Source: Obrimoposthia wandeli (lineage: Eukaryota). Taken from it: a stretch of 64,000 bases of DNA. Below are positions 1 through 64,000 of the stretch, piece after piece. The position numbers were made by a program, and so were the translations under genes. The number at the start of each line of letters is the position of its first letter. Positions within the stretch are counted from its first letter, which is position 1. Location: contig CDROCS010005499.1 of NCBI GenBank assembly GCA_977020255.1, positions 62,001 to 126,000 of the forward strand, in the 5' to 3' direction. The notes beneath the pieces were generated by a model, which worked only from the letters and a program-made list of their open reading frames with translations, did not search any database and was not told where the DNA came from.

Positions 1-271
1 AAGGTAAATCTAAATAGATAAGTAATGTTGCTTGAGATAAAAATTGCTCGACCAGACTCCCAAAAACACCTTCAACGACCCATTCTTGTTTATTTTTGAT
101 TGATTCAACTAGAGATGAGAGATTTTCTTCTGAACGTTTATGGTTGTAGCCACCAGGAAGCCAAAAAAGGTTATCAAGAGAAATCGGAGGTACGCCTACT
201 TTATTACCAATTAAATTTGATAAATACGTTTTGCCTGAACCTGAATTACCATATATTAATATTCGAGACAT
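1..271 (-). CDS. P-loop kinase, adenylate/shikimate kinase-like (AAA_17/18, FlaR-like); integron cassette ORF, runs off the window edge
   Basis: Manual translation from ATG 271: MSRILIYGNSGSGKTYLSNLIGNKVGVPPISLDNLFWLPGG...WVVEGVFGSLVEQFLSQATLLIYLDLP, open to position 1. Walker A GNSGSGKT. Core site GTTAAAT (301-307, minus) just upstream. Not in the ORF track. Confidence 0.8.
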   Translation of the reverse strand, partial: MSRILIYGNSGSGKTYLSNLIGNKVGVPPISLDNLFWLPGGYNHKRSEENLSSLVESIKNKQEWVVEGVFGSLVEQFLSQATLLIYLDLP

Positions 272-315
272 ATCCGACCTTGATTGATGAACTTAATTTC
301 ATTTAACGCTGAACA

Positions 316-1004
316 CTTACGAATCCCCACAAAGTACCTTTGCAGTTCAATAAGTAGACACATATTACCTTCAGATCTAATAAATTCATCATAAACACAA
401 AAGATTGAAAGCAGGATGCGTGACATTAAAAGATTACACGAATAGCTGGAAAACCAATGCCCTAACATTCACAAAAAGAGACTAAATTAACTCATGAATT
501 CTGTGTAAACTTGCTTATCAAGAATGTACTTACGCTTACTTTTCGAAGACGTTCGCTTCCTTCTAGGGCTAAAACGAAGCACTGTATTAAGCGCGTTAAT
601 CGTTTATTAGGTAACAATCACCTGCACCACGACAGACTCGATATTTATCGTTGGCACTATCATCAATTTTGTTAGGTCAACCCACTACCTATTGTCTTAG
701 TCGATTGGGCTGATATTCACGAATACGAACGACTCATGGTACTAAGAGCTTCTATTGCTGTAGAAGGACGTTCTGTTACGCTTTTCGAGCAAACTTTTAC
801 CTTCGCATGTCATCCTCATCGCTATAAAAAAACACCTAAAAAACGTAAAAATCGACGATTTATATCCTTTGTTAGGCTAGAAAAATAGGCCTTCCGACGG
901 CTGGAATATCACATCAACGAACCCGTAATACGTTGGGCGCAATGCACCCTTATTCTAATGGCGAGGAAGAGTTATCGTGCGTAAATTATGTGGGGATTCC
1001 CCAG
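316..1004 (+). mobile_element. Internally deleted IS4-family (IS10-like) insertion sequence
   Basis: Terminal IRs CTTACGAATCCCCACAAAGTAC (316-337) and, as reverse complement, CTGGGGAATCCCCACATAATTT (983-1004), 15/22 identical and resembling IS10 ends. 9-bp target duplication CGCTGAACA (307-315) / CGCCGAACA (1005-1013). Confidence 0.85.
416..984 (+). pseudogene. IS10-like DDE transposase pseudogene
   Basis: MRDIKRLHE*LENQCPNIHKKRLN*LM ... RSLPSRAKTKHCIKRVNRLLGNNHLHHDRLDIYRWH ... PIVLVDWADIHEYERLMVLRASIAVEGRSVTLFEQ parallels the IS10 transposase N-terminus. In-frame stops, a frameshift and a large central deletion. Confidence 0.85.
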
Positions 1005-1086
1005 CGCCGAACATAAGTTGCGCCAGACTAACTAAACAAGCGCACAAAACTGCGGAGTAAAACGTGTCAACTTGATGTTTTTAAAT
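1005..1086 (-). other. attC site of the GNAT cassette, R'' damaged and R' displaced by the IS
   Basis: Minus strand ATTTAA-AAA-CATCAAGTTG...CAACTTATG-TTCGGC-G[IS]TTAAAT. The arms AACAT(C)AAGTTG / CAACTTATGTT pair with one extrahelical C. The 6-nt spacer before GTT matches canonical attC architecture. Confidence 0.7.
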
Positions 1087-1091
1087 GCGAT

Positions 1092-1544
1092 TCAACGTAA
1101 TCTACACACTAACCGCAACATATCTTTATGCTGAATACCATTTTCAAAGATTGGTTCATCGTAATTATCGAGAAAAAAATCCTGTAAAATAGAATCTACT
1201 CTAAAACCGTACCGTTGATAAAACGATAATTGATACCCAAAAGCACCCGTTCCAAGTTCAACTTTACTGTAGCCAGTTGTAGATAATTCTTTTAATACAA
1301 ATTGAAGTAACTTTGAACCAATACCCTTTTTCTGATACTCCAGTTCTGTTGCAACATTATAGATTTCGGAAGTTGATTCGTTCAGCGGCTTAGTTATGCA
1401 AATACTCACTATTACGTCACCATCAAATGCAGCAAAACAATCTGAGCCGTCTAAATATTTTTTGATGCATGTTTCAGAAGGGTCAGCTTCAAGTAGTAAT
1501 TCCATTGGAGCTAACTTTGCTGATATTCGTTTAAACTGAATCAA
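1092..1544 (-). CDS. GNAT family N-acetyltransferase (cassette ORF)
   Basis: Motif A EIYNVATELEYQKKGIGSKLL; ELGTG...LSFYQRYGFRVD. Flanked by GTTAAAT (1573-1579, minus) and the attC. Confidence 0.9.
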   Translation of the reverse strand: MIQFKRISAKLAPMELLLEADPSETCIKKYLDGSDCFAAFDGDVIVSICITKPLNESTSEIYNVATELEYQKKGIGSKLLQFVLKELSTTGYSKVELGTGAFGYQLSFYQRYGFRVDSILQDFFLDNYDEPIFENGIQHKDMLRLVCRLR

Positions 1545-1572
1545 GCCATTTCCCTCTTAGAGCCCTTGAAGC

Positions 1573-1587
1573 ATTTAACGCCGAACA
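1573..1587 (-). other. 3' remnant of a second attC (TGTTCGGCGTTAAAT)
   Basis: Same sequence as the attC end at 301-315 apart from one base; directly abuts a second IS left end. Confidence 0.65.
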
Positions 1588-1755
1588 CTTACGAATTCCC
1601 ACAAAATACCTTTGCAGTTCAATAAGTAGACATGCACCTTCTGATCTAATGAATTCACCTAAATTAAAAAAGATTGAAAACAAGATACGTGATATTCAAA
1701 CACTACACGAGTCGCTGGAAAATCAATGCCCTAACATACACAAAAATAGACTCAA
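1588..1755 (+). mobile_element. Second IS10-like left-end remnant
   Basis: Diverged copy of 316-~485, including the IR CTTACGAATTCCCACAAAA and the start of the transposase (RDIQTLHESLENQCPNIHKNRL). Confidence 0.8.
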
Positions 1756-2575
1756 AATGTTAACAGGTGATGTAAATAAAAATTGGAGGGCTCTCATATT
1801 AAATAGTATTGGGTATACTAATCAAACACTCGGTCGTCGCCTTCCACCGGGTACAAACGCATTTGAAGAAGCTATAAAATCTTACAATAAAGCGTTACTT
1901 ATAATAGACAGTTCAGAGGAATCTAAAGACTGGGCAAATATTCATAATAACTTAGGCATGGTTTACTCATATAGTACAGAGTTTAAGTATGATAAAGAAA
2001 CATCATTTAAAGCCATCAGCTCATATGAACTAGCTCAGCAAGTCTTTACAAAAGATAAATATCCAATTGAATGGGCAATGTCAAATATCAATATAGCTAA
2101 CACATATCAAAATCTTGCAGAGCGAGAAAAAGGTGTACATTTTTTGAAAAAATCATTACATAGCTATAAATTAGCAATTGAAATTGATTTGAAAAAACTC
2201 AGACCATTTTGGTGGGCAACACTTCAAAATAATATTGGAAATTTATATTGTACGATGTATGAGTTTGAAAGTAATCATCAGTACATAAATTATGCAAGCG
2301 CTGCTTATCAAAATGCTTTAAGTATACAAGATAGCAATCTATCACCTATGGATTGGGCTATGACAACATTTAATTTTGGTGCTATTTATCACTTACAAGC
2401 AAGAAAGGAAAGAAGTATTGAAAAATATCGTACTTCTATACTTCTATATAAGCAAACATTAGGAATATACACAAAAGAGAATTACCCAGGCCAATGGGAT
2501 ACTATTCACATTAATATACGACAAATTGAAGGTGAGATATTGAAATTGTCTAAGGCTATTCAAATTATTTTATAA
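1649..2575 (+). CDS. TPR-repeat protein with an IS-derived N-terminus
   Basis: Repeats of the type WAxxxNNLGxxY...A...Y..AL. The first ~35 aa match the transposase N-terminus. Very low GC. Confidence 0.75.
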   Translation: MNSPKLKKIENKIRDIQTLHESLENQCPNIHKNRLKMLTGDVNKNWRALILNSIGYTNQTLGRRLPPGTNAFEEAIKSYNKALLIIDSSEESKDWANIHNNLGMVYSYSTEFKYDKETSFKAISSYELAQQVFTKDKYPIEWAMSNINIANTYQNLAEREKGVHFLKKSLHSYKLAIEIDLKKLRPFWWATLQNNIGNLYCTMYEFESNHQYINYASAAYQNALSIQDSNLSPMDWAMTTFNFGAIYHLQARKERSIEKYRTSILLYKQTLGIYTKENYPGQWDTIHINIRQIEGEILKLSKAIQIIL

Positions 2576-2656
2576 TAAAAAAGGTGATTACCATCACCTC
2601 TCCTTCCTTCTCCACCCTGTCCTGCAACACCAATACAGCAGCCGTTCTCTGCCCTG

Positions 2657-2691
2657 TTAGCCAGTCTACTAATTTAGTTAACACTGGCTAA
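2657..2691 (+). terminator. Hairpin downstream of the TPR ORF
   Basis: TTAGCCAGT...ACTGGCTAA inverted repeat; no clear U-tract. Confidence 0.35.
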
Positions 2692-3211
2692 TAACGTTTA
2701 AACCTCTTACAGGTGTTCGGAAAAATACCGCGAAGCGGGGTTCGCTTGTCCAAATGATGCGGTCTTCGTGGCAGTATTAACATTTTCGGAGACGCGGTAT
2801 CGGTTAGTGACTTTAGCGGAACCGTCGCACTCAGGACAAATTTGACTTTTCTGTTGTGCCCCTTCTGCCTTAGCAATGCTTCGATTGCTTTTAGTGCATA
2901 CACACCACTCCATCTGTCCATAGCTTTTTGAGTTTCAACCTTTGTTAACTGATATAACACTCTGGCAGATTCTCTGTCCGACAGGTATTGCACGAACAAA
3001 AGGTGAAAATCTGTGGGTGATTCCTACGATGGCAATTGCTCATCGAGGATCAGCAAATCGACAGGCGCTCTATCAGCTAACGAAGCCGTCTAAAGTGACG
3101 AAATCTTGTTCTTTTTCTGTCGTTACTTCGCAATTCATTACTGATTCTATTAACTCTGGCATGATTTTGTCTTTCAGACTTGCCTCTTTAAAGGTTGCTG
3201 CGAGATACTGC
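2688..3211 (-). pseudogene. Degenerate ORF relic, possibly from a mobile-element recombinase
   Basis: Broken frame QYLAATFKEASLKDKIMPELIESVMNCEVTTEKEQDFVTLDGFVS*...CPECDGSAKV...SFGQANPASRYFSEHL*. The 5' part is duplicated at 6409-6546. Family not securely recognised. Confidence 0.3.
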
Positions 3212-3313
3212 TAAACTATTTATGTAAGACGTGTATGTTGTAATGTGCATATAAAAGTATGTTCATAAATGCATGTATATAATTTGTGCTTATAAACAGT
3301 ACATTATTTGTAA
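3074..3313. repeat. Direct repeat copy 1, lacking a 112-bp segment present in copy 2
   Basis: 3074-3211 is near-identical to 6409-6546, and 3205-3313 matches 6652-6761. The junction falls at a 7-bp ATACTGC microhomology. Confidence 0.9.
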
Positions 3314-3604
3314 ATTATTCTAATACATCACTTGTAACATCATGATATACATTAATTAAATAGCTTTATTAGTTACCTCCGACACCTCAGGGGCAAAGTA
3401 TATTATCATCTTCATTAATCTAGCATATTCAAATAGCACAATTCCTCAACAGTTCATTTAAGAATGGATATTGAAACGATGCGTATTTTATTTGCAATTG
3501 GTAATATAACATTTATGATCCCACAAAAATGCTATCAGTAATTGTTTGAATCTTTCAGACGACTCCCTGATAGTAATTTGTAGTTTTTATATACAGGAAT
3601 ACGA

Positions 3605-4483
3605 ATGTTACCAATGAATGAATGGCTAAAATATGTAGATATCACCGAGTTAAATGACAAGATTTGTTCTTTTCGTGAGTTAGATTTTAAAAAACTAACT
3701 TACAGAGATATACAAAAGGAAATATCAAATGTTATCTCTTTTAATACCCCAAGAGGTAATTACACACTTTTAGCACCAACAAACTCGAGCTATCCAGTAA
3801 ATACAAGGTTCTACCGTGTAAGAAATATAAATGAAGGTGATACCACATTACCATTAGAATCGATGTCAACAGTGGCTGATTGTTGGGAGCCACCAAAAAA
3901 GGTTGTTAAGCCAGGACGACTAAATCGACAGCATGAACCTTTACTCTATACATCACCAATCTTTCCTGATAATGCGGTCGAAGAATTAAAAATTGTTGAT
4001 GATAAATTGTTTTCTTTGATTGTTTATGAAGCTGTAAAACCAATAAAGGTAACTTGCATTGCTTTCCCACCGCTTGTTGAAGGCTTAACTAAAGATGACG
4101 CTCTAAAGCTAGAAATGATTCAAGATTTTCTAAAACATGAGTTTATTCGTGATATCGATAATGGCGATGAATACCTATATCGTATTTCGGAATCAATCAC
4201 TAAAGATTATTTTGACTTACGACATATATCTCAGGATGCATGGTGCTACCCATCGATAGCTAAACAAGGTGGTTATAACGTCAGCTTTCGCCCAAATAAA
4301 AAACAAAAGCTGAAACTTGTGGGAGTTCAAATTGCTTCTATAAAGCGCGATAATAATGGTCACCGTTTTGAAGTAAAAGCTATAGCCAAAGATTCAGGGG
4401 ATGGTTTAAATCTTTCTTACCATGAAATGGGTTCTCCTGAACAAGAGGATTTATTCCCTGAAATATCACCAACGAAGATTTAG
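3605..4483 (+). CDS. RES domain-like protein
   Basis: RFYRVR...WEPPKKVVKPGRLNRQHEPLLYTS resembles the RES-family GRxN...LYxS signature. Confidence 0.55.
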   Translation: MLPMNEWLKYVDITELNDKICSFRELDFKKLTYRDIQKEISNVISFNTPRGNYTLLAPTNSSYPVNTRFYRVRNINEGDTTLPLESMSTVADCWEPPKKVVKPGRLNRQHEPLLYTSPIFPDNAVEELKIVDDKLFSLIVYEAVKPIKVTCIAFPPLVEGLTKDDALKLEMIQDFLKHEFIRDIDNGDEYLYRISESITKDYFDLRHISQDAWCYPSIAKQGGYNVSFRPNKKQKLKLVGVQIASIKRDNNGHRFEVKAIAKDSGDGLNLSYHEMGSPEQEDLFPEISPTKI

Positions 4484-4690
4484 CAATAAAATATAATTTG
4501 TAGAGCTCAATAATATCAGCTTTCCTAGTGTTAGCTGTTAACCTACTAAAATATTACCGTTACGCATCACGCTCTGCCCTTCACCATCGAAAATGGACTC
4601 GGTGGTGGTGGCTAAGAGAGCCAGAAAATTTCATTTTCCGCAAATTGCCCTCGTAAGCATATTTCTACCTTCTAAAAGAACCTATCTCAA

Positions 4691-4720
4691 CCTTGCCTCT
4701 TTAAGGGTTGCTGCGAGATA
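4691..4720. repeat. Third, 30-bp fragment of the same repeat
   Basis: CCTTGCCTCTTTAAGGGTTGCTGCGAGATA is identical to 6513-6542 and similar to 3179-3207. Confidence 0.85.
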
Positions 4721-4801
4721 TCCTCCCTACCATTGGCAGTTATCCCGTAAGAAATAAGCTTATTTAGACATTTAGCTATAAATAACGAAATGCCTTTAAA
4801 A

Positions 4802-5572
4802 TCACTTAATTTTCACATCCAAACCAAGTGACATTAAGGTTCCTATCACAGTTGTGATCACCACCGATAGCAATGAACCAATCAACACATACTCAGTCAT
4901 GCTTCGATCGTTTGATTTATTCAATTCACCAAATCTAAATATTGACTTAGCAGCCAAAACAAAACCTACCGCGGCATAGCTTCCCACAAGAGTAAAGGTC
5001 AGGATTAACACTCGCTCTAAATAACCAATTAACTCACCACCAGCGACAAGACCATTAACACTAGTATTATTATCTGTATCTGTATCTGTACCTGATATTG
5101 GATACTTTCTTAAAACACTACCAATCACAATTGATGTCGGCTTAAGAATTAGCAAATAACCAAAGATCACCATAACACCATTAGAGAACTTCGCATGTTG
5201 CAAAACGGCATCAAAAGTTAAACCACCTATCATATGAAATGCAATGGCAGCTAGTACCAGTACATGCAAAGTCTGATCAATAACAAAGTAAGAAAACTTA
5301 TTTCCATTCCGTGTTCTGACCTTCCACAGATCGATAAAAAAATGACTTATCGCTACGATAATTATCAAGCAAGCAGTTGAACGCCAATTAATACCTAAAG
5401 CTATCGCAGGAACTAATAACGCGACACCATGTAATAATGAATGAAGGTATAGCTCAGATGAACGGTAAGTATGAGCTTTCTTTGCTTCTACCCATCGGTT
5501 TGGTTGAAAATAAAAGTCACAGATGATGTGAATCAACAAGAATGGTATTAGAACTTTAAAAAAATCAAACAT
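4802..5572 (-). CDS. DUF3307 family membrane protein (SatE-like)
   Basis: HIICDFYFQ, HSLLH, SHFFIDLWK, DQTLH His/Asp motifs in multiple TM helices. C-terminal ELIGYLER...AAKSIFRF. Start overlaps the satD stop. Confidence 0.8.
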   Translation of the reverse strand: MFDFFKVLIPFLLIHIICDFYFQPNRWVEAKKAHTYRSSELYLHSLLHGVALLVPAIALGINWRSTACLIIIVAISHFFIDLWKVRTRNGNKFSYFVIDQTLHVLVLAAIAFHMIGGLTFDAVLQHAKFSNGVMVIFGYLLILKPTSIVIGSVLRKYPISGTDTDTDNNTSVNGLVAGGELIGYLERVLILTFTLVGSYAAVGFVLAAKSIFRFGELNKSNDRSMTEYVLIGSLLSVVITTVIGTLMSLGLDVKIK

Positions 5573-6215
5573 ACTTGAGTCCAGTTACTTGATTTATGAA
5601 TCGACAATTTAGCTCATTGACTAATGGCCAACCTGAAGCTTTAAGTGACTTACTGGCAGTTGCAGTAGCAATATGAAGCTTTTCTGCTAAATCATTAACC
5701 GACAAAGCTTCATTGGTTCGAAGCATTGGGATCATCACTTCACATTGGCGCGAGGTTAATTCAGTTAGTTGTCTATCAAGATACTTAAAGAGTAAGTCGA
5801 AATGCTCAGTAAGTTCGATATGGTCAGAGTTAAAACACAACCTATCGCTTTTCAAAGCTTTTAGCCCACGCCCAGAAAGAACAAATGCTTCACCCATCGA
5901 TTCAGAGACAGATTCACGCAGATCAGTACTAGAGGCAATCGCAAAGCTAATACGACTATCAAACTCTTTGCCAAGCGCTTTAATGCCAAGCCGATAAATG
6001 ATGGTGTATCTCAGAGCATTTTCAATATCGTGCACCACGGACTGAAATTCATCACCTCGCTCAATACTGTGCGCATTTGAGGGATTTTCTTTAGTGATCC
6101 ATTTCTGAATATCTTTGATTTGTTTAAGTAGTTGTTCAAACTGTTCAGAGGTTAGCTTGGTTGAGTTGACAATATCGCCGCTAATCACTGCGATAGGTTT
6201 ATAGGTAGTCTTCAC
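5565..6215 (-). CDS. satD: SatD family protein with C-terminal HTH
   Basis: AVISGDIVNST, RGDEFQ, GEAFVLSGRGL, and HTH LSVNDLAEKLHIATATASKSL. GTG start. Confidence 0.75.
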   Translation of the reverse strand: MKTTYKPIAVISGDIVNSTKLTSEQFEQLLKQIKDIQKWITKENPSNAHSIERGDEFQSVVHDIENALRYTIIYRLGIKALGKEFDSRISFAIASSTDLRESVSESMGEAFVLSGRGLKALKSDRLCFNSDHIELTEHFDLLFKYLDRQLTELTSRQCEVMIPMLRTNEALSVNDLAEKLHIATATASKSLKASGWPLVNELNCRFINQVTGLKYV

Positions 6216-6242
6216 TTTAAAACTCCTTTACATGAAGACCTC

Positions 6243-6338
6243 AATTTAGCCATTTTTGGCTAATAATGCAAATTTAGCCATTTTTGGCTAATAATGAGAA
6301 ATTAGCCATTTTTGGCTAATAATAAGAAATTAGCCATT
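6243..6338. promoter_or_regulatory. Tandem 28-bp-period array of palindromic operator-like sites upstream of satD
   Basis: TTAGCCA-TTTT-TGGCTAA at 6246, 6274 and 6302, plus a half-site at 6330. Confidence 0.75.
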
Positions 6339-6408
6339 GCATCCATTCTTTGCTTGGTATTGCTTTACATTTCAAACGGGGAACGACTTATAATGTCGTT
6401 TCTGCCAC

Positions 6409-6761
6409 CAGCTAACGAAGCCGTCTAAAGTGACGAAATCTTGTTCATTTTCTGTCGTTACAGCGCAATTCATTACTGATTCTATTAACTCTGGCATGAT
6501 TTTGTCTTTCAGCCTTGCCTCTTTAAGGGTTGCTGCGAGATACTGCACCTATTGGGTATCGCAATGATTACAAAACGATTAACAACACCGCTCCCCATTT
6601 GTTATCAATTGAAGGTTTAAGACACGCTCTCTGAATTAAAAGGGCGGCTTAATACTGCTAAGCTATGTATGTAAAGACGTGTATGTTGAAATGCGCATAT
6701 AAGAATATGTTCATAAACGCATGTATATAATTTGTGCTTACAAACAGTACATTATTTGTAA
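6409..6761. repeat. Direct repeat copy 2 (full length), upstream of sbcB
   Basis: See copy 1. Confidence 0.9.
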
Positions 6762-6816
6762 GCCATTCGAATCACACAAAATAGACGTTAAGTGATTCTA
6801 ATGGCGTCAGGGTATT

Positions 6817-8244
6817 ATGATGAAAAAAGACAATACGCCAACACTCTATTGGATTGATTATGAGACCTTCGGGGCAACACCCGCTACCGATCGCGCATGC
6901 CAATTTGCGGGTGTTCGTACAGATATGGATTTCAACATTATCGGTGAGCCACTGGTCATTTACTGTAAGCCCCCTGTTGACTACTTGCCGTCACCAGAAG
7001 CCTGCTTAATAACCGGTATTACGCCGCAAGAAGCACAAGAAAAGGGTTTACCTGAACCTGAATTTATCGCCCAAATTCATGCAGAGTTATCTAAACCCAA
7101 TACCTGTGTTATTGGTTATAACAATGTACGCTTTGATGATGAAGTAACGCGCTATACCCTTTACCGTAATTTCTACGACCCATACGCATGGGGTTGGCAG
7201 AATGGTAACTCGCGTTGGGATTTACTGGATATTATGCGTACCTGTTATGCCCTTCGCCCTGAAGGTGTTAACTGGCCTAATAATGATGACGGTTTGCCAA
7301 GCTTTAAGCTAGAGCACTTGTCTGTTGCGAATGACATTGAACATGCGAACGCACACGATGCAATGGCAGATGTATATGCAACCATTGAGTTAGCTAAAAT
7401 ATTAAAAACCAATCAGCCAAAGTTATTTAACTACCTGTTTGATTTACGCCACAAGCGTAAGCTGCAAGAGTTAATTGATATTGTGAACTTAACGCCTTTA
7501 GTGCATGTTTCTGGCATGTTTGGCGTAGGGTGTGGCAATACAAGCTGGATAGTGCCTATGGCATGGCACCCTGATAACAAGAATGCTGTTATTACGGTTA
7601 ACCTTGCGCAAGATCCTACGCCATTGATCGAGCTCGATGCTGATCAAATACGTGAACGTATGTACACCAAGCGCAGTGAGCTGAAACCAGACGAGTTACC
7701 AATACCGGTAAAATTGGTTCACTTAAATAAGTGCCCTGTTCTTGCGCCAGCTAAAACATTAAAAGCAGAAGATGCCGACCGTATTGGTATTGATCGCGCC
7801 CAATGTTTAAAGAATCTGCAAATTCTAAAAGAGCACCCAGAAGTACGAGAGAAACTGGTGGCTATTTTTGCGGTTCAGCGTGAATACAAAGAAAATACCG
7901 ATGTCGATTCGATGCTATATGAGGGTTTTTTCTCTACTTCAGATCGCTCTTCTATCGATATTATTCGCGAATCGACACCTGAAGCATTAGCAGAGATTCA
8001 ACTTAACGTTGAAGATAAGCGTATTAAACCGCTGTTATTCCGCTACCGTGCGCGTAATTTTCCAATGACATTGAATTACGAAGAACAGCAAAAATGGAAA
8101 CACCACTGCCAAGACTTCTTTCAAGATAATTTACCTGCTTATATGGAAAATTTTGAAGCCGTGGCAACAGAAAACCAATCAAATGAACAAAAAATGAAAA
8201 TACTGAAAGCACTGTATGACTACATCAACAACAGTGTTAGCTAA
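6817..8244 (+). CDS. sbcB: Exodeoxyribonuclease I
   Basis: DEDDh motifs WIDYETFG, GYNNVRFDDE, HANAHDAMADV; HLNKCPVLAP. Confidence 0.97.
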   Translation: MMKKDNTPTLYWIDYETFGATPATDRACQFAGVRTDMDFNIIGEPLVIYCKPPVDYLPSPEACLITGITPQEAQEKGLPEPEFIAQIHAELSKPNTCVIGYNNVRFDDEVTRYTLYRNFYDPYAWGWQNGNSRWDLLDIMRTCYALRPEGVNWPNNDDGLPSFKLEHLSVANDIEHANAHDAMADVYATIELAKILKTNQPKLFNYLFDLRHKRKLQELIDIVNLTPLVHVSGMFGVGCGNTSWIVPMAWHPDNKNAVITVNLAQDPTPLIELDADQIRERMYTKRSELKPDELPIPVKLVHLNKCPVLAPAKTLKAEDADRIGIDRAQCLKNLQILKEHPEVREKLVAIFAVQREYKENTDVDSMLYEGFFSTSDRSSIDIIRESTPEALAEIQLNVEDKRIKPLLFRYRARNFPMTLNYEEQQKWKHHCQDFFQDNLPAYMENFEAVATENQSNEQKMKILKALYDYINNSVS

Positions 8245-8533
8245 ATCAGTTATTTTTTTTTGTTAAGCAGAAAGATTGATGTTCATATTAGTCACTGAAA
8301 TATGAACAATTATCTTATCAAATAGAATAAGCCTATTAGCCTTTGCGGTTACTGGGCTTTTTTTTGAGACAATATCTCATCGACTAAGTTTGAACTTCAC
8401 TCAAATAGCAACAACACTTAAGCAGAGTAAAAGCGTTTACACATAACAGATACAATCCAAATCACTCAATAACTTTGTCACGTTCCATACTGTGGTAAAC
8501 ACCGTTTATCACATTTTATTTTAACTCTACTAA

Positions 8534-9067
8534 GTGATGACTATGACAACGAAAGCCCTAACCCGCTGTTACCGTTTTCATGATGTTGATTTTGAGCCGG
8601 ATCTCAATTTATTAGTATGGCATGATGAAACCGAAACCTGTTTAACACTTCATGAGTCTCGCTTGTTAGAAGTCTTATGTTATTTCTCTGGTGAAGTCAT
8701 CACATCGCAAACCTTATTTGATAAAACATTTGTACATCTGGGGCCTGATACAGAAAATGCATACGACCAGTTTGATTTAAACTCATTGTTTGTGGCGCTT
8801 AATAAAAAACTTACGCACAATAATGCGATGGCAATTCCTATTCAGGTTGTGCCTAAATACGGTTTCCGTGTGCCTCTTCCTGAAAAAACGTGTCGGCTAT
8901 TTCATACGTTTAAAGAACCCAAACAAGACGTTGAACCAATATCTTCAAATGAAGAAACGCCACTATCAACAACAGAATACATTGTTAAAAATAGCATAAT
9001 ACATAAAATATCCGTTATTCTGATAGCTGTTGCAGGCATTTTATTATACCTTGCGTCTGAACTATAA
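8534..9067 (+). CDS. ToxR/CadC-like winged-helix regulator with C-terminal TM anchor
   Basis: LTLHESRLLEVL...GEVIT...IQVVPKYGFR (OmpR-type wHTH); hydrophobic C-terminus ISVILIAVAGILLYLA. Confidence 0.7.
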   Translation: MMTMTTKALTRCYRFHDVDFEPDLNLLVWHDETETCLTLHESRLLEVLCYFSGEVITSQTLFDKTFVHLGPDTENAYDQFDLNSLFVALNKKLTHNNAMAIPIQVVPKYGFRVPLPEKTCRLFHTFKEPKQDVEPISSNEETPLSTTEYIVKNSIIHKISVILIAVAGILLYLASEL

Positions 9068-9209
9068 ACATTGCTATGGCCCTGCTGCTCGTTCACCTCA
9101 TCACCGAATAAGAACAACGTAATGGGATAGTAAATCATGGCATTAAATGTGGCGTAGATCACAAATTAATTGTATGATGAATCTGTTATTAGGCGTATTT
9201 GAAGGGTTT

Positions 9210-9548
9210 ATGAAATACATTCGCTCATTCGCGATCATCTTTGCTTGTCTTTTTCTCGGTAAAGGCATTCAAGCGTTAACGGGAGTCGCTATTCCCGGCA
9301 GCATTATTGGCATGCTGATTCTTTTCGCCGTACTTTCTATGGGGCTAATTCCCTCGCATTGGGCTAAAGATGGTTGCCACCTTCTTATTCGTCACATGGC
9401 GCTGTTATTTGTGCCTGTCGGCGTAGGGCTTATGGATTACCTCGATCTTATCAGTGCAAATACCCTACCTATTTTACTTAGTACGTTAGGCAGTAGCTTG
9501 GTTGTATTAATTGTTATTGGTGTTGCTACGCACCATAAGGAAAAATAA
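9210..9548 (+). CDS. yohJ: CidA/LrgA family holin-like protein
   Basis: PGSIIGMLILF...LLFVPVGVGLM; start moved to ATG 9210. Confidence 0.9.
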   Translation: MKYIRSFAIIFACLFLGKGIQALTGVAIPGSIIGMLILFAVLSMGLIPSHWAKDGCHLLIRHMALLFVPVGVGLMDYLDLISANTLPILLSTLGSSLVVLIVIGVATHHKEK

Positions 9549-10231
9549 TGATCTGGCTTATTACCACTCTGATCGTTTTTTATCTGGCGCGTCTTATATC
9601 TAAACGATTACAGCACCCTATTGTGAACCCACTGCTTATATGCCTTGTCATTATTATTCCTTTGCTGTTGTGGCTGAATGTGCCCTATACAGAATATATG
9701 GCACAAAATAAGTGGCTGAATTATTTGCTAGAACCTGCTGTTGTTGCATTGGCGTTTCCGCTTTACGAACAACTGTCACAAATACGCCAAAAGTGGAAAG
9801 TCATTTTATCTGCCTGTTTAGTGGGTAGCCTTCTTTCGATGATTGTTGGCGCAAGTATTGCCCTATCAATGGGGGCTTCACCTGAATTAACCGCCAGTAT
9901 TTTACCTAAATCGGTTACAACACCGATTGCAATGGCAGTGGCTGATCAAATTGGTGGTGTACCTGCGATTGCTGCGATTATGGTGATTATTGCGGGGCTA
10001 TTTGGTGCTGTATTTGGGTATCCATTATTTAAACTATTTGGCATACATGCTCCCATTGCGAAGGGGTTAACAATGGGCACGGTTTCTCACGCATTGGGTA
10101 CAGCGAAAGCGGCGGAAGAAAACCACCAAGAAGGCGCATTCAGTTCATTAGCTTTGGTGATTTGCGGTATTTTTACATCGATATTGGCACCTGTTGTCTA
10201 CCCAATCATTTTGATGATGTTTGGTTATTGA
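9548..10231 (+). CDS. yohK: CidB/LrgB family protein
   Basis: EPAVVALAFPLY, PKSVTTPIAM, GTVSHALGTA; coupled to the upstream gene. Confidence 0.92.
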   Translation: MIWLITTLIVFYLARLISKRLQHPIVNPLLICLVIIIPLLLWLNVPYTEYMAQNKWLNYLLEPAVVALAFPLYEQLSQIRQKWKVILSACLVGSLLSMIVGASIALSMGASPELTASILPKSVTTPIAMAVADQIGGVPAIAAIMVIIAGLFGAVFGYPLFKLFGIHAPIAKGLTMGTVSHALGTAKAAEENHQEGAFSSLALVICGIFTSILAPVVYPIILMMFGY

Positions 10232-10318
10232 AAAATAATAGGTAAAAAGCTGCAAGGTGCATGCAATCGTGTACATTTGTAAGTCATTGATAAATGGTTA
10301 TGTGATTTTTAAAATACG

Positions 10319-10383
10319 TGTGACGCCACTCGCATTAATGTATGGAGTGAAACAAGACTTGCTACATTGTGATCAAGATCACA
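10319..10383 (+). promoter_or_regulatory. Tandem CRP sites upstream of cdd (CytR/CRP-type promoter)
   Basis: TGTGA-N6-TCGCA at 10319-10334 and a perfect TGTGA-N6-TCACA at 10368-10383. Confidence 0.65.
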
Positions 10384-10442
10384 CAGAATTTAAAATTGCT
10401 CGCCTACAATGTTTCTCCATCAACTAAACGGAGTAACACCTC

Positions 10443-11330
10443 ATGCATGCTAAGATCATGGATGCTTTAGGTTCCTTACCCTCTGATCTTGCATCAGCGG
10501 TAAAGCCTATATTTGAAGATGCTAATTTTGATGCAACAATAAGTCCCGAACAATTCACCACATTGCTTTCAAAAACCCAAATGACAGACAGTGAATTACG
10601 CGTTGCCCTTCTTCCTATTGCTGCTGCTTACTCCGTTGCTCCTATTTCTAAATTCTTTGTCGGTGCCATTGTTCGTGGTGAATCTGGTCGTTTGTACTTC
10701 GGTGCAAACATGGAATTTGTCGGCGCATCGCTTTCTCAAACTATTCATGCTGAACAATCTGCTATTAGCCATGCGTGGATAAAAGGCGAAACGGGCATTA
10801 GTGATATTACAATTAACTACAGCCCATGCGGTCACTGTCGCCAGTTCATGAACGAACTAACCACGGCACAGACGTTAGTTGTTCAATTGCCTGAACGTGA
10901 AGAACAAACCTTACAACAGTATTTACCTGAATCGTTTGGCCCTGCTGATCTGAATATTACCGATGCACTGCTAGGTAAAATTGACCACGGTATGACGATT
11001 AAAGAAACAGACGAGTTTGTTGCCATAGCTTGTAAAGCGGCGAATGGTTCACACGCGCCTTACACCAAAAATTACAGCGGCGTGGCATTGAAAGCGACTG
11101 ACGGTAAAGTGTTCATCGGTAAGTATGCTGAAAATGCAGCCTTCAACCCTAGCCTTCCGCCATTACAAGTTGCCTTGGTTAATATGAATATGGCGGGTTA
11201 TGCGTTAGCTGATATTGCAGAAGCGGCATTAGTTGAAAAAGCAGACAGTACCATCAGCCATCTTGCAGATACACAAACAACACTTGAAGCATTGAACCCT
11301 GATATTCCCCTTACTTATGTAGCGGCATAG
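10443..11330 (+). CDS. cdd: Cytidine deaminase
   Basis: HAEQ...PCGHCRQF zinc motif; ENAAFNPS. Confidence 0.97.
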
Positions 11331-11383
11331 TATCTCTACCCACCCGCATCTGATGGGTAGTGTTCATTGTAAGCACAACGAAG

Positions 11384-11406
11384 AAGCCGCTTTTAGCGGT
11401 TTTTTT
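11384..11406 (+). terminator. Rho-independent terminator after cdd
   Basis: AAGCCGC-TTTTA-GCGGTT followed by a T-run. Confidence 0.7.
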
Positions 11407-11500
11407 CGTTTAGAATCAGAGCCAATCAACTCGCTGCTGTACCAATCATAAGGAGTTCGGAGTATTATCCGACTTCATTATTCTTATTAGTCTCATTTCC

Positions 11501-12379
11501 ATGTCTCACAAACATAATCCAATTCAAGGTGCGAGCTGGATGCTAACCGCTGGTTTAGCGTTTGCACTTGTAAATAGTTTGGCACAGTATTTAAGCGTTA
11601 AACTGCATTTACCCTCAACCACTGTCGGTTTTATCCAATATTTCATTGCTTTAATTGCAATGCTTCCTTGGTTAAAAAGTTTGGGGTTACGACACGCTTT
11701 ACGTACCGAGCATTTCGGACAGCATTGTTTTCGGGTTTTCCTATCGGTTATCGGTATTCAGTTGTGGCTGTGGGCTCTCGCTTATCCTGTGCCTATTTGG
11801 CAAGGTATCGCATTATTGATGACATCACCGTTGTTCGCCACTATTGGCTCTGGTTTATTCCTAAAAGAAAAAGTCGGTACAGCACGTTGGGTGGCAACAT
11901 TAGCGGGCTTTATTGGTGCGATGATCATTCTAGAACCTTGGGGAGATACCTTTAATTGGGCGTCGCTATTACCTATAGGTGCCGCTTTCTTTTGGGCAAG
12001 CTATTCACTCATGGTGAAGAAATTATCAGTTTATGATTCACCGACTACGATGGTGGTTTATCTTTTAATTTTGATAACCCCATTTAATCTATTTTTGGCT
12101 CTACCGACATTCACCGTTCCCGATCAAAACATCACTTGGGTATTACTTGCGGCAGCTGGCTTATTAACAGCATTGGCACAGTGGGCAATCGCGAAGTCTT
12201 ATGCTGCTGCTGATGCCTCTTTTGTTCAGCCTTTTGATCATGCCAAATTACCCCTTAACGTATTAGCTGGCTGGGTAGTATTTGGCTGGGCACCACCCGG
12301 TCGTTTATGGTTAGGGGCTGCCATTATTATCGCTTCTGTTGCCTTTATTACGCATTGGGAAAATCGTAAAAAACGATAA
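11501..12379 (+). CDS. ribN: DMT/EamA transporter, RibN riboflavin importer-like
   Basis: 10-TM DMT. LWALAYPVPIWQGIALLMTSPLF and QPFDHAKLP resemble Vibrio RibN as I recall it. Confidence 0.65.
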   Translation: MSHKHNPIQGASWMLTAGLAFALVNSLAQYLSVKLHLPSTTVGFIQYFIALIAMLPWLKSLGLRHALRTEHFGQHCFRVFLSVIGIQLWLWALAYPVPIWQGIALLMTSPLFATIGSGLFLKEKVGTARWVATLAGFIGAMIILEPWGDTFNWASLLPIGAAFFWASYSLMVKKLSVYDSPTTMVVYLLILITPFNLFLALPTFTVPDQNITWVLLAAAGLLTALAQWAIAKSYAAADASFVQPFDHAKLPLNVLAGWVVFGWAPPGRLWLGAAIIIASVAFITHWENRKKR

Positions 12380-12722
12380 CTTAACATCCGCCACCACGAC
12401 AATAACGTCTAATACCCCTGCTATCATTCTCGTATTTTATTATTTGATACGGAAATTGATAACAGGGGCGTTATCCGAACTTACCTTTTGTACCCAAACG
12501 GCTATAACTATTCTGCTTTACCAAACTACCTCATCTCACTATTCTGCTTTCTTTCTACGTTCTCTCTGCTTTTCTCTACCGACTATCATCTCTATAACGC
12601 CTCATCCCTGACACATCGAATTAGAAAGTACTGTCTATACTGTTCAGAACACATTTTTATAACCACATTCACGATATTGCAGTTAAATGCTTTTCTACAC
12701 CTTTTGATTCAAGGAAAAGAGA

Positions 12723-13694
12723 ATGAAACGTATATCTCTTCGCTCAGTTCTAGTTGGTTTTATTTCATTAGTTGTATCGCTTACCGCGCATGCAGAACAG
12801 TTCATTACTATTGGTACAGGCGGCGTTACAGGCGTGTATTACCCAACAGGCGGTGCAATCTGCCGGCTGGTGAATAAAGACCGTAAAACCCACGGTATAC
12901 GCTGCTCTGTCGAAAGTACGGGGGGCTCTATTTATAACATCAATACTATTCGAGCCGGTGAACTTGATTTAGCCATCGCGCAATCAGATTGGCAATATCA
13001 TGCGTATAACGGCACAAGCCTATTTGAAGAAAAAGGGCCATTTAAGTCATTACGTTCAGTCTTTTCTCTTCATGCTGAACCTTTTACTGTTGTCGCTAGA
13101 GCTGACTCAGGCATTAAGACCTTCGATGATTTGAAAGGAAAGCGCGTCAATATTGGTAACCCTGGTTCGGGGCAACGAGGCACAATGGAAGTCTTAATGA
13201 AAGCCAAGGGCTGGACAATGAAAGACTTTAAATTAGTGTCTGAATTAAAAGCATCTGAACAATCAAAAGCATTATGTGATAACAAAATCGATGCCATGAT
13301 TTACACCGTAGGGCACCCTAGCGGCGCGATTAAAGAAGCCACAACATCTTGCAGCAGTGTGATTGTTGAAGTTGCAGGGCCTGTCATCGATAAGTTAGTA
13401 GCTGAAAATGCGTTCTATCGTATTGTTACCATTCCTGGCGGCATGTACGTAGGCTCAGAAAATGGCGTGAAAACATTTGGTGTCGGCGCGACTTTCGTGA
13501 GTTCAACTCAAGTCGATAACAATGTGATTTATGCGGTTACACAGTCTGTATTTGATAATTTCAATGAGTTTAAAAGATTACATCCGGCTTTTAGTGGCTT
13601 GAAAAAAGAAGAAATGATTAAAGATGGATTAACAGCACCACTGCACGATGGGGCTAAAAAATACTATATCGAAGTTGGTTTACTCGCAAAATAG
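12723..13694 (+). CDS. TAXI family TRAP transporter substrate-binding protein
   Basis: ITIGTGGVTGVYYPTGGAIC, ESTGGSIYN, GKRVNIGNPGSG. Confidence 0.93.
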   Translation: MKRISLRSVLVGFISLVVSLTAHAEQFITIGTGGVTGVYYPTGGAICRLVNKDRKTHGIRCSVESTGGSIYNINTIRAGELDLAIAQSDWQYHAYNGTSLFEEKGPFKSLRSVFSLHAEPFTVVARADSGIKTFDDLKGKRVNIGNPGSGQRGTMEVLMKAKGWTMKDFKLVSELKASEQSKALCDNKIDAMIYTVGHPSGAIKEATTSCSSVIVEVAGPVIDKLVAENAFYRIVTIPGGMYVGSENGVKTFGVGATFVSSTQVDNNVIYAVTQSVFDNFNEFKRLHPAFSGLKKEEMIKDGLTAPLHDGAKKYYIEVGLLAK

Positions 13695-13732
13695 TAAGCT
13701 GAATGATTGGTAATAAATAACGTTCATTAAAC

Positions 13733-13770
13733 AAAAAGGGCTAACCATACATTATCGGTTAGCCCTTTTT
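13733..13770. terminator. Bidirectional terminator
   Basis: AAAAAGGGCTAACC...GGTTAGCCCTTTTT between convergent genes. Confidence 0.75.
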
Positions 13771-13848
13771 AGAATACCAATCTAAACAAATCTCTCGATC
13801 ATTTACTTATCCAAAATGGTATAAATCTGCACTTCGTTTTAAATTGAT

Positions 13849-14253
13849 TTAAAAACGGACACGAAAACCAAGCGCTGCTTCTAATTCCAAGTCTACATCC
13901 TCAACAACATAAAGTGTTGGGCCTAACTCACCGTAGAACTCAAAACTATTCACTGGTAGCTCAAAGCCAACACCTGAACGCACACCCACTTTATCGTGTT
14001 TGTTATCGACGTATTGTGCACCAACAAAAGTATATAAATTGTTTAAATCTGAATTTTTTGACAAAGAACCAAGGTTGAAGGTTTTATCAACTGCCAGCCC
14101 GAAGTCATCAATGCCAAGCGAAAAACGCAAATCGTTATGCTTATATTGAATACCTGACATTGGGCTACCCAAAAAGACACCAATGGCTTGTGCCGCATGG
14201 GCTGAAAATGGAACAACAAAAAATAGTGCTAACCCTAAGAAATACTTTTTCAT
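13849..14253 (-). CDS. Small outer-membrane beta-barrel-like protein
   Basis: Signal peptide; amphipathic strands; C-terminal GFRVRF. Confidence 0.6.
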   Translation of the reverse strand: MKKYFLGLALFFVVPFSAHAAQAIGVFLGSPMSGIQYKHNDLRFSLGIDDFGLAVDKTFNLGSLSKNSDLNNLYTFVGAQYVDNKHDKVGVRSGVGFELPVNSFEFYGELGPTLYVVEDVDLELEAALGFRVRF

Positions 14254-14593
14254 TTTGTACTGCCTACTTTGTTTGATAGAACAACTAAAATCGCAACGCG
14301 GTTGTTGCTATAAGTAAAACCGAATAATTCATATTAGTTACATTGTCACTTGTGTGTAGGTGTATACACCCCTACTGGCCTCTAATGGGCGGAAGTAATC
14401 TAACCAAAAAGTTCCCTAAACACGATGCTTCAAACGAGAACTGACACAACATTGACAGGAACATGCATTTATCAATACGTTAAGTGCATTTTTACTTCAT
14501 CATTCACTCTTAATTCATACTTAACCCAATACAACATTGTATTTTTATTATCCATTGCGTTCTAACCGTTCAAAATATCAACGAAAACAACAA

Positions 14594-14609
14594 AAGCAAA
14601 CGTTTGCGC
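14594..14609 (+). promoter_or_regulatory. PurR box
   Basis: AAGCAAACGTTTGCGC, about 58 bp upstream of purT. Confidence 0.8.
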
Positions 14610-14666
14610 CACTATTAAAATCAGTTATCATTTACGCAGTATCATCACTCATCGTAAGGAAATTCA

Positions 14667-15842
14667 ATGTTTGGTTCAGCAACGCGTTCTGATGCAACCC
14701 GTGTACTACTTCTTGGTTCTGGTGAATTAGGCAAGGAAGTGGCGATTGAATGTCAGCGTTTAGGTTTAGAGGTTATCGCCGTTGATCGCTATGACAATGC
14801 ACCAGCAATGCAAGTTGCTCATCGTAGCCATGTTATCGACATGCTGGATGGCGATGCACTTAGAAAATTAATTGAATTAGAGCAACCACACTACGTTGTT
14901 CCTGAAATTGAAGCCATTGCTACAGATACCTTAGTCTCGCTTGAAGCTGAAGGGGTGAATATTGTTCCTACGGCAAATGCGACTAAGCTAACCATGAACC
15001 GCGAAGGCATTCGTCGTTTAGCGGCTGAAGACTTACAGATTCCGACCTCTCCTTTTGAATTCGCCGATCAATACGATGATTTTGTCGCAGCAGTAGAACG
15101 CGTGGGTACACCGTGTGTTGTTAAACCTATTATGAGTTCTTCAGGTAAAGGACAGAGTGTGATTAAAACACCTGCCGATATCGAAGCATCGTGGCAGTAC
15201 GCACAAGAAGGCGGCCGTGCGGGTACTGGTCGCGTTGTGGTTGAAGGCTTTATTAAGTTCGATTACGAAATCACACTGCTTACAATACGCGCTGTCGATG
15301 GCGTGCATTTCTGCGCCCCAATTGGTCACCGCCAAGAAGAGGGTGATTACCGTGAATCATGGCAGCCACAACAGATGTCTGATGAAGCACTAAAAGCTGC
15401 GCAAGAGGTTGCTGAAAAAGTGGTTAACGCACTGGGTGGTTATGGGTTATTCGGCGTAGAGCTCTTTGTACGAGGAAATGAAGTGCTGTTCAATGAAGTA
15501 TCACCTCGCCCGCATGATACGGGTATGGTTACCTTGATTTCTCAAGACCTGTCTGAATTTGCATTACACGTTCGTGCCTTTTTAGGCCTGCCTATTAAAC
15601 AAATCATTCAGTATGGCCCAGCGGCTTCTGCTGTTATTTTAGGTAACGGTATTTCAAGCAATATTCGCTTCGATAATTTAACCGCCACGCTATCTCGTCC
15701 ACAGACTCAGGTACGTCTGTTTGGCAAGCCAGAGATTAATGGACGCCGTCGCCTTGGTGTTACGTTAACGCGCCGTGAGGATACCAAACAGGCTGTTTCT
15801 GATGCTATCGCGGCAGCAGCAGACGTTAAAATCATTTACTAA
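14667..15842 (+). CDS. purT: Formate-dependent GAR transformylase
   Basis: [39 protein letters not shown]. Confidence 0.97.
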
Positions 15843-15931
15843 GCCAATTTCGCTCGTTCATCACTAACAATTTAGTGACCGCGTCACTTAATACGCTAAC
15901 GGATAATTGGAAGTAAGCGAATAATAACAAC

Positions 15932-15966
15932 AGAGGCGAGACTCTATATAGAGCCTCGCCTCTTTT
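15932..15966 (+). terminator. Terminator hairpin
   Basis: AGAGGCGAG...CTCGCCTCT followed by TTT. Confidence 0.7.
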
Positions 15967-16037
15967 CATTCTGCTACTTTTAACTCAATAAATAGGTTCA
16001 TTACGCAATAAACGTATCGTGCTTGATAATCCCGATG

Positions 16038-16679
16038 TTAAGCGACTTCAATCAACCATGCTTCTTCAGCAAAATGGCTTAATCCATTTTTACGTCGTGG
16101 GTGTGTTTCATCTTTTTCATCGCGCGCTAAAAGCGTGATGTTACAGCCATCAAATAAACGGCGTACCTCATCGCTCATCACCGAGAATGGAGGACCATTT
16201 AATTGCTCTTGTGGGTAATCTAACGTTACCAATAAAATGCGACCGCCTTTTTTCACTAACGACAATAAACGCTCAACATACATTTCACGCATATTTTCTG
16301 GCATCGCAATTAATGCGGCACGATCGTAGACCACATCGACAGGATCAATACGAACAGAAAAATAATCGCCACAATGAATGGTGATCTCATCAAATGCATA
16401 CACACTTTCATGACCTATCGCCGTCACCATTGGCGTGTACAAATGTTCAGCAAAAAATGATCTTACTGCGATGTCGCTCAGTTCAATACCGATTACGTTA
16501 TTATGTTTTTGTGCTAGCCAAACCAGATCAACAGACTTCCCACACATAGGCACAAGTACACGATCGTCGCGTGTTGCTTTTACCATTGGCCAATATTGCG
16601 TTAATAGCGGGTTTGTATCGTCAAGGTGAAAGCCAATGCGATTCTCTGCCCAACGGCTATGCCAAAATTCTGCGTCCAT
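16038..16679 (-). CDS. tpm: Thiopurine S-methyltransferase
   Basis: FWHSRW...IGFH, VLVPMCGKSVD, YDRAALIA, GPPFSV. Confidence 0.95.
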   Translation of the reverse strand: MDAEFWHSRWAENRIGFHLDDTNPLLTQYWPMVKATRDDRVLVPMCGKSVDLVWLAQKHNNVIGIELSDIAVRSFFAEHLYTPMVTAIGHESVYAFDEITIHCGDYFSVRIDPVDVVYDRAALIAMPENMREMYVERLLSLVKKGGRILLVTLDYPQEQLNGPPFSVMSDEVRRLFDGCNITLLARDEKDETHPRRKNGLSHFAEEAWLIEVA

Positions 16680-16810
16680 TTTTAATCCTGTTCTAAAGCT
16701 GACTTATTGTATTTATTCAGCCGTAGTTGACCACAAATCATGTGCTAGATCTACCCTATCTGCATCTGCGGCGACCAACATTAACGGGAGATTTGTTGTA
16801 ATTATAGATC

Positions 16811-18325
16811 ATCGAGTAGGGTGAGGCGTTACCGCCTCATCCCTCTCACAGAACCGTACGTACGGACCTCGTATACGGCTCCTGTAGTCTTCTATTCCCT
16901 ATCTTACAGGGAGCAAGATCCCTGTTTTCACTTCGTCTATCGCATATAAGCCAACTTCCTTGAACCATTGATTCGGCATGGCATCTCGCGGCATTTTTCC
17001 ATGATCCATCGTCATAAACTGAATGGCGATTTTTCAGATGCAATTTCATCGGCTTCTTCCACAGCTCGCCTCAGTCTACGCCTTAAGCTAAAAGTAGTTG
17101 ACCCTTCAGAACAGGATTCAGTTCTTTAATGGCTAAGTTCTTTCCAAGCCGCTTTACTTTGGCTTTAAAGTGGTTGAACTTATTGATCACAACGCCAAGG
17201 TCACTGTGGGCGATATATTCACTGTTAAGTTGCTTTTCCAAGATATGACTGGCTTTTCCTCGCATGCTCGGCACATCAAGAATATCGTCAGCGTAGCGCA
17301 TATTCGGTGATTTCGCTTCTTCATGTCTTGATCAAAGGCATCGATAAATATTGGCAAGCAGTGGACTTCTTCCCAGCTCGCCAACCGTCACCTATCATGA
17401 TTTTCAGGAATTTATCTATCAGAGAATACTGCCGTCTGTGATACGACTGACAGGCATGATCGAGCATATCAAAGCATTTCGAAGATCCATATCTACCACA
17501 TGTCGACGCCCATACTGGTATAAACATCGGGCTTTACTGATGGCCTGATGACAACTCCTACCCGGACGATAACCATAACTTGATGGATGAAAGTCGGGAT
17601 CGAAGATGGGGGTCAATGGTCGATAGACATTGTTGAACTCGGTCTCGAACTTCATCTTTTGGGATCTCGAAACATACCGCCTTGCAAAAGTAACTAGGTT
17701 ACTTTTCCAGATCTTGCGCACTTCCACGCACTGTGCTGGGAGCTACGAATCCCTCATAGAGCGCTTGCATTGAAAGCCGTCCATAAACAGGCTGTAATAT
17801 ATTCGCACGGTTACTGTCTCGCACATCACTGTCCATTCGCCAAAGTCAGTTCGGTTTGTTTCGTCACGCAGCATTTGTTCTAGCAATCAGCAAATGAGTA
17901 GGAATGACTACTCCCTATGGCGCTAGCCATCGCCGGGAATTCACTCTTTGCTGCCTAATCGGCAGCTTGTGCACCTGTTTTGGTTTTTCGCTTCTTTTCA
18001 GTGTATTAAAGAACAACCCACATAGATATGTTCTCCAAAACACGTTGCTGCTGGTCAGCAGTTTATCCTCCACACCAGGGTTTCACTTGAACTTTACTCA
18101 CTACTACGGGTTCATCTGCCACCTCACACCAACATAAGTTGAATCACTTCTTGTGCTTATGCTCAGCCTTATGCTTCCTCGGTTACTGCACCAGTCCCTG
18201 TTAGAGATTGTGATCTGAGTATCGATTGCGGACACTGCGGGTTCACGTCTTCCTTCAGACCCATCGTTGGCCACTTCCTCAGTCTGGGTGATTCTGCTTT
18301 CTTTCAAGCAGACGGGTACGATCTT
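16811..18325 (-). mobile_element. Degenerate group II intron (short domain V, class C-like)
   Basis: Domain V GAGCCGTATACGAGGTCCGTACGTACGGTTC (16851-16881), domain VI, 3' end CTACTCGAT at 16811; about 0.5 kb of structured 5' RNA. 5' boundary approximate. Confidence 0.85.
16899..17808 (-). pseudogene. Group II intron RT/maturase pseudogene
   Basis: Fragments in different frames: PIFDPDFHPSSYGYRPGRS, VVDMDL, IDAFDQ, RYADDI, ELNPVLKG. Deletions and frameshifts. Confidence 0.9.
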
Positions 18326-18426
18326 CAAAATTTCACTTTGGAGTGATTATTGAATCAACGACAGATTAAGATACTCAGATTTTTCAATGTCATAAGCTGC
18401 TTAGAAACTTACAGCTACGATCTGAT

Positions 18427-18585
18427 TTACTCAGCAAATTCATCTGCAAGATTGAACATAGAGTTCCCAACGAGCAATACAAGTACTTTAGCTACTTCAC
18501 TGTCATTATGTCGATTGAACTCAGCGTCACGAACTTTTTTACGATATTCGTCGACAATTCTTTCAAGGCACTCAAATCTGCTCAT
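18427..18585 (-). CDS. Small hypothetical ORF, 52 aa
   Basis: MSRFECLERIVDEYRKKVRDAEFNRHNDSEVAKVLVLLVGNSMFNLADEFAE by manual translation; no family recognised. Confidence 0.25.
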   Translation of the reverse strand: MSRFECLERIVDEYRKKVRDAEFNRHNDSEVAKVLVLLVGNSMFNLADEFAE

Positions 18586-18762
18586 TACACACCACCACAA
18601 AAAACGAGGAGCGGATACTACTGCTCAAACCCAATGAGATCAACCCATCAAGCAAGGATTCTTGCGACAAATAGCGTTATTATTTCATTCTGATAACATG
18701 TAACTCAAAATGTGACATATAAATCACGTTTTAAGATCAAGTTTGGAGCTAAAAAAACATTT

Positions 18763-18781
18763 GTTGCATTTTAAATATCAC
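18763..18781 (+). promoter_or_regulatory. Possible NsrR-type site
   Basis: GTTGCATTTTAAATATCAC partly matches gATGCATTTnAAATRCATc; it precedes a ygbA-like gene. Confidence 0.35.
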
Positions 18782-18846
18782 TTTGTTCGAGTAAAATATT
18801 CACTCAATATGGTGTAAGTTCTATCGCTCGAACTAAAGGTAATAAT

Positions 18847-19293
18847 ATGCATTCAGTCTCTGAAAATATCTTAGCGGGCTCACTTAGAAGCGAATTTAAA
18901 ACAGTTCAACTAATGACAAAGATCTACTGTAAAGCGCACCACCAGCATCACAAGATCGCTCAGCACGCAGTATCTATTCCAAATGCACTTAAGCCAAACG
19001 ACAAACTGTGTGAGCAATGTGTCGACTTTCTTGAATATGCACTTATGCGACTAGACCGCTGCCCTTATGGCGAAAGCAAACCAACCTGCCGTCAATGCCC
19101 TATTCACTGCTATAAGCCAGAATACAAAACGATGTCGCAAACTATAATGCGCTACGCTGGGCCAAGAATGTTATTCACACACCCTATATTGGCCATTAAA
19201 CACCTTTTAGCAGAAAGACGCCCAGTTCCAATGAAACCGACGGCGGGTGCATCCAATCGACATAAACGAAAGCACGTTGCCAGTAACAAGTAG
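18847..19293 (+). CDS. YgbA family (nitrous oxide-stimulated promoter) Cys-rich protein
   Basis: IYC...CEQC...YALMRLDRCPYGESKPTCRQCPIHCYKP...MRYAGPRML. Confidence 0.9.
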   Translation: MHSVSENILAGSLRSEFKTVQLMTKIYCKAHHQHHKIAQHAVSIPNALKPNDKLCEQCVDFLEYALMRLDRCPYGESKPTCRQCPIHCYKPEYKTMSQTIMRYAGPRMLFTHPILAIKHLLAERRPVPMKPTAGASNRHKRKHVASNK

Positions 19294-19329
19294 CGACTGG
19301 CAAGTAGCGCCAGTACTTAATGATAATAG

Positions 19330-19701
19330 TTAACGGTAAAAATCGACGACTTGAATTTTTGATATGTCGTTATTAGCAGCCAGATCCATGCTGAAGCGGT
19401 TTTCACCCAATACTTTTACCGTTGCGCCCATTTTACCCGTCACACTCACGCCTTCAATTTTATTGAACGTCTTTTCATCGTTGTAATGCATGGTAACAAC
19501 AACGTTCGTTTCAATATTCGATGACAAGTCAAAAGTACAAATCCCTGTAGGGCAATATACATCTAGTGTCGTTTGATCAGACGCCACCGCCATTTTATCC
19601 ACATTTTTAACCTGTGTTGCGGTGAGCTGTAACGCATCGCCACAGCCAGATAGCATTAATAATGAGGCGACAACAACACTACCTAAAAAAAATTGCTTCA
19701 T
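19330..19701 (-). CDS. Hypothetical lipoprotein
   Basis: Lipobox LSGC; start moved to ATG 19701. Confidence 0.75.
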   Translation of the reverse strand: MKQFFLGSVVVASLLMLSGCGDALQLTATQVKNVDKMAVASDQTTLDVYCPTGICTFDLSSNIETNVVVTMHYNDEKTFNKIEGVSVTGKMGATVKVLGENRFSMDLAANNDISKIQVVDFYR

Positions 19702-19978
19702 ATCTATCCCCTTAGATTTGCATTCATAAATACGATATTTTTTCATCATCGAGAAAGAAAATCATTGATAATGATGACTAAAATACTCAGCGTATTCTAC
19801 GGGAATATCAAAAAAAATAGTCACAATTGTGCAGATTTTTTCACTTCCCATTGACCACACAGAAAGTATGTCAATAATCTTACTTTTGTGAAATCGATTC
19901 CATTTATCACACCTAAACTCATTGGATGACCGCTTAGCTAGGCAGCAATGTATTCATCATTTTTTAATGGGTAAACCT

Positions 19979-21469
19979 ATGGATATTAGAAGTGCTCGAT
20001 ATTTTTTAATTAAAAACAAATTCAAACCAATTCAACATCAGGCTTTATGCTTATTTCCCCTACTCTATTTAATCCGATCTTTTTTTATATTGATATTATT
20101 ACTAGCATCATTTCACATTCATGCACAAGACGGCTTATATAAATGGCAAAAGCCGCATAAACCATTAACAGAAGAACAAATAGCGGAAAGTAACCCTTTT
20201 TATCCATCACGGGCTACCACCGATGGTCGCCAGCTAACGCCAGATATGTTTGAAAACCCTGAAGTCTGCAAAGGATGTCACAGTGAAATTTACCAGCAGT
20301 GGGAAAAGTCCGCCATGGCCTACTCGTGGGAAGACCCTATTTACCAAGCGCTATTTCTACGCGCGAGTAAAGCAACAGATGGCCAAGTTGATAATTTTTG
20401 TATTGCTTGTCATAGCCCAATAGGCATGACGAGCATGAATGCTTCTGCCGCAATGATCGAAACAAACACCGATCTACCAGGGGTTAACTGCGAAGTTTGT
20501 CATAACATTACCGGTATAACGGGTAACGATAACGCAGCGTACATTTTATCACCCAACAAAGATAAACATGTAAAATTAGGTCCGCGTACTGATGCAAGTT
20601 CGCCTTACCATAAAATAGAATATTCAGATCTTCATACTCGCTCAGAATTTTGCTCTACTTGCCATAATGTTTCTCACCCTTTCAATAGCACACCGATAGA
20701 ACGTACTTACGATGAATGGCAGGAAAGCGCTTATAACGAACAAGGCATACAATGCCAAGATTGCCATATGACACCAGGGCCAGGACAAAGCGATAACCCA
20801 GGTAAATCAGCCATTATGGGAAAAGAGCGTAAACACATTTATTCCCATGAATTTACAGGGGGAAATTCAACACTGCATCAATATTTTAATAACCCTGATA
20901 GTGCTGAACTTTCGCGTGCCATGCTAAGATCGGCGGCAACCATTGAGTTTATTGATTTACCTGACTCACTCATAGCAGGCGAGCTTGTCACGATAAAAGT
21001 GAAAGTGGCCAATGTGGGTGCGGGTCATAAATTGCCTACTGGTTTTCCTGAAGGCCGTGAGGTGTGGGTTGATTTTAATGTTAAGACAGACATTCAACCC
21101 TCAATATACCGTTCTGGTGCCGTTGTCGATGGACACACCGAAAAAGGGACGCGTAACTTCAAAGTCACGTTAGGTGATGCCAATGGCAATGTGGTTGATC
21201 TCAATGTATGGGAAGTTGATAGAGTGTTGTCTGATACGCGCATTCAACCGAATGGCTATTCAATCGTCGATTATACTTTTCAAATACCAGAAGATACGTC
21301 AGGTATTATTACCTTATATGCTCAGCTCAATTACTGGCCATTCCCTCAAGAAATTGTTGATGAATTACTCGGTAAAGATAAATTAAAGGTCGATATCGTT
21401 AATATGACGTCGGTAAGTGCTGCATTGCCTATTGTTAATGCTGAACAGACAATTGCAATGAAGCCTTAA
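19979..21469 (+). CDS. Exported multiheme (5 x CXXCH) cytochrome c with C-terminal beta-rich domain
   Basis: CKGCH, CIACH, CEVCH, CSTCH, CQDCH; hydrophobic leader ending FHIHA-QD. True start uncertain (19922-20050). Confidence 0.85.
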   Translation: MDIRSARYFLIKNKFKPIQHQALCLFPLLYLIRSFFILILLLASFHIHAQDGLYKWQKPHKPLTEEQIAESNPFYPSRATTDGRQLTPDMFENPEVCKGCHSEIYQQWEKSAMAYSWEDPIYQALFLRASKATDGQVDNFCIACHSPIGMTSMNASAAMIETNTDLPGVNCEVCHNITGITGNDNAAYILSPNKDKHVKLGPRTDASSPYHKIEYSDLHTRSEFCSTCHNVSHPFNSTPIERTYDEWQESAYNEQGIQCQDCHMTPGPGQSDNPGKSAIMGKERKHIYSHEFTGGNSTLHQYFNNPDSAELSRAMLRSAATIEFIDLPDSLIAGELVTIKVKVANVGAGHKLPTGFPEGREVWVDFNVKTDIQPSIYRSGAVVDGHTEKGTRNFKVTLGDANGNVVDLNVWEVDRVLSDTRIQPNGYSIVDYTFQIPEDTSGIITLYAQLNYWPFPQEIVDELLGKDKLKVDIVNMTSVSAALPIVNAEQTIAMKP

Positions 21470-21571
21470 TCACAATTAGCATATAAAAGAACACCCTCTG
21501 TTATTCATAATACAAATTATAATAACAAAGGGTGTTTTACTCTTACTGTATTAATAATGAGTCACTGATAA

Positions 21572-23080
21572 TTAGTGGCTTTCTGCTAATTCTTTTTCTG
21601 TTTCTAATTTTTCTAACTCTTCGCCTTTGCGAATAAGTTTTGCTATCACTTTAGACAGTACCAATGTGACGAAAACCATCAAAAATGCAAATACTGCCAA
21701 TGTATAAAAATAGTTGGTATAAACATTTTCTATAATTTCTTGGGTTAGTACCTGATCTTTCGGTAGTGCTATTTTTGTTGATATTACGGCCGCTAAAATA
21801 CCGCTTAACGACAAGGCAACAGCCCGCAACCCCATCGAGAATGCAGATAAGTAACGTGGCACCATTTCAAAAATGAAACCAGCACCCAATGCACCAACAA
21901 TCAACTCTGCAAACGATTGGAAAAAATTCACCCATAAAATCCAATCTGCAGAAATTTTTCCGTTTTCGCCCACAAAACCGGTTGATAGACCCAACAAGGC
22001 AAATGCAATCGCGGTAAAGCCAAAAGCGGCGGCAAACTTAGTTGGAATCGTCGGCGAGTATCCCTTCCTATCCATCCAACCATAGATATAAATAGCCGGA
22101 CCACCCAGCACAAAACACCATAATGGATTAAACGCCACATTAGATTCAGGGCGAATAGGAATAAACCCTAATAGCTGATCACCCATTAAATTAATCGCGT
22201 AAATGTTCATTGAAGTGAGCATTTGACCATAATAGAAGTAAAAAACCATGAAGATGAAAATCATGATTAAGACACAACACATCTTGTATCTATACACGAT
22301 GGTCGCTTTGGTAATTTCATAGATAAAATACAAAATAACCAGCACACCTAATGCATAAAGCAGGTATTTACCTTCATCTAAGTTCGCGAATATCCAATAC
22401 ACTAAACGCAGCATTATGGCTGAACCCACAATAAAGCCAGCCCACACTTTCATGCTTACAGGGCGCTTATCGAGATCATTACCCGCTTCAACCAACTCTT
22501 TGCGGAACTTGAAAAACAGAACAAGCGTTAACATCATTAAAAATGAAGATATAAAGAAGTTGCCTTGGTAGGCGAGATACGCAACAAAAAATGGGAATAG
22601 ATATTGTGATAAAAACGATCCCAGATTATTAATGGAATAGTTAATCGTTAAACCCTGCTGGAAAGACTCACGGTTTGTTGCTGAATATGAGTTACCGAAC
22701 AATACAGTCGGACACGTTGCAGACAACCCTCGCGAATAACCAATTAACGCGATAGCAAAAATACTCATCGGTATATTGAGCTGTGATGCACCGATTCCAA
22801 GTAAAAAGAAACCAATCGTATAAGTGGTATAACCGATATAGACAGCACGAAACGAACCAATATACCTATCGGCAACAAAACCACCAACAGCCGAGAATAC
22901 TGGCCCGACGGCACCAAAAGCACCCAGCATCATAATGGTATCAGCTTCACTGTAGTTAAGCTCAAACAAGAAATATTTTGTTAATAATACATAGGTACCG
23001 TAGAAAGCAGCCCCCCATAAAAACTGCCTGAGGATTAAAACTCTAGCTGTGCGAGGAAATCTAGCATTTGCATCTTGCAT
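21572..23080 (-). CDS. POT/PTR family proton-dependent oligopeptide transporter
   Basis: MFS topology; GGFVADRYIG, YSINNLGS, QSFAELIV. Confidence 0.85.
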   Translation of the reverse strand: MQDANARFPRTARVLILRQFLWGAAFYGTYVLLTKYFLFELNYSEADTIMMLGAFGAVGPVFSAVGGFVADRYIGSFRAVYIGYTTYTIGFFLLGIGASQLNIPMSIFAIALIGYSRGLSATCPTVLFGNSYSATNRESFQQGLTINYSINNLGSFLSQYLFPFFVAYLAYQGNFFISSFLMMLTLVLFFKFRKELVEAGNDLDKRPVSMKVWAGFIVGSAIMLRLVYWIFANLDEGKYLLYALGVLVILYFIYEITKATIVYRYKMCCVLIMIFIFMVFYFYYGQMLTSMNIYAINLMGDQLLGFIPIRPESNVAFNPLWCFVLGGPAIYIYGWMDRKGYSPTIPTKFAAAFGFTAIAFALLGLSTGFVGENGKISADWILWVNFFQSFAELIVGALGAGFIFEMVPRYLSAFSMGLRAVALSLSGILAAVISTKIALPKDQVLTQEIIENVYTNYFYTLAVFAFLMVFVTLVLSKVIAKLIRKGEELEKLETEKELAESH

Positions 23081-23287
23081 ATCATACTCCTTTGAAATTA
23101 TGCATTGCGAAACTTACCACCAATAGGCTTTCATGTTTTACAATCGAAATCACAATATTCAACAAATAGCGTATGGTGGGAGTATTTTTTTCTCATTATG
23201 ATGCCTTGCGCATAATCAAGGAGTTAGCACTATTACAAGGGTATATTCCAAAAAAAAAAGCATGCTCTTAATCATGCTATCTGCTCT

Positions 23288-23304
23288 CTTAAGCCTTTCT
23301 TAAG
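23288..23304 (+). promoter_or_regulatory. PmrA/BasR/QseB-type direct-repeat box
   Basis: CTTAAG-N5-CTTAAG, 48 bp upstream of the operon. Confidence 0.6.
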
Positions 23305-23351
23305 TTTCGCCCCTTAAAGTTAGTCATAACGGTAATGATTAGGGGAAAGCG

Positions 23352-23981
23352 ATGAACACAAATTACCTCAACACCCATGCCAATTTACTTCTTATCGATA
23401 AGCAACACCCTTATCGACAAGACGTAGAGCAGTATGTTTCCACACGCTATAAAGATGCCTTTAATGCAAAGATTGTCGAATTCATGCCAACCTTTATGGC
23501 TATCTATGATGATCAGCAAGTGCTGCTCTCTGTTTGTGGATTTCGCGTGGCAAGCCAAGAACCCCTTTACCTAGAGCAATACCTTCCTCAGCCTGCTGAT
23601 ACATTAATGGCAGAATCTTTAGATCGTAATATTGACCGCAGCAAACTCATAGAATTTGGACAACTTGCATCTTTTTCACACGGTATGTCGCCGCTGCATT
23701 TTTTGTTGATGACCCAAAAACTCGTCGATAGCGGTTTTGAGTGGTGTATTTTCACTGCAACCGATCCCCTCTACGTCATGATGTGTCGTCTCGGTTTACA
23801 ACTGCATGTGTTATCTGATGCAAACCCGAATGTGATACCCAATGCGGAATCAACGTGGGGAACGTATTACCACCACCAGCCTCGTGTTTCTGCAGTGAAT
23901 TTACCCTTAGGGCTTTTGCAATTAAAAAAACGATTTTCTCGCTTAGATGCGATTAAACAATGCCGTAAGGAAAGACGCTAA
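23352..23981 (+). CDS. 'Thermostable hemolysin' (delta-VPH) family; acyltransferase-like
   Basis: CGFRVASQEPLYLEQYL, IEFGQLAS, WCIFTAT, WGTYY. Confidence 0.85.
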   Translation: MNTNYLNTHANLLLIDKQHPYRQDVEQYVSTRYKDAFNAKIVEFMPTFMAIYDDQQVLLSVCGFRVASQEPLYLEQYLPQPADTLMAESLDRNIDRSKLIEFGQLASFSHGMSPLHFLLMTQKLVDSGFEWCIFTATDPLYVMMCRLGLQLHVLSDANPNVIPNAESTWGTYYHHQPRVSAVNLPLGLLQLKKRFSRLDAIKQCRKERR

Positions 23982-26365
23982 TGAACACAATTGACGATCA
24001 TAACATTCAGCATAAGAGTGTACTGACGGCCCTAGAAAAATGGGCGATACAATGCCCAACAAAACTGGCTGTATTGGGTGAATTGCGCACTGAAGAAACA
24101 CACGCTCAAAGCTCGCTAACAAACAATAAGCCACACAGCAGTCTTACATTCAGTGAATTATGGCAAGCGGTACAACACGCAAAGCATGCATTAATGGCAT
24201 TACAAGCTAAACGCATCGCCTTAAAAGCAGATAACAGCATTAACTGGGCAATTATCGATCTCGCAGCAATCGCGGCAAACATTGTATTAGTGCCTGTACC
24301 CATGTTCTTTTCTAGCAGCCAGATTACTCACCTACTAGACACCGCCAATGTAGATACGCTAATAGGCAATTGGGAAAAAACAACAGATGCGCTGGATTAT
24401 ACAGACGCGGTAGGTTATATAGCAGCGCTAACGGTGTACCACCGAGCAACACATAATAAGCAACAACAGTTACCAACTGGTACGGCAAAAGTCACTTTTA
24501 CATCAGGCTCTACTGGTCAGCCTAAAGGTGTCTGCCTGAGTATGGCGCATTTAGATAACGTGGCTCGAACACTGGCTAATGAACTGATCCTTTCATCATG
24601 CCCTAACAAGCACTTAGTGCTACTCCCCCTATCTACTTTACTTGAAAATATAGCAGGGCTGTATGTACCGATAATGCTTGGCATTTCAACCACTATCCTT
24701 TCTGGACGTCACCTCGGATTAACCGGTTCAAGCCAATTTAATCCTTCACTGTTTATTCACGCATTACAAAGCCACCAGCCACAAAGCCTTGTGCTAACAC
24801 CGCAATTATTGATGGCATTAACGGACATTGTTCAAGCGGCACCTGCAGCCGTCTCTCATACCATTTGTTCATTAAAATTTGTTGCTGTGGGTGGCGCACG
24901 TGTTTCACCTCAATTATTAAGTAAAGCGCACGCTGCGGGTATTCCTGCTTATGAAGGTTATGGATTATCTGAATGCGGCTCTGTTGTAAGCTTAAATCGC
25001 CCTGACATTAATACTAAGAACAATCAAAAAGGCAGCAGCGGACGCGTATTACCTCATTGCCACGTCACCTTTTCTGGTGAGGGTGAAGTCTTGGTTTCTG
25101 GATCGACCATGCTTGGATATATCGGCGATCCTATACAACCTACATTTATCGAAACTGGCGATATTGGTTACTTAGACAATGAAGGTTTCTTGCACATTAC
25201 GGGCCGTAAGAAGAACATTTTGATCACCAGTTATGGCCGTAATATCTCGCCAGAATGGATTGAATCAGAAGCACAAGCTTATGCTGGGCTGCAACAAATG
25301 GTTGTACTGGGTGATGGACAAGCCTCGCTCACCGCCATTATTGCCACCCAAAATTTAGAACACTCATTAATACAACGGAACCGAAAACAAAGCCTTAAAC
25401 AAGTAACGGAATCTATTGCGCAATTAAATGCCTCGTTACCTGATTACGCACGAATCGGTTCCATCATTATTTCTCATCCATTTAATCAATTACCTGCATT
25501 GGTGACCAGCAACGGTCGTCCACGTCGAGATGCCTTTCAGCTCTATTTTCAACCTGAACTTAGCAAGTTAGATAGCATAACAAGTGACAATGTAACCACA
25601 CCTACAGAGATCATCATATTAAATACAACATCGGCTCTTTCAATACATAAGGATCACACCATGACGTCACCAATACCGTTCTTTGAACAATTACAACAGC
25701 GCACTCAAGATGCACAACAAACCATGCGAAACGCACCCGTTTTCACGGCATGCGCTAATGGTGAAATGAGCCTTGATGCTTATATTTCCTTTCTTACTCA
25801 GGCTTACCATCATGTGAAGCATACCGTTCCACTATTGATGGCTTGCGGCTCGCGATTACCCGAGCATTACGAATGGCTACGCCAAGCAATCGGTGAATAT
25901 ATCGAAGAAGAAAAAGGTCATCACGAATGGATATTGAATGACATTCAAACATGTGATGGTAATACCGATGATGTGCGTGCGAATACCCATCAAGGAAAAG
26001 TCGGTGCCGATATCGAATTAATGGTCGCCTATCTTTACCACCAGATTGATCGTCGTAACCCAATGGCCTTCTTTGGCATGGTATGGGTACTAGAAGGTAC
26101 AAGTGTGAGTGAAGGCGGACAAGTCGCCACAGCAATTCAAACAACGCTGACGTTACCCGATAGCGCAATGAGCTATTTACAATCACACAGTGAATTAGAT
26201 AAAGAGCACATCGAAATGTTTGAAGGGCTGATGAACCAGATCACCGATCCTGATGATCAGCAAGCCATTATCGACGGTGCAAACATGGTGTACCAATTAT
26301 ACGGTCAGATGCTGCATAACTTGCCCATTACTCAGTCGCATTCAACATCAACTGCTGCGGCCTGA
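23981..26365 (+). CDS. AMP-dependent acyl ligase fused in frame to a heme-oxygenase-like diiron (iron-containing redox) domain
   Basis: FTSGSTGQPKG, GYGLSE, TGDIG, GRKKN, then YHHVKH, EEEKGHHEWILND, LEG, HSELDKEH. Internal AAGGA RBS plus in-frame ATG at 25661. Confidence 0.88.
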   Translation: MNTIDDHNIQHKSVLTALEKWAIQCPTKLAVLGELRTEETHAQSSLTNNKPHSSLTFSELWQAVQHAKHALMALQAKRIALKADNSINWAIIDLAAIAANIVLVPVPMFFSSSQITHLLDTANVDTLIGNWEKTTDALDYTDAVGYIAALTVYHRATHNKQQQLPTGTAKVTFTSGSTGQPKGVCLSMAHLDNVARTLANELILSSCPNKHLVLLPLSTLLENIAGLYVPIMLGISTTILSGRHLGLTGSSQFNPSLFIHALQSHQPQSLVLTPQLLMALTDIVQAAPAAVSHTICSLKFVAVGGARVSPQLLSKAHAAGIPAYEGYGLSECGSVVSLNRPDINTKNNQKGSSGRVLPHCHVTFSGEGEVLVSGSTMLGYIGDPIQPTFIETGDIGYLDNEGFLHITGRKKNILITSYGRNISPEWIESEAQAYAGLQQMVVLGDGQASLTAIIATQNLEHSLIQRNRKQSLKQVTESIAQLNASLPDYARIGSIIISHPFNQLPALVTSNGRPRRDAFQLYFQPELSKLDSITSDNVTTPTEIIILNTTSALSIHKDHTMTSPIPFFEQLQQRTQDAQQTMRNAPVFTACANGEMSLDAYISFLTQAYHHVKHTVPLLMACGSRLPEHYEWLRQAIGEYIEEEKGHHEWILNDIQTCDGNTDDVRANTHQGKVGADIELMVAYLYHQIDRRNPMAFFGMVWVLEGTSVSEGGQVATAIQTTLTLPDSAMSYLQSHSELDKEHIEMFEGLMNQITDPDDQQAIIDGANMVYQLYGQMLHNLPITQSHSTSTAAA

Positions 26366-26453
26366 ATCGATTGGCAGGCCATCGCACTCAAGAAAAAGAC
26401 ACTCAAAAGAAGCACGAAAAGCCTTACGCCCTACAGAATAAAAGGAGCAACAG

Positions 26454-27254
26454 ATGGATTTAAAACAAAAACGCATTCTACTTACAGGAGCTACAGGGGG
26501 AATTGGATCAGCATTAGCGATCCAGTTAGCCAAACAAGGCGCATATTTAATTCTTGCGGGAAGACAACAAACCAAGCTTGATGCACTTAAAAGTAGCCTT
26601 GAAAACACCAGTGAACATCGTTGTATCGCAGCTGATTTGACGACTGATGGTATAGAAACCATCAACACAGCTTGTCAAAATTGGAAAGATCAGGGCATCT
26701 ATATTGATGTCGTGATCAACAATGCGGGAACCAATACTTTTGCTTATCTCGCACAGCAAACCACTGCCAGCATTACACGAGAAACGCAGTTAAATATGCT
26801 GGCTCCTATTTTGTTAAGTCAAAAAGCCCTCTCTTGGCTTCAACGTCCGGGCATCATATTGAATATAGGATCAACATTCAGTGCCATTGGATACCCAGGA
26901 TACAGTACCTATTGTGCAACAAAAGCCGCGATTCATCGCTTTAGTGAGGCAATGCAACGTGAACTTACTGGTACCGGTATTCAAGTGTTGTACTTTGCCC
27001 CTCGCGCAACCGACACAAAACTAAATGATCAAAGGGTTACAGAGCTCAATACATTGCTCGGGAATAAAACAGACAGTGCTGAATATGTTGCCAGTCAGAT
27101 CATTGTCACATTGAAAGCAGAAACAAAATACCGCTGGCTTGGTTGGCCTGAAAAATTGTTTGTTCGCCTTAACCAATTATTACCCAGTGTCGTGTCGTCA
27201 TCTATTCGAAAACAACATACGCGTATCACCGAATTTGCCAGTAAATCACTATAA
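26454..27254 (+). CDS. SDR family oxidoreductase
   Basis: TGATGGIG, NNAG, YCATK. Confidence 0.92.
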   Translation: MDLKQKRILLTGATGGIGSALAIQLAKQGAYLILAGRQQTKLDALKSSLENTSEHRCIAADLTTDGIETINTACQNWKDQGIYIDVVINNAGTNTFAYLAQQTTASITRETQLNMLAPILLSQKALSWLQRPGIILNIGSTFSAIGYPGYSTYCATKAAIHRFSEAMQRELTGTGIQVLYFAPRATDTKLNDQRVTELNTLLGNKTDSAEYVASQIIVTLKAETKYRWLGWPEKLFVRLNQLLPSVVSSSIRKQHTRITEFASKSL

Positions 27255-27299
27255 AAAGCACTACCTATTCACCAGAATTTCGACGCCAAGGAGTACACA

Positions 27300-27950
27300 A
27301 TGAAATTGAATAAACAACAGTTCAAAGCGGTTATCACATCTGGATGCTTGTTGATATTAGCTTCTCCCGTGAATGCTGCATCACAAACAGACTCTCTACC
27401 CACGATTCAAAAACAATGGGCAAAATGCCAATACGATACGTTTAATAAAGATAACAAAATAGAGTGTCTCGAAGGCCTTGTTAAACAAACACAACAATTA
27501 CTTAATCAATCGCCGAACCGGAGTGACCTTAAGGTATGGTTAGCCATCACAAAAAGTACCCTTGCTGGTGTTGATGGTGGGCTAGGTGCATTATCTTTAG
27601 CAAAAGAATCCAAGATACTGCTCGATGACGTTATAAAAAAAGACCCAGAAGTGCTTGATGGATCAGCATTTACCAGTTTAGGTTCACTATACTACAAGGT
27701 ACCAGGCTGGCCGATTGGCTTCGGTGATGATGACAAAGCAGAAGAAATGCTTAAAAAAGCTTTAGCGATAAACCCTACGGGTATTGATCCCAATTATTTC
27801 TATGGTGATTTTTTAGCGCAAGATGGACGACAATCAGAAGCGATTGTGTACCTGAAGAAAGCGCAACAAGCTGCACCCCGTTCACAGCGCCCACTGGCAG
27901 ATAAAGGGCGACAGCAAGAGATTGCGAATAGATTAAAGGAATTGCAGTAA
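27300..27950 (+). CDS. Exported TPR protein
   Basis: Signal peptide ending VNA-AS; LGSLYYKVPGWPIGFGD, ALAINPTGIDPNYFYGDFL. Confidence 0.85.
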   Translation: MKLNKQQFKAVITSGCLLILASPVNAASQTDSLPTIQKQWAKCQYDTFNKDNKIECLEGLVKQTQQLLNQSPNRSDLKVWLAITKSTLAGVDGGLGALSLAKESKILLDDVIKKDPEVLDGSAFTSLGSLYYKVPGWPIGFGDDDKAEEMLKKALAINPTGIDPNYFYGDFLAQDGRQSEAIVYLKKAQQAAPRSQRPLADKGRQQEIANRLKELQ

Positions 27951-27952
27951 AC

Positions 27953-28609
27953 ATGCGTATTTTACTTGTCGAAGATGATGTGATGTTGGGGGAATCCATG
28001 GTGACGTCGTTAAGTCGCCATGGCTATACCGTAGACTGGTTACAACAAGGCAATGGTGTAGAGGTCAATCTAAACACTGAAACCTTTATGGCTATTATTT
28101 TAGACCTCACACTACCCGATACCGATGGTTTAGAGGTACTGCGCAGAGTACGAAAAGCGGGACATACCCTGCCCATTATCATTTTAACGGCGCGCGATGA
28201 AATCAACGATCGTGTCAAAGGGCTTGATGGTGGTGCTGACGATTACCTCGTCAAACCTTTTGCGCTTGAAGAATTATTAGCTAGGCTTCGCGTATTAATC
28301 AGACGGGTTTCTGGGCATACCGACGCACAATTAGAAATTGGGGATTTATCGATTTCACTCAATACCAATGACGTACATTATCAAGGTAACCCAGTAAAAC
28401 TCACTAAAAATGAGTTTAAGATCTTAGCCACCTTGGTAACACAATCAGGACGCGTGCTTAGTAAAGAAAGCCTGCAACAAGTACTTCATGGTTGGGATGA
28501 TCTGGCAAGTGACAATGCTATCGAAGTGCACATTCATAATTTAAGGAAAAAAATTGGTGGCCAGCTAATCAAGAATATCCGCGGAGTGGGCTATATTATT
28601 GAAAGCTAA
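27953..28609 (+). CDS. OmpR-family response regulator (QseB/PmrA-like)
   Basis: MRILLVEDD, LDLTLP, GADDYLVKPF, IEVHIHNLRKK. Confidence 0.95.
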   Translation: MRILLVEDDVMLGESMVTSLSRHGYTVDWLQQGNGVEVNLNTETFMAIILDLTLPDTDGLEVLRRVRKAGHTLPIIILTARDEINDRVKGLDGGADDYLVKPFALEELLARLRVLIRRVSGHTDAQLEIGDLSISLNTNDVHYQGNPVKLTKNEFKILATLVTQSGRVLSKESLQQVLHGWDDLASDNAIEVHIHNLRKKIGGQLIKNIRGVGYIIES

Positions 28610-30059
28610 AAAATCATTCAACCCCGAACTTTTTTCCATCAAAAGACGACTAACCCTTACGACAATAACGGTTGCGTCTGTGCTGGTACTATTATCGTGG
28701 ATTTTAACATTTTACGAAACCCGACATGAAATAGATGAAGTCTATGATGCTCGTCTTGGGCAATCCGCTAAAATTTTAGCTTTAAGCATGCCACACATGC
28801 TGCAAGAACCTGCCGCTATACGTACAAAAGCTTATTCCGATTGGTATCACGATATTCAACTCAACGCCACCGACGATGATACCGTCACGACCTTTGGTCA
28901 TCCTTACGAACAGAATTTAATGTTTCAATTTTTTACTCTGACTGAAGTCATACTCAAATCACCAGGGGCGCCTACAACATTAATCGGCGATGTTAATCAA
29001 CCAGGGTTTAGCTTCGTTACAATCAACAATGAAGAATGGCGTCGCTTTCAAATTCAATTACCCCCTCAGCCCGATATGGACCAAGCTGCCTTTTTAGTCA
29101 CGGCAGAAAGGCATGCGATTCGCTCAGAGTTAATTAATGAAATAGCCATCTCTACCGGATTACCTCAGCTTGTGTTGATCCCTATTCTTGCCCTAACAAT
29201 TATCTTTTTAGTGAACAAGTTTCTTCAGCCTATCGATGATCTTCGTAAAGCTATCGCTCAACGCAACATCAATAAACTCGATAGTATTCACGTACCACAA
29301 CCAACAGTTGAGTTAGCACCGCTGGTTAATCAGCTTAACTATTTATTCGCTGAATTAGATAAAGCATGGCAACGTGAACGTCGGCTTACTCGCACCGCTG
29401 CACATGAATTAAAAACCCCTCTTGCAGTGCTTAGATTAAATGCCGAAAATGCCCTAAATAGCTCAAATAAAAATGAATTAAGAAATGACCTAACAAATAT
29501 TTTGCAGGGTATTGATCGTACAGATCGCCTGATCCAGCAGCTACTGATGCTTTCTAAAGTGGAAGCAGAACAAGCCTTTCATCCTGAACCCGTAGAGGTA
29601 ATGGCATGTCTACGTGATGTTATCGCCTCACTTGCACCGATTGCTTTAAAGCAGAAGCAAGAATTATCACTCGATGGGCCCGATATCGTCATGACGCAAG
29701 GCAACGCCATGTTACTGAGTATCTTATTTAGTAATATTATCGATAATGCCATTCGTTATTCTGGCACTCATTCAACAATAGAAATAACAGCAACCTGTAA
29801 AAACAACAATGAGATGTTAACGTCAGACGTAATCGAAATTATTGTTCATGACAATGGCGAAACCATTCAAAAAGAGATTCGAGACAAGATCTTTGAGAAA
29901 TTTTTCCGAGGTAACACCGAACGAGGCGATGGTGCTGGTTTAGGTATGTCTATTGTGGCAGACATTGCCACAATGCACGGTGGTTATGTTAAGTTACTCC
30001 CTCCAACGGATCATCAAGGTAATGCATTCTTAATATCATTACCTTGTGACCCAAACTAG
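28599..30059 (+). CDS. Sensor histidine kinase (QseC/PmrB-like)
   Basis: Two TM helices; HEIDE in the periplasmic start; AAHELKTPL H-box; NAIRY, GAGLGMSIV. Confidence 0.95.
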   Translation: MKAKKSFNPELFSIKRRLTLTTITVASVLVLLSWILTFYETRHEIDEVYDARLGQSAKILALSMPHMLQEPAAIRTKAYSDWYHDIQLNATDDDTVTTFGHPYEQNLMFQFFTLTEVILKSPGAPTTLIGDVNQPGFSFVTINNEEWRRFQIQLPPQPDMDQAAFLVTAERHAIRSELINEIAISTGLPQLVLIPILALTIIFLVNKFLQPIDDLRKAIAQRNINKLDSIHVPQPTVELAPLVNQLNYLFAELDKAWQRERRLTRTAAHELKTPLAVLRLNAENALNSSNKNELRNDLTNILQGIDRTDRLIQQLLMLSKVEAEQAFHPEPVEVMACLRDVIASLAPIALKQKQELSLDGPDIVMTQGNAMLLSILFSNIIDNAIRYSGTHSTIEITATCKNNNEMLTSDVIEIIVHDNGETIQKEIRDKIFEKFFRGNTERGDGAGLGMSIVADIATMHGGYVKLLPPTDHQGNAFLISLPCDPN

Positions 30060-30135
30060 CCAGTACACGACAGTACTCACCCACTTTGCTTATTGCGATG
30101 ATCTATACTGATTAAGCCAATAAGAGATTATATTA

Positions 30136-30609
30136 TTACTCTGGCATTGCAGAAGAATGATGGCTGGTAATTAGCCATTCGGTGCCATCCCAACGGTATG
30201 TATAAGTGTAACGCCCGCTAACAGTTGCACCTGTTTTCGCAAAGGTGAACGTATAAAGACCAGCATCTACCGCGGTATTACACCCTAATTCAATCGTGCG
30301 TAAATCAATTTTCCCTGATGGGCGATCTTCAAGAAAGTGTTCGAAATAATCTTCTTTTTCGTTCGCTGTATAACGTACCCTATTAGACACTGTCGGTAAA
30401 AGCACAGAACGCACAGCATAGTTAGTAACAACATTTTTAGGGTTGCCTGTTCGCAACGCGTTATTCCAACGATCAAATAAGGATTCTATTTCATCTTCAG
30501 ACACCACTTTGCAGCTTTCAGTGTACATTTTAGGAGGGCTGGCTTGATCAGAAGAACAACCAACAAGAGCAGTAGCCACAACCAATACGCCAGATAATAC
30601 TATTTTCAT
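30136..30609 (-). CDS. NTF2-like lipoprotein (SgcJ/EcaC, DUF4440 family)
   Basis: Lipobox LVGC; LFDRWNNAL, LLPTVSN, AVDAGLYTF, ITSHHSSAMPE. Confidence 0.85.
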   Translation of the reverse strand: MKIVLSGVLVVATALVGCSSDQASPPKMYTESCKVVSEDEIESLFDRWNNALRTGNPKNVVTNYAVRSVLLPTVSNRVRYTANEKEDYFEHFLEDRPSGKIDLRTIELGCNTAVDAGLYTFTFAKTGATVSGRYTYTYRWDGTEWLITSHHSSAMPE

Positions 30610-30857
30610 AAACGTCCAACGACTAATAAGTGAGAATACAAACGTCTAGATCAGTATATGAACGATTCTGACTCTTAGTCGGAATATTTATCCGTAGAAT
30701 GATGAGTCAGAGCGGGTTTTTACCATTCAAAATATTACTGACATCCAAATAAATAGCTTTTTATTTGCTATTTCAACCTAAATAGCCCAAATATTAGTCA
30801 GTTAGAATTATAGCGCTTTACATCGACTTCAGTATTCATTATTATCTTTCGCACTCA

Positions 30858-30948
30858 GGAGAGATGGCTGAGTGGTCGAAAGCACCGGTCTTGAAAACCG
30901 GCAAGGGTTTATAGCCCTTCTAGGGTTCAAATCCCTATCTCTCCGCCA
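30858..30948 (+). tRNA. tRNA-Ser(TGA)
   Basis: GGAGAGATGG...CTTGAAA anticodon loop, long variable arm, CCA end. Confidence 0.95.
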
Positions 30949-30992
30949 TATTGGTATTTAGGCGTAAGCGTGAATACAACAGAATAGATTGT

Positions 30993-31050
<58 letters not shown>

Positions 31051-31068
31051 CTCCGGTAGTCGGCACCA
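30993..31068 (+). tRNA. tRNA-Thr(TGT)
   Basis: GCCGACTTAGCTCAG...CTTGTAA...GTTCGA...CCA. Confidence 0.95.
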
Positions 31069-31076
31069 TTTATTTT

Positions 31077-31080
31077 GCGT

Positions 31081-31143
<63 letters not shown>

Positions 31144-31151
31144 ACGCTCCA
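31077..31151 (+). tRNA. tRNA-Gly(TCC)
   Basis: GCGTGCA...CTTCCAA...GGTTCGATTCCC...CCA. Confidence 0.95.
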
Positions 31152-31157
31152 TACAAT

Positions 31158-31233
31158 TCCCTCTTAGTTCAGTTGGTAGAACGCCGGACTGTTAATCCGT
31201 ATGTCACTGGTTCAAGTCCAGTAGAGGGAGCCA
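31158..31233 (+). tRNA. tRNA-Asn(GTT)
   Basis: TCCCTCTTAGTTCAG...CTGTTAA...GGTTCAAGTCC...CCA. Confidence 0.95.
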
Positions 31234-31240
31234 TACAACA

Positions 31241-31268
31241 AAAAAGCCGCTCATTGAGCGGCTTTTTT
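31241..31268. terminator. Bidirectional terminator after the tRNA cluster
   Basis: AAAAAGCCGCTCA-T-TGAGCGGCTTTTTT. Confidence 0.85.
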
Positions 31269-31339
31269 GTGTCCGTTAGTTAGGGTACGATTCTCATTTA
31301 TTTAAACTACGCAGCCCATCCCTTCCTGCTTCAATCAAA

Positions 31340-32866
31340 CTAAAGCATCATGACTTGTGCAACCAAAAGAATAGAACCAAACACAAGTAAGAAGCCAACG
31401 ATCGGAAGTACGAATTTAACCCACTTGTTAAATGGAATATCGAGCATCTGCAGGGTAACTAAAACTAAACCTGTAGGAGCTAGAAAGAGCATTGAATATT
31501 GCCCCCAGTTATAGGCTGATACCACAATATCACGAGGTATCATCACGGTATCTGCGAGTGGTGCCATGATTGGCATTGCTAAAACAGCAAGACCCGATGA
31601 AGATGGTACAACTAACCCAAGGAAGAAAAAGACAAACATTTGAGAAACAGCAAATACACTACCATGCATACCTGATACAAAATCAGATGCATAGGCTAAT
31701 ATTGTGTCTGAAACCATTCCTTGCTCAAGAACAATATTTACACCACGCGCCATTCCAATAATTAATGAGACTGCGACTAACTCAGACGCCCCTTTGGTAA
31801 AAGCTTCAACAGCTTCTTTTTCTTTTAGCCCTGAAATGAAGATAATTATTATAGCGATAGTTAAGAAAGATGCCGCCATCTGAGGAAACCACCATCCCCC
31901 CATAGAAACGCCCCAGATCATTAGTGGGAATGCGATTGCAAACAAAGCGAGAATCACTTTACGGCGCGTAGTGAAAGGTACATTGCCTGAGAGGTTGTCA
32001 CTTTTTAAAAAACGCGCTTTAAATGATTCTCGGTCTTCATAGGTGTAAGAAAATGAAGGATCTTCTTTAATTTTTTTACAGTACCAATACAAATAACTAA
32101 TAACCACGGTAGTTCCAACGACTAACCCAAAGGCCCTAACACCCAAACCTTCAGTAAAAGAGATGCCCGCCGCATTAGATGCAATAACAACAGAAAATGG
32201 GTTGATGGTTGAAAAAGCAGTACCAATGGATGCTGCAAGGAATATAGCTCCCACGCAAACAATAGAATCAAATCCAAGCGCTAGAAAAATAGGAACAAGA
32301 ATTGGGTAAAACGCGACAGCTTCTTCTTCCAAACCACAAGTGGTTCCACCCAATGCCATAACGATACAAACTAAAGCAACAAATAGGAATTCTCGTCCTT
32401 TCGTTTTTTCAGATAATCTTATTAAACCAGCATCGAATGCCCCTGTTTTATTGATTACACCAATCATGCCGCCCAATATCAAAATGAAAACAATAATATC
32501 TGCACCTTCAATTGTGCCTTCAACTATTGAAACAGCAACGTCTAACAACCCTTTAGGAGCTTGCTCAACCTGTTGATAAGTATCTGGTATTGCGATTGGC
32601 TTTCGTATTACACCATTAACGAACTGTTCAATATCGATGTTAATATTAAGTTTTTTAAGCTCATCTTGAGTTGCTGCTACTGTTGTTACATTCCCTGATG
32701 GGCTCGCTATCTGTAATGTATTATCATTTTGGCTATACGCTAATTTTGAATATGACCCAGCAGGGACAATCCATGTAAGACCAATGGCAACTAACATAAT
32801 TACAAACAAGATTGTGAATGCGGTTGGGAATTGAAATGTTCTTTTTGAGTCTTTAATAATATCCAT
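31340..32866 (-). CDS. YfcC/DcuC-like family transporter
   Basis: FPTAFTILF, TWIVPAGSY, EEAVAFYP, STINPFSV, VPSSSGLA. Confidence 0.9.
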   Translation of the reverse strand: MDIIKDSKRTFQFPTAFTILFVIMLVAIGLTWIVPAGSYSKLAYSQNDNTLQIASPSGNVTTVAATQDELKKLNINIDIEQFVNGVIRKPIAIPDTYQQVEQAPKGLLDVAVSIVEGTIEGADIIVFILILGGMIGVINKTGAFDAGLIRLSEKTKGREFLFVALVCIVMALGGTTCGLEEEAVAFYPILVPIFLALGFDSIVCVGAIFLAASIGTAFSTINPFSVVIASNAAGISFTEGLGVRAFGLVVGTTVVISYLYWYCKKIKEDPSFSYTYEDRESFKARFLKSDNLSGNVPFTTRRKVILALFAIAFPLMIWGVSMGGWWFPQMAASFLTIAIIIIFISGLKEKEAVEAFTKGASELVAVSLIIGMARGVNIVLEQGMVSDTILAYASDFVSGMHGSVFAVSQMFVFFFLGLVVPSSSGLAVLAMPIMAPLADTVMIPRDIVVSAYNWGQYSMLFLAPTGLVLVTLQMLDIPFNKWVKFVLPIVGFLLVFGSILLVAQVMML

Positions 32867-33053
32867 TATATAACCACTACGTTATTTACATATAAGAAAA
32901 CTACCTACTTAATACCCACAAAGTATTATGTAACTAAATGTAAAAACGCTATACTCATCACAAAAAAACAAATGCAATACGTTGGGTATTAAAAAGTAGA
33001 GAAACACTCACTGTAACAAGACGAACACAGTGAAGAGCCCTATGAATAATTTG

Positions 33054-33392
33054 TTAAGTACTTACGCGGGACTTATTGATTTTGAGCCAAAACGATTCTT
33101 GGCAATGGTTTATAAATGTCTTTCTTTTAGGGTGCACGGGTGTATTCCCTAGTTCTGAAATCACTTCGTACGAAATCCAGCACTCTGGGCAAACCTGTTC
33201 ATTGGCTTCAAAAAGCTCAGACTCAATGCAATGTTTTATTATTACGCCATTTGAAAATGTAAATAATGACTCTGTACAGTCAACCTCGATACCTTGATCT
33301 TTATAGGATGTATCTACCGACTCATGACTAACGAGTTCTAGTTCAGTGATTTCACCTTTTGTGGCGGTAATGTAAGTGTAAAGATCGTTCAT
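33054..33392 (-). CDS. Hypothetical protein
   Basis: 112-aa ORF with a plausible RBS (AAAGAGA); CPEC motif. Confidence 0.65.
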   Translation of the reverse strand: MNDLYTYITATKGEITELELVSHESVDTSYKDQGIEVDCTESLFTFSNGVIIKHCIESELFEANEQVCPECWISYEVISELGNTPVHPKRKTFINHCQESFWLKINKSRVST

Positions 33393-33425
33393 ACTGTGTA
33401 TCTCTTTTTTGACAAAGACTAGACG

Positions 33426-34172
33426 TTAAATGGATATTACTGACTCTCGTACATGAAACATTTCCCCAACCCTTTCAATGTCGTAAAACATAATTCCAAT
33501 CTCTTCATTCCTTTCATAGCAAGGATTGGCGTGTTCAAAGCCATAGCATGTAGCTGGACAAACAACTTGGCTTATCCACGCTTTTAGCGGCACCTTGAAG
33601 AATGAGTGTGCATGCCCACTAATAACGGAAAGAGTTTGATGATGTATCGCTCTTACTACTGCTGCCTTGTTTTCAATTCCTATTTGAGTGAACCACTCTG
33701 TACCAACATCAACCACGGGATGATGAACAACAACGATTGATGGTGTCTTCCGTGACCATTTCTTTAGTAAGCTAAGATCTTTATTTGAAACTCGACCCGA
33801 GCCAAGCGGCATATTGGTTAAAGGCTTTTGACTTGAATCGACAAAAATAAGCCGACAACCATTTGCCAGTTTTACCGTTTTCTTAACCATAATACGACTG
33901 CCGTTAAAAACAGCTTTCATCATTTGAAAATCATCGTGATTACCAGCAATAGCATACATTTCACTGATAGATACATGAGTCTCTATGATTTCTCTAAAAT
34001 GCTCATAAACATCCACTGAAGGGTTACAAACCAAGTCTCCTGTTAGCAGTAAAATAGCACCATCGCCATTGCCCTCTATATGCTGTAAAGCACGAACTAG
34101 ATTGACGCTAGCCTCTGTATTACCAGCTTGAAGGTGGCAATCACTTACTTGGTATATTTTCATTTCACTCAA
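33426..34172 (-). CDS. Calcineurin-like metallophosphoesterase (CpdA/Icc-like)
   Basis: SDCH, TGD, GNHD, HHP, GHAH. Confidence 0.88.
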   Translation of the reverse strand: MSEMKIYQVSDCHLQAGNTEASVNLVRALQHIEGNGDGAILLLTGDLVCNPSVDVYEHFREIIETHVSISEMYAIAGNHDDFQMMKAVFNGSRIMVKKTVKLANGCRLIFVDSSQKPLTNMPLGSGRVSNKDLSLLKKWSRKTPSIVVVHHPVVDVGTEWFTQIGIENKAAVVRAIHHQTLSVISGHAHSFFKVPLKAWISQVVCPATCYGFEHANPCYERNEEIGIMFYDIERVGEMFHVRESVISI

Positions 34173-34517
34173 TCATCAGCGTTATTATATATTTAAGAAA
34201 TTTGTATGACAAAGAATCTACAGCAAAGTGTAACAGTAAGACATTAATTTAAAAGGGAAATGACAGCTTAATCATTACTTACCCATCGTTAGTCATAATA
34301 CGATAAATACCTGATATCCCCCTCTTTTACAAATAAAGCACCTTAATGGTGTATTACTTGCTTCTACCGCTCGACATCTTGAAGGTAAACTCTGTATAAT
34401 CCGTGACCCTAATCACACTAATACGTCTCTTACTTTCGCAGTACTTATCCTGAGCTCGTTTATTCATAAACAGTAAGTCAGATAATTAACCTGTTAGTAA
34501 ACAGCTAGGACACTCTT

Positions 34518-36104
34518 TTGATCTCAACCGCAAATATCACTATGCAATTTGGCCCTGAGCCATTGTTTGAAAACATTTCTGCCAAATTTGGTAACGGCAA
34601 CCGCTACGGTTTAATCGGCGCTAACGGTTGTGGTAAATCCACATTTATGAAAATTCTCAGCGGTGAATTAGCACCGACTTCTGGCAATGTATCAATATCT
34701 CCAGGTCAGAAAGTTGGCACACTAAGCCAAGATCAATTTGCGTTCGAAGAATACAGTGTTATCGACACCGTGATTATGGGCGATGCTAAGCTTTGGGAAA
34801 TAAAGCAAGAACGTGAGCGCATTTATTCGCTGCCAGAAATGAGCGAAGAAGATGGTATGAAAGTGGGTGAGCTTGAAAGTGAATTCGCAGAGATGGACGG
34901 CTACAGTGCTGAAAGTCGTGCGGGTGATATTTTACTAGAAGCAGGTATTGAAGAAGAATTCCACTTCGGTTCAATGCAGCAAATTGCCCCAGGTCGTAAA
35001 TTGCGTGTGCTACTTGCACAATCATTATTCTCTAACCCTGATATCTTGTTGCTGGATGAACCAACCAACAACTTGGATATTCATACTATTAACTGGTTGG
35101 GTGGTGAACTTAACAAGCGTAAGTGCACCATGATCATCATCTCGCACGACAGACACTTCTTAAACACTGTTTGTACGCACATGGCAGACATTGATTACGG
35201 CGAACTGCGCATCTACCCTGGTAACTATGAATATTTCATGGAAGCTGCGGCACTAATCCAAGAGCAATTACTTGCAGGTAATGCGAAGAAAAGTGCTGAA
35301 ATGGTAGAGTTACAAGACTTCGTTAACCGCTTTGGTGCTAACGCATCTAAAGCAAAACAAGCTAGCTCTCGCGCGAAGAAATTAGACAAGATCAAACTTG
35401 ATGACGTTAAATCATCAAGCCGCATGACACCATCGTTAAAATTCCCAGATGGTAAAAAAATGCACCGCCAAGCATTAGTCCTTGAAGATCTTGGTCACGG
35501 TTTTGATGGCGAAATGTTATTTGAAGGTGGCGACCTTATTCTTGAAGCTGGCGCTAAAGTCGCCGTTATCGGTGAAAATGGCGTAGGTAAATCAACGTTC
35601 TTACGCTGTTTAGTGAATGAGCTACAACCAAATGAAGGTGTGATTAAGTGGTCTGAAAATGCCTCTTTTGCTTACTGCCCACAAGATAGCTCTGCATATT
35701 TCGATAACGATCTTAGCCTATTTGATTGGATTTCTCAGTACCGTACTGAGAAGCACAATGATCTTATGATTCGCGGTATGTTAGGTCGCCTTCTGTTCAC
35801 TGAAGATGACGCAAACAAAAAAGCACGCAGTTGTTCTGGTGGTGAAAAGAACCGTTTGTTATTTGGTATGCTAATGCTGATGGACACTAACGTGTTAATC
35901 ATGGATGAACCAACTAACCACATGGATATGGAAGCGATTGAAGCATTAAACAACGCATTAAAAGTGTACCAAGGTACGCTTATTTTCGTTAGTCACGACC
36001 GTGAATTCGTTTCATCACTGGCTACACGCATTATCGACATTAAAGATACTAAAATGATTAACTTCCAAGGTACGTTCAACGAGTACCTATCAAATAATAA
36101 ATAA
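34518..36104 (+). CDS. ABC-F family ATPase (YbiT-like)
   Basis: Two NBDs ([16 protein letters not shown]; [16 protein letters not shown]), no TM domain. Confidence 0.93.
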
Positions 36105-36263
36105 TCAGACACAAAAAGTCGCATAATGTAAAACTAATAGAAATAAAGCTGATTGCATAATAACTCGTCAGGGTTCAATATGAGGTCAGCTTTTTTTTGT
36201 TTATTTTTAACAAGAAATAGCGATACTATCGCTCATAGAATCTATACATATCTAGGCAATAAC

Positions 36264-36926
36264 ATGACGCTTCCAATACTGTATTCACTGCGACGATGCC
36301 CTTATGCTATGCGAGCAAGAATTGGAATACTATTGGCAAAGCAGCCTGTTATGTTGCGCGATATTGTGATGAAAAATATTCCTGCCGAAATGATCGCAGT
36401 GTCACCTAAAGCAACAGTCCCGGTGTTAGTGCTTGCCGATTCAACCGTCATTGATGAAAGCCTTGATATCATGCTTTGGGCATTGCAACAAAGCGATCCG
36501 AGTAATCTACTTGTTAAAGAAAGTACTGATGCTCTACCTATCATGCTTAACCTTATTCATCGTAACGACAATGAGTTTGTCGAATCGTTAGAAAAATATA
36601 AAGTCGCCGCTCGTTATCATGATATTGCGGAAGTGTTTTATCGCAACCAATGCGAGATTTTCATTGCTGATCTTGAAGAACGCTTAACGACCAGTGAATA
36701 TTTGATGGGTGATCAACCTTGCTTAGCTGACTATGCACTTTTACCTTTTGTTCGCCAATTTTCCCGCGTTGATCGAAAGTGGTATCTACACTCCCCCTAT
36801 TTAAACATTCAACGCTGGTTGAATACACATTATCAAAACCCACTGTTTTCTAAAGCAATGAAGAAATACCCCCAATGGCTAGATAACCATGAGTCTGTTT
36901 TAATTGGTGTCGACGAAACAAAATAA
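36264..36926 (+). CDS. Glutathione S-transferase family protein
   Basis: LYSLRRCPYAMRAR, SPKATVPVL, DESLDIM; start moved to 36264. Confidence 0.9.
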   Translation: MTLPILYSLRRCPYAMRARIGILLAKQPVMLRDIVMKNIPAEMIAVSPKATVPVLVLADSTVIDESLDIMLWALQQSDPSNLLVKESTDALPIMLNLIHRNDNEFVESLEKYKVAARYHDIAEVFYRNQCEIFIADLEERLTTSEYLMGDQPCLADYALLPFVRQFSRVDRKWYLHSPYLNIQRWLNTHYQNPLFSKAMKKYPQWLDNHESVLIGVDETK

Positions 36927-36929
36927 CCT

Positions 36930-37352
36930 TTATCGACGTTTGGTCATTACGTAGTAATCACAATAATCATTAGACCCTTGAGACGCAATAACAAAGCCTT
37001 TTGACGCATAGAATTTTAGCGCCATGTCATTTTTGTTCATACATTTCAATGTTAGCGGTTTGTCGCTTAAATTTTTGGCGGTTTCTAACAATTGTGTACC
37101 CACACCTATTCCATTAGCATGAGCTGAAACATAAAGGTGATGGATGAAGTTTTCAGGTTCCCACACAGAGATAAATCCTAAAACATCATCACCCTCGAGT
37201 GCTACGTGAATGCGCTCTGCTTCTGTATCTTGGTCAAAATCTAATAACTGATATGTACTGGTCTCTAGCCAAGTAAAAGTAGATTGTCTTGATTCCAGAT
37301 AGATGCTTCGCAATGCATTTCGGTATTTATCAGAAAATGTTTTAATTTCCAT
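36930..37352 (-). CDS. GNAT family N-acetyltransferase
   Basis: FIHHLYV...GIGVGTQLL, ALKFYASKGF. Confidence 0.88.
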   Translation of the reverse strand: MEIKTFSDKYRNALRSIYLESRQSTFTWLETSTYQLLDFDQDTEAERIHVALEGDDVLGFISVWEPENFIHHLYVSAHANGIGVGTQLLETAKNLSDKPLTLKCMNKNDMALKFYASKGFVIASQGSNDYCDYYVMTKRR

Positions 37353-37412
37353 ATACTTCCTTCAACGCCTAATAGCATTCTTGATAAATCATAAAAAGAA
37401 CACCGCTCAGAC

Positions 37413-37856
37413 TTACATCAACCATCCTGTACGAAACGATACACCGACTAATACAAATAAAATTGAGAGAATAGTCACTGGAATGATATGTAATGCCATA
37501 TCAACGAGATTGTCTTCTGATAATTTAGGTATCACTCGAAATCTCGCATCTAGTGCAAACATTACAGTTAGCGCGAGTAAACTTAATTTTGCGACGATTC
37601 CATGAGCCAATGGGTTAGAAAAATCAAACCACAACGATACATCAGGCACTAAGTGATACGCTAGCATTAGCCCACTAATTACCTGAAGAATGAGCGCAGG
37701 CATGCCTATTTTTTCATATGCCGATTCAAATTTAAGTAACTCTTGAGGCGAACGATTTTTTAAAACACTCGGTAAAATAACGCAAGACAAAACAATATGT
37801 CCGCCTGTCCAGATAGTGGCAGACAGGATATGAATCGCCAATAGAAAACCATACAT
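37413..37856 (-). CDS. CopD-like 4-TM membrane protein
   Basis: HILSATIWTGG, QVISGLML. Confidence 0.75.
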   Translation of the reverse strand: MYGFLLAIHILSATIWTGGHIVLSCVILPSVLKNRSPQELLKFESAYEKIGMPALILQVISGLMLAYHLVPDVSLWFDFSNPLAHGIVAKLSLLALTVMFALDARFRVIPKLSEDNLVDMALHIIPVTILSILFVLVGVSFRTGWLM

Positions 37857-38244
37857 TATTGATACTTCCTTTTATGTGCTAACAGCCTTTATTCAACGAT
37901 CTTAATCTTGTATCTTTTCACAGCGCCGTACCTGAATACATTGCTGAGCGACACACAATAACAATCGACTTAACACTGATGCTGATATTTGCAATAATAA
38001 ACATGTATAATTAATATATCATTTGATTGCAGTATATGACATCTAAAATGTGTAAACACTGTTTGTTTATCAAAAGGTAAGAATATTGAACAAATGGATG
38101 CTGTAAGGCTAACTAAGCAAGAACAAAATTGACGAGTGTAGCGTTCGGTAAAATTGAATATTCAATTACCACTTTTGCGGAGTTGCTACCGCAGTAACTC
38201 ACTTTATAATACTCACTTCAACTTTTAGAGAAATCACCGTTAGT

Positions 38245-38526
38245 ATGAGCAAGAAACCCGACAGAATTACCGCTATGCAACAAATCATTGATGCCGTCAA
38301 AAAAGAGTTTCCATTATATGACTCCGATACTTTTGTATGTGGCATTGATAATAGCTGTATCGGATGCCCTAAAAAACTCATGGAACTCGTAGATACAGAC
38401 CTTACCTACTGGCAATACGCTATAGACCGAGGAATCTCCCCTACTTTTGATGAGATATATAGTTTTGGTAAACTCTGCAAAAATGTGCGACGTGGCTTAG
38501 TTCGCAATAACAGAATCCAAGCTTAG
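38245..38526 (+). CDS. Small Cys-containing hypothetical protein
   Basis: C-x5-C-x2-CPKKL and a distal Cys. Confidence 0.7.
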   Translation: MSKKPDRITAMQQIIDAVKKEFPLYDSDTFVCGIDNSCIGCPKKLMELVDTDLTYWQYAIDRGISPTFDEIYSFGKLCKNVRRGLVRNNRIQA

Positions 38527-38611
38527 TCGTTCTTTCTAAATAGACCATATCATTATTAACAACAACACTTTATGATTTACCTTCAGAACCTTTAAACAAC
38601 AAGAGACGAAG

Positions 38612-39487
38612 ATGAGCTGGATTGTTTTAACCTGTTTTGCCGCATTTTGTCAGGCATGGCGAAATGCTTTTCAGAGTAAATTAAGCAAACAGTTAAATGT
38701 TATCGGTGTCACTCTCTCTCGTTTTCTTTTGGCTAGTCCATTGGCTTTGCTATATCTCTATGGCCTTTATGAATGGCAGCCTGCAGACCTACCCAGTTTC
38801 TCTGCAAAATCTTGGTTTTTCATTATGAGTGCTGCTGTCATGCAAATTATCGCGACGGCACTGATGGTTGTTCTATTTAAGCAAAAAAACTTTGCGGTTG
38901 GGGCTGGATTAGCAAAATGTGAGGCACCTGTCGCAGCCTTTCTCGGTGTTTTGTTTTTTGGTACAACATTAACTTACTGGGGGTGGCTTGGCGTTGCAGT
39001 TGGCGCTATCGCAGTATTAATTTTAAGCTCGCCAGATAAGATTAGAAATATATCCCTCAAAACCGTCGCTATTGGGCTTGCATGCAGTACTGCATTCGCC
39101 CTTACTTCACTATGGATTAGAGAAGCCAGCCTGAGCTTATCTTTACCTTTCCCTCATAGTGCAGCATGGATATTATTCTTAGTTATCTTTATTCAAACTC
39201 TAATACTGACTACGTATCTATTTATACGAGATAAAGAAACACTCAAGCAAATGTTCAAACAAAGAAAACTCGTAACAATGACCAGTATTGCCAGTTTCTT
39301 CGGTTCATTAGGCTGGTTCAGTGCGATGTCATTACAAACTGTTCCTTATGTGAAAACGTTAGGTCAGATTGAGATTTTCTTTATGATGCTCATCTCTGCC
39401 TTTTGGCTAAAAGAACAAACCCGTAGAAAAGACATCTTTGCATTATTGCTCGTTGCAGTTGCTGCTACTTTGGTGATATTTCAATAG
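38612..39487 (+). CDS. DMT/EamA family transporter
   Basis: QAWRNAFQ, KNFAVGAGLAKCE, VKTLGQIE; about 10 TM. Confidence 0.85.
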   Translation: MSWIVLTCFAAFCQAWRNAFQSKLSKQLNVIGVTLSRFLLASPLALLYLYGLYEWQPADLPSFSAKSWFFIMSAAVMQIIATALMVVLFKQKNFAVGAGLAKCEAPVAAFLGVLFFGTTLTYWGWLGVAVGAIAVLILSSPDKIRNISLKTVAIGLACSTAFALTSLWIREASLSLSLPFPHSAAWILFLVIFIQTLILTTYLFIRDKETLKQMFKQRKLVTMTSIASFFGSLGWFSAMSLQTVPYVKTLGQIEIFFMMLISAFWLKEQTRRKDIFALLLVAVAATLVIFQ

Positions 39488-39607
39488 GACTATTATTACT
39501 AGAAAAGTGGATAAGTAAATAGTCAGATAGTTGCGCAGGACAAATTAATAACAACAAGGCAGCAGACAATGGCATCGTCCGACTGCCTTTACTTGTTTGC
39601 TAGAATT

Positions 39608-40093
39608 CTAATTACTGCTTTCAACGACGATATCAGCTTTGGTTGAACCAATAATTTCAAGTAGCTCTTGAGATTCCTTTGCCGGAACCTTATGCTTTGC
39701 GAGTACTTCCTTAAAAAGAACAACCATGCGATCCCACTCCGGTTCAGTGATATTCAAATTCGCATGTGCTTCTTTCATCCCTTTTCCTTGATACTCACAA
39801 GGGCCACCCGTCGCAATACACACCATAGACGTTACACGATATTTCAAATATGCAGCTGGCACATGTGCCCTTGTGGCTTGAACTGCTGGATTTTTATTAA
39901 GAAAAGTATCGGGCACTACGACGTCTATAAAGTCACTAACGACTACAGATATCGGCGCTAGCCCTCCCAAGCGGCTATATAACGAAGATGTATCTGATTT
40001 AGTATTGCTTTCAGCAGAAACTGAACCAATTACCAAAAACGATGTTAAAACAAAAATAAGCACTACTTTTAGGTTATGCACACTCTTAATCAT
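39608..40093 (-). CDS. Group 1 truncated hemoglobin with signal peptide
   Basis: LYSRLGG, TGGPCEYQG, proximal MKEAH, LNIT; N-terminal hydrophobic leader; RBS AGAGGA before ATG 40093. Confidence 0.88.
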   Translation of the reverse strand: MIKSVHNLKVVLIFVLTSFLVIGSVSAESNTKSDTSSLYSRLGGLAPISVVVSDFIDVVVPDTFLNKNPAVQATRAHVPAAYLKYRVTSMVCIATGGPCEYQGKGMKEAHANLNITEPEWDRMVVLFKEVLAKHKVPAKESQELLEIIGSTKADIVVESSN

Positions 40094-40353
40094 AATGATT
40101 TCCTCTGTGACCAAATTTACAACAGGGTCAAGAAGATCATAGTTCACGTTATGGTTTATTTCAGCGAGCGGTTCTTTCACATCAGATTCAATGAATAAAT
40201 CCAGCAATTTAGATCTGGGTACATATGCCCCCCCCCCTTCTATAGATTAATTTGAAGTATGAGTAAAGGAGGTTCGCAGCTGATTGTAGCCTCCTCTACC
40301 TCACCTTGCTAACAAACAAAGACAAAATAGAAGAGACAACATATAAGCTATGT

Positions 40354-40980
40354 TTATGATTCTTTCGCCACAGGTGCAGTAACTTCAGACAACGTATTTA
40401 CTTGGTTTTCCAGTTCTTTTGTTGTCTTCTGACTCATGAATTCTTTGTATAAAGCTGCTTTATCAGTCGGGTCAATCACAGTGTTAGTTTCAACCATGTT
40501 ATTGAACAACTTCTCACTTTCCATTTTAGGCATGGTTACCAATGCACACACCTGATCAATACCAGAAATTTGCACTAACGCGATCTGCTCTACTTGGCTT
40601 TTTTGCAAAGACACGCTTGTGATCTGTTTCGCTATTTGTTCAAACGACGTACCTGTTGTAGACACACCTGCCGCTGAATCCATCTTCTGGTATGTTTTTT
40701 CTAATACGTTAGCTTTCAAATCCATATTTTGAGCCAATGTATTACGTGTTAGAGACACGACGTGATTACGGTCAACCGAGAAATTCCCAGATGCTGTAAC
40801 ACAGTTCGAAGCAGCAAAACCATTTGCGGATGATGGATTAAACACCCACGCAGGCATTGCCTGTGAGCTGTTTGCTGATGGCACATTGGTCTCTGGCTGT
40901 TGAGTAACCTGAGCTGACTCTGAAGCACAACCTGTTAAAACTACGGCTAGAATCGCAGCTGATAATATTTTTTTATTCAT
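40354..40980 (-). CDS. LPP20-like lipoprotein
   Basis: Lipobox LTGC; PAWV...A...R..LA pattern. Confidence 0.7.
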   Translation of the reverse strand: MNKKILSAAILAVVLTGCASESAQVTQQPETNVPSANSSQAMPAWVFNPSSANGFAASNCVTASGNFSVDRNHVVSLTRNTLAQNMDLKANVLEKTYQKMDSAAGVSTTGTSFEQIAKQITSVSLQKSQVEQIALVQISGIDQVCALVTMPKMESEKLFNNMVETNTVIDPTDKAALYKEFMSQKTTKELENQVNTLSEVTAPVAKES

Positions 40981-40992
40981 TATGTGGCCTTA

Positions 40993-42324
40993 TTAAATCA
41001 TTGTATAAGTTTGATGCTGCTGATAGCTCTGCATTACTTTGTTTACTTTTTTCAGATAATTACGTGTTTCTTTATACGGTAAATTTGCAAGTAAATGCTT
41101 ATAAACCTGCTCTGAGCTCATCGTATTTATTTTCTTTACGGCTGCTCTTACACTTCTTTCACCAAATGCTTTCGCAACATTGCCAGAGCCCGTGTTGTAA
41201 GCTGCGATAATGGCATATATCGCACTCTGTGGATTGTCGATACCGCGTAAATAACGACTTTCCAATATTTTTAGATAAGCCGTTCCCGTTTCAATATTAA
41301 TTTTAGGGTTATAAAGCTCATTTTCTTTCATTGGCTTATCTTTACCACGATAAAGCTTATTAACATCATGCCCTGCTGTAGTCGGCACAATTTGCATCAA
41401 GCCATAAGCTGGTACATGTGATTTTGCTTTCGGGTTAAAGTGCGATTCCGTGTGCATAATCGCTAATACCAGTGGAGCAGGTAATTCACGCTTTTCACTT
41501 TCTGCATAAATATAAGGCATGTAATTCTGAGCACGCTTTGATATAGCGGTACTTGGGATTTTGGTTTTATATTCAACGATTTGCGCAGAAGAACGCTGGA
41601 ATTTCACTTCAGATTGATTAAAGTTTTGCTCAATTTTAGCTAATCGTTTCGCTTCATTCGCCTTCATGATCTTCTTTTGATCTTCTAGCAATTCCGCTTT
41701 TTGCTTTTCAGCTAACAATTGCTGTGAGTCTTGCTCAACATATATATCAAGCTGACTCATCTGCCGATCTGTCTGTGCTTTTATTTCTTGCTTAACCTTA
41801 GCCAACTCATTTTGATCTAATTCTATATCTTTAACTTCAACCTGCTGCGGGGTCGCCTTTACAGGTTCTGTAATGCCGACATCTTGCCAAAGTTGGTTAT
41901 TTTTTTCTATTACTTGATTAATGATGACCAATTCAGCAGCTGTTTGCTGTGATGTTTTTGAGGTCGCAATCTCTGATTGCGGCAGTTTATAATTAATTGT
42001 AATTTCGCCGTTTTCGAGATCAATAACCGTGCGCGATGCATTCTTCGTATCGTAAACGACAATCACATCTTGCGAATCGGTTTTGGCATCTCCCCAATCA
42101 TTTAAAGCGTCTTCCTTTTGCTTATCCCACTCTTGCAAATAAGCCATTTGCCACTGATTAAATTCTTTAATATGGTTGGCATACCACTGAGTAAACTCTT
42201 CTGTGTGGTCGGCCGTTAATTGCCCTACTTCTTGATCCAATTCAGCAAAAGGATCATTAGCATGAACATTACCCATTAAAAAAACATTGATAGCGACAGC
42301 CAATACACCATGTCTAAATTTCAT
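40993..42324 (-). CDS. Lytic transglycosylase (SLT/MltC-like) with long helical N-terminus
   Basis: IMHTESHFNP (catalytic Glu), AYGLMQ, AAYNTG, ETRNYL; signal peptide; RBS AAGGA. Confidence 0.9.
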   Translation of the reverse strand: MKFRHGVLAVAINVFLMGNVHANDPFAELDQEVGQLTADHTEEFTQWYANHIKEFNQWQMAYLQEWDKQKEDALNDWGDAKTDSQDVIVVYDTKNASRTVIDLENGEITINYKLPQSEIATSKTSQQTAAELVIINQVIEKNNQLWQDVGITEPVKATPQQVEVKDIELDQNELAKVKQEIKAQTDRQMSQLDIYVEQDSQQLLAEKQKAELLEDQKKIMKANEAKRLAKIEQNFNQSEVKFQRSSAQIVEYKTKIPSTAISKRAQNYMPYIYAESEKRELPAPLVLAIMHTESHFNPKAKSHVPAYGLMQIVPTTAGHDVNKLYRGKDKPMKENELYNPKINIETGTAYLKILESRYLRGIDNPQSAIYAIIAAYNTGSGNVAKAFGERSVRAAVKKINTMSSEQVYKHLLANLPYKETRNYLKKVNKVMQSYQQHQTYTMI

Positions 42325-42349
42325 AAATAGGGATTTCCTTATAGAGAGA

Positions 42350-43114
42350 CTAGAAATATGACGATAAATCACCAGCAGAATCTTGTTCTTGCTCTGCTAT
42401 CATATCTTCAAGTTGTATTAAGAGTTGTTGGCACGCAGAACTTTGGCACTGTTTAGCAATTGATATACTCTGTGATAGATCAATATCTTGCTGCCATTGC
42501 GCTAGCCACAATTTGATGCTGTCATTCTTCACCGCTGCGACATCAACATAATGCTCGAAATATGCTTGTGCTTTCTTTATGTCTTGTTGACTGAGTAGCA
42601 ACGTCACTAATCCCGCCCCATCCATTGCGATGGCAGGCTGTTTCATTACGTAAGGTAGCATTTGTTTTAGTGCATCATATTGCTTGGTCGTGTAGTACGC
42701 GACGGCATAGCTTAATGCCGTTGTTTTCAAGTTCGTTACTTTCCCACTATCGGTAAGTGTGGCAGAACAAGTGGCAGAGGTACGGCTTACATCGGAATAG
42801 CGAATATCTGCTAATTCATACTTCAAGTTGGTAAGAGGCCAGCTAGAAAAACGTTCGTTTATCACACCTTTTACAATCAACTTATCTTCGTATTCTGCTC
42901 GTAACGGTAAACCCAACCCCTTTCTGCATAGGGATTTTATCTGGTTTGTTGATAATTCCGAGGTTCTTACAGTATCTACCGTATAATTCGATGAATGCCC
43001 TTGTACCGTATAGGTGGTACCGGCAAACTCCCAAATTACCGCCTCATTAGCCATTGCTGGCAGGCTAAATACGCCTGCCAGCAATAATGCTCTGTAATTA
43101 CAGATCATTGACAT
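42350..43114 (-). CDS. Exported hypothetical protein, helical/TPR-like C-terminus
   Basis: Signal peptide ending AMA-NE. Confidence 0.7.
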   Translation of the reverse strand: MSMICNYRALLLAGVFSLPAMANEAVIWEFAGTTYTVQGHSSNYTVDTVRTSELSTNQIKSLCRKGLGLPLRAEYEDKLIVKGVINERFSSWPLTNLKYELADIRYSDVSRTSATCSATLTDSGKVTNLKTTALSYAVAYYTTKQYDALKQMLPYVMKQPAIAMDGAGLVTLLLSQQDIKKAQAYFEHYVDVAAVKNDSIKLWLAQWQQDIDLSQSISIAKQCQSSACQQLLIQLEDMIAEQEQDSAGDLSSYF

Positions 43115-44399
43115 TGCTTACCTGCCCAGATGGGCCTTGCGTATTGCTACCACTTTCAGTCAAGCCACCTGTAGTGCCAACTTTGTGGTTTGTACCTGCA
43201 GTTTTACCTTCACGTACACGTTGCTTATTTTCTGCTGCAGCTTGCTTTGCGGCAGATTCAAGTGATGGTGCATAAACCGCAACAGCAAGCATCCAATCAC
43301 CGTCGCTACTCTTGAACGTTTTAACCGATACGCCCGGTGGCACTTTACCTGCCGCAAATGACTTGTAAGACTCGGCATGTTTCATGTTATTCATGAAAGT
43401 ATGCTTATCTTCAGCCAATGCAGTTGCATCTGCCGGATCGATACTATCTTCTGGGTAAGAGAACTGTTCGTTCTTCTCTAGCTGGTTTTCGCTAAAGCCT
43501 CCTTCCCAGTACACTTCTTCACCCTGCATCACAGAGATCAAACCGTTACGTGCTTTTGCCTGTGCCTGAGACTTAGACATCGACACTAACTTACGCTGAA
43601 CACTTTTGTTCTTGTTATCACGAATGATAGATGAGCCAAAACCAAGCACAAATGATTCGCCACTGTCAGGGTTCGTGATAACTTTAGCCCCAACAGGTGG
43701 CATTACACCCGACTGCAAATCTGCAATAATTTGCTTAAAAATAGCATTGGGTTCAGTTGTTTGCGTTAAAGCACCGACTTTACGCTTAGTTTGCTCTCGT
43801 GTTTTTGGTGTAGAGATCAAGCTAACACGAACTAATTTCTCTGCAGGATCATCATATACATCAAACGTAACATAACCTGCCAAAGCACCTTTTACTGACT
43901 CTGCACAAGTATCGCTTGTCATAGCTGTGGTGTTAGCCACGCTGTCTGTCGCGGTATCAATGGCATCCATTGTTTCATTAATAGCCGTTGCACACATGTT
44001 GCTCATGCCTTCCATGTTTTCGACCAATTGCTTTTTCGCAATCTGGAAGGCTTTCATGTATGCAGCACGTTTTGAGAGTAAGGTTGCATTACGGTTTTCG
44101 TACGTTTCATAACTACCAGAACCGGTTGATAAGATTCCGACACCAGAACTCACCGCGATCATTTTTACGCCATCACCCTCATCTTCCATCAGGCTTTGGT
44201 GAGCGACCAAGACTGCCGCTTTCGGGTCATCTGCAATAATAAGACCGTCTACTTCTTTTACAGCTGTTGTATCAATAGCTTGAGATTCTTCCGCTGAGGC
44301 GGTTGCAGGAACCAGATCATTAAGATCAAAATCAACGCCTGCGTGAGCAGCACTAAAGGTTGTTGCCAGCACTAGTGCCAACAATGTTTTCTTAAACAT
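43098..44399 (-). CDS. Exported protein with two LPP20-like repeats
   Basis: Signal peptide AHA-GV; GSGSY...AYMKAFQIAKKQL and GFGSS...AQAKARNGL repeats; Gly/Ser/Thr tail. Confidence 0.65.
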   Translation of the reverse strand: MFKKTLLALVLATTFSAAHAGVDFDLNDLVPATASAEESQAIDTTAVKEVDGLIIADDPKAAVLVAHQSLMEDEGDGVKMIAVSSGVGILSTGSGSYETYENRNATLLSKRAAYMKAFQIAKKQLVENMEGMSNMCATAINETMDAIDTATDSVANTTAMTSDTCAESVKGALAGYVTFDVYDDPAEKLVRVSLISTPKTREQTKRKVGALTQTTEPNAIFKQIIADLQSGVMPPVGAKVITNPDSGESFVLGFGSSIIRDNKNKSVQRKLVSMSKSQAQAKARNGLISVMQGEEVYWEGGFSENQLEKNEQFSYPEDSIDPADATALAEDKHTFMNNMKHAESYKSFAAGKVPPGVSVKTFKSSDGDWMLAVAVYAPSLESAAKQAAAENKQRVREGKTAGTNHKVGTTGGLTESGSNTQGPSGQVSNVNDL

Positions 44400-44413
44400 G
44401 GTAAATCCTATTT

Positions 44414-45811
44414 TTAAAGTACGTTGATCTGAAATTCATTCAGAACGTTAAGCGTTGAGCTGTATTTAGGCTGATGAATTCTTAGTGTGGGTTCAATGTA
44501 TTGAGCAAGATCATTAGCATTATTTAACGACCGCAACTGAACCACGACTTTGTCAGACTTTTTCGTTATTTTGATATCTGACACACCATTAATTGCACTG
44601 AGCAAGGTGAATAACTGCCCTTGCTGACCAGCGGCACGTTTAGAGAAAATAATTTCTCTAACAGGCCCACCACGCATCGCCATTTTTTGTGCAGAAGCAT
44701 GCAGCTGAGACTTAATCGCTTGCTGGTTACTCTCGACAGCAAGGTGAACCGCTGCCAGTTGATTCAACATTCCAGCTTTGTTCGGCAATGTCATGAAGGT
44801 CGGATCATTTCGCCACGTACCGTATTGGTTACCAGCGCGATCGCGAACCACAGCAATAAGTTCAAGCTGAAGACCAGACGGTGTCACTTTTTGGGTTTCT
44901 TTCACATCAATAATGATGCTTGATTGCGCAGGGTACTGTGATAAGTCAAAGCCCATGTTTGCAAGAGCTTCAGCAAACGAGCTTTTCACTACAGGTAGTT
45001 GTGCATTGATATATACCGAGGGTTGCCCAAGGCTTTTGATCAATTGAGCGACTTTGTCTTCCATCTTCTGCCGCTCGACAGTGATATCCAAAGTGACCGC
45101 AAACAGACCGTTATCTAACTGTGTATTGGATATCTCATTCCAGCTTGAGATCATACCTTGAGATTGCAACGATAACGATTGGCGAGTAACTTCTTCTAAA
45201 TTAAAGTCGTCACTGTTTGTGCTCGCCGACATATTAGAATATGCCTGCTGCAAATAACCTGACTTCACCATTACGCCGAGGGCTTGGCTAACTGCACGGC
45301 GAAAAGCGTCTTGCTCTGCTGCCTGACGCGCACTTAAGCCTGATTTGCTATCACTTTTCCCTTCACCGATTACAACCAATGAGATAGTAGGTGAATCTGC
45401 CCAATCGATACCATCATCACCATTTGATAATTCTGATGCGGGAGGCTGAAGCCGAACCGTAACACAGGTATCATCGCCTTGAATTTCTGGCTGACCAAAA
45501 TCAGCACGAACATTACCTTGTGCAATGCCAGAAATAAGTAAATCACGCGTTTCTTGATTGAACTGCTCATCAAGTAAAAGAGAATCATCTGTCGTTAATG
45601 AAACCGAGACCTCTCCCTGTAAAAATAGCCGAAGGTTGTTTAAACCTTCAGCTTTAGCAGCCTCTATTGCTAGTGCCCCGCGTCCATACGCACAGCCTTG
45701 TTCAGAAAGAGCCAGCGTCTGCTGGCTCTTATCAAGTTCCAATGCGGAAGACGACAAGCATACAAATAAGGTACTTAGGGCAATGCCTTGAGTTAACCTT
45801 TTTGTGCCCAT
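44414..45811 (-). CDS. Exported protein with FlgT-N/LPP20-like domains
   Basis: Signal peptide; VIGEG...ARQAAEQDAFRRAVSQALGVMVKS...GMI...VTLDITV. Confidence 0.65.
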   Translation of the reverse strand: MGTKRLTQGIALSTLFVCLSSSALELDKSQQTLALSEQGCAYGRGALAIEAAKAEGLNNLRLFLQGEVSVSLTTDDSLLLDEQFNQETRDLLISGIAQGNVRADFGQPEIQGDDTCVTVRLQPPASELSNGDDGIDWADSPTISLVVIGEGKSDSKSGLSARQAAEQDAFRRAVSQALGVMVKSGYLQQAYSNMSASTNSDDFNLEEVTRQSLSLQSQGMISSWNEISNTQLDNGLFAVTLDITVERQKMEDKVAQLIKSLGQPSVYINAQLPVVKSSFAEALANMGFDLSQYPAQSSIIIDVKETQKVTPSGLQLELIAVVRDRAGNQYGTWRNDPTFMTLPNKAGMLNQLAAVHLAVESNQQAIKSQLHASAQKMAMRGGPVREIIFSKRAAGQQGQLFTLLSAINGVSDIKITKKSDKVVVQLRSLNNANDLAQYIEPTLRIHQPKYSSTLNVLNEFQINVL

Positions 45812-46971
45812 GTGCTTCGTTCCTTCATGAATTCCATTGGAACACCCACGCTAACAGCAAAGATGCGACGTTGGCGATCAGGGCGGTAAATACCAGCTTC
45901 TGCTTCATCTTTAACTTGATCAGCTAACTGGCTATTCTTCCAACGCACAATTTTACCTTGTGCACTCTGCTGGCTAGGGTTTACCGTTGCGACACCAATT
46001 GGCTCCACAAAACCAGCACTGTATTCAAATACCACCATGGTTTCATTCGGCAATACACCGGCATTTTGGCCGCGATCTAATGAAATACGGTCGCCTTTAA
46101 TGCCCATAACTTGTGCGGTGGCTGGCATTTCTTTCAGCAAACGCGTCAGCATAATATCAAAGCCACGAGAAGACATTTCATTCAACACGGCATCAACGTC
46201 TTTACCACTGGTGTAATTAAAACCACGGTAATAATCACCGTTAGCAATCACTGTGGTGTAACTTTCTTTATCGCGCACATCGAAATTAGATACACGGATC
46301 TTGCCGATATTTGGGTAACTCAGCTTTTCACGTGTGTATGGGTCTATTACACCCGTCGTCATTTCAATTGATGTTTGAAAAAGCGACTGTGTTGAACCAA
46401 ACAGCATGTCACCCGTTTTTAATACATCCACTTTCATGATGTAATCGGTAGACAACTTACTACGGTTACCTGCTTTCTTAGCTACGTTAACTGCGCCTTC
46501 ATCTGCCAGAATTTCTTCCATTGCAGCATTCACAGACTGCGTATCACGCGTCACAATTCGGAATCGGTTTACACCTGCAAACTGGTTTTCAAGCGTGTTT
46601 TCCAATGCTTTCGTCTGAAATTTACCAATATTAGAATGCATTGCATTAAAGACATCTGCAGATTGGCCTTTAAGCGTTGAGCTAACGTCGGTTTGCACAT
46701 CACCAAAATAAAGACGGATAGTCTTTTTAGCTAATGGGCAGCGTTGATCTTTTTCATCCGCCTCATAAGAGCAAAACTGTAGCCCCTGCGTATTAAAATA
46801 CGCTGGAACTTCAATATCTTCGTTCTTAAAATCATGAGCTGATTTGCCAATAATTAACGAAGAGTTACCAGCATTACTCTCTACAGCATAAGTTTGGTTA
46901 CTTTTGCTACTCTGACACCCAGCGAGAGCCAAACTCACTGCCACTAAGCCAGCAATTTGAGAAAACTTCAT
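45793..46971 (-). CDS. Lipoprotein with CsgG/FlgT-M-like and FlgT-C-like domains
   Basis: Lipobox LAGC; LENQFAGVNRFRIVTR; C-terminal AQVMGIKGDRISLDRGQNAGV...MVVF. Confidence 0.65.
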   Translation of the reverse strand: MKFSQIAGLVAVSLALAGCQSSKSNQTYAVESNAGNSSLIIGKSAHDFKNEDIEVPAYFNTQGLQFCSYEADEKDQRCPLAKKTIRLYFGDVQTDVSSTLKGQSADVFNAMHSNIGKFQTKALENTLENQFAGVNRFRIVTRDTQSVNAAMEEILADEGAVNVAKKAGNRSKLSTDYIMKVDVLKTGDMLFGSTQSLFQTSIEMTTGVIDPYTREKLSYPNIGKIRVSNFDVRDKESYTTVIANGDYYRGFNYTSGKDVDAVLNEMSSRGFDIMLTRLLKEMPATAQVMGIKGDRISLDRGQNAGVLPNETMVVFEYSAGFVEPIGVATVNPSQQSAQGKIVRWKNSQLADQVKDEAEAGIYRPDRQRRIFAVSVGVPMEFMKERSTWAQKG

Positions 46972-47687
46972 TATGATTTCACTTTCTCTGCTAGTACTTT
47001 ATCTAGGTTCTCTAATTGTTCAATTGTATTTTTATCCATAGAAATTAGAGTATTAGCATCATAAGCTAGCAGAGAACGTGCTTCTAATTCGTTGTAAGCT
47101 TCAACAACAGGCACTGTTTCTTCCTCTTCGCCTTCTTCTTTTGATTCGTTTGATGCAGCCGTAAGTAAGTTACCTAGGCCAGCCATTCCTGATTCTTGTG
47201 CAATAGCTACCGCATTTTGCGATGCAATAAAGGCAATTTCAGCTGCTTGCGTAGCAATATCTGTCGCTAACTTAACGTTCTTCTTGAAAATAGCGTCAGA
47301 AGCATTTTTGTATGCTTCAACTTGTGGGAGAATTTTCTTGCTTTCAGGTTTACCTTCGTCGAATTCATTCATTGCAACAAGCAGCTCTTCATCAGACTTG
47401 TCTGCATTTACTGCCAAGAATCCAGCAACATCGCCATGCTTAGAAGTTAAAGTACGGTAGTCGCCAAATACAGAACACTGACGTTCCTGAATTGAAACCA
47501 TCATTTTAGATGCTTTATCAACTGCGTAAGAAACAGCAGTGTAATCAGAACCTAGTTCCGTACAGTTCTGCGTCAATGACTTGCTCATTTCTGCACGGTC
47601 AACGGTTGCTGATTCCATACCAGGTATTGATGAACAACCAGCCAATACTGATACTACAAAACCGGCCATAACTGTTTTCTTAAGCAT
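46971..47687 (-). CDS. Helical lipoprotein of unknown function
   Basis: Lipobox LAGC; its stop overlaps the next start (TAATG). Confidence 0.75.
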   Translation of the reverse strand: MLKKTVMAGFVVSVLAGCSSIPGMESATVDRAEMSKSLTQNCTELGSDYTAVSYAVDKASKMMVSIQERQCSVFGDYRTLTSKHGDVAGFLAVNADKSDEELLVAMNEFDEGKPESKKILPQVEAYKNASDAIFKKNVKLATDIATQAAEIAFIASQNAVAIAQESGMAGLGNLLTAASNESKEEGEEEETVPVVEAYNELEARSLLAYDANTLISMDKNTIEQLENLDKVLAEKVKS

Positions 47688-47698
47688 TTTTTTGTCCT

Positions 47699-48613
47699 TT
47701 AATCTAACAATGAGTAAATAGAATGAGTTTTTAATGTTGTCATTATTTTTTGACGTGCCTTTTCTAAAGCACTATCGATACTGTTCGGGGATCTAGCCAT
47801 TTCCGACAGCTGTTTCTGAGCCACCACAACTCCTAGGTTGTTGGCTTCAAAAATTTGTAATACTACAGTTTGCTTAGCAACATAGTGGTTACCCTGCTTC
47901 CCTTTCTGCATATTCGCTTTAATGTAAACGGTGATATTTCCAGTCGAAGATGCTGCTTTTGACGCAGACAGCAAAGATTTCACTTCTGACGAAAAGCGAT
48001 CTGATGATGAACGAAAGGAAATCTGAATTTTGTTTTCATATTGAGTCGTTTGGCGCAATAACGTTGCTTGTTTATCTTCTTGTAAAACCAATTCATCTGC
48101 ACTTAGTGACGATAATATTATTAAAGATTGTTCACTTTTAAGCAGTATCGTTTTTATTGTTTCGAATCGTTTAAGATCGCGCCACTGCAGCCCTGCAGCA
48201 CTTAAATAATCAGACACGATGTCATGGGATTCAACGACCTCTCGCTTAAGAGAGGCAATCCATTTAGTTCTATTAATTTTAAATTGATACTGACACGAAG
48301 AATATTCACAAGTGACGCTGTTTATTTCCATACTTTGAATTTCAATCGGTAATGTCGTTATCTTCGATTGTAATTCATAGGAGGTATTAATATCGCCATT
48401 CACTTTAGACTGAATATTCTTTTCTTTCACATCAACTTTGCTATAAATACGCAATGCTAATTGTTGTTTAGCGTCTATTGCTGCTTGTTGCTCTGTTTCA
48501 CCATAACCATCGATATAAAGATATGATTCAGCATTAACTGCGCTAGACATACAAAGCAGACACAAAATCTTGAGAAAATGAGAAAATGACGAAAGAGCTA
48601 ACTTCACAAACAA
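47699..48613 (-). CDS. Exported LPP20-like protein, first gene of the operon
   Basis: Signal peptide VNA-ES; IDGYGETEQQAAIDAKQQLALRI. Confidence 0.7.
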   Translation of the reverse strand: MFVKLALSSFSHFLKILCLLCMSSAVNAESYLYIDGYGETEQQAAIDAKQQLALRIYSKVDVKEKNIQSKVNGDINTSYELQSKITTLPIEIQSMEINSVTCEYSSCQYQFKINRTKWIASLKREVVESHDIVSDYLSAAGLQWRDLKRFETIKTILLKSEQSLIILSSLSADELVLQEDKQATLLRQTTQYENKIQISFRSSSDRFSSEVKSLLSASKAASSTGNITVYIKANMQKGKQGNHYVAKQTVVLQIFEANNLGVVVAQKQLSEMARSPNSIDSALEKARQKIMTTLKTHSIYSLLD

Positions 48614-49421
48614 TTCACCAATACAAAAGAGAGGCTGAATCTACCGAATAAATTTTATTTGTTCAATCAATCAATTAGCACATTTAACGCCATGGAGTGC
48701 ATATATATTCACGGCAATGAATGGAAAAGTGTGATTTCTTTCCAGAAAATAAGTATGCAACATAATTTGACAGCTGCCATATAAGAGCACTTAACTACTT
48801 TACCACTCGACATTCACTTACCGTCAATATATTGGCGAAGTGATTGTATTCAGAATCAAGAATAAAACAAGTTTTTGTATGCAATTACTTTCTTTATACT
48901 TTTGTGATCTAAGGCATATAATAAAAAATAGATATTTATTTTTACGTATGAAAAACACACAAGAAGTTAATTTAAATATATTTACAACATTCACCCACCT
49001 TGAAATAAATAAAACACCCAACAATTAAAGATACCTAATAAGGATATGCTCATTAAAGGAAGCGGCATTAAAATCATAAACAGAAAGCGCAGGCTCTCTT
49101 AGAAGTCGCTTACATGTTATCGAATTATAAACTTTAGTATTGACGCTGTTCTCTGCTTAAATTCGATCATGTGTATACAGCACATTCCCCCCCCGCCATT
49201 TGCCAATGAAAGTTATTGAAATTCTTGCGGGCAGAATCAACAAAAGTATTTCTGATTACCACGATGACTCAGCTTACAAGATAAAGATCAAAGTTGGGCA
49301 TAGCGGTCGAGAAAATAAAAAAATAGCGCCAATAAAGCTACCTATAGACGCTACCTATAGATGTAGCCGTTATTTAATGACTTATTTATCGTTTTGATTA
49401 TTTATAGTCGCTTGGGGATAA

Positions 49422-49904
49422 TTATATTTCAGATTTATAAACCACATGAAATTGCTCTAAAACTAGCATCATATCTTCACTTGGTTCGATATTAAGCTCT
49501 ACACATTCTTGTGCGAAGAAATCCCAATGGGCTGTTCGCCACCATTCTAATGAACGATCACCTTCACCTTCCATATATGCAAAATCTGCTGAAACATCGC
49601 AATATTTACATTCATCAACCGAATCAATTTCAACGATACAAATAGGCTTACCATTCCAATCGGTGACGACAAGCAGGTGACCAATTACTGGCATTGGTTC
49701 ATAATCAGATTTGTACCAATATTGAAGGCTACAGGTTGCTGTCTTTTGACCAAAACGTATCAGTTCAGCACATAAATTAGCATTATGTTCATCTGCACAA
49801 AAATAGTCTGCGCTAAATGATTGATATTTTTTACGCTCGGAATCACTTAGCGATTCAAGATATTGATTTAAATAAATTTTTGATTTTTCTTCCATGATAT
49901 CCAC
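49422..49904 (-). CDS. ASCH domain protein
   Basis: LIRFGQKTATCS, DFAYMEGEGDRSLEWWRTAH. Confidence 0.9.
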   Translation of the reverse strand: MDIMEEKSKIYLNQYLESLSDSERKKYQSFSADYFCADEHNANLCAELIRFGQKTATCSLQYWYKSDYEPMPVIGHLLVVTDWNGKPICIVEIDSVDECKYCDVSADFAYMEGEGDRSLEWWRTAHWDFFAQECVELNIEPSEDMMLVLEQFHVVYKSEI

Positions 49905-50210
49905 TAAATTATTCTTCCAATATAACGTCTACAATAAATAACACTATTTTACGTCACACTTTGAATTCCATTCATACTCACCATTACACTCCAATTACTA
50001 TGGAGTACTTACGATTAATCCCGAACAGAAACTTCGTAAAAAGCACTTTATAACAAAATCTTAGTTACCTAAAGTCATAAAGTGAACGCCTCAAAGCCAT
50101 TGACCTTTATTCACGTGCGATGCGTTGGCTTAACGACACTTATCCTTATCTGTTAGCTATGTTGTGCATTAATAACTATTATTTGATGAAAAAACATCAG
50201 GTTAATGCTA

Positions 50211-50491
50211 TATACCCAAGCTACCTCAAGATGCAGGATTCAGAGTGACTCAGCGTGTTTAATTCAAGGAAAATGTGTGTAGGAATGGCTTTCCGCTGGA
50301 GTAATACAATAAGTGCAACACATTTGACACAGAAGTAGATACGCTGAATCACTCCCGAAGGGCGAGTTTTGTTGGGCTCTATGCGGTGTTACTTATTTTC
50401 AACGTAGAACGACTAGGTTTATAAATAAGTGCCTTGCCTAGAGCCCAACAAATTCTCGCTGAAACGAGCATCTTGAGGTAACTTGGGTATA
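50211..50491. repeat. ERIC-like miniature inverted-repeat element (281 bp)
   Basis: 24-bp terminal IRs TATACCCAAGCTACCTCAAGATGC / GCATCTTGAGGTAACTTGGGTATA (23/24 match); two internal long hairpins. Confidence 0.8.
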
Positions 50492-50588
50492 GAGGTGAAA
50501 TATCATGTTAATTGATCTAGATCATTACCACAACGACCAGTCAACGCTATGTTGATACTGTGTTAAAACAAATTAGAGAGGTAATCGT

Positions 50589-50771
50589 ATGAAATTAATA
50601 CAAGACCCGAAATGTTACACAGATGTTTGTGTGAATGGGAAGTGGTTTCACCACGATCACTGCACTACTATTGCCTATATGCTAAAAGGTGGAGCTTCTT
50701 CCAATATTGAACTAGCTAAAATGCCAGCAACAGAAAATGAGTTAGTTGCTCTATTAACTGAAATCTTATAA
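50589..50771 (+). CDS. Small hypothetical protein
   Basis: 60 aa; strong RBS GAGAGG. Confidence 0.7.
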   Translation: MKLIQDPKCYTDVCVNGKWFHHDHCTTIAYMLKGGASSNIELAKMPATENELVALLTEIL

Positions 50772-50853
50772 TGCCTATAGAAAGCCGCTTGTTGCGGCTT
50801 AGTTTCTCCATATTCAACGACGCTGACACGAAGTATTCTCGACAAGCTGAACG

Positions 50854-50937
50854 GGAGTGTTTCATTTCTGTGTTCAAGACCCTGATATTGAAGGTCTAGC
50901 TGAAAAAATTGTTGCGACGGGGGTAAAATTCGTATGA
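50854..50937 (+). pseudogene. Fragment of a VOC/glyoxalase-family gene
   Basis: Isolated GVFHFCVQDPDIEGLAEKIVATG with no start or upstream domain. Confidence 0.5.
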
Positions 50938-51074
50938 ATTGACATACTCTGACGGCGCTTACAAGTAGCGTCCAACGATAATGAGGTAGTTCAAAACTAC
51001 CTTATCAAGTACAGCGAATCATACAAGAAATGAATCCCTCCTGCGGCAAAGAACATCAAACCTTTAGATAAACA

Positions 51075-51410
51075 CTATTCGTTACGTTCACTTAGGTTTT
51101 TCTGCACGATGTCTGAGTCTTTCTGGGCGTAAAACTCAACACGGAATTCTGTGGTCGGAGTTAAAAATTCCACCTTATGCCAGTATTCAGGTGGTGAAAT
51201 TGCAGTGGCGCCAGCCTTAATAATCACTTCTTGCTCAACGTCACCTCGTCGTTCTTTAAAACCGTAAAACTTCAATGACCCTGCCATAACGCAGATCTTT
51301 CCAAACACCCCAGCCTTAGTATTGTGTTCAAACAAAAACATCTTAGGAATATTATCAGCCGTAAACACAGGCGTTGTTTTATAATTAACGAAATCATTCG
51401 GTATGGTCAT
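51075..51410 (-). CDS. DUF1971/YeaR-like (TehB N-terminal) cupin protein
   Basis: HNTKAGVFGKICVMAGSL, SPPEYWHKV. Confidence 0.85.
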   Translation of the reverse strand: MTIPNDFVNYKTTPVFTADNIPKMFLFEHNTKAGVFGKICVMAGSLKFYGFKERRGDVEQEVIIKAGATAISPPEYWHKVEFLTPTTEFRVEFYAQKDSDIVQKNLSERNE

Positions 51411-51507
51411 ATGGCATTCATTATCCAGTTAAAGAAAAAAGTATAGTGGTTAAAATACATCACGATTAAAAAATAAAGAGTACAGTGGTATATAAACTCT
51501 GTAGTAC

Positions 51508-51744
51508 TTACTGGAATTCATCGCCATGATTCTCGAGTTTTCGATGGTGACATGTTTGGCATTCCACATAACGATCGAGCAAATCTAATGACGCCAATAC
51601 CGGGCTTGCAGTACCAGAAAAGAAACCTTCAAGAAATGCTTTAAACTGCTCTTTCTTGCTTTTACCGTACTTCGACGGTTTTTGTTTCATAATTTCCTTA
51701 TGTTCAGTGTCTTTATTGCACTTCTCACAATATTGTACAGTCAT
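51508..51744 (-). CDS. Small zinc-ribbon-like protein
   Basis: CEKC at the N-terminus and CQTC near the C-terminus. Confidence 0.7.
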   Translation of the reverse strand: MTVQYCEKCNKDTEHKEIMKQKPSKYGKSKKEQFKAFLEGFFSGTASPVLASLDLLDRYVECQTCHHRKLENHGDEFQ

Positions 51745-52242
51745 AACCTAATCCCTTTCCTTTTCACTTCTAATTTAGTGAGTAAAGCTGGCATTAACAC
51801 ATTGCTTTGAAACATCATATTTCATTCAAAACAACTAAAAATTGAATACCATTCATTTACATCATGAATTTATCTCACAATACAATCACAGATTCAAATG
51901 ATTTGGTTTTTTTGTTTATTTAACAGAATGTTGTAAGAGGAAAAACGTGGAAGTATGATTGTAGGGGTATGAAGAGGTAACCTTTAGTAAATCGATAGTA
52001 GGTTACCTGCACGTTGAATGCTTATCGCTAACCTACATAAGAAAATACATGGTTTTTATGCAGATCCCCATTAAGGTCAAAATTCAATTCACCAATAACC
52101 TGGAAACCTAAGTAACGATAAAAGTCGATCGCTTTCTGATTATTTACCCAAGTCGATAACCAGAAAGGTAAACTATGATGTGCTTAAGCAGTTGTCTTCA
52201 GAGATGGTTCACACCATCTGCGTCTTACCCTTGCTAGCTTTC

Positions 52243-52443
52243 CTACATATTGCTCGTAAAGCGCTTACCAATTTTAGAGAAAACAAATTGCAACGGCATG
52301 TAAATGGCGACAAACAGTAACACATCGAACATAAACGATAAGTTGCTCAATTCTGCATAGTTGTCGACAAGGTAATTTTTAATAAGCACCGCACCAAATA
52401 CGGTTAAAAATGTCACTAAATAATAGACATGTTTTTCTTTCAT
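52243..52443 (-). CDS. Small 2-TM membrane protein
   Basis: 66 aa, two hydrophobic segments, RBS GAGGG. Confidence 0.65.
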   Translation of the reverse strand: MKEKHVYYLVTFLTVFGAVLIKNYLVDNYAELSNLSFMFDVLLFVAIYMPLQFVFSKIGKRFTSNM

Positions 52444-52576
52444 ATGACCCTCTATCGCCTTTTTTAATAGCTTAATATGGTGTTATATTCGATATTTTAC
52501 GAAATAATCGCCAGACATTAAGCGGAATAAGGCTAATAATGCCATAGGCTTAGAGTACGTAGCAACAGTGAGCGTT

Positions 52577-52972
52577 TTAGTTGTATGTCTTACCGTTGTG
52601 CTTTAACCATCCGTGAACATGAATACCTCTTGGATCACGGTGTGTCCAATGGACAACACCACCCTTTGAATTCCATTCATACTCACCATTAAATTCCACT
52701 TTATCACCAACATTTAGATTTAAGACTCGTGGAGCTAAGTCTATATTATGCGAAATTAAAATGGTTTGATTTGATTGAAGGCGCAGTATAAATTTTTGAT
52801 GCCGTGAACCTTGGTTATCATCAGGAAAAACGCGAATGACATTACCACTACCTGAAACCTGAGCATCACTTTGATGCGACTCATACACTTGTTTCAGTAA
52901 TACATCATCAGCCATTGTGGGAAATGCCGACAAACAGAATACAACACAACAAATCGATAAAATCATTTTCAC
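52577..52972 (-). CDS. DUF3465 family exported protein
   Basis: PDDNQGSRHQKFIL, HNIDLAPR, GGVVHWTHRDP. Confidence 0.88.
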   Translation of the reverse strand: MKMILSICCVVFCLSAFPTMADDVLLKQVYESHQSDAQVSGSGNVIRVFPDDNQGSRHQKFILRLQSNQTILISHNIDLAPRVLNLNVGDKVEFNGEYEWNSKGGVVHWTHRDPRGIHVHGWLKHNGKTYN

Positions 52973-53056
52973 TTAAATCACGTCCTTGTATTTCGAAAAT
53001 TGGATACCTAGCGTCAACCTAAAGATATGCAATTCTTAATATATACCATCTGTAGG

Positions 53057-53443
53057 CTATTGTTCTTCAATATTTTTCACCCAATTTGCACGCCATTTAG
53101 GAGCTTCATAGTCGTCAGGCCAAAATTCTACCTGTTTACGAATCAAGCCATTTTCAACGGTGTGAAAAGTGATTGCTCGTGCTTTTTGAACACCATCCGT
53201 TATAGATATATCGGTGACAACCTGATGTCCTTCACATATAACTGAGTTAGTCTGAAATTCCCAACGTCCCTGAGCAGGATAAAATGAGTTAATTTCTGCA
53301 AAGTTTTTACGACCAAGAATGAGCTCTGCTGACTGAGGCCAAACACCTTCAAAATCTTCCGATAGCCATTCACTTGCTTTGTAAAAGTCATTACTCCTCA
53401 TTGCTTCCCAAAACGAAAGCACTACTTCTTTTGAATTCATCAA
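53057..53443 (-). CDS. SnoaL/NTF2-like protein
   Basis: WPQSAELILGRKNF...YPAQGRW, EFWPD. Confidence 0.85.
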   Translation of the reverse strand: MMNSKEVVLSFWEAMRSNDFYKASEWLSEDFEGVWPQSAELILGRKNFAEINSFYPAQGRWEFQTNSVICEGHQVVTDISITDGVQKARAITFHTVENGLIRKQVEFWPDDYEAPKWRANWVKNIEEQ

Positions 53444-53452
53444 ATATCCCTT

Positions 53453-53749
53453 TTAAATTGTAAAATCGAATACAACTATATCTTCAAGTATTGGTCTGAA
53501 AAGTTTCTTTAATTCCTCGTGCTCAAGATGTGGTAAGTAGTTATCTCTACCTGCATTATCAACAAAGCTCATCACCACTGCGTGAGTGTAACCCTTGCTT
53601 TTCCCCTCAGGACTATCATTGAGCCCCCACTCAACAGAGTGCACGCCTTCTATTTTTGATGGCATCGATTTGAAACTAGCTTTAAGGATATTAATTTCAT
53701 TTGTTTTTGCAGTAGATTTAAACTTAATCAGTAGAATATGTCTGATCAT
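53453..53749 (-). CDS. Dabb family stress protein
   Basis: MIRHILLIKF, GYTHA, YLPHLEH, VFDF. Confidence 0.88.
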   Translation of the reverse strand: MIRHILLIKFKSTAKTNEINILKASFKSMPSKIEGVHSVEWGLNDSPEGKSKGYTHAVVMSFVDNAGRDNYLPHLEHEELKKLFRPILEDIVVFDFTI

Positions 53750-53831
53750 CGATTATTACCTATGAAGTATTGAAGAGTTGGTAGCTAGTGCTCTGTTAAG
53801 CTGTTTGATGGCTTTATTATGCGTGTTCTAA

Positions 53832-54251
53832 TTAGAACAATGAGCTTTTGAGTACAAAATGATCATCGTGCGTTTCTACTATAGACCAATTCAGTTTCGA
53901 ATATAATTCTGGAATATGAGTAAAAACCAACAACTCTGGCTCTCCCATTTCTTTAATTAATTGCTCTGCACTATTAATCAATTGTGAACTGATGCCTTGT
54001 TTACGATTGTCTGATTTAATAAAAACAGCATTAATCCAAACTGCTTGCTCATCGGTAATTGGTGAGAGAAAACGAGTGAATACTAAACCACCCACTAATT
54101 CACCGTCATTCAATGCGATGATTGGATTGGGTACCACCTTTCCCCCCTTAACGGATGACAAAGGTTCTACATCATCCCACTCACCTTCAAACCATTGATA
54201 TAAAATAACTAAATGCGGACATTCACTTTCAGCCATTTGAATTGACAACAT
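53832..54251 (-). CDS. GNAT family N-acetyltransferase
   Basis: WINAVFIKSDNRKQGISSQL; start moved to 54251 (RBS GGAG). Confidence 0.85.
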   Translation of the reverse strand: MLSIQMAESECPHLVILYQWFEGEWDDVEPLSSVKGGKVVPNPIIALNDGELVGGLVFTRFLSPITDEQAVWINAVFIKSDNRKQGISSQLINSAEQLIKEMGEPELLVFTHIPELYSKLNWSIVETHDDHFVLKSSLF

Positions 54252-54372
54252 ATTTACTCCATTAAAACTGCCATTTAAGTAAAAACATAACGTAGTGTAT
54301 GCCACAGAAAACTGACCAAACGCGCTGAAATCCAGACCAAAGATACTTAATGAAATGAGAATCGTTCGATTG

Positions 54373-54825
54373 TTAGCCGATTTTCACTCGCATTAATTCT
54401 GATGGTTTATTGTCTACAAAGTAATGCCAGACATGATCATATAATACCTTTTGGCCTGGAAATACAGCTAGTTCTTTAGCTTCATTTAAAGTGCACCACT
54501 TATATTCCGTATGCTCGTGATTAATAATTACGGATTGATTCGGTTTACAGTAAATAACGAATACAGGAATAACTTCTATTGTATTGAGGTTGTTTTCGTA
54601 GAATTGTTCTAAATATTGTCCATTGTATAAGTCTCCCACATCAATTTGAGTTTCTTCTTTAAACTCTCTGATGATGGTTTGCCAACCTAATTCATTACTT
54701 TCAACCGTTCCAGCAACATGGCACCAGAAACCACCCTTTGTTCTTTTCATCAAAAGGATCTTCGTCTGATCATCCACCTCAGATAGGGCAATACCCGAAA
54801 CAACAGCACATCTAACAGGAATCAT
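54373..54825 (-). CDS. NUDIX hydrolase
   Basis: GTVESNELGWQTIIREFKEET Nudix box; NHEHTEYKW. Confidence 0.9.
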   Translation of the reverse strand: MIPVRCAVVSGIALSEVDDQTKILLMKRTKGGFWCHVAGTVESNELGWQTIIREFKEETQIDVGDLYNGQYLEQFYENNLNTIEVIPVFVIYCKPNQSVIINHEHTEYKWCTLNEAKELAVFPGQKVLYDHVWHYFVDNKPSELMRVKIG

Positions 54826-54941
54826 TGATTATTCCTTATTGTTAATTGAAGATCCGCAACACATCGCGGTACAGAAACACGTTAATCTTTTTGTCTATCA
54901 AACACTATTCGACCAAGGCGATGTATACATAACGTTTGTAT

Positions 54942-55334
54942 TTAGCGTAGAAGTTCGTTTTGGGCTTCCTTGAGTTCATCCATCGCTTCTTGCAACTTTC
55001 TCTCTTTCTTTTCTATTTTGTCAGTATTCCCTTTTTCTTTTGCTTCATTTAACTCTTGTTCTCTTTCCGCTACCTTCTGCTCTTTTTCAGCTATTTTTTC
55101 CTTCCTCTCTACTCTTAGTGAATCATCAGTACAATATTCATTTACTTTTTGTAATGCCGTTTCTAAACCCGCTAAACGGTGTGTATTTCCATATTCCTTT
55201 GCATATTTTATTTGTGTTTTGATCTCATCCTTTTTAGCGTCACAACCTGTTAGTTGAGCCGCATGCGCTGTGGATGACAAAGTGAAAAGAAGTGAGAGTG
55301 TTACCGCTGTAATAACTTTATGTTTCATATTCAT
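54942..55334 (-). CDS. DUF1090 (YqjC-like) exported helical protein
   Basis: GCDAK...YGN..RLAGLETAL...C. Confidence 0.85.
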   Translation of the reverse strand: MNMKHKVITAVTLSLLFTLSSTAHAAQLTGCDAKKDEIKTQIKYAKEYGNTHRLAGLETALQKVNEYCTDDSLRVERKEKIAEKEQKVAEREQELNEAKEKGNTDKIEKKERKLQEAMDELKEAQNELLR

Positions 55335-55553
55335 TATCCTTGTTTGGACTATTTTCGAGTTACGAATGGGGGTAGAACAATTTCATCTTGATTTGCAGTC
55401 CCATGCTGACAGACTTTTTTATGAATAGAAACAACAAAAATATCAGCTACTGAAAAACCCCCTCTACAGCAAAGTTTAAGATTTCCCATAGCTTAGGTAA
55501 TAAATTTCCCCAAGAAAGTATAATGCTAAACATAATTTCGCCACGATAAACGA

Positions 55554-56312
55554 TTAAGTAATATTAACAGGCACTTTTAATTCTGGATGATGTCTTCCTT
55601 TAGCGCCCATATCAACAATCGTGTACTCATTTGTATTGATTGACGATGCATCCCTTGTTTGGCTTAAATTCAATGCATCCAGCATCATTTCTTCCAACTT
55701 CAGGTTATATTGTCTGAACTCGTCTTCTGTTAACCTCAACTTACTTGTTATTAAGTAAGCATCTTTCTTATTGGGCTCGATTTCTTGGACTTGTTTCTGC
55801 AAGTTTTCAATTATCTTATTTTTAACTAAAATAGGAAACTTTGCAGAGTCAGAAAAAGCAATGCTCTTTGGTACTGAAACTTTAAAAGCCAAACCAAATA
55901 ACATTGCAATTAAGCCAAGTTTTTCTAACTCTCTTAGATAGATATATATTGATGATTCATTCAGACCAAATAATTCCATCAACTGCTTTGCATCTGCCTT
56001 TTCATTAACAATTTCATGAAAAATAGTATAAAGCTCAGGCATTTCATAGAACGAATGATCTTGCTCTTTCGTAAATATGGAAACCACTGTCATCGATTCC
56101 TCAGCCTCAGCAATGAGGATTGATAGCGGTATTTGAAGCAACAGTGACATTTCTCTAACTCTTGAAAGCGATAAAGATTGATGACCGTTCAAAAGCCGCT
56201 TAATACTCACTTCAGATACGTCTAGCTGTTTAGATACTTCTTTATACGTCATGCCTGACTTCTTCAAGTGCCGCTTTAGCATTACACAAATCGCGCGGTT
56301 TAGTTCGTTCAT
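55554..56312 (-). CDS. XRE-family HTH transcriptional regulator
   Basis: GMTYKEVSKQLDVSEVSIKRLL; divergent from the SDR gene. Confidence 0.85.
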   Translation of the reverse strand: MNELNRAICVMLKRHLKKSGMTYKEVSKQLDVSEVSIKRLLNGHQSLSLSRVREMSLLLQIPLSILIAEAEESMTVVSIFTKEQDHSFYEMPELYTIFHEIVNEKADAKQLMELFGLNESSIYIYLRELEKLGLIAMLFGLAFKVSVPKSIAFSDSAKFPILVKNKIIENLQKQVQEIEPNKKDAYLITSKLRLTEDEFRQYNLKLEEMMLDALNLSQTRDASSINTNEYTIVDMGAKGRHHPELKVPVNIT

Positions 56313-56563
56313 CAGCCTACTCAGTATCCATTTTATACACTTAAAGAATCATAATACGATACCTTTCATTTATCAATTGACAAAAAAGAGCCGTATTTCG
56401 ATACTCATAACAAATATAAAGCTTAATACCAGTTATCGCCGGATTTATGAATTGACTAAATTCATATAATTACAACTATCTAACGAGCGATGATTTAAAA
56501 GTGAACAAATTAGTACTACTAATTTTCATTTTTTAAGGTTAATTAAATGTTCAGGAGTTTGTT

Positions 56564-57286
56564 ATGGATTTAGGTTTAAAAAATAAACATGTCGTCGTGA
56601 CTGGTGGATCATCAGGGATTGGATCAGAAATCGTGAAAGCCTTTGCGTTAGAAGGAGCCAGAGTTTGGTTCTGCGGACGATCACAACATCGGATTGATAA
56701 AGCATGTGAAAATTTAACGGAACAAGTGCATGGTCAATCTGTCGATATTAACGATCTCGACAACTTTTCTAAGTGGATAGACGCCATCCCTAATATTGAT
56801 ATTTTTGTTCCAAATGTTAGCGCGCTATCCGACAAATGGTCAGATGTACTACAGACAGATATTTCGGCAACCCAACAATGTATAGACTTAGTGCTACCAA
56901 AATTAGTTAAATCACCGGCTGCCGCTCTGACATATATCGGCTCGAAGGCAAGCGGCACAACTGCAAGTAATGCTAATGCATACGGTGCAGGAAAAGCAGC
57001 TCTCGCTCATTATATGAAATCATTATCACTTACCTACGCACCAAGTTTACGGGTAAATACTGTATCACCTGGAGATACTTTCATTAAGAATGGATTATGG
57101 GGAAAGTGTAAAAACGACAACCCAGCGTTATTCCAACAAGTATTGGATCGAAACCCAATGGGCCGGTTAGCCACCCCTACTGAAGTAGCAAAAGTCGTCA
57201 CATTTATCTCTAGCCCTGCGGCCAGTTTTGTTTCCGGTGCAAATTGGTATGTTGATGGCACATCAACTAATCACATCCAATACTAA
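56564..57286 (+). CDS. SDR family oxidoreductase
   Basis: TGGSSGIG, YGAGK, VNTVSPG. Confidence 0.9.
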   Translation: MDLGLKNKHVVVTGGSSGIGSEIVKAFALEGARVWFCGRSQHRIDKACENLTEQVHGQSVDINDLDNFSKWIDAIPNIDIFVPNVSALSDKWSDVLQTDISATQQCIDLVLPKLVKSPAAALTYIGSKASGTTASNANAYGAGKAALAHYMKSLSLTYAPSLRVNTVSPGDTFIKNGLWGKCKNDNPALFQQVLDRNPMGRLATPTEVAKVVTFISSPAASFVSGANWYVDGTSTNHIQY

Positions 57287-57594
57287 ATATAAGCTAGGAA
57301 TGGTGCATCTTGCGTGATCCGTGTCAGGCAAGATCCGTAGACACAGTGATGAACATAAATGAGTGATATATAGTAACAAAGCATACAAACCAACCATTTA
57401 TTGTATGCATTTCAAGGCAAGCCTGCTCTATTTCATTTCATTCCTACAGTGCATATCTGTTTATCATTGAACGCGCTTCTCAAATAGAAACACATCTATT
57501 TTTTATATCGATCATTAAGTGGCATAAATACTATGAATATATGGTATTGCATTATAAATGCGCAGGATGAAAACTTAATAGAAGGATATATGGT

Positions 57595-58812
57595 ATGAAT
57601 ATAACACTACCTTTAGCGATTACTGCTGGAATACTCTCTGCGGGTGTGACTGCAGCGCCGATGTCTAATACACAATTAGCTCCCACTCTAGATAAATCAA
57701 GCTCTGCATCACCAACAATGGTATCGGTTACGGAATCAAAACGTGCGCTAGCATTGAGCTTGAGTCAACAATACACACAACTTGCACCTGTACTTCATGA
57801 AGAGATCAGCCAGTACCAATTGAATGCGCCACTCAATGAATTAAAACGTAGTAAGCGTGCGGCCCCTTTTGCGCGTTCGATGGTGGCGATGGATGAGACG
57901 TTACGAGTAGATAAAGGCATCGAAGATTATACCGATACCATTATGGAATTACGCTTGGCTGATAAAACTATGTTGGCACGTTGGCAGGCGGGACAGTCTC
58001 CACTGTTTGCATGGGAGCCAGAAGGCAACGATAAGAATTGGAGCTATATCGAAGCCTACGATATCGACGGTAACATTCACTTATTAGATGTATATGAGGT
58101 GCCTGATCGCCCCGTGCTCGTTATTGATACAAACTCGCGTAAAGAGCTGAAAGCAGGCATTAAAGCGATGAACGATGAAATACAGCGTTTACAAGGCTTG
58201 AATAATGCGAATATTGCACCACAATCCATGGCACTTCAATCCCGATCAATGGCTGAGAATACGTTTGATACACAAGCTGACACACCAAGTATATCGACTA
58301 CTGTACTTAAAAAAATTCGTCTGAAAGATGATCATGAACCTTGGATTTCAGGAAAAGCTGAAGTATACGCGATAGTAACAGGCGTGAATCCAAGCCGTGA
58401 CGAGCCAGTACTGGATATTATTGATATGCCGTATTTGGACTATAGCGAGACTGATTACTCACCGAACCAAGTTATGATCTATTGGCAGCGTTACCGTTGG
58501 TCTGCGGCTGATATGCTGCTAATGGAGAAAGATGACGGCACCAATTATAAGGATTTAGCACGTACTTTGTTAGAAGTGGCGACTGCAGCTTTAAAAGCGA
58601 TTCCTGATCCTGAAGTGCAAGCGTATGCGATTATTCCACAACTGACAGGGAAAGTTTTAGAAGCGATTCCAGACAGCTGGGCAACAAACGATGATGACTT
58701 CGTCGATGTATTTTATACTTTGCGTCAAGGCACCATGTACAGCGACTACTCTGCTGCGGGTAACAATGTCACAGCAACTTTTGCACCATTAACGATTGAT
58801 CCGATTCAGTAA
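57595..58812 (+). CDS. DUF3103 family exported protein
   Basis: DDHEPWISGKAEVYAIV, IDMPYLDY, WQRYRWSAAD, NDDDFVDVFY. Confidence 0.75.
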   Translation: MNITLPLAITAGILSAGVTAAPMSNTQLAPTLDKSSSASPTMVSVTESKRALALSLSQQYTQLAPVLHEEISQYQLNAPLNELKRSKRAAPFARSMVAMDETLRVDKGIEDYTDTIMELRLADKTMLARWQAGQSPLFAWEPEGNDKNWSYIEAYDIDGNIHLLDVYEVPDRPVLVIDTNSRKELKAGIKAMNDEIQRLQGLNNANIAPQSMALQSRSMAENTFDTQADTPSISTTVLKKIRLKDDHEPWISGKAEVYAIVTGVNPSRDEPVLDIIDMPYLDYSETDYSPNQVMIYWQRYRWSAADMLLMEKDDGTNYKDLARTLLEVATAALKAIPDPEVQAYAIIPQLTGKVLEAIPDSWATNDDDFVDVFYTLRQGTMYSDYSAAGNNVTATFAPLTIDPIQ

Positions 58813-58939
58813 CTCACTGACATTGATTGTTAATACAAAAGAAAGCCCAAGCTGTTGGTAATCATCAACGATGCTTGCTATGAATGAAGGCCTACATTGG
58901 TAGGCTTTCACTCGCTGGCTATCATATGTGTAGTTCATT

Positions 58940-60355
58940 TTATTCATCCAGCATGTTTTTGATTAACTCGGCTAGTCGTTTTATTGCTCTTTCTTCTGGC
59001 TCTGAACATTCAAACGACGAATTAAGCCGAAAACAATGATTAAACTGTTTACTCGCGGAAAACATTTTCCCTGGCGCAATACTGATATTGTCTTTCAACG
59101 CACGCTGGTATAACTCTGTCGCATCTAAATGCTCCGGCAATTCAACCCATAAAAAATACCCACCTTCTGAGTAATTAACACTCACGTTAGGAGGAAAATA
59201 AGAACGTAGCAACTGCCACATTGCGAATTTACGCTGTTCCAGTTTCCTTCTCAGCTGACGTAAATGGTTTTCATAGTTGCGAGTAGATAGGTATTTAGCA
59301 AGAGCCAGTTGAATGGGAGCACTGGCAGACAATGTGCTCATCAATTGAAGTTTTTGAATAGGCAGTGCCATTTGCCCTGCAGCCACCCAACCAATTCGAA
59401 AACCTGCCACCAGAGACTTAGAAAAAGATGAGCAATGCATCGTCATACCTTGCTGATCAAATGCTTTTGCTGGTAATGGCTTTTGTCCACCAAAATACAG
59501 TTCACTATATACATCATCTTCAATAAGGAAGACGTTGTACTTTGCCAGCAACTCAATCAAACGCTTCTTTTTATCATTCGACAAAGTGCACCCCAAAGGG
59601 TTTTGGTGATTTGTCATCAACCAACAGGCTTTTACCGAGTGAGATTGTAACGCCTTTTCAAGTGAATCAAGATCTATCCCATCTTGAGGATGGGTTCTAA
59701 CTGATAGTGCACGTAAATTAAGCCTTTGCAGCGATTGTAATGCACCATAAAAGGTAGGCGATTCCACCACAACCCAGTCTCCAGCCTGCGTTACTGCTTG
59801 AAGGCTCAAATTCAACGCTTCAAGCGCACCTGCGGTGATCACTATCTCTTCTGGATGCACACTTATACCTTGTGCCGCATATCGTTTAGCAATGAGCTGG
59901 CGTAACTCTTCATTCCCTGGAGGTAGGTTATCTAACGCACTTGATGTTGGCATGGTACGCGCAGCGGCCATAAGCGATTTATTTACTTGATGTCGGGGAT
60001 ATAGTTTCGGATCGGGATATACAGATCCGAAATCGACGATATACGGTGTTCTACTCGCTTGCAAAACCTCAAAAATAAAATCATTAATATCAATATTTTC
60101 AGTTGTCTGAACCGTCACATCTGAACTTTTAGCACTCAAGTATTGAACTTTTGGGGCGACAAAATACCCCGACCGAGCATGAGAAACGATCCACCCTTGG
60201 CTTTCTAGTACCTGATAAGCATGCAGCACCGTCATTAGGCTCATGCCTGAAACCTCAGTTTGCTTTCGTAACGAAGGAAGCTTATCCCCTACTTTCCAAA
60301 TTTCATTTTGAATTTGATCACGAATTTGCTCTACAAGATTTTCATATTTAGCCAA
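58940..60355 (-). CDS. MocR/GntR family PLP-dependent transcriptional regulator (YdcR-like)
   Basis: HTH LPSLRK...AY..LE; EDDVY; SSFSKSL PLP lysine. Start probably TTG 60355. Confidence 0.92.
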   Translation of the reverse strand: MAKYENLVEQIRDQIQNEIWKVGDKLPSLRKQTEVSGMSLMTVLHAYQVLESQGWIVSHARSGYFVAPKVQYLSAKSSDVTVQTTENIDINDFIFEVLQASRTPYIVDFGSVYPDPKLYPRHQVNKSLMAAARTMPTSSALDNLPPGNEELRQLIAKRYAAQGISVHPEEIVITAGALEALNLSLQAVTQAGDWVVVESPTFYGALQSLQRLNLRALSVRTHPQDGIDLDSLEKALQSHSVKACWLMTNHQNPLGCTLSNDKKKRLIELLAKYNVFLIEDDVYSELYFGGQKPLPAKAFDQQGMTMHCSSFSKSLVAGFRIGWVAAGQMALPIQKLQLMSTLSASAPIQLALAKYLSTRNYENHLRQLRRKLEQRKFAMWQLLRSYFPPNVSVNYSEGGYFLWVELPEHLDATELYQRALKDNISIAPGKMFSASKQFNHCFRLNSSFECSEPEERAIKRLAELIKNMLDE

Positions 60356-60555
60356 CGCAACAACACCTTCTATTCCCGAGTCTCGGCACAATAGCACCAA
60401 ACATCTCATCTGTTATACATAAAATAGCCATTTCTGTATCTATTATAGTTTCCAGTCTGTTCTTATAATCACCCTACTTTCATTTTGAACCGAAGACGAT
60501 TTCAGGTCTTGGATAACACATCAATTTGTTAAAAATAACTGAATAGGAAATATCT

Positions 60556-61332
60556 ATGAGCAACCTAAAAACAGTAGCACTACGCGCACTTAAATTAATG
60601 GACCTGACGACTTTAAATGATGATGACACGGATGAAAAAATAATCGAATTGTGTAAAAGCGCTAAAACAGCGGCAGGTAATACGACAGCAGTATGTATCT
60701 ACCCACGTTTCATTCCTGTTGCCAAAAAACAATTACGTTTACAAGGTACGCCAGACATTCGTGTTGTAACTGTCACTAACTTCCCTCACGGGAACGATGA
60801 TATCGACATTGCTGTTGCCGAAACTAAAGCTGCCATCATGTACGGTGCTGATGAGGTAGATGTAACATTCCCATACCGTGCCCTAATGGCCGGAAACGAA
60901 AAAGTGGGCTTTGAAATTGTTAAGCAATGTAAAGCAGTCTGCGGTGATACCCCTCTGAAAGTCATCATTGAATCTGGTGAGCTGAAAACTAATGCGCTAA
61001 TCAAAAAAGCGTCTGAGATTTCAATCAAGGCAGGGGCAGACATCATCAAAACGTCCACAGGTAAAGTGCCAGTAAATGCAACCCTTGAAGCTGCCGAAGC
61101 TATGTTGTCAGTTATCAAAGACATGGGTGTTGAAAAAACAGTTGGCTTCAAAGCATCTGGTGGCGTACAAACCGCTGAAGACGCAAAAAAATACTTGGAT
61201 ATGGTTGATGGTATTTTTGGTGCCGAGTGGGCTGATAACAGCATGCACTACCGTTTTGGTGCGTCTAGCTTACTAACAAATCTACTTTATACGCTGGGTG
61301 AAGGTGAGAAAGTACTAGAAAGCGGTTATTAG
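60556..61332 (+). CDS. deoC: Deoxyribose-phosphate aldolase, stand-alone copy
   Basis: [38 protein letters not shown]. Confidence 0.93.
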
Positions 61333-61384
61333 TCGCATCTTTTGCGGTGACATTATTGCCACTTAAAGACAGGAAAGATCACAC

Positions 61385-62020
61385 ATGTCTGATTTTGAAT
61401 TAAAACACAGAACCGCCTCGAAACTCTCAGAGCACGTTGCGTATAAAATAACGCAATGCCTCAAGTTTCTATTAAATATATTCTACGGAAAAAAATACGC
61501 GAAACGTGCCGTAATTTTGGAAACCATTGCCGCAGTACCGGGAATGGTGGCAGGCATGTTTAATCATCTAAAAGCCTTACGCCGGATGAAAGATGATGAA
61601 GGATGGATCCGTGAATTATTGGATGAAGCAGAGAACGAGAGAATGCATCTGATGATATTTTTAAATATTGCCAAACCTAGCTGGGTTGAACGTGCATTAG
61701 TACTGATTGGTCAAGGTGCTTTCATTGTGGTGTATAGCTTGATTTATCTGCTGTCTTCTAAAATTGCGCATCGTGTAGTCGGATATTTTGAAGAAGAAGC
61801 CTGTAAAAGCTACACTGAATACCTGAGTAAAATCGATGCTGGTGAAGTAGAAAATGTGGCGGCCCCGAAAATTGCTATCGAATATTATCAGTTGCCGTTA
61901 GATGCCATGTTGCGAGATGTAATTGTAAAAATACGCAATGATGAAGCCAAACATCGCGATCAGAACCATTTTTTTGCCGATGCGTACGCAAACCACAACT
62001 TACCAGAACATCAGCATTAA
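61385..62020 (+). CDS. aox: Alternative (ubiquinol) oxidase
   Basis: LETIAAVPGMV, EAENERMHL, GYFEEEA, IRNDEAKH diiron motifs. Confidence 0.95.
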   Translation: MSDFELKHRTASKLSEHVAYKITQCLKFLLNIFYGKKYAKRAVILETIAAVPGMVAGMFNHLKALRRMKDDEGWIRELLDEAENERMHLMIFLNIAKPSWVERALVLIGQGAFIVVYSLIYLLSSKIAHRVVGYFEEEACKSYTEYLSKIDAGEVENVAAPKIAIEYYQLPLDAMLRDVIVKIRNDEAKHRDQNHFFADAYANHNLPEHQH

Positions 62021-62111
62021 TTGTTCTTTGTTATTTATTGACACCTAAAAATCTCCCCAGCGATTACGCTGGGGACACTATAAGATAACGGCAACATTTG
62101 CGGTTAATACT

Positions 62112-63050
62112 TTACGGTTTGATTGTTTTAATGGCGTTGTTCACGTCGCCTTTTTTTGCCCAGTAACCTGCCAGCAAAGAGCCTGAAATATTATGCCATA
62201 CAGAAAAAATAGTACCGGGCACTGCTGCAACTGGTGTGAAAAATTTCATTGCTAGCGCAGCGGCTAAACCTGAATTTTGCAAACCTACTTCAAATGCCAC
62301 AGTACGGCTAATCGTTTCATTAAACCCACACAAGCGACAACAATAATAACCAGCAAGCAGCCCTATACTATTATGTAAAATAACCGCTATCGCAATCATT
62401 GGGCCGAGTGTTTTAAGGTTATCTACATTCAATGCCACCACAATAGAAATAACGATTACAATCGCAGCCATTGAAATAAGAGGTAAAATCGAAGAGATTT
62501 TCTCGATATGTTTTCGTGCTGCAACATTAATCACCACCCCAAAGCCTACAGGTAGTAATACTATTTTAACTAAACTAATCAGCATTGCCCCCACGGGTAC
62601 ATCAACCGACTGACCAACATATAACTCAACAAGAAATGGGGTTAACACCACCCCGAGTAAAGTTGAGATCGCTGTCATTGAAATCGATAACGCCACATTA
62701 CCTTTGGCTAGATAAGCCATAACGTTGGATGAAGTTCCGCCCGCAACACTGCCCACCAGCACCATACCGACGGTCAATTCGTTATCAAACCCCATGGCAA
62801 GGCTAATCAATAAGGCAACAATTGGCATCACCGAAAACTGCAATAAAACACCAACCCCAATAGCGACCTTATGCTTTGCCACATTGACAAAATCACGTGG
62901 TGTTAAACTGACACCCATCGCCAGCATAATGATGGTCAGTAATGGTATTATCTGCGTTTTTAAACCTACAAATAGTGTTGGCTGTACCATCGCTATAACC
63001 GAAAAGAGCAGCGCCCATACTGGAAATAGTTGTGTGATTCTCCCTATCAT
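62112..63050 (-). CDS. Bile acid:sodium symporter family (PanS-like)
   Basis: GGTSSNV, ALSISMT, EVGLQNSGL, SVWHNISG. Confidence 0.9.
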   Translation of the reverse strand: MIGRITQLFPVWALLFSVIAMVQPTLFVGLKTQIIPLLTIIMLAMGVSLTPRDFVNVAKHKVAIGVGVLLQFSVMPIVALLISLAMGFDNELTVGMVLVGSVAGGTSSNVMAYLAKGNVALSISMTAISTLLGVVLTPFLVELYVGQSVDVPVGAMLISLVKIVLLPVGFGVVINVAARKHIEKISSILPLISMAAIVIVISIVVALNVDNLKTLGPMIAIAVILHNSIGLLAGYYCCRLCGFNETISRTVAFEVGLQNSGLAAALAMKFFTPVAAVPGTIFSVWHNISGSLLAGYWAKKGDVNNAIKTIKP

Positions 63051-63451
63051 CTTTCTTCCTTTTTATTTTATCTATTACTTAACGTTGTTAATAATATTCC
63101 ACACAACAGTAATGAATTATACAAGCCAACAGCAATTCCCTACTTACGACTACCTTAATCATTAAAAGTAAGCATCTTGACTTCCCTGCATGTATTTTAG
63201 AGTTAAAAAACTGCAAATAACAAAAATAACGACGGCTGATCTTAGCCATTACTATGCGTATCGTAATACCGAGATATTAACCAACAATAACTAAACGTTA
63301 GATTAAGATTCTTAGGAAATTAAAATCTAATCAACGTTTCGATATCACGTTTAGTACTTCGTTCGATATTTACCATTTTCCCACTTACCTTCACCATGTA
63401 ATAAATATCTACACCACTACACTAAACCATCACGATTTTGGACGGTTTATT

Positions 63452-64000
63452 ATGAACAATTGGATATCCCTACTTCCACCACTGTTGGCTATTTCATTGG
63501 CAATAACGACTCGCAAAGCCTATTTGGCGATTCTTTCAGGCATCGTGGCGGGGTCTTTGATTTTAGCACCTTCACTCCTTACTGGATTAGTCTCAAGTGT
63601 GAACTCGATTGTGCTGACCCTTCAGTCACCCAATGCATTAAAGAGTTTGCTATTTATTTTGATGATCGGCTCAATTATCCATTTATTACAAGGCTCAGGG
63701 GCCATTCGTCGCGCACTGTTTATCATCACAGAGAGGAAGTGGGTTAGAAGTCGCACTCATGCGCAATTGCTGACCTTTGGGGCTGGTTTTCTGATGTGCC
63801 TAGAAGGTGTAGGCTCAATGATGATGGTAGGAGTAATTGGTCGCCACCTGTTTACTAACCATCAGGTGTCTAAACAAAAGTTAGCGTTTGTAGCAAATGG
63901 CACAGGGGCACCTTTAGCATGGCTTTTGCCAATCAGTAGCGCTGGTATTTTTTTGACCAGTTTGATTCAAGTTCAAATTGAGCAAGGTATTATTGAAGGC
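63452..64000 (+). CDS. NhaC-family Na+/H+ antiporter, partial (runs off the window)
   Basis: Manual translation MNNWISLLPPLLAISLAITTRK...P...W..PISS, open to the end. The track ORF 63460-63747 is an overlapping false frame. Confidence 0.75.
   Translation, partial: MNNWISLLPPLLAISLAITTRKAYLAILSGIVAGSLILAPSLLTGLVSSVNSIVLTLQSPNALKSLLFILMIGSIIHLLQGSGAIRRALFIITERKWVRSRTHAQLLTFGAGFLMCLEGVGSMMMVGVIGRHLFTNHQVSKQKLAFVANGTGAPLAWLLPISSAGIFLTSLIQVQIEQGIIEG

Follow-up and report, generated by a model that had tools for sequence, protein, structure and literature searches.

In FeeM, a Glu of the central strand has a catalytic role, and the FeeM cluster performs oxidative tailoring of the N-acyl amino acid. 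The protein that opens the operon described here, a member of the 'thermostable hemolysin' (delta-VPH) family PF12261, shares with FeeM the predicted fold, the central-strand E-x-x-Q and the lack of SAM motifs. It differs from FeeM in sequence (13% identity, with no Pfam FeeM match among the families listed) and in having an acyl-AMP ligase as a partner and no carrier protein. Members of the LuxI family (LasI, TofI, the CoA-dependent BjaI, RpaI and MesI) give the best structural scores (Z 14.8-16.2), and their central Glu also aligns; however, LuxI carries SAM motifs, and operons of the present type, which contain a heme-oxygenase-like dimetal oxidase (HDO), have no luxR. The commendamide synthase ChoA/GlsB and the COG3176 'putative hemolysins' are likewise N-acyltransferases under a hemolysin label. 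The product of ChoA lyses red cells, whereas the purified protein does not (PMC5643525). By description, these enzymes belong to another GNAT family, and they are accompanied by no ligase, oxidase, SDR or sensor.

The V. cholerae dth region (VCA1111, VCA1110) and V. parahaemolyticus VP1729-VP1735 represent the same operon, and all seven genes are present in order at the V. cholerae locus (L019; 43-67% identical). Genome papers on Vibrio and Aeromonas routinely list the delta-VPH/dth gene among the virulence genes. In the available text of PMC12208996 and PMC10469919, the region is treated as a hemolysin gene with an adjoining fatty-acid ligase gene and no pathway is proposed, and our literature search found no paper proposing an acyl-amide pathway or product for the operon. 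The mib1 cluster (PMC13689391) and the J380 redox gene (PMC8069873) proved to be different loci.

In the window, i.e. the whole 64-kb stretch of the Obrimoposthia wandeli contig that was analysed, the operon comprises six ORFs with seven functions, all on the + strand (23352-30059). The features are as follows.

23288 to 23304, + strand: CTTAAG-N5-CTTAAG direct repeat, a QseB/PmrA/BqsR-type box, with its end 47 bases upstream of the first ATG
23352 to 23981, + strand: PF12261 'thermostable hemolysin' (delta-VPH family), 209 aa, likely an N-acyltransferase (Pfam E 1.2e-60)
23981 to 25660, + strand: acyl-AMP ligase (ANL) with a long-chain acyl-CoA synthetase-like C-terminal domain, forming the N-terminal portion of a 794-aa fusion, with linker (PF00501 E 2.9e-39, PF23562)
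25661 to 26365, + strand: heme-oxygenase-like dimetal oxidase domain, forming the C-terminal portion of the same fusion (PF14518 E 4.7e-31)
26454 to 27254, + strand: classical SDR, family PRK09072 (NF006565 346.6 bits versus a cut-off of 238)
27300 to 27950, + strand: exported TPR protein with a predicted cleavable signal peptide (signal-peptide-like N-termini in homologs)
27953 to 28609, + strand: OmpR-family response regulator, PmrA/QseB group (PmrA 250.4 bits, cut-off 330; QseB 214.7 bits, cut-off 345)
28599 to 30059, + strand: QseC/PmrB-like histidine kinase with a 2CSK_N periplasmic domain (QseC 206.7 bits, cut-off 475; PF08521 E 2.3e-6)

Seven functions are encoded by six ORFs because the ligase and the diiron oxidase are fused here. 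All of the parts named in the first-pass annotation are present on the + strand and the operon was confirmed, with inter-ORF gaps of -1, 88, 45, 2 and -11 bases from first to last. The close spacing of the parts was correctly described, with one correction: the ligase and the diiron domain are not two genes but form a single 794-aa ORF. This fusion is natural. It occurs in 14 of the 82 HDO-type loci, where the fused rows are dispersed across the drawn tree, and a contig from run X5 (possibly identical to the source data) reads through the junction, differing by 2 substitutions and without a gap; an assembly error as the origin of the fusion was rejected on the basis of the fused relatives and this contig. 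The sequence AAGGA is located 7 bases upstream of an internal ATG at 25661, which suggests that the oxidase may also be translated separately from this codon. Promoter and terminator scans yielded no more matches than shuffled sequence. Among 151 sampled genomes from the family of the P. frigidiphilum genome that contains locus L001 (G001), a full PF12261 gene lies at most ~2.4 kb from the oxidase gene, on one contig with it, in all 30 oxidase-bearing genomes, and the clustering is thus not due to chance.

A Pfam search of the first protein detected PF12261 only, and PDB sequence searches with the protein or its profile yielded nothing useful; the fold search alone was informative. The structure model (pLDDT 94.4) matched LasI (Z 16.2, rmsd 3.4, 166 aligned residues) and FeeM (PDB 2g0b; Z 14.5, rmsd 3.0, 165 aligned residues; Foldseek E 2.1e-6), and the best 12 structural rows were AHL synthases or FeeM throughout (Z 13.6-16.2, model residues 7-197). 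The earlier suggestion that this protein is acyltransferase-like was thus borne out by the Foldseek check, in which AHL synthases and FeeM were the best matches. Profile comparison gave a modest match to the FeeM family (probability 71%, E 3.7e-5) and a probability of 7.6% for the LuxI family, and the Pfam FeeM family PF21926 is not among the 25 families listed, out of 27, for 149 members. E75-x-Y77, E101-x-G103-Q/N104 and W169-G-x-Y-Y-x3-P177 are conserved in the PF12261 family. E101, which is retained in 148 of the 149 members, aligns with the Glu of the central strand in the FeeM family, and E101-F-G-Q104 aligns with the E-x-x-K/Q strand of that family (E-V-V-Q in FeeM itself). The WGxYY motif is specific to PF12261 (149/149 versus 0/18 in the FeeM comparison). 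In contrast, the SAM-binding motifs R-x3-F..W and E-x-D-x-x-D, each present in 19 of 20 LuxI-family proteins, are found in none and one of the 149 members, respectively. AHL synthase identity was rejected because these motifs are missing; together with the retained E-x-x-Q of FeeM, their absence indicates that the protein is likely an N-acyltransferase. In a search spanning 469-2000 aa but not 367-468 aa, no longer, fused forms of PF12261 were found, which is weak evidence.

In the fused protein, the ligase part retains the P-loop, GYGLSE, TGD and GR..GRN..PEW.E, and adenylation motifs A3, A5, A7 and A8 are present in at least 90% of 70 sequences. Position 513, which we take to be the A10 catalytic lysine site, is Arg in the window and in 47 of the 70 sequences and Lys in the other 23. 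All of the NCBIfam ligase models listed score below their cut-offs. The diiron domain proposed in the first-pass annotation was supported: a 3His/3carboxylate ligand set that aligns with that of CADD is invariant in 66 of 66 sequences, the predicted ligands being E84, H87, E145, H176, D180 and H183 (domain numbering; positions in the fusion are higher by 560). Profile comparison produced alignments to CADD CT610 (E 4.1e-5) and to MboA (E 0.001), and the model (pLDDT 94.0) has the seven-helix heme oxygenase fold (Z 22.3 to CADD, rmsd 2.2, 208 aligned residues). The characterised HDOs (CADD CT610, MboA, UndA and HrmI) share this fold and ligand set, but their identities to the operon oxidase are only 12-16%, and the nearest structure is the uncharacterised Sden_3740 (3dde; Z 25.7). 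The modelled fold does not reveal which reaction the oxidase catalyses. The text of a 2026 HDO review mentions none of hemolysin, Vibrio, ligase and acyltransferase. The SDR has the N114/S140/Y153/K157 tetrad in all 68 sequences, and Arg37, present in 55 of the 68, suggests NADP(H) use.

The PF12261 family was found in 100 of the 401 sampled genomes of the phylum and in none of 14 controls, and it comprises 1,630 clusters at 50% identity (E up to 0.001). Among 101 fetched loci, the ligase gene adjoins the PF12261 gene in 96, the diiron oxidase is present in 82 and a TauD dioxygenase in 13, and the two oxidases never occur together. The five genes are kept without the two-component pair at 21 loci, and the PF12261 gene stands alone at three (L097, L101 and L102). 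In genome G531, 146 bases separate it from the oxidase gene, leaving no room for a ligase. At two loci (L085 and L176), TauD is combined with the SDR, and their ligases nest among HDO-type ligases in a quick tree, suggesting that the oxidase was replaced in place. The order at L162 and L163 is luxR, tauD, ligase, PF12261, MFS exporter and luxI (Pfam was run on L162), and Serratia 39006 has tauD, ligase and delta-VPH-like genes with a Bcr/CflA exporter, which are 184-fold up in an rsmA mutant (PMC4046660). The TauD partners are distant from solved enzymes (best E 9.5e-7), too far to name a reaction. Since TauD and HDO replace each other, the chemistry of the oxidase is narrowed to reactions within reach of both families.

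The two-component pair shares with QseBC, PmrAB and BqsRS the best family hits, the 2CSK_N domain and the same direct-repeat box before the own operon. It differs in scoring below the orthologue cut-offs, in lacking the EYRDD signal motif of QseC (PMC5053249) in the window kinase, and in following four enzyme functions and the TPR protein rather than ygiW. The periplasmic region of the kinase is conserved among 45 sequences at acidic E44-x-x-E47, at GHPYE and at R175-x-E177-x3-E181. The presence of a QseB/PmrA-type box ahead of this operon is a new finding; the box sequences were taken from PMC5053249 and PMC13522522. The box is the sole match in the window at ≤1 mismatch and the sole perfect match in genome G001. 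At ≤2 mismatches it occurs at 57 of the 59 loci that carry the two-component pair and at 6 of the 40 that do not (1.5 and 0.4 in shuffles), counts that are not independent because related genomes share both box and pair. It is likely the binding site of the operon's response regulator. Of the earlier proposal that the cluster has its own sensor, control of the operon is upheld by the conserved box and the two-component pair, but sensing of the product is not; metal or envelope cues are likelier stimuli of the kinase than the product. The box provides a direct handle for switching the pathway on and points to a target of 'QseC' in bacteria carrying the operon.

Because a predicted acyltransferase fold, a gene row fixed in many bacteria and a regulator with a likely upstream site are combined here, a fatty-amide product is likely, and we consider that the operon probably makes an oxidised N-acyl amide, either a small lipid-like metabolite or an aminolipid. 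We infer the reactions, their order and their substrates from predicted folds and from the observed gene order, linkage, enzyme motifs and box co-occurrence. The ligase is expected to activate a carboxylic acid that is probably a fatty acid, and the PF12261 'hemolysin' would transfer the acyl group onto an amine in a FeeM-like manner. The iron oxidase would oxidise the product using O2, and the SDR would reduce a carbonyl arising from this oxidation, a step suggested by the TauD-type loci, which continue with an SDR or class-III aminotransferases, both carbonyl-acting. By binding to the upstream box, the response regulator would turn on the operon, including its own gene, in response to a cue that is probably metal or envelope, and the TPR protein would serve in the periplasm as a binding or carrier protein for the hydrophobic product. 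Hemolysis by clones would come mainly from N-acyl amide built on host acyl donors. The biosynthesis-cluster reading of the first-pass annotation is supported by the outcome of the fold test, the invariant ligands and the link of the box to the two-component pair. If the PF12261 protein is an N-acyltransferase, the whole Pfam family is mislabelled, and a four-enzyme pathway of wide distribution, its diiron oxidase as yet uncharacterised, would await a product. Several observations count against biosynthesis, namely the absence of an exporter, a carrier protein and an amine-supply gene from the HDO-type operon, the Arg at the ligase A10 site, the modest FeeM profile match, the loci with PF12261 alone, genome G531, the toxicity of V. 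fluvialis deltaVFH and the growth role in P. alcaligenes AVO110.

The last of these suggests another possibility, that the operon handles an outside lipid or amphiphile: the TPR protein would capture it, the kinase would induce the operon, and the ligase, oxidase, SDR and acyltransferase would modify or degrade it. The AVO110 copy, matched through annotation and gene order alone, responds to fungal exudate with a 38- to 389-fold induction, and growth on the exudate requires the ligase, findings that the authors interpret as fatty-acid breakdown (PMC8304167). T-component proteins have been linked to lipid import (PMC10942540), an exporter is missing from the HDO-type operon, and a V. cholerae vca1110 mutant is described, in the available part of PMC12208996, as altered in the elongation of a supplied C13 acid. 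However, FeeM/LuxI-fold enzymes are amide-forming, the inspected loci show no conserved importer or beta-oxidation gene next to the cluster, and the TauD-type relatives have exporters, luxR/luxI and RsmA control, all typical biosynthesis traits; we regard this explanation as unlikely. Envelope modification, in which the same chemistry under a PmrAB/BqsRS-like metal or cation signal would place the acyl group or activated acid on a membrane lipid or lipid A instead of in a free molecule, appears quite unlikely; the operon contains no membrane-bound transferase or second acyltransferase and 21 of 101 loci have the five genes without the two-component pair. It would nevertheless fit the closeness of the regulator and kinase to PmrA/QseB and QseC/PmrB, the acidic periplasmic motifs, the same box at the neighbouring lipid A phosphoethanolamine transferase gene of V. 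cholerae (L019), the cupredoxin and FTR1 iron-uptake genes that follow the kinase at L085 and L165, and the binding of PS and PA by deltaVFH, as given in the available text of PMC11033176. This reading overlaps with that of an acyl amide if the product is an aminolipid.

The PF12261 protein may instead be primarily a secreted membrane-damaging toxin that the adjoining enzymes mature or accompany, but we consider this very unlikely. A 2024 cytotoxicity report on a V. fluvialis homolog, which was missed in the first-pass annotation, describes in its available text that purified recombinant deltaVFH kills THP-1 cells, lyses sheep red cells and is found in the supernatant, and that hemolysis is lost in a double mutant, although a single mutant is barely affected (PMC11033176). 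A V. fluvialis protein bearing the name delta-VPH shares 58% identity with the window protein. In the main text of that report as available, 'endotoxin' and 'LPS' do not occur, and a catalytic-mutant or endotoxin control was not seen. A purified COG3176 N-acyltransferase was also reported to be hemolytic, but its active-site Arg mutants lost hemolysis, according to the accessible part of PMC4657338. Furthermore, the acyltransferase fold spans nearly the whole PF12261 chain, the family occurs in one in four of the genomes sampled from the phylum, and a V. cholerae paper, known from its title in a reference list, denies a direct contribution to virulence. The window protein has no signal peptide (N-terminal hydrophobicity 0.85 versus 2.45 for the TPR protein); a signal-like N-terminus is missing in 142 of 149 members, and 7 of 149 reach a hydrophobicity of 1.6.

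The exported TPR protein is a possible carrier of the product or substrate. Its residues 109-181 match the lipid-binding T-component protein BstC (7t1s, E 2.2e-8), but the similarity is partial: the score against NF045602 is 43.1 bits (cut-off 350), and no conserved lipobox Cys for a lipoprotein anchor was seen by eye in the homolog N-termini. Profile comparison indicated that it is not homologous to the kinase sensor domain. A hidden autoinducer circuit in Vibrio, Pseudomonas and many other Pseudomonadota, in which a SAM-free LuxI-fold synthase would yield a new oxidised N-acyl signal that is captured by a T-component-like periplasmic protein and read by the 'QseC' kinase, which re-induces the operon via the box, is unlikely. 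The TPR gene is internally deleted at two loci (L001 and L002).

Six ORFs lie at window positions 23352-30059, with inter-ORF gaps of -1, 88, 45, 2 and -11 bases. This arrangement agrees with the first-pass annotation, which had described an acyltransferase-like gene, a ligase, a diiron domain, a short-chain dehydrogenase (SDR), an exported TPR protein and a two-component system in one operon. The ligase and the heme-oxygenase-like domain are both present as described there, but they form a single 794-aa fusion rather than separate genes.

Features of the operon at window positions 23352-30059
ORF 1 of six, + strand: PF12261 'thermostable hemolysin'
ORF 2, + strand: AMP-binding ligase fused to a heme-oxygenase-like domain (794 aa)
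ORF 3, + strand: SDR
ORF 4, + strand: exported TPR protein
ORF 5, + strand: response regulator
ORF 6, + strand: histidine kinase

The closest loci are those of P. frigidiphilum (L001) and P. profundum (L002), which show 87-89% identity in the first protein and share the flanking genes. The Photobacterium-like window is located on contig C5499 inside a 1.35-Gb assembly of 6,912 contigs. In this eukaryote-sized assembly, C5499 is most likely bacterial and probably derives from a contaminant or a host-associated bacterium. The ligase-oxidase fusion is natural. A contig from sequencing run X5, which may be the source data of the window itself, spans the fusion junction without gaps. The same fusion is present in 14 of the 82 loci in which the oxidase is a heme-oxygenase-like dimetal oxidase (HDO-type loci), and the fused rows are dispersed over a quick ligase tree; in P. 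profundum, the two genes are split.

A structure model of the PF12261 protein was built from 149 sequences (pLDDT 94.4). Its best PDB matches in Foldseek were LasI, MesI, TofI, FeeM and BjaI (E 3.4e-7 to 2.3e-6), and after realignment the top 12 rows consisted exclusively of AHL synthases or FeeM, covering model residues 7-197 (LasI: Z 16.2, rmsd 3.4, 166 aligned; FeeM: Z 14.5, rmsd 3.0, 165 aligned). The FeeM/LuxI-like N-acyltransferase fold that had been proposed for the delta-VPH family is therefore recovered in the predicted structure. An Atlas feature search excluding PF12261 clusters gave hints of GNAT in one cluster (15% of it) and of FeeM in a second one (12%). By profile comparison, the family is nearer to FeeM (probability 71%, E 3.7e-5) than to LuxI (7.6%), and a strand reading E-V-V-Q in FeeM aligns with E101-F-G-Q104 of the PF12261 protein. 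The motif WGxYY is present in all 149 PF12261 members and in neither reference set. The PF12261 protein of the window thus likely works like an N-acyltransferase, as judged from the model and the motifs. It is not a member of the Pfam FeeM family, and its identity as an AHL synthase is ruled out because the LuxI SAM-binding motifs, found in 19 of 20 LuxI proteins, occur in 0/149 and 1/149 members. Pfam probably already places PF12261 in the acetyltransferase clan; if so, the fold by itself is not news.

The oxidase, SDR and ligase look intact in sequence. The oxidase model matches CADD with a Z of 22.3, and residues E84, H87, E145, H176, D180 and H183, which align with the CADD ligands, are invariant in 66 of 66 sequences and match the 3His/3carboxylate ligand set of HDOs (PMC13108848, in excerpt). 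The SDR scores above the PRK09072 cut-off, with its tetrad kept in 68/68 sequences, and the ligase keeps the adenylation motifs, although 47 of 70 sequences carry Arg where the A10 motif usually has Lys. The TPR protein carries a signal peptide and partly matches the sterol-binding BstC (E 2.2e-8), but it scores far under the BstC-family cut-off. In the two closest relatives, two internal deletions have shrunk its gene to the same remnant (L001:11838-12074 and L002:11814-12049) without loss of the enzymes, two-component pair or upstream box; the TPR protein is therefore dispensable there.

Among 151 genomes from the family of P. frigidiphilum, the oxidase and a full PF12261 gene occur in exactly the same 30, lying within about 2.4 kb of each other; one further genome has a PF12261 fragment only. 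PF12261 matches were found in 100 of 401 phylum genomes, a sample rich in small genomes, versus none of 14 controls. We compared 101 loci, a non-random sample (33 + 40 + 8 + 20, the 40 coming from the phylum survey). Of these, 52 have all seven functions, 21 have just the five-gene core, and six combine the two-component pair with a core that lacks the TPR gene. The ligase occurs in 96 loci, the HDO in 82 and a TauD in 13, the two oxidases never together. The five loci without a full ligase are two on short or broken contigs (L032 and L166) and three solo or tandem PF12261 copies (L097:8050-9421, L101:8366-9004 and L102), whose genomes hold another match elsewhere. In genome G531 (C2:1598002-1599271), the ligase gene is apparently missing, because only 146 bases separate PF12261 and the oxidase match.

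The TauD-type loci differ in their other genes. In L085 and L176, TauD takes the place of the HDO with an SDR as neighbour, and nesting of their ligases among HDO-type ligases in the quick tree suggests that one oxidase was swapped in place for the other. L086:7836-14747 and the loci L154-L161, apart from L159, which ends early, encode TauD, two class-III aminotransferases and an amidase; this cluster has a divergent LysR gene, and the box is absent. In L162:2530-8813 and L163:2932-9211, tauD, the ligase, PF12261 and an MFS exporter gene lie between luxR and a true luxI, and a quorum-controlled exported metabolite is therefore likely. Excerpts of PMC4046660 describe an operon of tauD, ligase, delta-VPH-like and Bcr/CflA exporter genes in Serratia 39006 that showed the strongest rise, 184-fold, in an rsmA mutant. 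The constant core would thus consist of acyl activation, acyl transfer and O2-dependent iron oxidation. The oxidation would yield a carbonyl, because SDRs and class-III aminotransferases both act on carbonyls.

A perfect CTTAAG-N5-CTTAAG box is present at 23288-23304; it is the sole match in the window, and the P. frigidiphilum genome also has a single perfect match. Its sequence is identical to the QseB site CTTAA-N6-CTTAA and to the box of BqsR (PMC5053249 and PMC13522522, both in excerpt). When up to two mismatches were allowed and L032 and L033 were excluded, 57 of the 59 loci with the regulator and kinase had the box upstream of the operon, versus 6 of the 40 without (shuffles, 1.5 and 0.4); two of these six are short contigs. 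Because related genomes share both features, the association is weaker than its Fisher p of 5e-18 suggests, but the pattern holds in named Vibrio-group loci and separately in loci from the order of genome G225. Control of the operon, including its own two genes, by the two-component pair via the box is therefore likely. The annotated 'own sensor' holds to this extent, but the following features would point to a metal or envelope cue rather than to the operon product: the periplasmic domain of the kinase has acidic motifs; in L085:4505-6931 and L165:2327-5507, the genes immediately behind the kinase encode a cupredoxin and an FTR1 iron permease, as in ferrous-iron uptake operons; and in V. cholerae (L019:14518-16227), a kinase-adjacent gene for a lipid A phosphoethanolamine transferase is likewise preceded by a PmrA-type box (16211-16227). 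The V. cholerae boxes could be read by another PmrA-type regulator.

It is very probable that the operon encodes some form of enzymatic acyl pathway. The earlier interpretation, a biosynthesis cluster for a modified N-acyl metabolite or an envelope modification, is supported by the predicted acyltransferase fold, the intact enzyme motifs and the linkage. The best single reading, ahead of three rivals, is synthesis of an oxidised N-acyl amide, which we consider somewhat probable; the HDO-type operon contains no exporter and no carrier protein, which counts against it. That the product is an N-acyl signal acting as an autoinducer is unlikely. Lipid breakdown or detoxification, which we regard as rather unlikely, draws on a P. 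alcaligenes operon of the same annotation and order: in excerpts of PMC8304167, fungal exudate raises its expression 38- to 389-fold, and growth on the exudate requires its ligase. Modification of the envelope is quite unlikely.

Least likely of all is that the PF12261 protein is primarily a protein toxin. The purified deltaVFH protein is reported to be cytotoxic, to lyse red cells, to bind PS and PA and to occur in the supernatant (PMC11033176, in excerpt). The single mutant was barely affected, and endotoxin and LPS are not mentioned anywhere in the main text of that paper. In the ChoA precedent, a 'hemolysin' N-acyltransferase was harmless once purified and its product lysed cells (PMC5643525, in excerpt). 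The purified acyltransferase BPSL1375 was hemolytic, and active-site mutants lost activity (PMC4657338, in excerpt).

Under the N-acyl amide reading, the cluster would be of a FeeM-like kind, distinguished by a combination of enzymes not described so far, an oxidase that can be exchanged and a regulator box dedicated to it. Among the papers listed in a search that covered mainly open-access journals and main texts, none put forward a pathway for the cluster or a role as acyltransferase; supplements of HDO genome-mining papers could list it.

Three further features lie upstream of the operon. A 515-aa multiheme cytochrome c (19922-21469), conserved in both closest relatives, shows a weak likeness to ExtKL (58 bits, cut-off 250). 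A 139-aa lipoprotein-like ORF (19330-19749, - strand) has no match in Pfam or NCBIfam, and a short group II intron reverse transcriptase fragment (TIGR04416, E 9e-15) is located at 17419-17727 on the - strand.

Follow-up and report, generated by a model that had tools for sequence, protein, structure and literature searches.

Within the window, the 64,000-nucleotide stretch of DNA that was analysed, positions 40354-48613 hold an operon carried by a marine Photobacterium, and exactly eight minus-strand ORFs are present there (Table 1). From g1 to g8 the distances between neighbours are, in order, +11, −1, −19, +14, −17, −23 and +12 nt, in agreement with the sequence-only reading of co-oriented genes with gaps or overlaps below 30 bp. 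The probable true start of g7 is Met17 (position 42324), as in the orthologues, and with this start a gap of 25 nt separates g6 from g7. Signal-like N-termini were read directly from the translations of all eight proteins, and lipoboxes are present in g2 and g3 (LAGC in both) and g8 (LTGC), none of them with Asp at +2, so the earlier claim of eight exported products with three lipoboxes was upheld. Conserved cysteine pairs in the operon proteins would fit an oxidising periplasm.

Table 1. Genes of the operon and the region upstream of it, in window positions.
Feature	Position	Strand	Length	Description
g1	47699-48613	-	304 aa	Secreted HP1454-like protein, signal peptidase I type signal
g2	46971-47687	-	238 aa	Small predicted outer-membrane lipoprotein (LAGC)
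g3	45793-46971	-	392 aa	FlgT-like predicted outer-membrane lipoprotein (LAGC)
g4	44414-45811	-	465 aa	FlgT-like, predicted soluble periplasmic protein
g5	43098-44399	-	433 aa	Predicted periplasmic protein, highly conserved
g6	42350-43114	-	254 aa	Predicted periplasmic protein, four invariant cysteines
g7	40993-42372	-	459 aa	MltC-like family-1 lytic transglycosylase
g8	40354-40980	-	208 aa	Lpp20-family predicted outer-membrane lipoprotein (LTGC)
Upstream non-coding region	48614-49421	-	808 bp	33% GC, presumably promoter/regulatory

The operon was scanned together with ten large ORFs that flank it, up to about 6 kb away in each direction, and none of the genes proved to be flagellar, to encode a pilin or to belong to inner-membrane machinery; the sole ATPase gene nearby, about 4 kb away, encodes an unrelated ABC-F protein. 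An operon free of flagellar, pilin, ATPase and inner-membrane genes had been described beforehand, and this description stands. The term 'envelope-spanning' does not, as the operon holds no inner-membrane or cytoplasmic component. The flanking genes are unrelated to the operon and change from genus to genus. The long AT-rich region noted upstream of g1 was confirmed, and about 620 bp of it are conserved among three Photobacterium species. It gave no match in Rfam, no sigma-54 or sigma-28 consensus was seen on its operon strand, and it is presumably regulatory. Horizontal acquisition, which had also been suggested, finds no support in the base composition of this genome, where nothing points to a recent event (41.4% GC in the operon against 39.7% in the rest, with typical GC3); transfer between families elsewhere is seen in the g3 tree, where Shewanella is nested in Vibrionaceae. 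None of the eight proteins was matched by the PADLOC anti-phage defence models.

The cluster is patchily distributed, with 68 loci among 185,579 species represented by one genome each, and most of these 68 genomes have the gene set; V. cholerae, V. alginolyticus and V. parahaemolyticus are not in the list. Gene order is kept across many genera, including Shewanella, Colwellia, Pseudoalteromonas and Idiomarina, and all eight families in nearly the same order were found in Vibrionaceae, Shewanellaceae, Colwelliaceae, Pseudoalteromonadaceae, Idiomarinaceae, Alteromonadaceae and Thiopseudomonas. From reduced variants g2-g3 is never missing and g4 only rarely; the presence of g7 differs among them, and several lack it. 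The g2-g3-g4 triad also occurs in metagenomes, Endozoicomonas and Desulfobaculum (Desulfovibrionales), although in the latter two an unannotated gene of 190-199 aa in the place of g2 was equated with it by position alone. The proposal that the system is undescribed agrees with the public annotation, which is 'hypothetical' save for the generic labels 'LPP20 family lipoprotein' and 'murein transglycosylase domain-containing protein', and with literature searches, in which no description of the cluster was found.

The most conserved gene of the operon is g3, which belongs to a small family (64 clusters at 50% identity among 1.84 billion representatives). Its AF2 monomer model (pLDDT 89.3, pTM 0.84) has an alpha/beta domain of the CsgG/LpoB/TolB-N type and a C-terminal beta-barrel domain, and the best PDB matches in Foldseek were FlgT structures, 8z5n_0 (E 3.4e-11, 317 columns) and 3w1e (1.7e-10). 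The model of g4 (pLDDT 80.5) begins with two SHS2 domains of the Lpp20/FlgP/FlgT-N type, followed by alpha/beta domains, and it too matched FlgT best (3w1e, 1.6e-6 over 402 columns; 8z5n_0, 6.8e-6), with HP1454 at 0.0067. The second SHS2 domain is interrupted at about residues 184-220 by an insert, some 37 residues long, which was modelled as helices with low confidence (pLDDT 48-69). No FlgT family model was matched by the window copies of g3 and g4 at E 0.1, and weak FlgT_N matches were obtained for three of 27 members of the g4 family. This family aligned with remote g4-like proteins (hhalign 99.7%), six of nine of which matched Pfam FlgT_N (best 4e-9). The remote g4 profile also matched the chains 9hmf_C, 9yds and 8z5n_2; the top match, 9hmf_C, is named 'Lipoprotein, putative' and was aligned gap-free across the insert region, and the list includes named FlgP chains. 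On these profile matches, the second domain of g4 is taken to be a member of the FlgT_N/FlgP SHS2 family. Foldseek probabilities of g3 and g4 against FlgT were 1.0, with global TM-scores of only 0.17-0.26, and the likeness therefore holds per domain, in a different arrangement. Given the unrelated neighbours and the lipobox of g3, the two are FlgT-like paralogues and not FlgT itself.

The g1 protein starts with an Lpp20/SHS2 domain and continues with a helical middle stretch and an alpha/beta region at the C-terminus. Pfam LPP20 (PF02169) was matched by 18 of 28 members of its family (best 2.5e-9) and by 12 of 23 members of the g8 family (best 2.4e-5), and a lipoprotein at the position equivalent to g8 in Marinobacter (locus L051) passes the LPP20 threshold with 33.1 bits. 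The assignment of both to LPP20 rests on family profiles, because the window copies by themselves did not reach E 0.1. The two families aligned with each other (hhalign 97.3%), and g1 is homologous to a gene of about 300 aa that separates g2 from g3 in loci of the Alteromonadales type (99.7%, E 5e-26). It is also the fastest-evolving member of the operon and shares 33-42% identity with its counterparts in Vibrio and Shewanella. The family profile of g1 matched H. pylori HP1454 (4kzs) at 6.1e-18, and that of g8 matched H. pylori Lpp20 (5ok8; 1.8e-5) along almost its entire length. HP1454 and Lpp20 carry a helical insert; g1 and g8 look like this type, judging by the alignments, and not like the FlgP type with its ring-forming beta-hairpin. 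In H. pylori these proteins bind FlgP and FapH, and a strain deleted for lpp20 (hp1456) showed no phenotype in the envelope or the motor (PMC11756786). The H. pylori operon (HP1454, HP1456/Lpp20, HP1457) resembles the present one in pairing a secreted with a lipidated member. As published, however, it has no FlgT-like or transglycosylase genes, whereas the Lpp20-type genes here are peripheral to a g2-g3-g4 core.

That g7 encodes an SLT enzyme was confirmed by Pfam SLT (5.8e-29) and by intact motifs (HTES 307, GLMQ 324, AYNTG 391, with Glu309 as catalytic residue), from which the transglycosylase is apparently active. The alignment of g7 with MltC spans the last part of the N-terminal domain together with the SLT domain, and the catalytic Glu-Ser is kept. 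The protein differs from MltC in its score (NCBIfam MltC, 177 bits, under the 375-bit equivalog cut-off), in a signal of the signal peptidase I type without a lipobox, and in a long, acidic, coiled N-terminal region, which has a conserved NDPFAELDQ motif. The remote cluster L089 also holds an Mltc_N+SLT gene. Flagella and secretion systems have dedicated transglycosylases that are encoded inside envelope-assembly operons, and g7 has the same placement in an operon for a proposed envelope assembly.

No relative of g2 or g6 was found in Pfam or PDB, nor one of g5 in PDB. The g2 gene always adjoins g3, and its product aligned with a lipoprotein of about 205 aa encoded upstream of remote g3 homologues in metagenomes (hhalign 95.4%, E 1.8e-8). 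The g5 gene always co-occurs with g6, and both are missing together in reduced loci; among the species with g5 of this cluster is Vibrio natriegens. Mean column identity in g5 is 64%, and its C-terminal tail is rich in Gly, Ser, Asn and Gln and ends in DL; g6, besides its invariant cysteines, has a conserved C-terminal ...DDLSSYF. No functional name is attached to the 183 g5 homologues, though some UniRef names read 'curli production assembly/transport component'. Matches of g5 to Pfam LPP20 were weak, both for the window copy (E 0.011, 16.6 bits against a cut-off of 25.9) and for five of 18 family members (best 0.0055), as was its alignment with the first SHS2 domain of remote g4 (hhalign 44%), and that with g8 stayed below 13%. 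LPP20/FlgP/FlgT-N domains had been claimed for at least four proteins, and of these g1 and g8 are solid and g4 is good, while g5 has only this weak likeness.

Because the models and profiles show real fold similarity to FlgT, Lpp20 and CsgG-type proteins, the gene order is conserved and the annotation assigns the genes to no known system, an outer-membrane/periplasmic assembly encoded apart from the flagellar genes is the best reading. More specifically, and with a probability of roughly 0.45, the operon would encode an outer-membrane-anchored periplasmic scaffold made of H-ring/Lpp20-type parts and equipped with its own cell-wall-cutting enzyme. FlgP, Lpp20 and FlgT have one SHS2-type fold in common, and the Campylobacter basal disk (FlgP, FlgQ) likewise has SHS2/Lpp20-family domains, in tandem in g4 as in FlgQ, which resembles two FlgP repeats (PMC12222027). 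In the H-ring, 26 FlgT subunits make up a ring, and beneath the outer membrane lipidated FlgP and FlgO are arranged in 58-mer rings (bioRxiv 10.64898/2025.12.02.691832). The operon shares with the Vibrio H-ring the FlgT fold, as the best structural match of g3 and g4, and, as predicted from sequence, periplasmic parts anchored by lipid to the outer membrane in the manner of FlgP and FlgO. It differs in lying outside the flagellar locus, in its patchy distribution and in having two FlgT-like paralogues, of which g3 has a lipobox, unlike FlgT, and g4 an extra N-terminal SHS2 domain. In addition, no FlgO, MotX or MotY homologue was detected, and the operon adds its own transglycosylase and, in g2, g5 and g6, families without known relatives. 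The flagellar LP-ring serves FlgT rings as a base for assembly, and no such template is evident for the operon proteins, which argues against a scaffold, as do the per-domain nature of the FlgT likeness, the Lpp20 type of g1 and g8, the low-confidence helices in the g4 insert, the failure to recognise a fold in g2, g5 or g6 and the lack of phenotype of the H. pylori lpp20 deletion.

From export status, fold relationships and conservation we infer how such a scaffold would be built, each assembly step included. Sec would carry all eight proteins across the inner membrane, and g2, g3 and g8 would be lipidated and then sorted to the outer membrane. An ancient core of g2, lipidated FlgT-like g3 and soluble FlgT-like g4 would oligomerise under this membrane in the manner of H-ring FlgT, and the Lpp20-type proteins g1 and g8 would decorate or extend it at the membrane. 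The g5 and g6 pair would be an add-on module, and the conserved tails at its C-termini could fit into adjacent subunits, in the way that FlgP and FlgO use their C-terminal loops in the H-ring. Meanwhile, g7 would open the peptidoglycan locally and so make room for the assembly.

A different possibility is that the products belong to the polar motor itself, as an extra outer H-ring layer or as disks encoded apart from the flagellar clusters, and would lend the outer membrane stability around a fast sodium-driven motor. The taxa with the cluster are mostly polar-flagellated bacteria, which would favour such a role. All recognisable structural relatives are also linked to the flagellar motor (FlgT and FlgP; HP1454 and Lpp20, PMC11756786), and unassigned peripheral H-ring densities are present in the in-situ structure of V. 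cholerae (bioRxiv 10.64898/2025.12.02.691832). This species and two other vibrios are, however, missing from the 68 patchily distributed loci, and no flagellar gene is found near the operon of the window or near other loci. No promoter of the sigma-54 or sigma-28 kind was seen upstream of g1, the g3 tree has the cluster moving between families as a self-contained module, and the H. pylori motor is unchanged by the hp1456 deletion, so that a flagellar-accessory function appears unlikely.

The sequence-only reading had also named a CsgG-like protein and an export channel. The first holds for g3 at the level of the fold, in the alpha/beta middle domain of a predicted outer-membrane lipoprotein, with CsgG following FlgT in Foldseek at about 1e-4; remote relatives pass the Pfam thresholds for CsgG (P0142: 35.2 bits against a cut-off of 20.8) and LpoB (31.8 bits) and are named CsgG by JGI. 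On this basis g3 could be the channel of a curli-like system that exports its own product, e.g. g5, with the other proteins as periplasmic adaptors, and the curli names among the g5 homologues and the composition of the g5 tail would suit this. Yet g3 matches FlgT far better than CsgG and has the added FlgT-like C-terminal barrel. In the AF2 monomer, where conformational change is still possible, strands 177-190 and 196-209 of the CsgG-like domain are part of its core sheet, and no long, free amphipathic hairpins for the membrane are seen. The window copies of g3 and g5 gave no CsgG score, the g5 profile stayed below 4% probability against the CsgG-positive g3 relatives, and no curlin-like repeat protein or other substrate-like gene and no CsgE or CsgF match (Pfam, NCBIfam) was found in the operon. 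The export channel is therefore not sustained, and a secretion system is improbable.

There is an equally slim chance of cell-wall remodelling, e.g. under stress or during growth in the cold or under high pressure, with LpoB-like lipoproteins regulating peptidoglycan enzymes from the outer membrane and the dedicated, apparently active g7 as effector: the weak LpoB matches of g3, the remote relatives above the LpoB threshold and the varying presence of g7 among reduced variants speak for it, but the g3 scores lie below the cut-offs (TIGR02722, 16.2 against 110.55 bits; Pfam LpoB, 13.1 against 22.3), the likeness to LpoB reflects a fold shared with CsgG, TolB-N, LptE and FlgT-M, six structural genes are out of proportion to one enzyme, and several variants are entirely without g7.

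On the scaffold reading, the whole unit would be attached to the inner face of the outer membrane, reach down into the periplasm and share its modules with the outer rings found in polar flagellar motors. Its output is likely to be mechanical or organisational, in that the outer membrane would be stabilised, spaced or tethered, or a docking platform provided, and transport is less likely. The operon may build an undescribed structure beneath the outer membrane.

Eight ORFs, g1 to g8, occupy 40354-48613 on the minus strand, and the ORF listing shows nothing else notable there. From g1 to g8, successive pairs are spaced by +11, -1, -19, +14, -17, -23 and +12 nt. Orthologues of g7 begin at the methionine that is residue 17 of the window g7 (42324), and with this start the g6/g7 overlap turns into a 25-nt gap.

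Coordinates and predicted product lengths of the eight genes of the operon
Gene	Position	Strand	Product
g1	47699-48613	minus	304 aa
g2	46971-47687	minus	238 aa
g3	45793-46971	minus	392 aa
g4	44414-45811	minus	465 aa
g5	43098-44399	minus	433 aa
g6	42350-43114	minus	254 aa
g7	40993-42372	minus	459 aa
g8	40354-40980	minus	208 aa

As read from the translations, all eight N-termini are charged and continue into a hydrophobic signal. Lipoboxes are present in g2 (LAGC), g3 (LAGC) and g8 (LTGC), and the residues that follow the cysteine (Ser, Gln and Ala respectively) make these three predicted outer-membrane lipoproteins by the E. coli sorting rule. The invariant cysteine pairs of g3, g4, g5, g6 and g8 are consistent with periplasmic proteins. 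The sequence-only reading had proposed an envelope-spanning machine, a description that is unsupported as no operon product reaches the inner membrane.

AlphaFold2 models were made for g3 and g4 and compared with the PDB using Foldseek. The g3 model (51-sequence alignment; pLDDT 89.3, pTM 0.84) had as its top match FlgT of the Vibrio LPHT-ring cryo-EM structure 8z5n (E 3.4e-11, 317 aligned columns), followed by the FlgT crystal structure 3w1e (1.7e-10). FlgT also ranked first for the g4 model (pLDDT 80.5; 1.6e-6 and 6.8e-6), ahead of LptE/TolB-N-type lipoproteins and HP1454. Foldseek probabilities were 1.0 for both models, yet global TM-scores were 0.17-0.26, so the likeness is per domain and the arrangement of the domains is unlike that of FlgT. 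Remote g4 orthologues, linked to g4 by hhalign at 99.7%, matched Pfam FlgT_N in six of nine cases (best 4e-9), and their profile matches solved FlgP chains; the remote g3 profile matched lipoprotein signal peptides alone in the PDB.

Family members extend these relationships to g1 and g8. Pfam LPP20 was matched by 18 of 28 members of the g1 family, whose profile matches H. pylori HP1454 (6e-18), and by 12 of 23 members of the g8 family, whose profile matches H. pylori Lpp20 (1.8e-5); g1 is thus an Lpp20-family protein and g8 an Lpp20-like lipoprotein. FlgP, Lpp20 and FlgT have an SHS2-type fold in common, and in the ring formers the helix of this fold is followed by an insert (PMC12222027). 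The V. cholerae rings are a 26-mer of FlgT and, beneath the outer membrane, 58-mers of the lipidated FlgP and FlgO, with C-terminal loops that plug into the adjoining ring (bioRxiv 10.64898/2025.12.02.691832). HP1454 and Lpp20 of H. pylori bind FlgP and FapH, and deletion of lpp20 left both the motor and the barrier unchanged (PMC11756786).

With such relatives, the operon products might be an accessory of a polar flagellar motor that is encoded remotely, which we consider unlikely. The scanned flanking genes in the window have no link to flagella, pili or secretion: one flank carries genes for an ABC-F ATPase, GST, GNAT, CopD, an EamA transporter and a globin, and the opposite flank genes with ASCH, DUF1971, DUF3465 and SnoaL domains. 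Scans for sigma-54 and sigma-28 consensus sequences gave counts at chance level, and upstream of g1 the operon strand had no such sequence. True orthologues of FlgT, FlgP or FlgO were rejected for g1-g8, as the context is wrong and the family models are unmatched. A defence system was also rejected, as PADLOC models gave no match.

Below FlgT, the g3 model matched CsgG (about 1e-4), HpaA, GNA1162, LptE and PelC, and remote sequence relatives of g3 score above the CsgG and LpoB cut-offs of Pfam. That the operon is a CsgG-like secretion system is nevertheless improbable. Some g5 homologues are named 'Curli production assembly/transport component' or 'SPOR domain-containing protein' in UniRef, and neither name is supported by any Pfam match or profile comparison made. 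Direct Pfam and NCBIfam scans of the eight proteins recognised g7 alone, as an SLT-domain enzyme (5.8e-29) nearest to MltC, and g7 keeps the catalytic motifs HTES, GLMQ and AYNTG; g5 gave a sub-threshold hint of LPP20 and g3 one of LpoB. A cell-wall remodelling module is similarly improbable.

An exact-sequence look-up of all eight proteins gave no match, nor did PDB profile searches with g2, g3, g4, g5 and g6; g2, g5 and g6 had no recognisable relative in these searches, and g5 gave weak SHS2-like signals. The g5 family has a conserved Gly/Ser/Asn-rich tail ending in DL (43098-43170). The conserved g6 C-terminus (42350-42385) reads DDLSSYF (GDLSSYF in the window copy), with an aromatic end reminiscent of those of outer-membrane proteins. 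Just past their signal peptides g5 and g7 both have short acidic motifs (DFDLxDLVPA and NDPFAELDQ, the latter in g7).

The gene set is conserved across families, and g3 is rare. Close relatives of g3 number 191, none with a functional name or Pfam domain, and g3 forms 64 clusters at 50% identity among 1.84 billion representative proteins. A genome scan (one genome per species, 185,579 species) found 68 loci, the gene content of which was judged by tblastn, ORF maps and hhalign. All eight families recur, their order changed only by a g1/g2 swap, in Vibrionaceae, Shewanellaceae, Colwelliaceae, Pseudoalteromonadaceae, Idiomarinaceae, Alteromonadaceae and Thiopseudomonas; chance ORFs are excluded by conservation in 60 or more genomes. 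Conservation descends in the order g3, g5, g2, g4, g8, g7, g6, g1. Reduced loci include g1-g2-g3-g4 alone, g7-g1-g2-g3-g4-g8, g1-g2-g3-g4-Lpp20-g7 and g2-g3 alone, and g5 and g6 come and go as a pair in every case. One locus, in a MAG labelled Polaribacter (L028), has the same layout and an identical g3 sequence to that of a MAG labelled Colwellia (L024); the Bacteroidota label probably reflects a binning error rather than the presence of the cluster in another phylum.

Metagenomes were scanned using six closer remote sequences as queries. Most of the longer contigs inspected, from sediment, freshwater, marine and gut metagenomes, carry a g2-like lipoprotein (hhalign 95.4%), then a g3-like lipoprotein of ~345 aa and, 3' of it either directly or past one or two genes, a protein resembling g4 (E 1e-16 to 1e-20). 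The same arrangement is found in Endozoicomonas acroporae and Desulfobaculum bizertense, where g2 is assigned by position. Two genes, X (about 460 aa, TPR repeats) and Y (about 570 aa), sit between g3 and g4 of remote clusters, and hhalign gave no link between them and g5/g6. One remote cluster adds two Lpp20-type lipoproteins, an Mltc_N+SLT enzyme, a TPR protein and an ankyrin-caspase lipoprotein. From this gene content the g2-g3-g4 triad is the predicted old core of the cluster, with Lpp20-type proteins and the transglycosylase as recurrent partners. The distant version of the cluster on two metagenome contigs (L083/L089, about 3900-15800) encodes a lipoprotein with an Lpp20-like N-terminus and DUF4384, and another with ankyrin repeats and a caspase (Peptidase_C14) domain; the latter hints at possible proteolytic processing in some cluster variants.

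In the g3 tree, three Shewanella species and Aliagarivorans are nested in the Vibrionaceae clade, and Thiopseudomonas and Wenzhouxiangella are placed among Idiomarinaceae. The flanks of the cluster vary from genus to genus, so the module has moved between families. A horizontally acquired unit had been suggested for the window genome, and here composition gives no sign of it: GC (41.4%) and GC3 of the operon resemble those of the rest of the window, so a compositional island was rejected. The location is common to the window, P. profundum and P. frigidiphilum, with no sign of a recent acquisition of the operon in the window genome. Window g3 is 99% identical to that of P. frigidiphilum and 97% to that of P. 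profundum, and the predicted host is a Photobacterium near these two. The g5 of P. frigidiphilum (L015:12573-13874) is 77% identical to window 43098-44399 (98% for P. profundum g5), and the rest of its operon is 95-99% identical (g1 82%); this divergence looks like a recombination mosaic within the operon.

Upstream of g1 lies a spacer of 808 bp (48614-49421; 33% GC), about 620 bp of which three Photobacterium species share at a level of conservation close to that of coding sequence, with long invariant AT-rich blocks. An Rfam search of the spacer gave no match, and promoter and terminator scans gave signals no higher than shuffles. Immediately upstream of this presumed regulatory region, P. 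profundum and P. frigidiphilum have the DUF1971 gene; the window has about 1.6 kb (49422-51074), including an ASCH-domain gene (49422-49904), between the two. At the other end, a globin gene of the truncated Bac_globin type (39608-40207 minus; Pfam Bac_globin 1.3e-8) follows g8 on the same strand, 146 bp downstream, with no terminator-like site between them. Its N-terminus resembles a signal peptide (MIKSVHNLKVVLIFVLTSFLVIGSVSAES), which suggests that the globin may be exported.

The most economical reading of the operon, to which we give a probability of about 0.45, is a scaffold in the periplasm that is anchored to the outer membrane. Export, fold relationships and the conserved gene set were observed; the whole of the assembly we infer. 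The core of the scaffold would consist of g2, lipidated g3 and soluble g4, to which the Lpp20-type g1 and g8 and the g5/g6 pair would be added, and g7 would open space for it in the peptidoglycan.

The fold families of the parts are already known; the gene set, its context and the core triad are undescribed. No description of the cluster, or of 'FlgT-like' or 'LPP20-like' systems, was found in the literature, and in RefSeq the Pseudoalteromonas copy consists of six hypothetical proteins plus an 'LPP20 family lipoprotein' and a 'murein transglycosylase domain-containing protein'. The three families of eight that lack recognisable relatives (g2, g5 and g6) fill an annotation hole in marine Gammaproteobacteria. 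Vibrio natriegens, in which a g5 homologue (83% identical) was seen, is a fast-growing, genetically easy non-pathogen and would offer a practical test system. We know of no function for H. pylori Lpp20/HP1454, and the operon provides a lead, as their relatives here are part of a far larger operon with a conserved core.

High-torque flagellar motors have outer rings and disks (FlgT, FlgP, FlgO) that are a textbook case of a machine gaining parts, the source of which is, to our knowledge, not known. The operon shows that FlgT-like and Lpp20-like proteins are also encoded away from flagellar genes, in a conserved, mobile and self-contained set that includes a cell-wall enzyme. It is a tentative suggestion, less likely than not but with a real chance, that the triad and its Lpp20-type, transglycosylase and g5/g6 add-ons form a distinct structure beneath the outer membrane that has not been seen before and is independent of flagella, belonging to a horizontally mobile module family that extends from Vibrionaceae to Desulfovibrionales, and that this family would also represent the non-flagellar stock that supplied the FlgT/FlgP outer rings of the flagellum, or else parts that the flagellum released secondarily. 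The existence of the operon makes the origin and ancestral role of the flagellar outer-ring parts testable.
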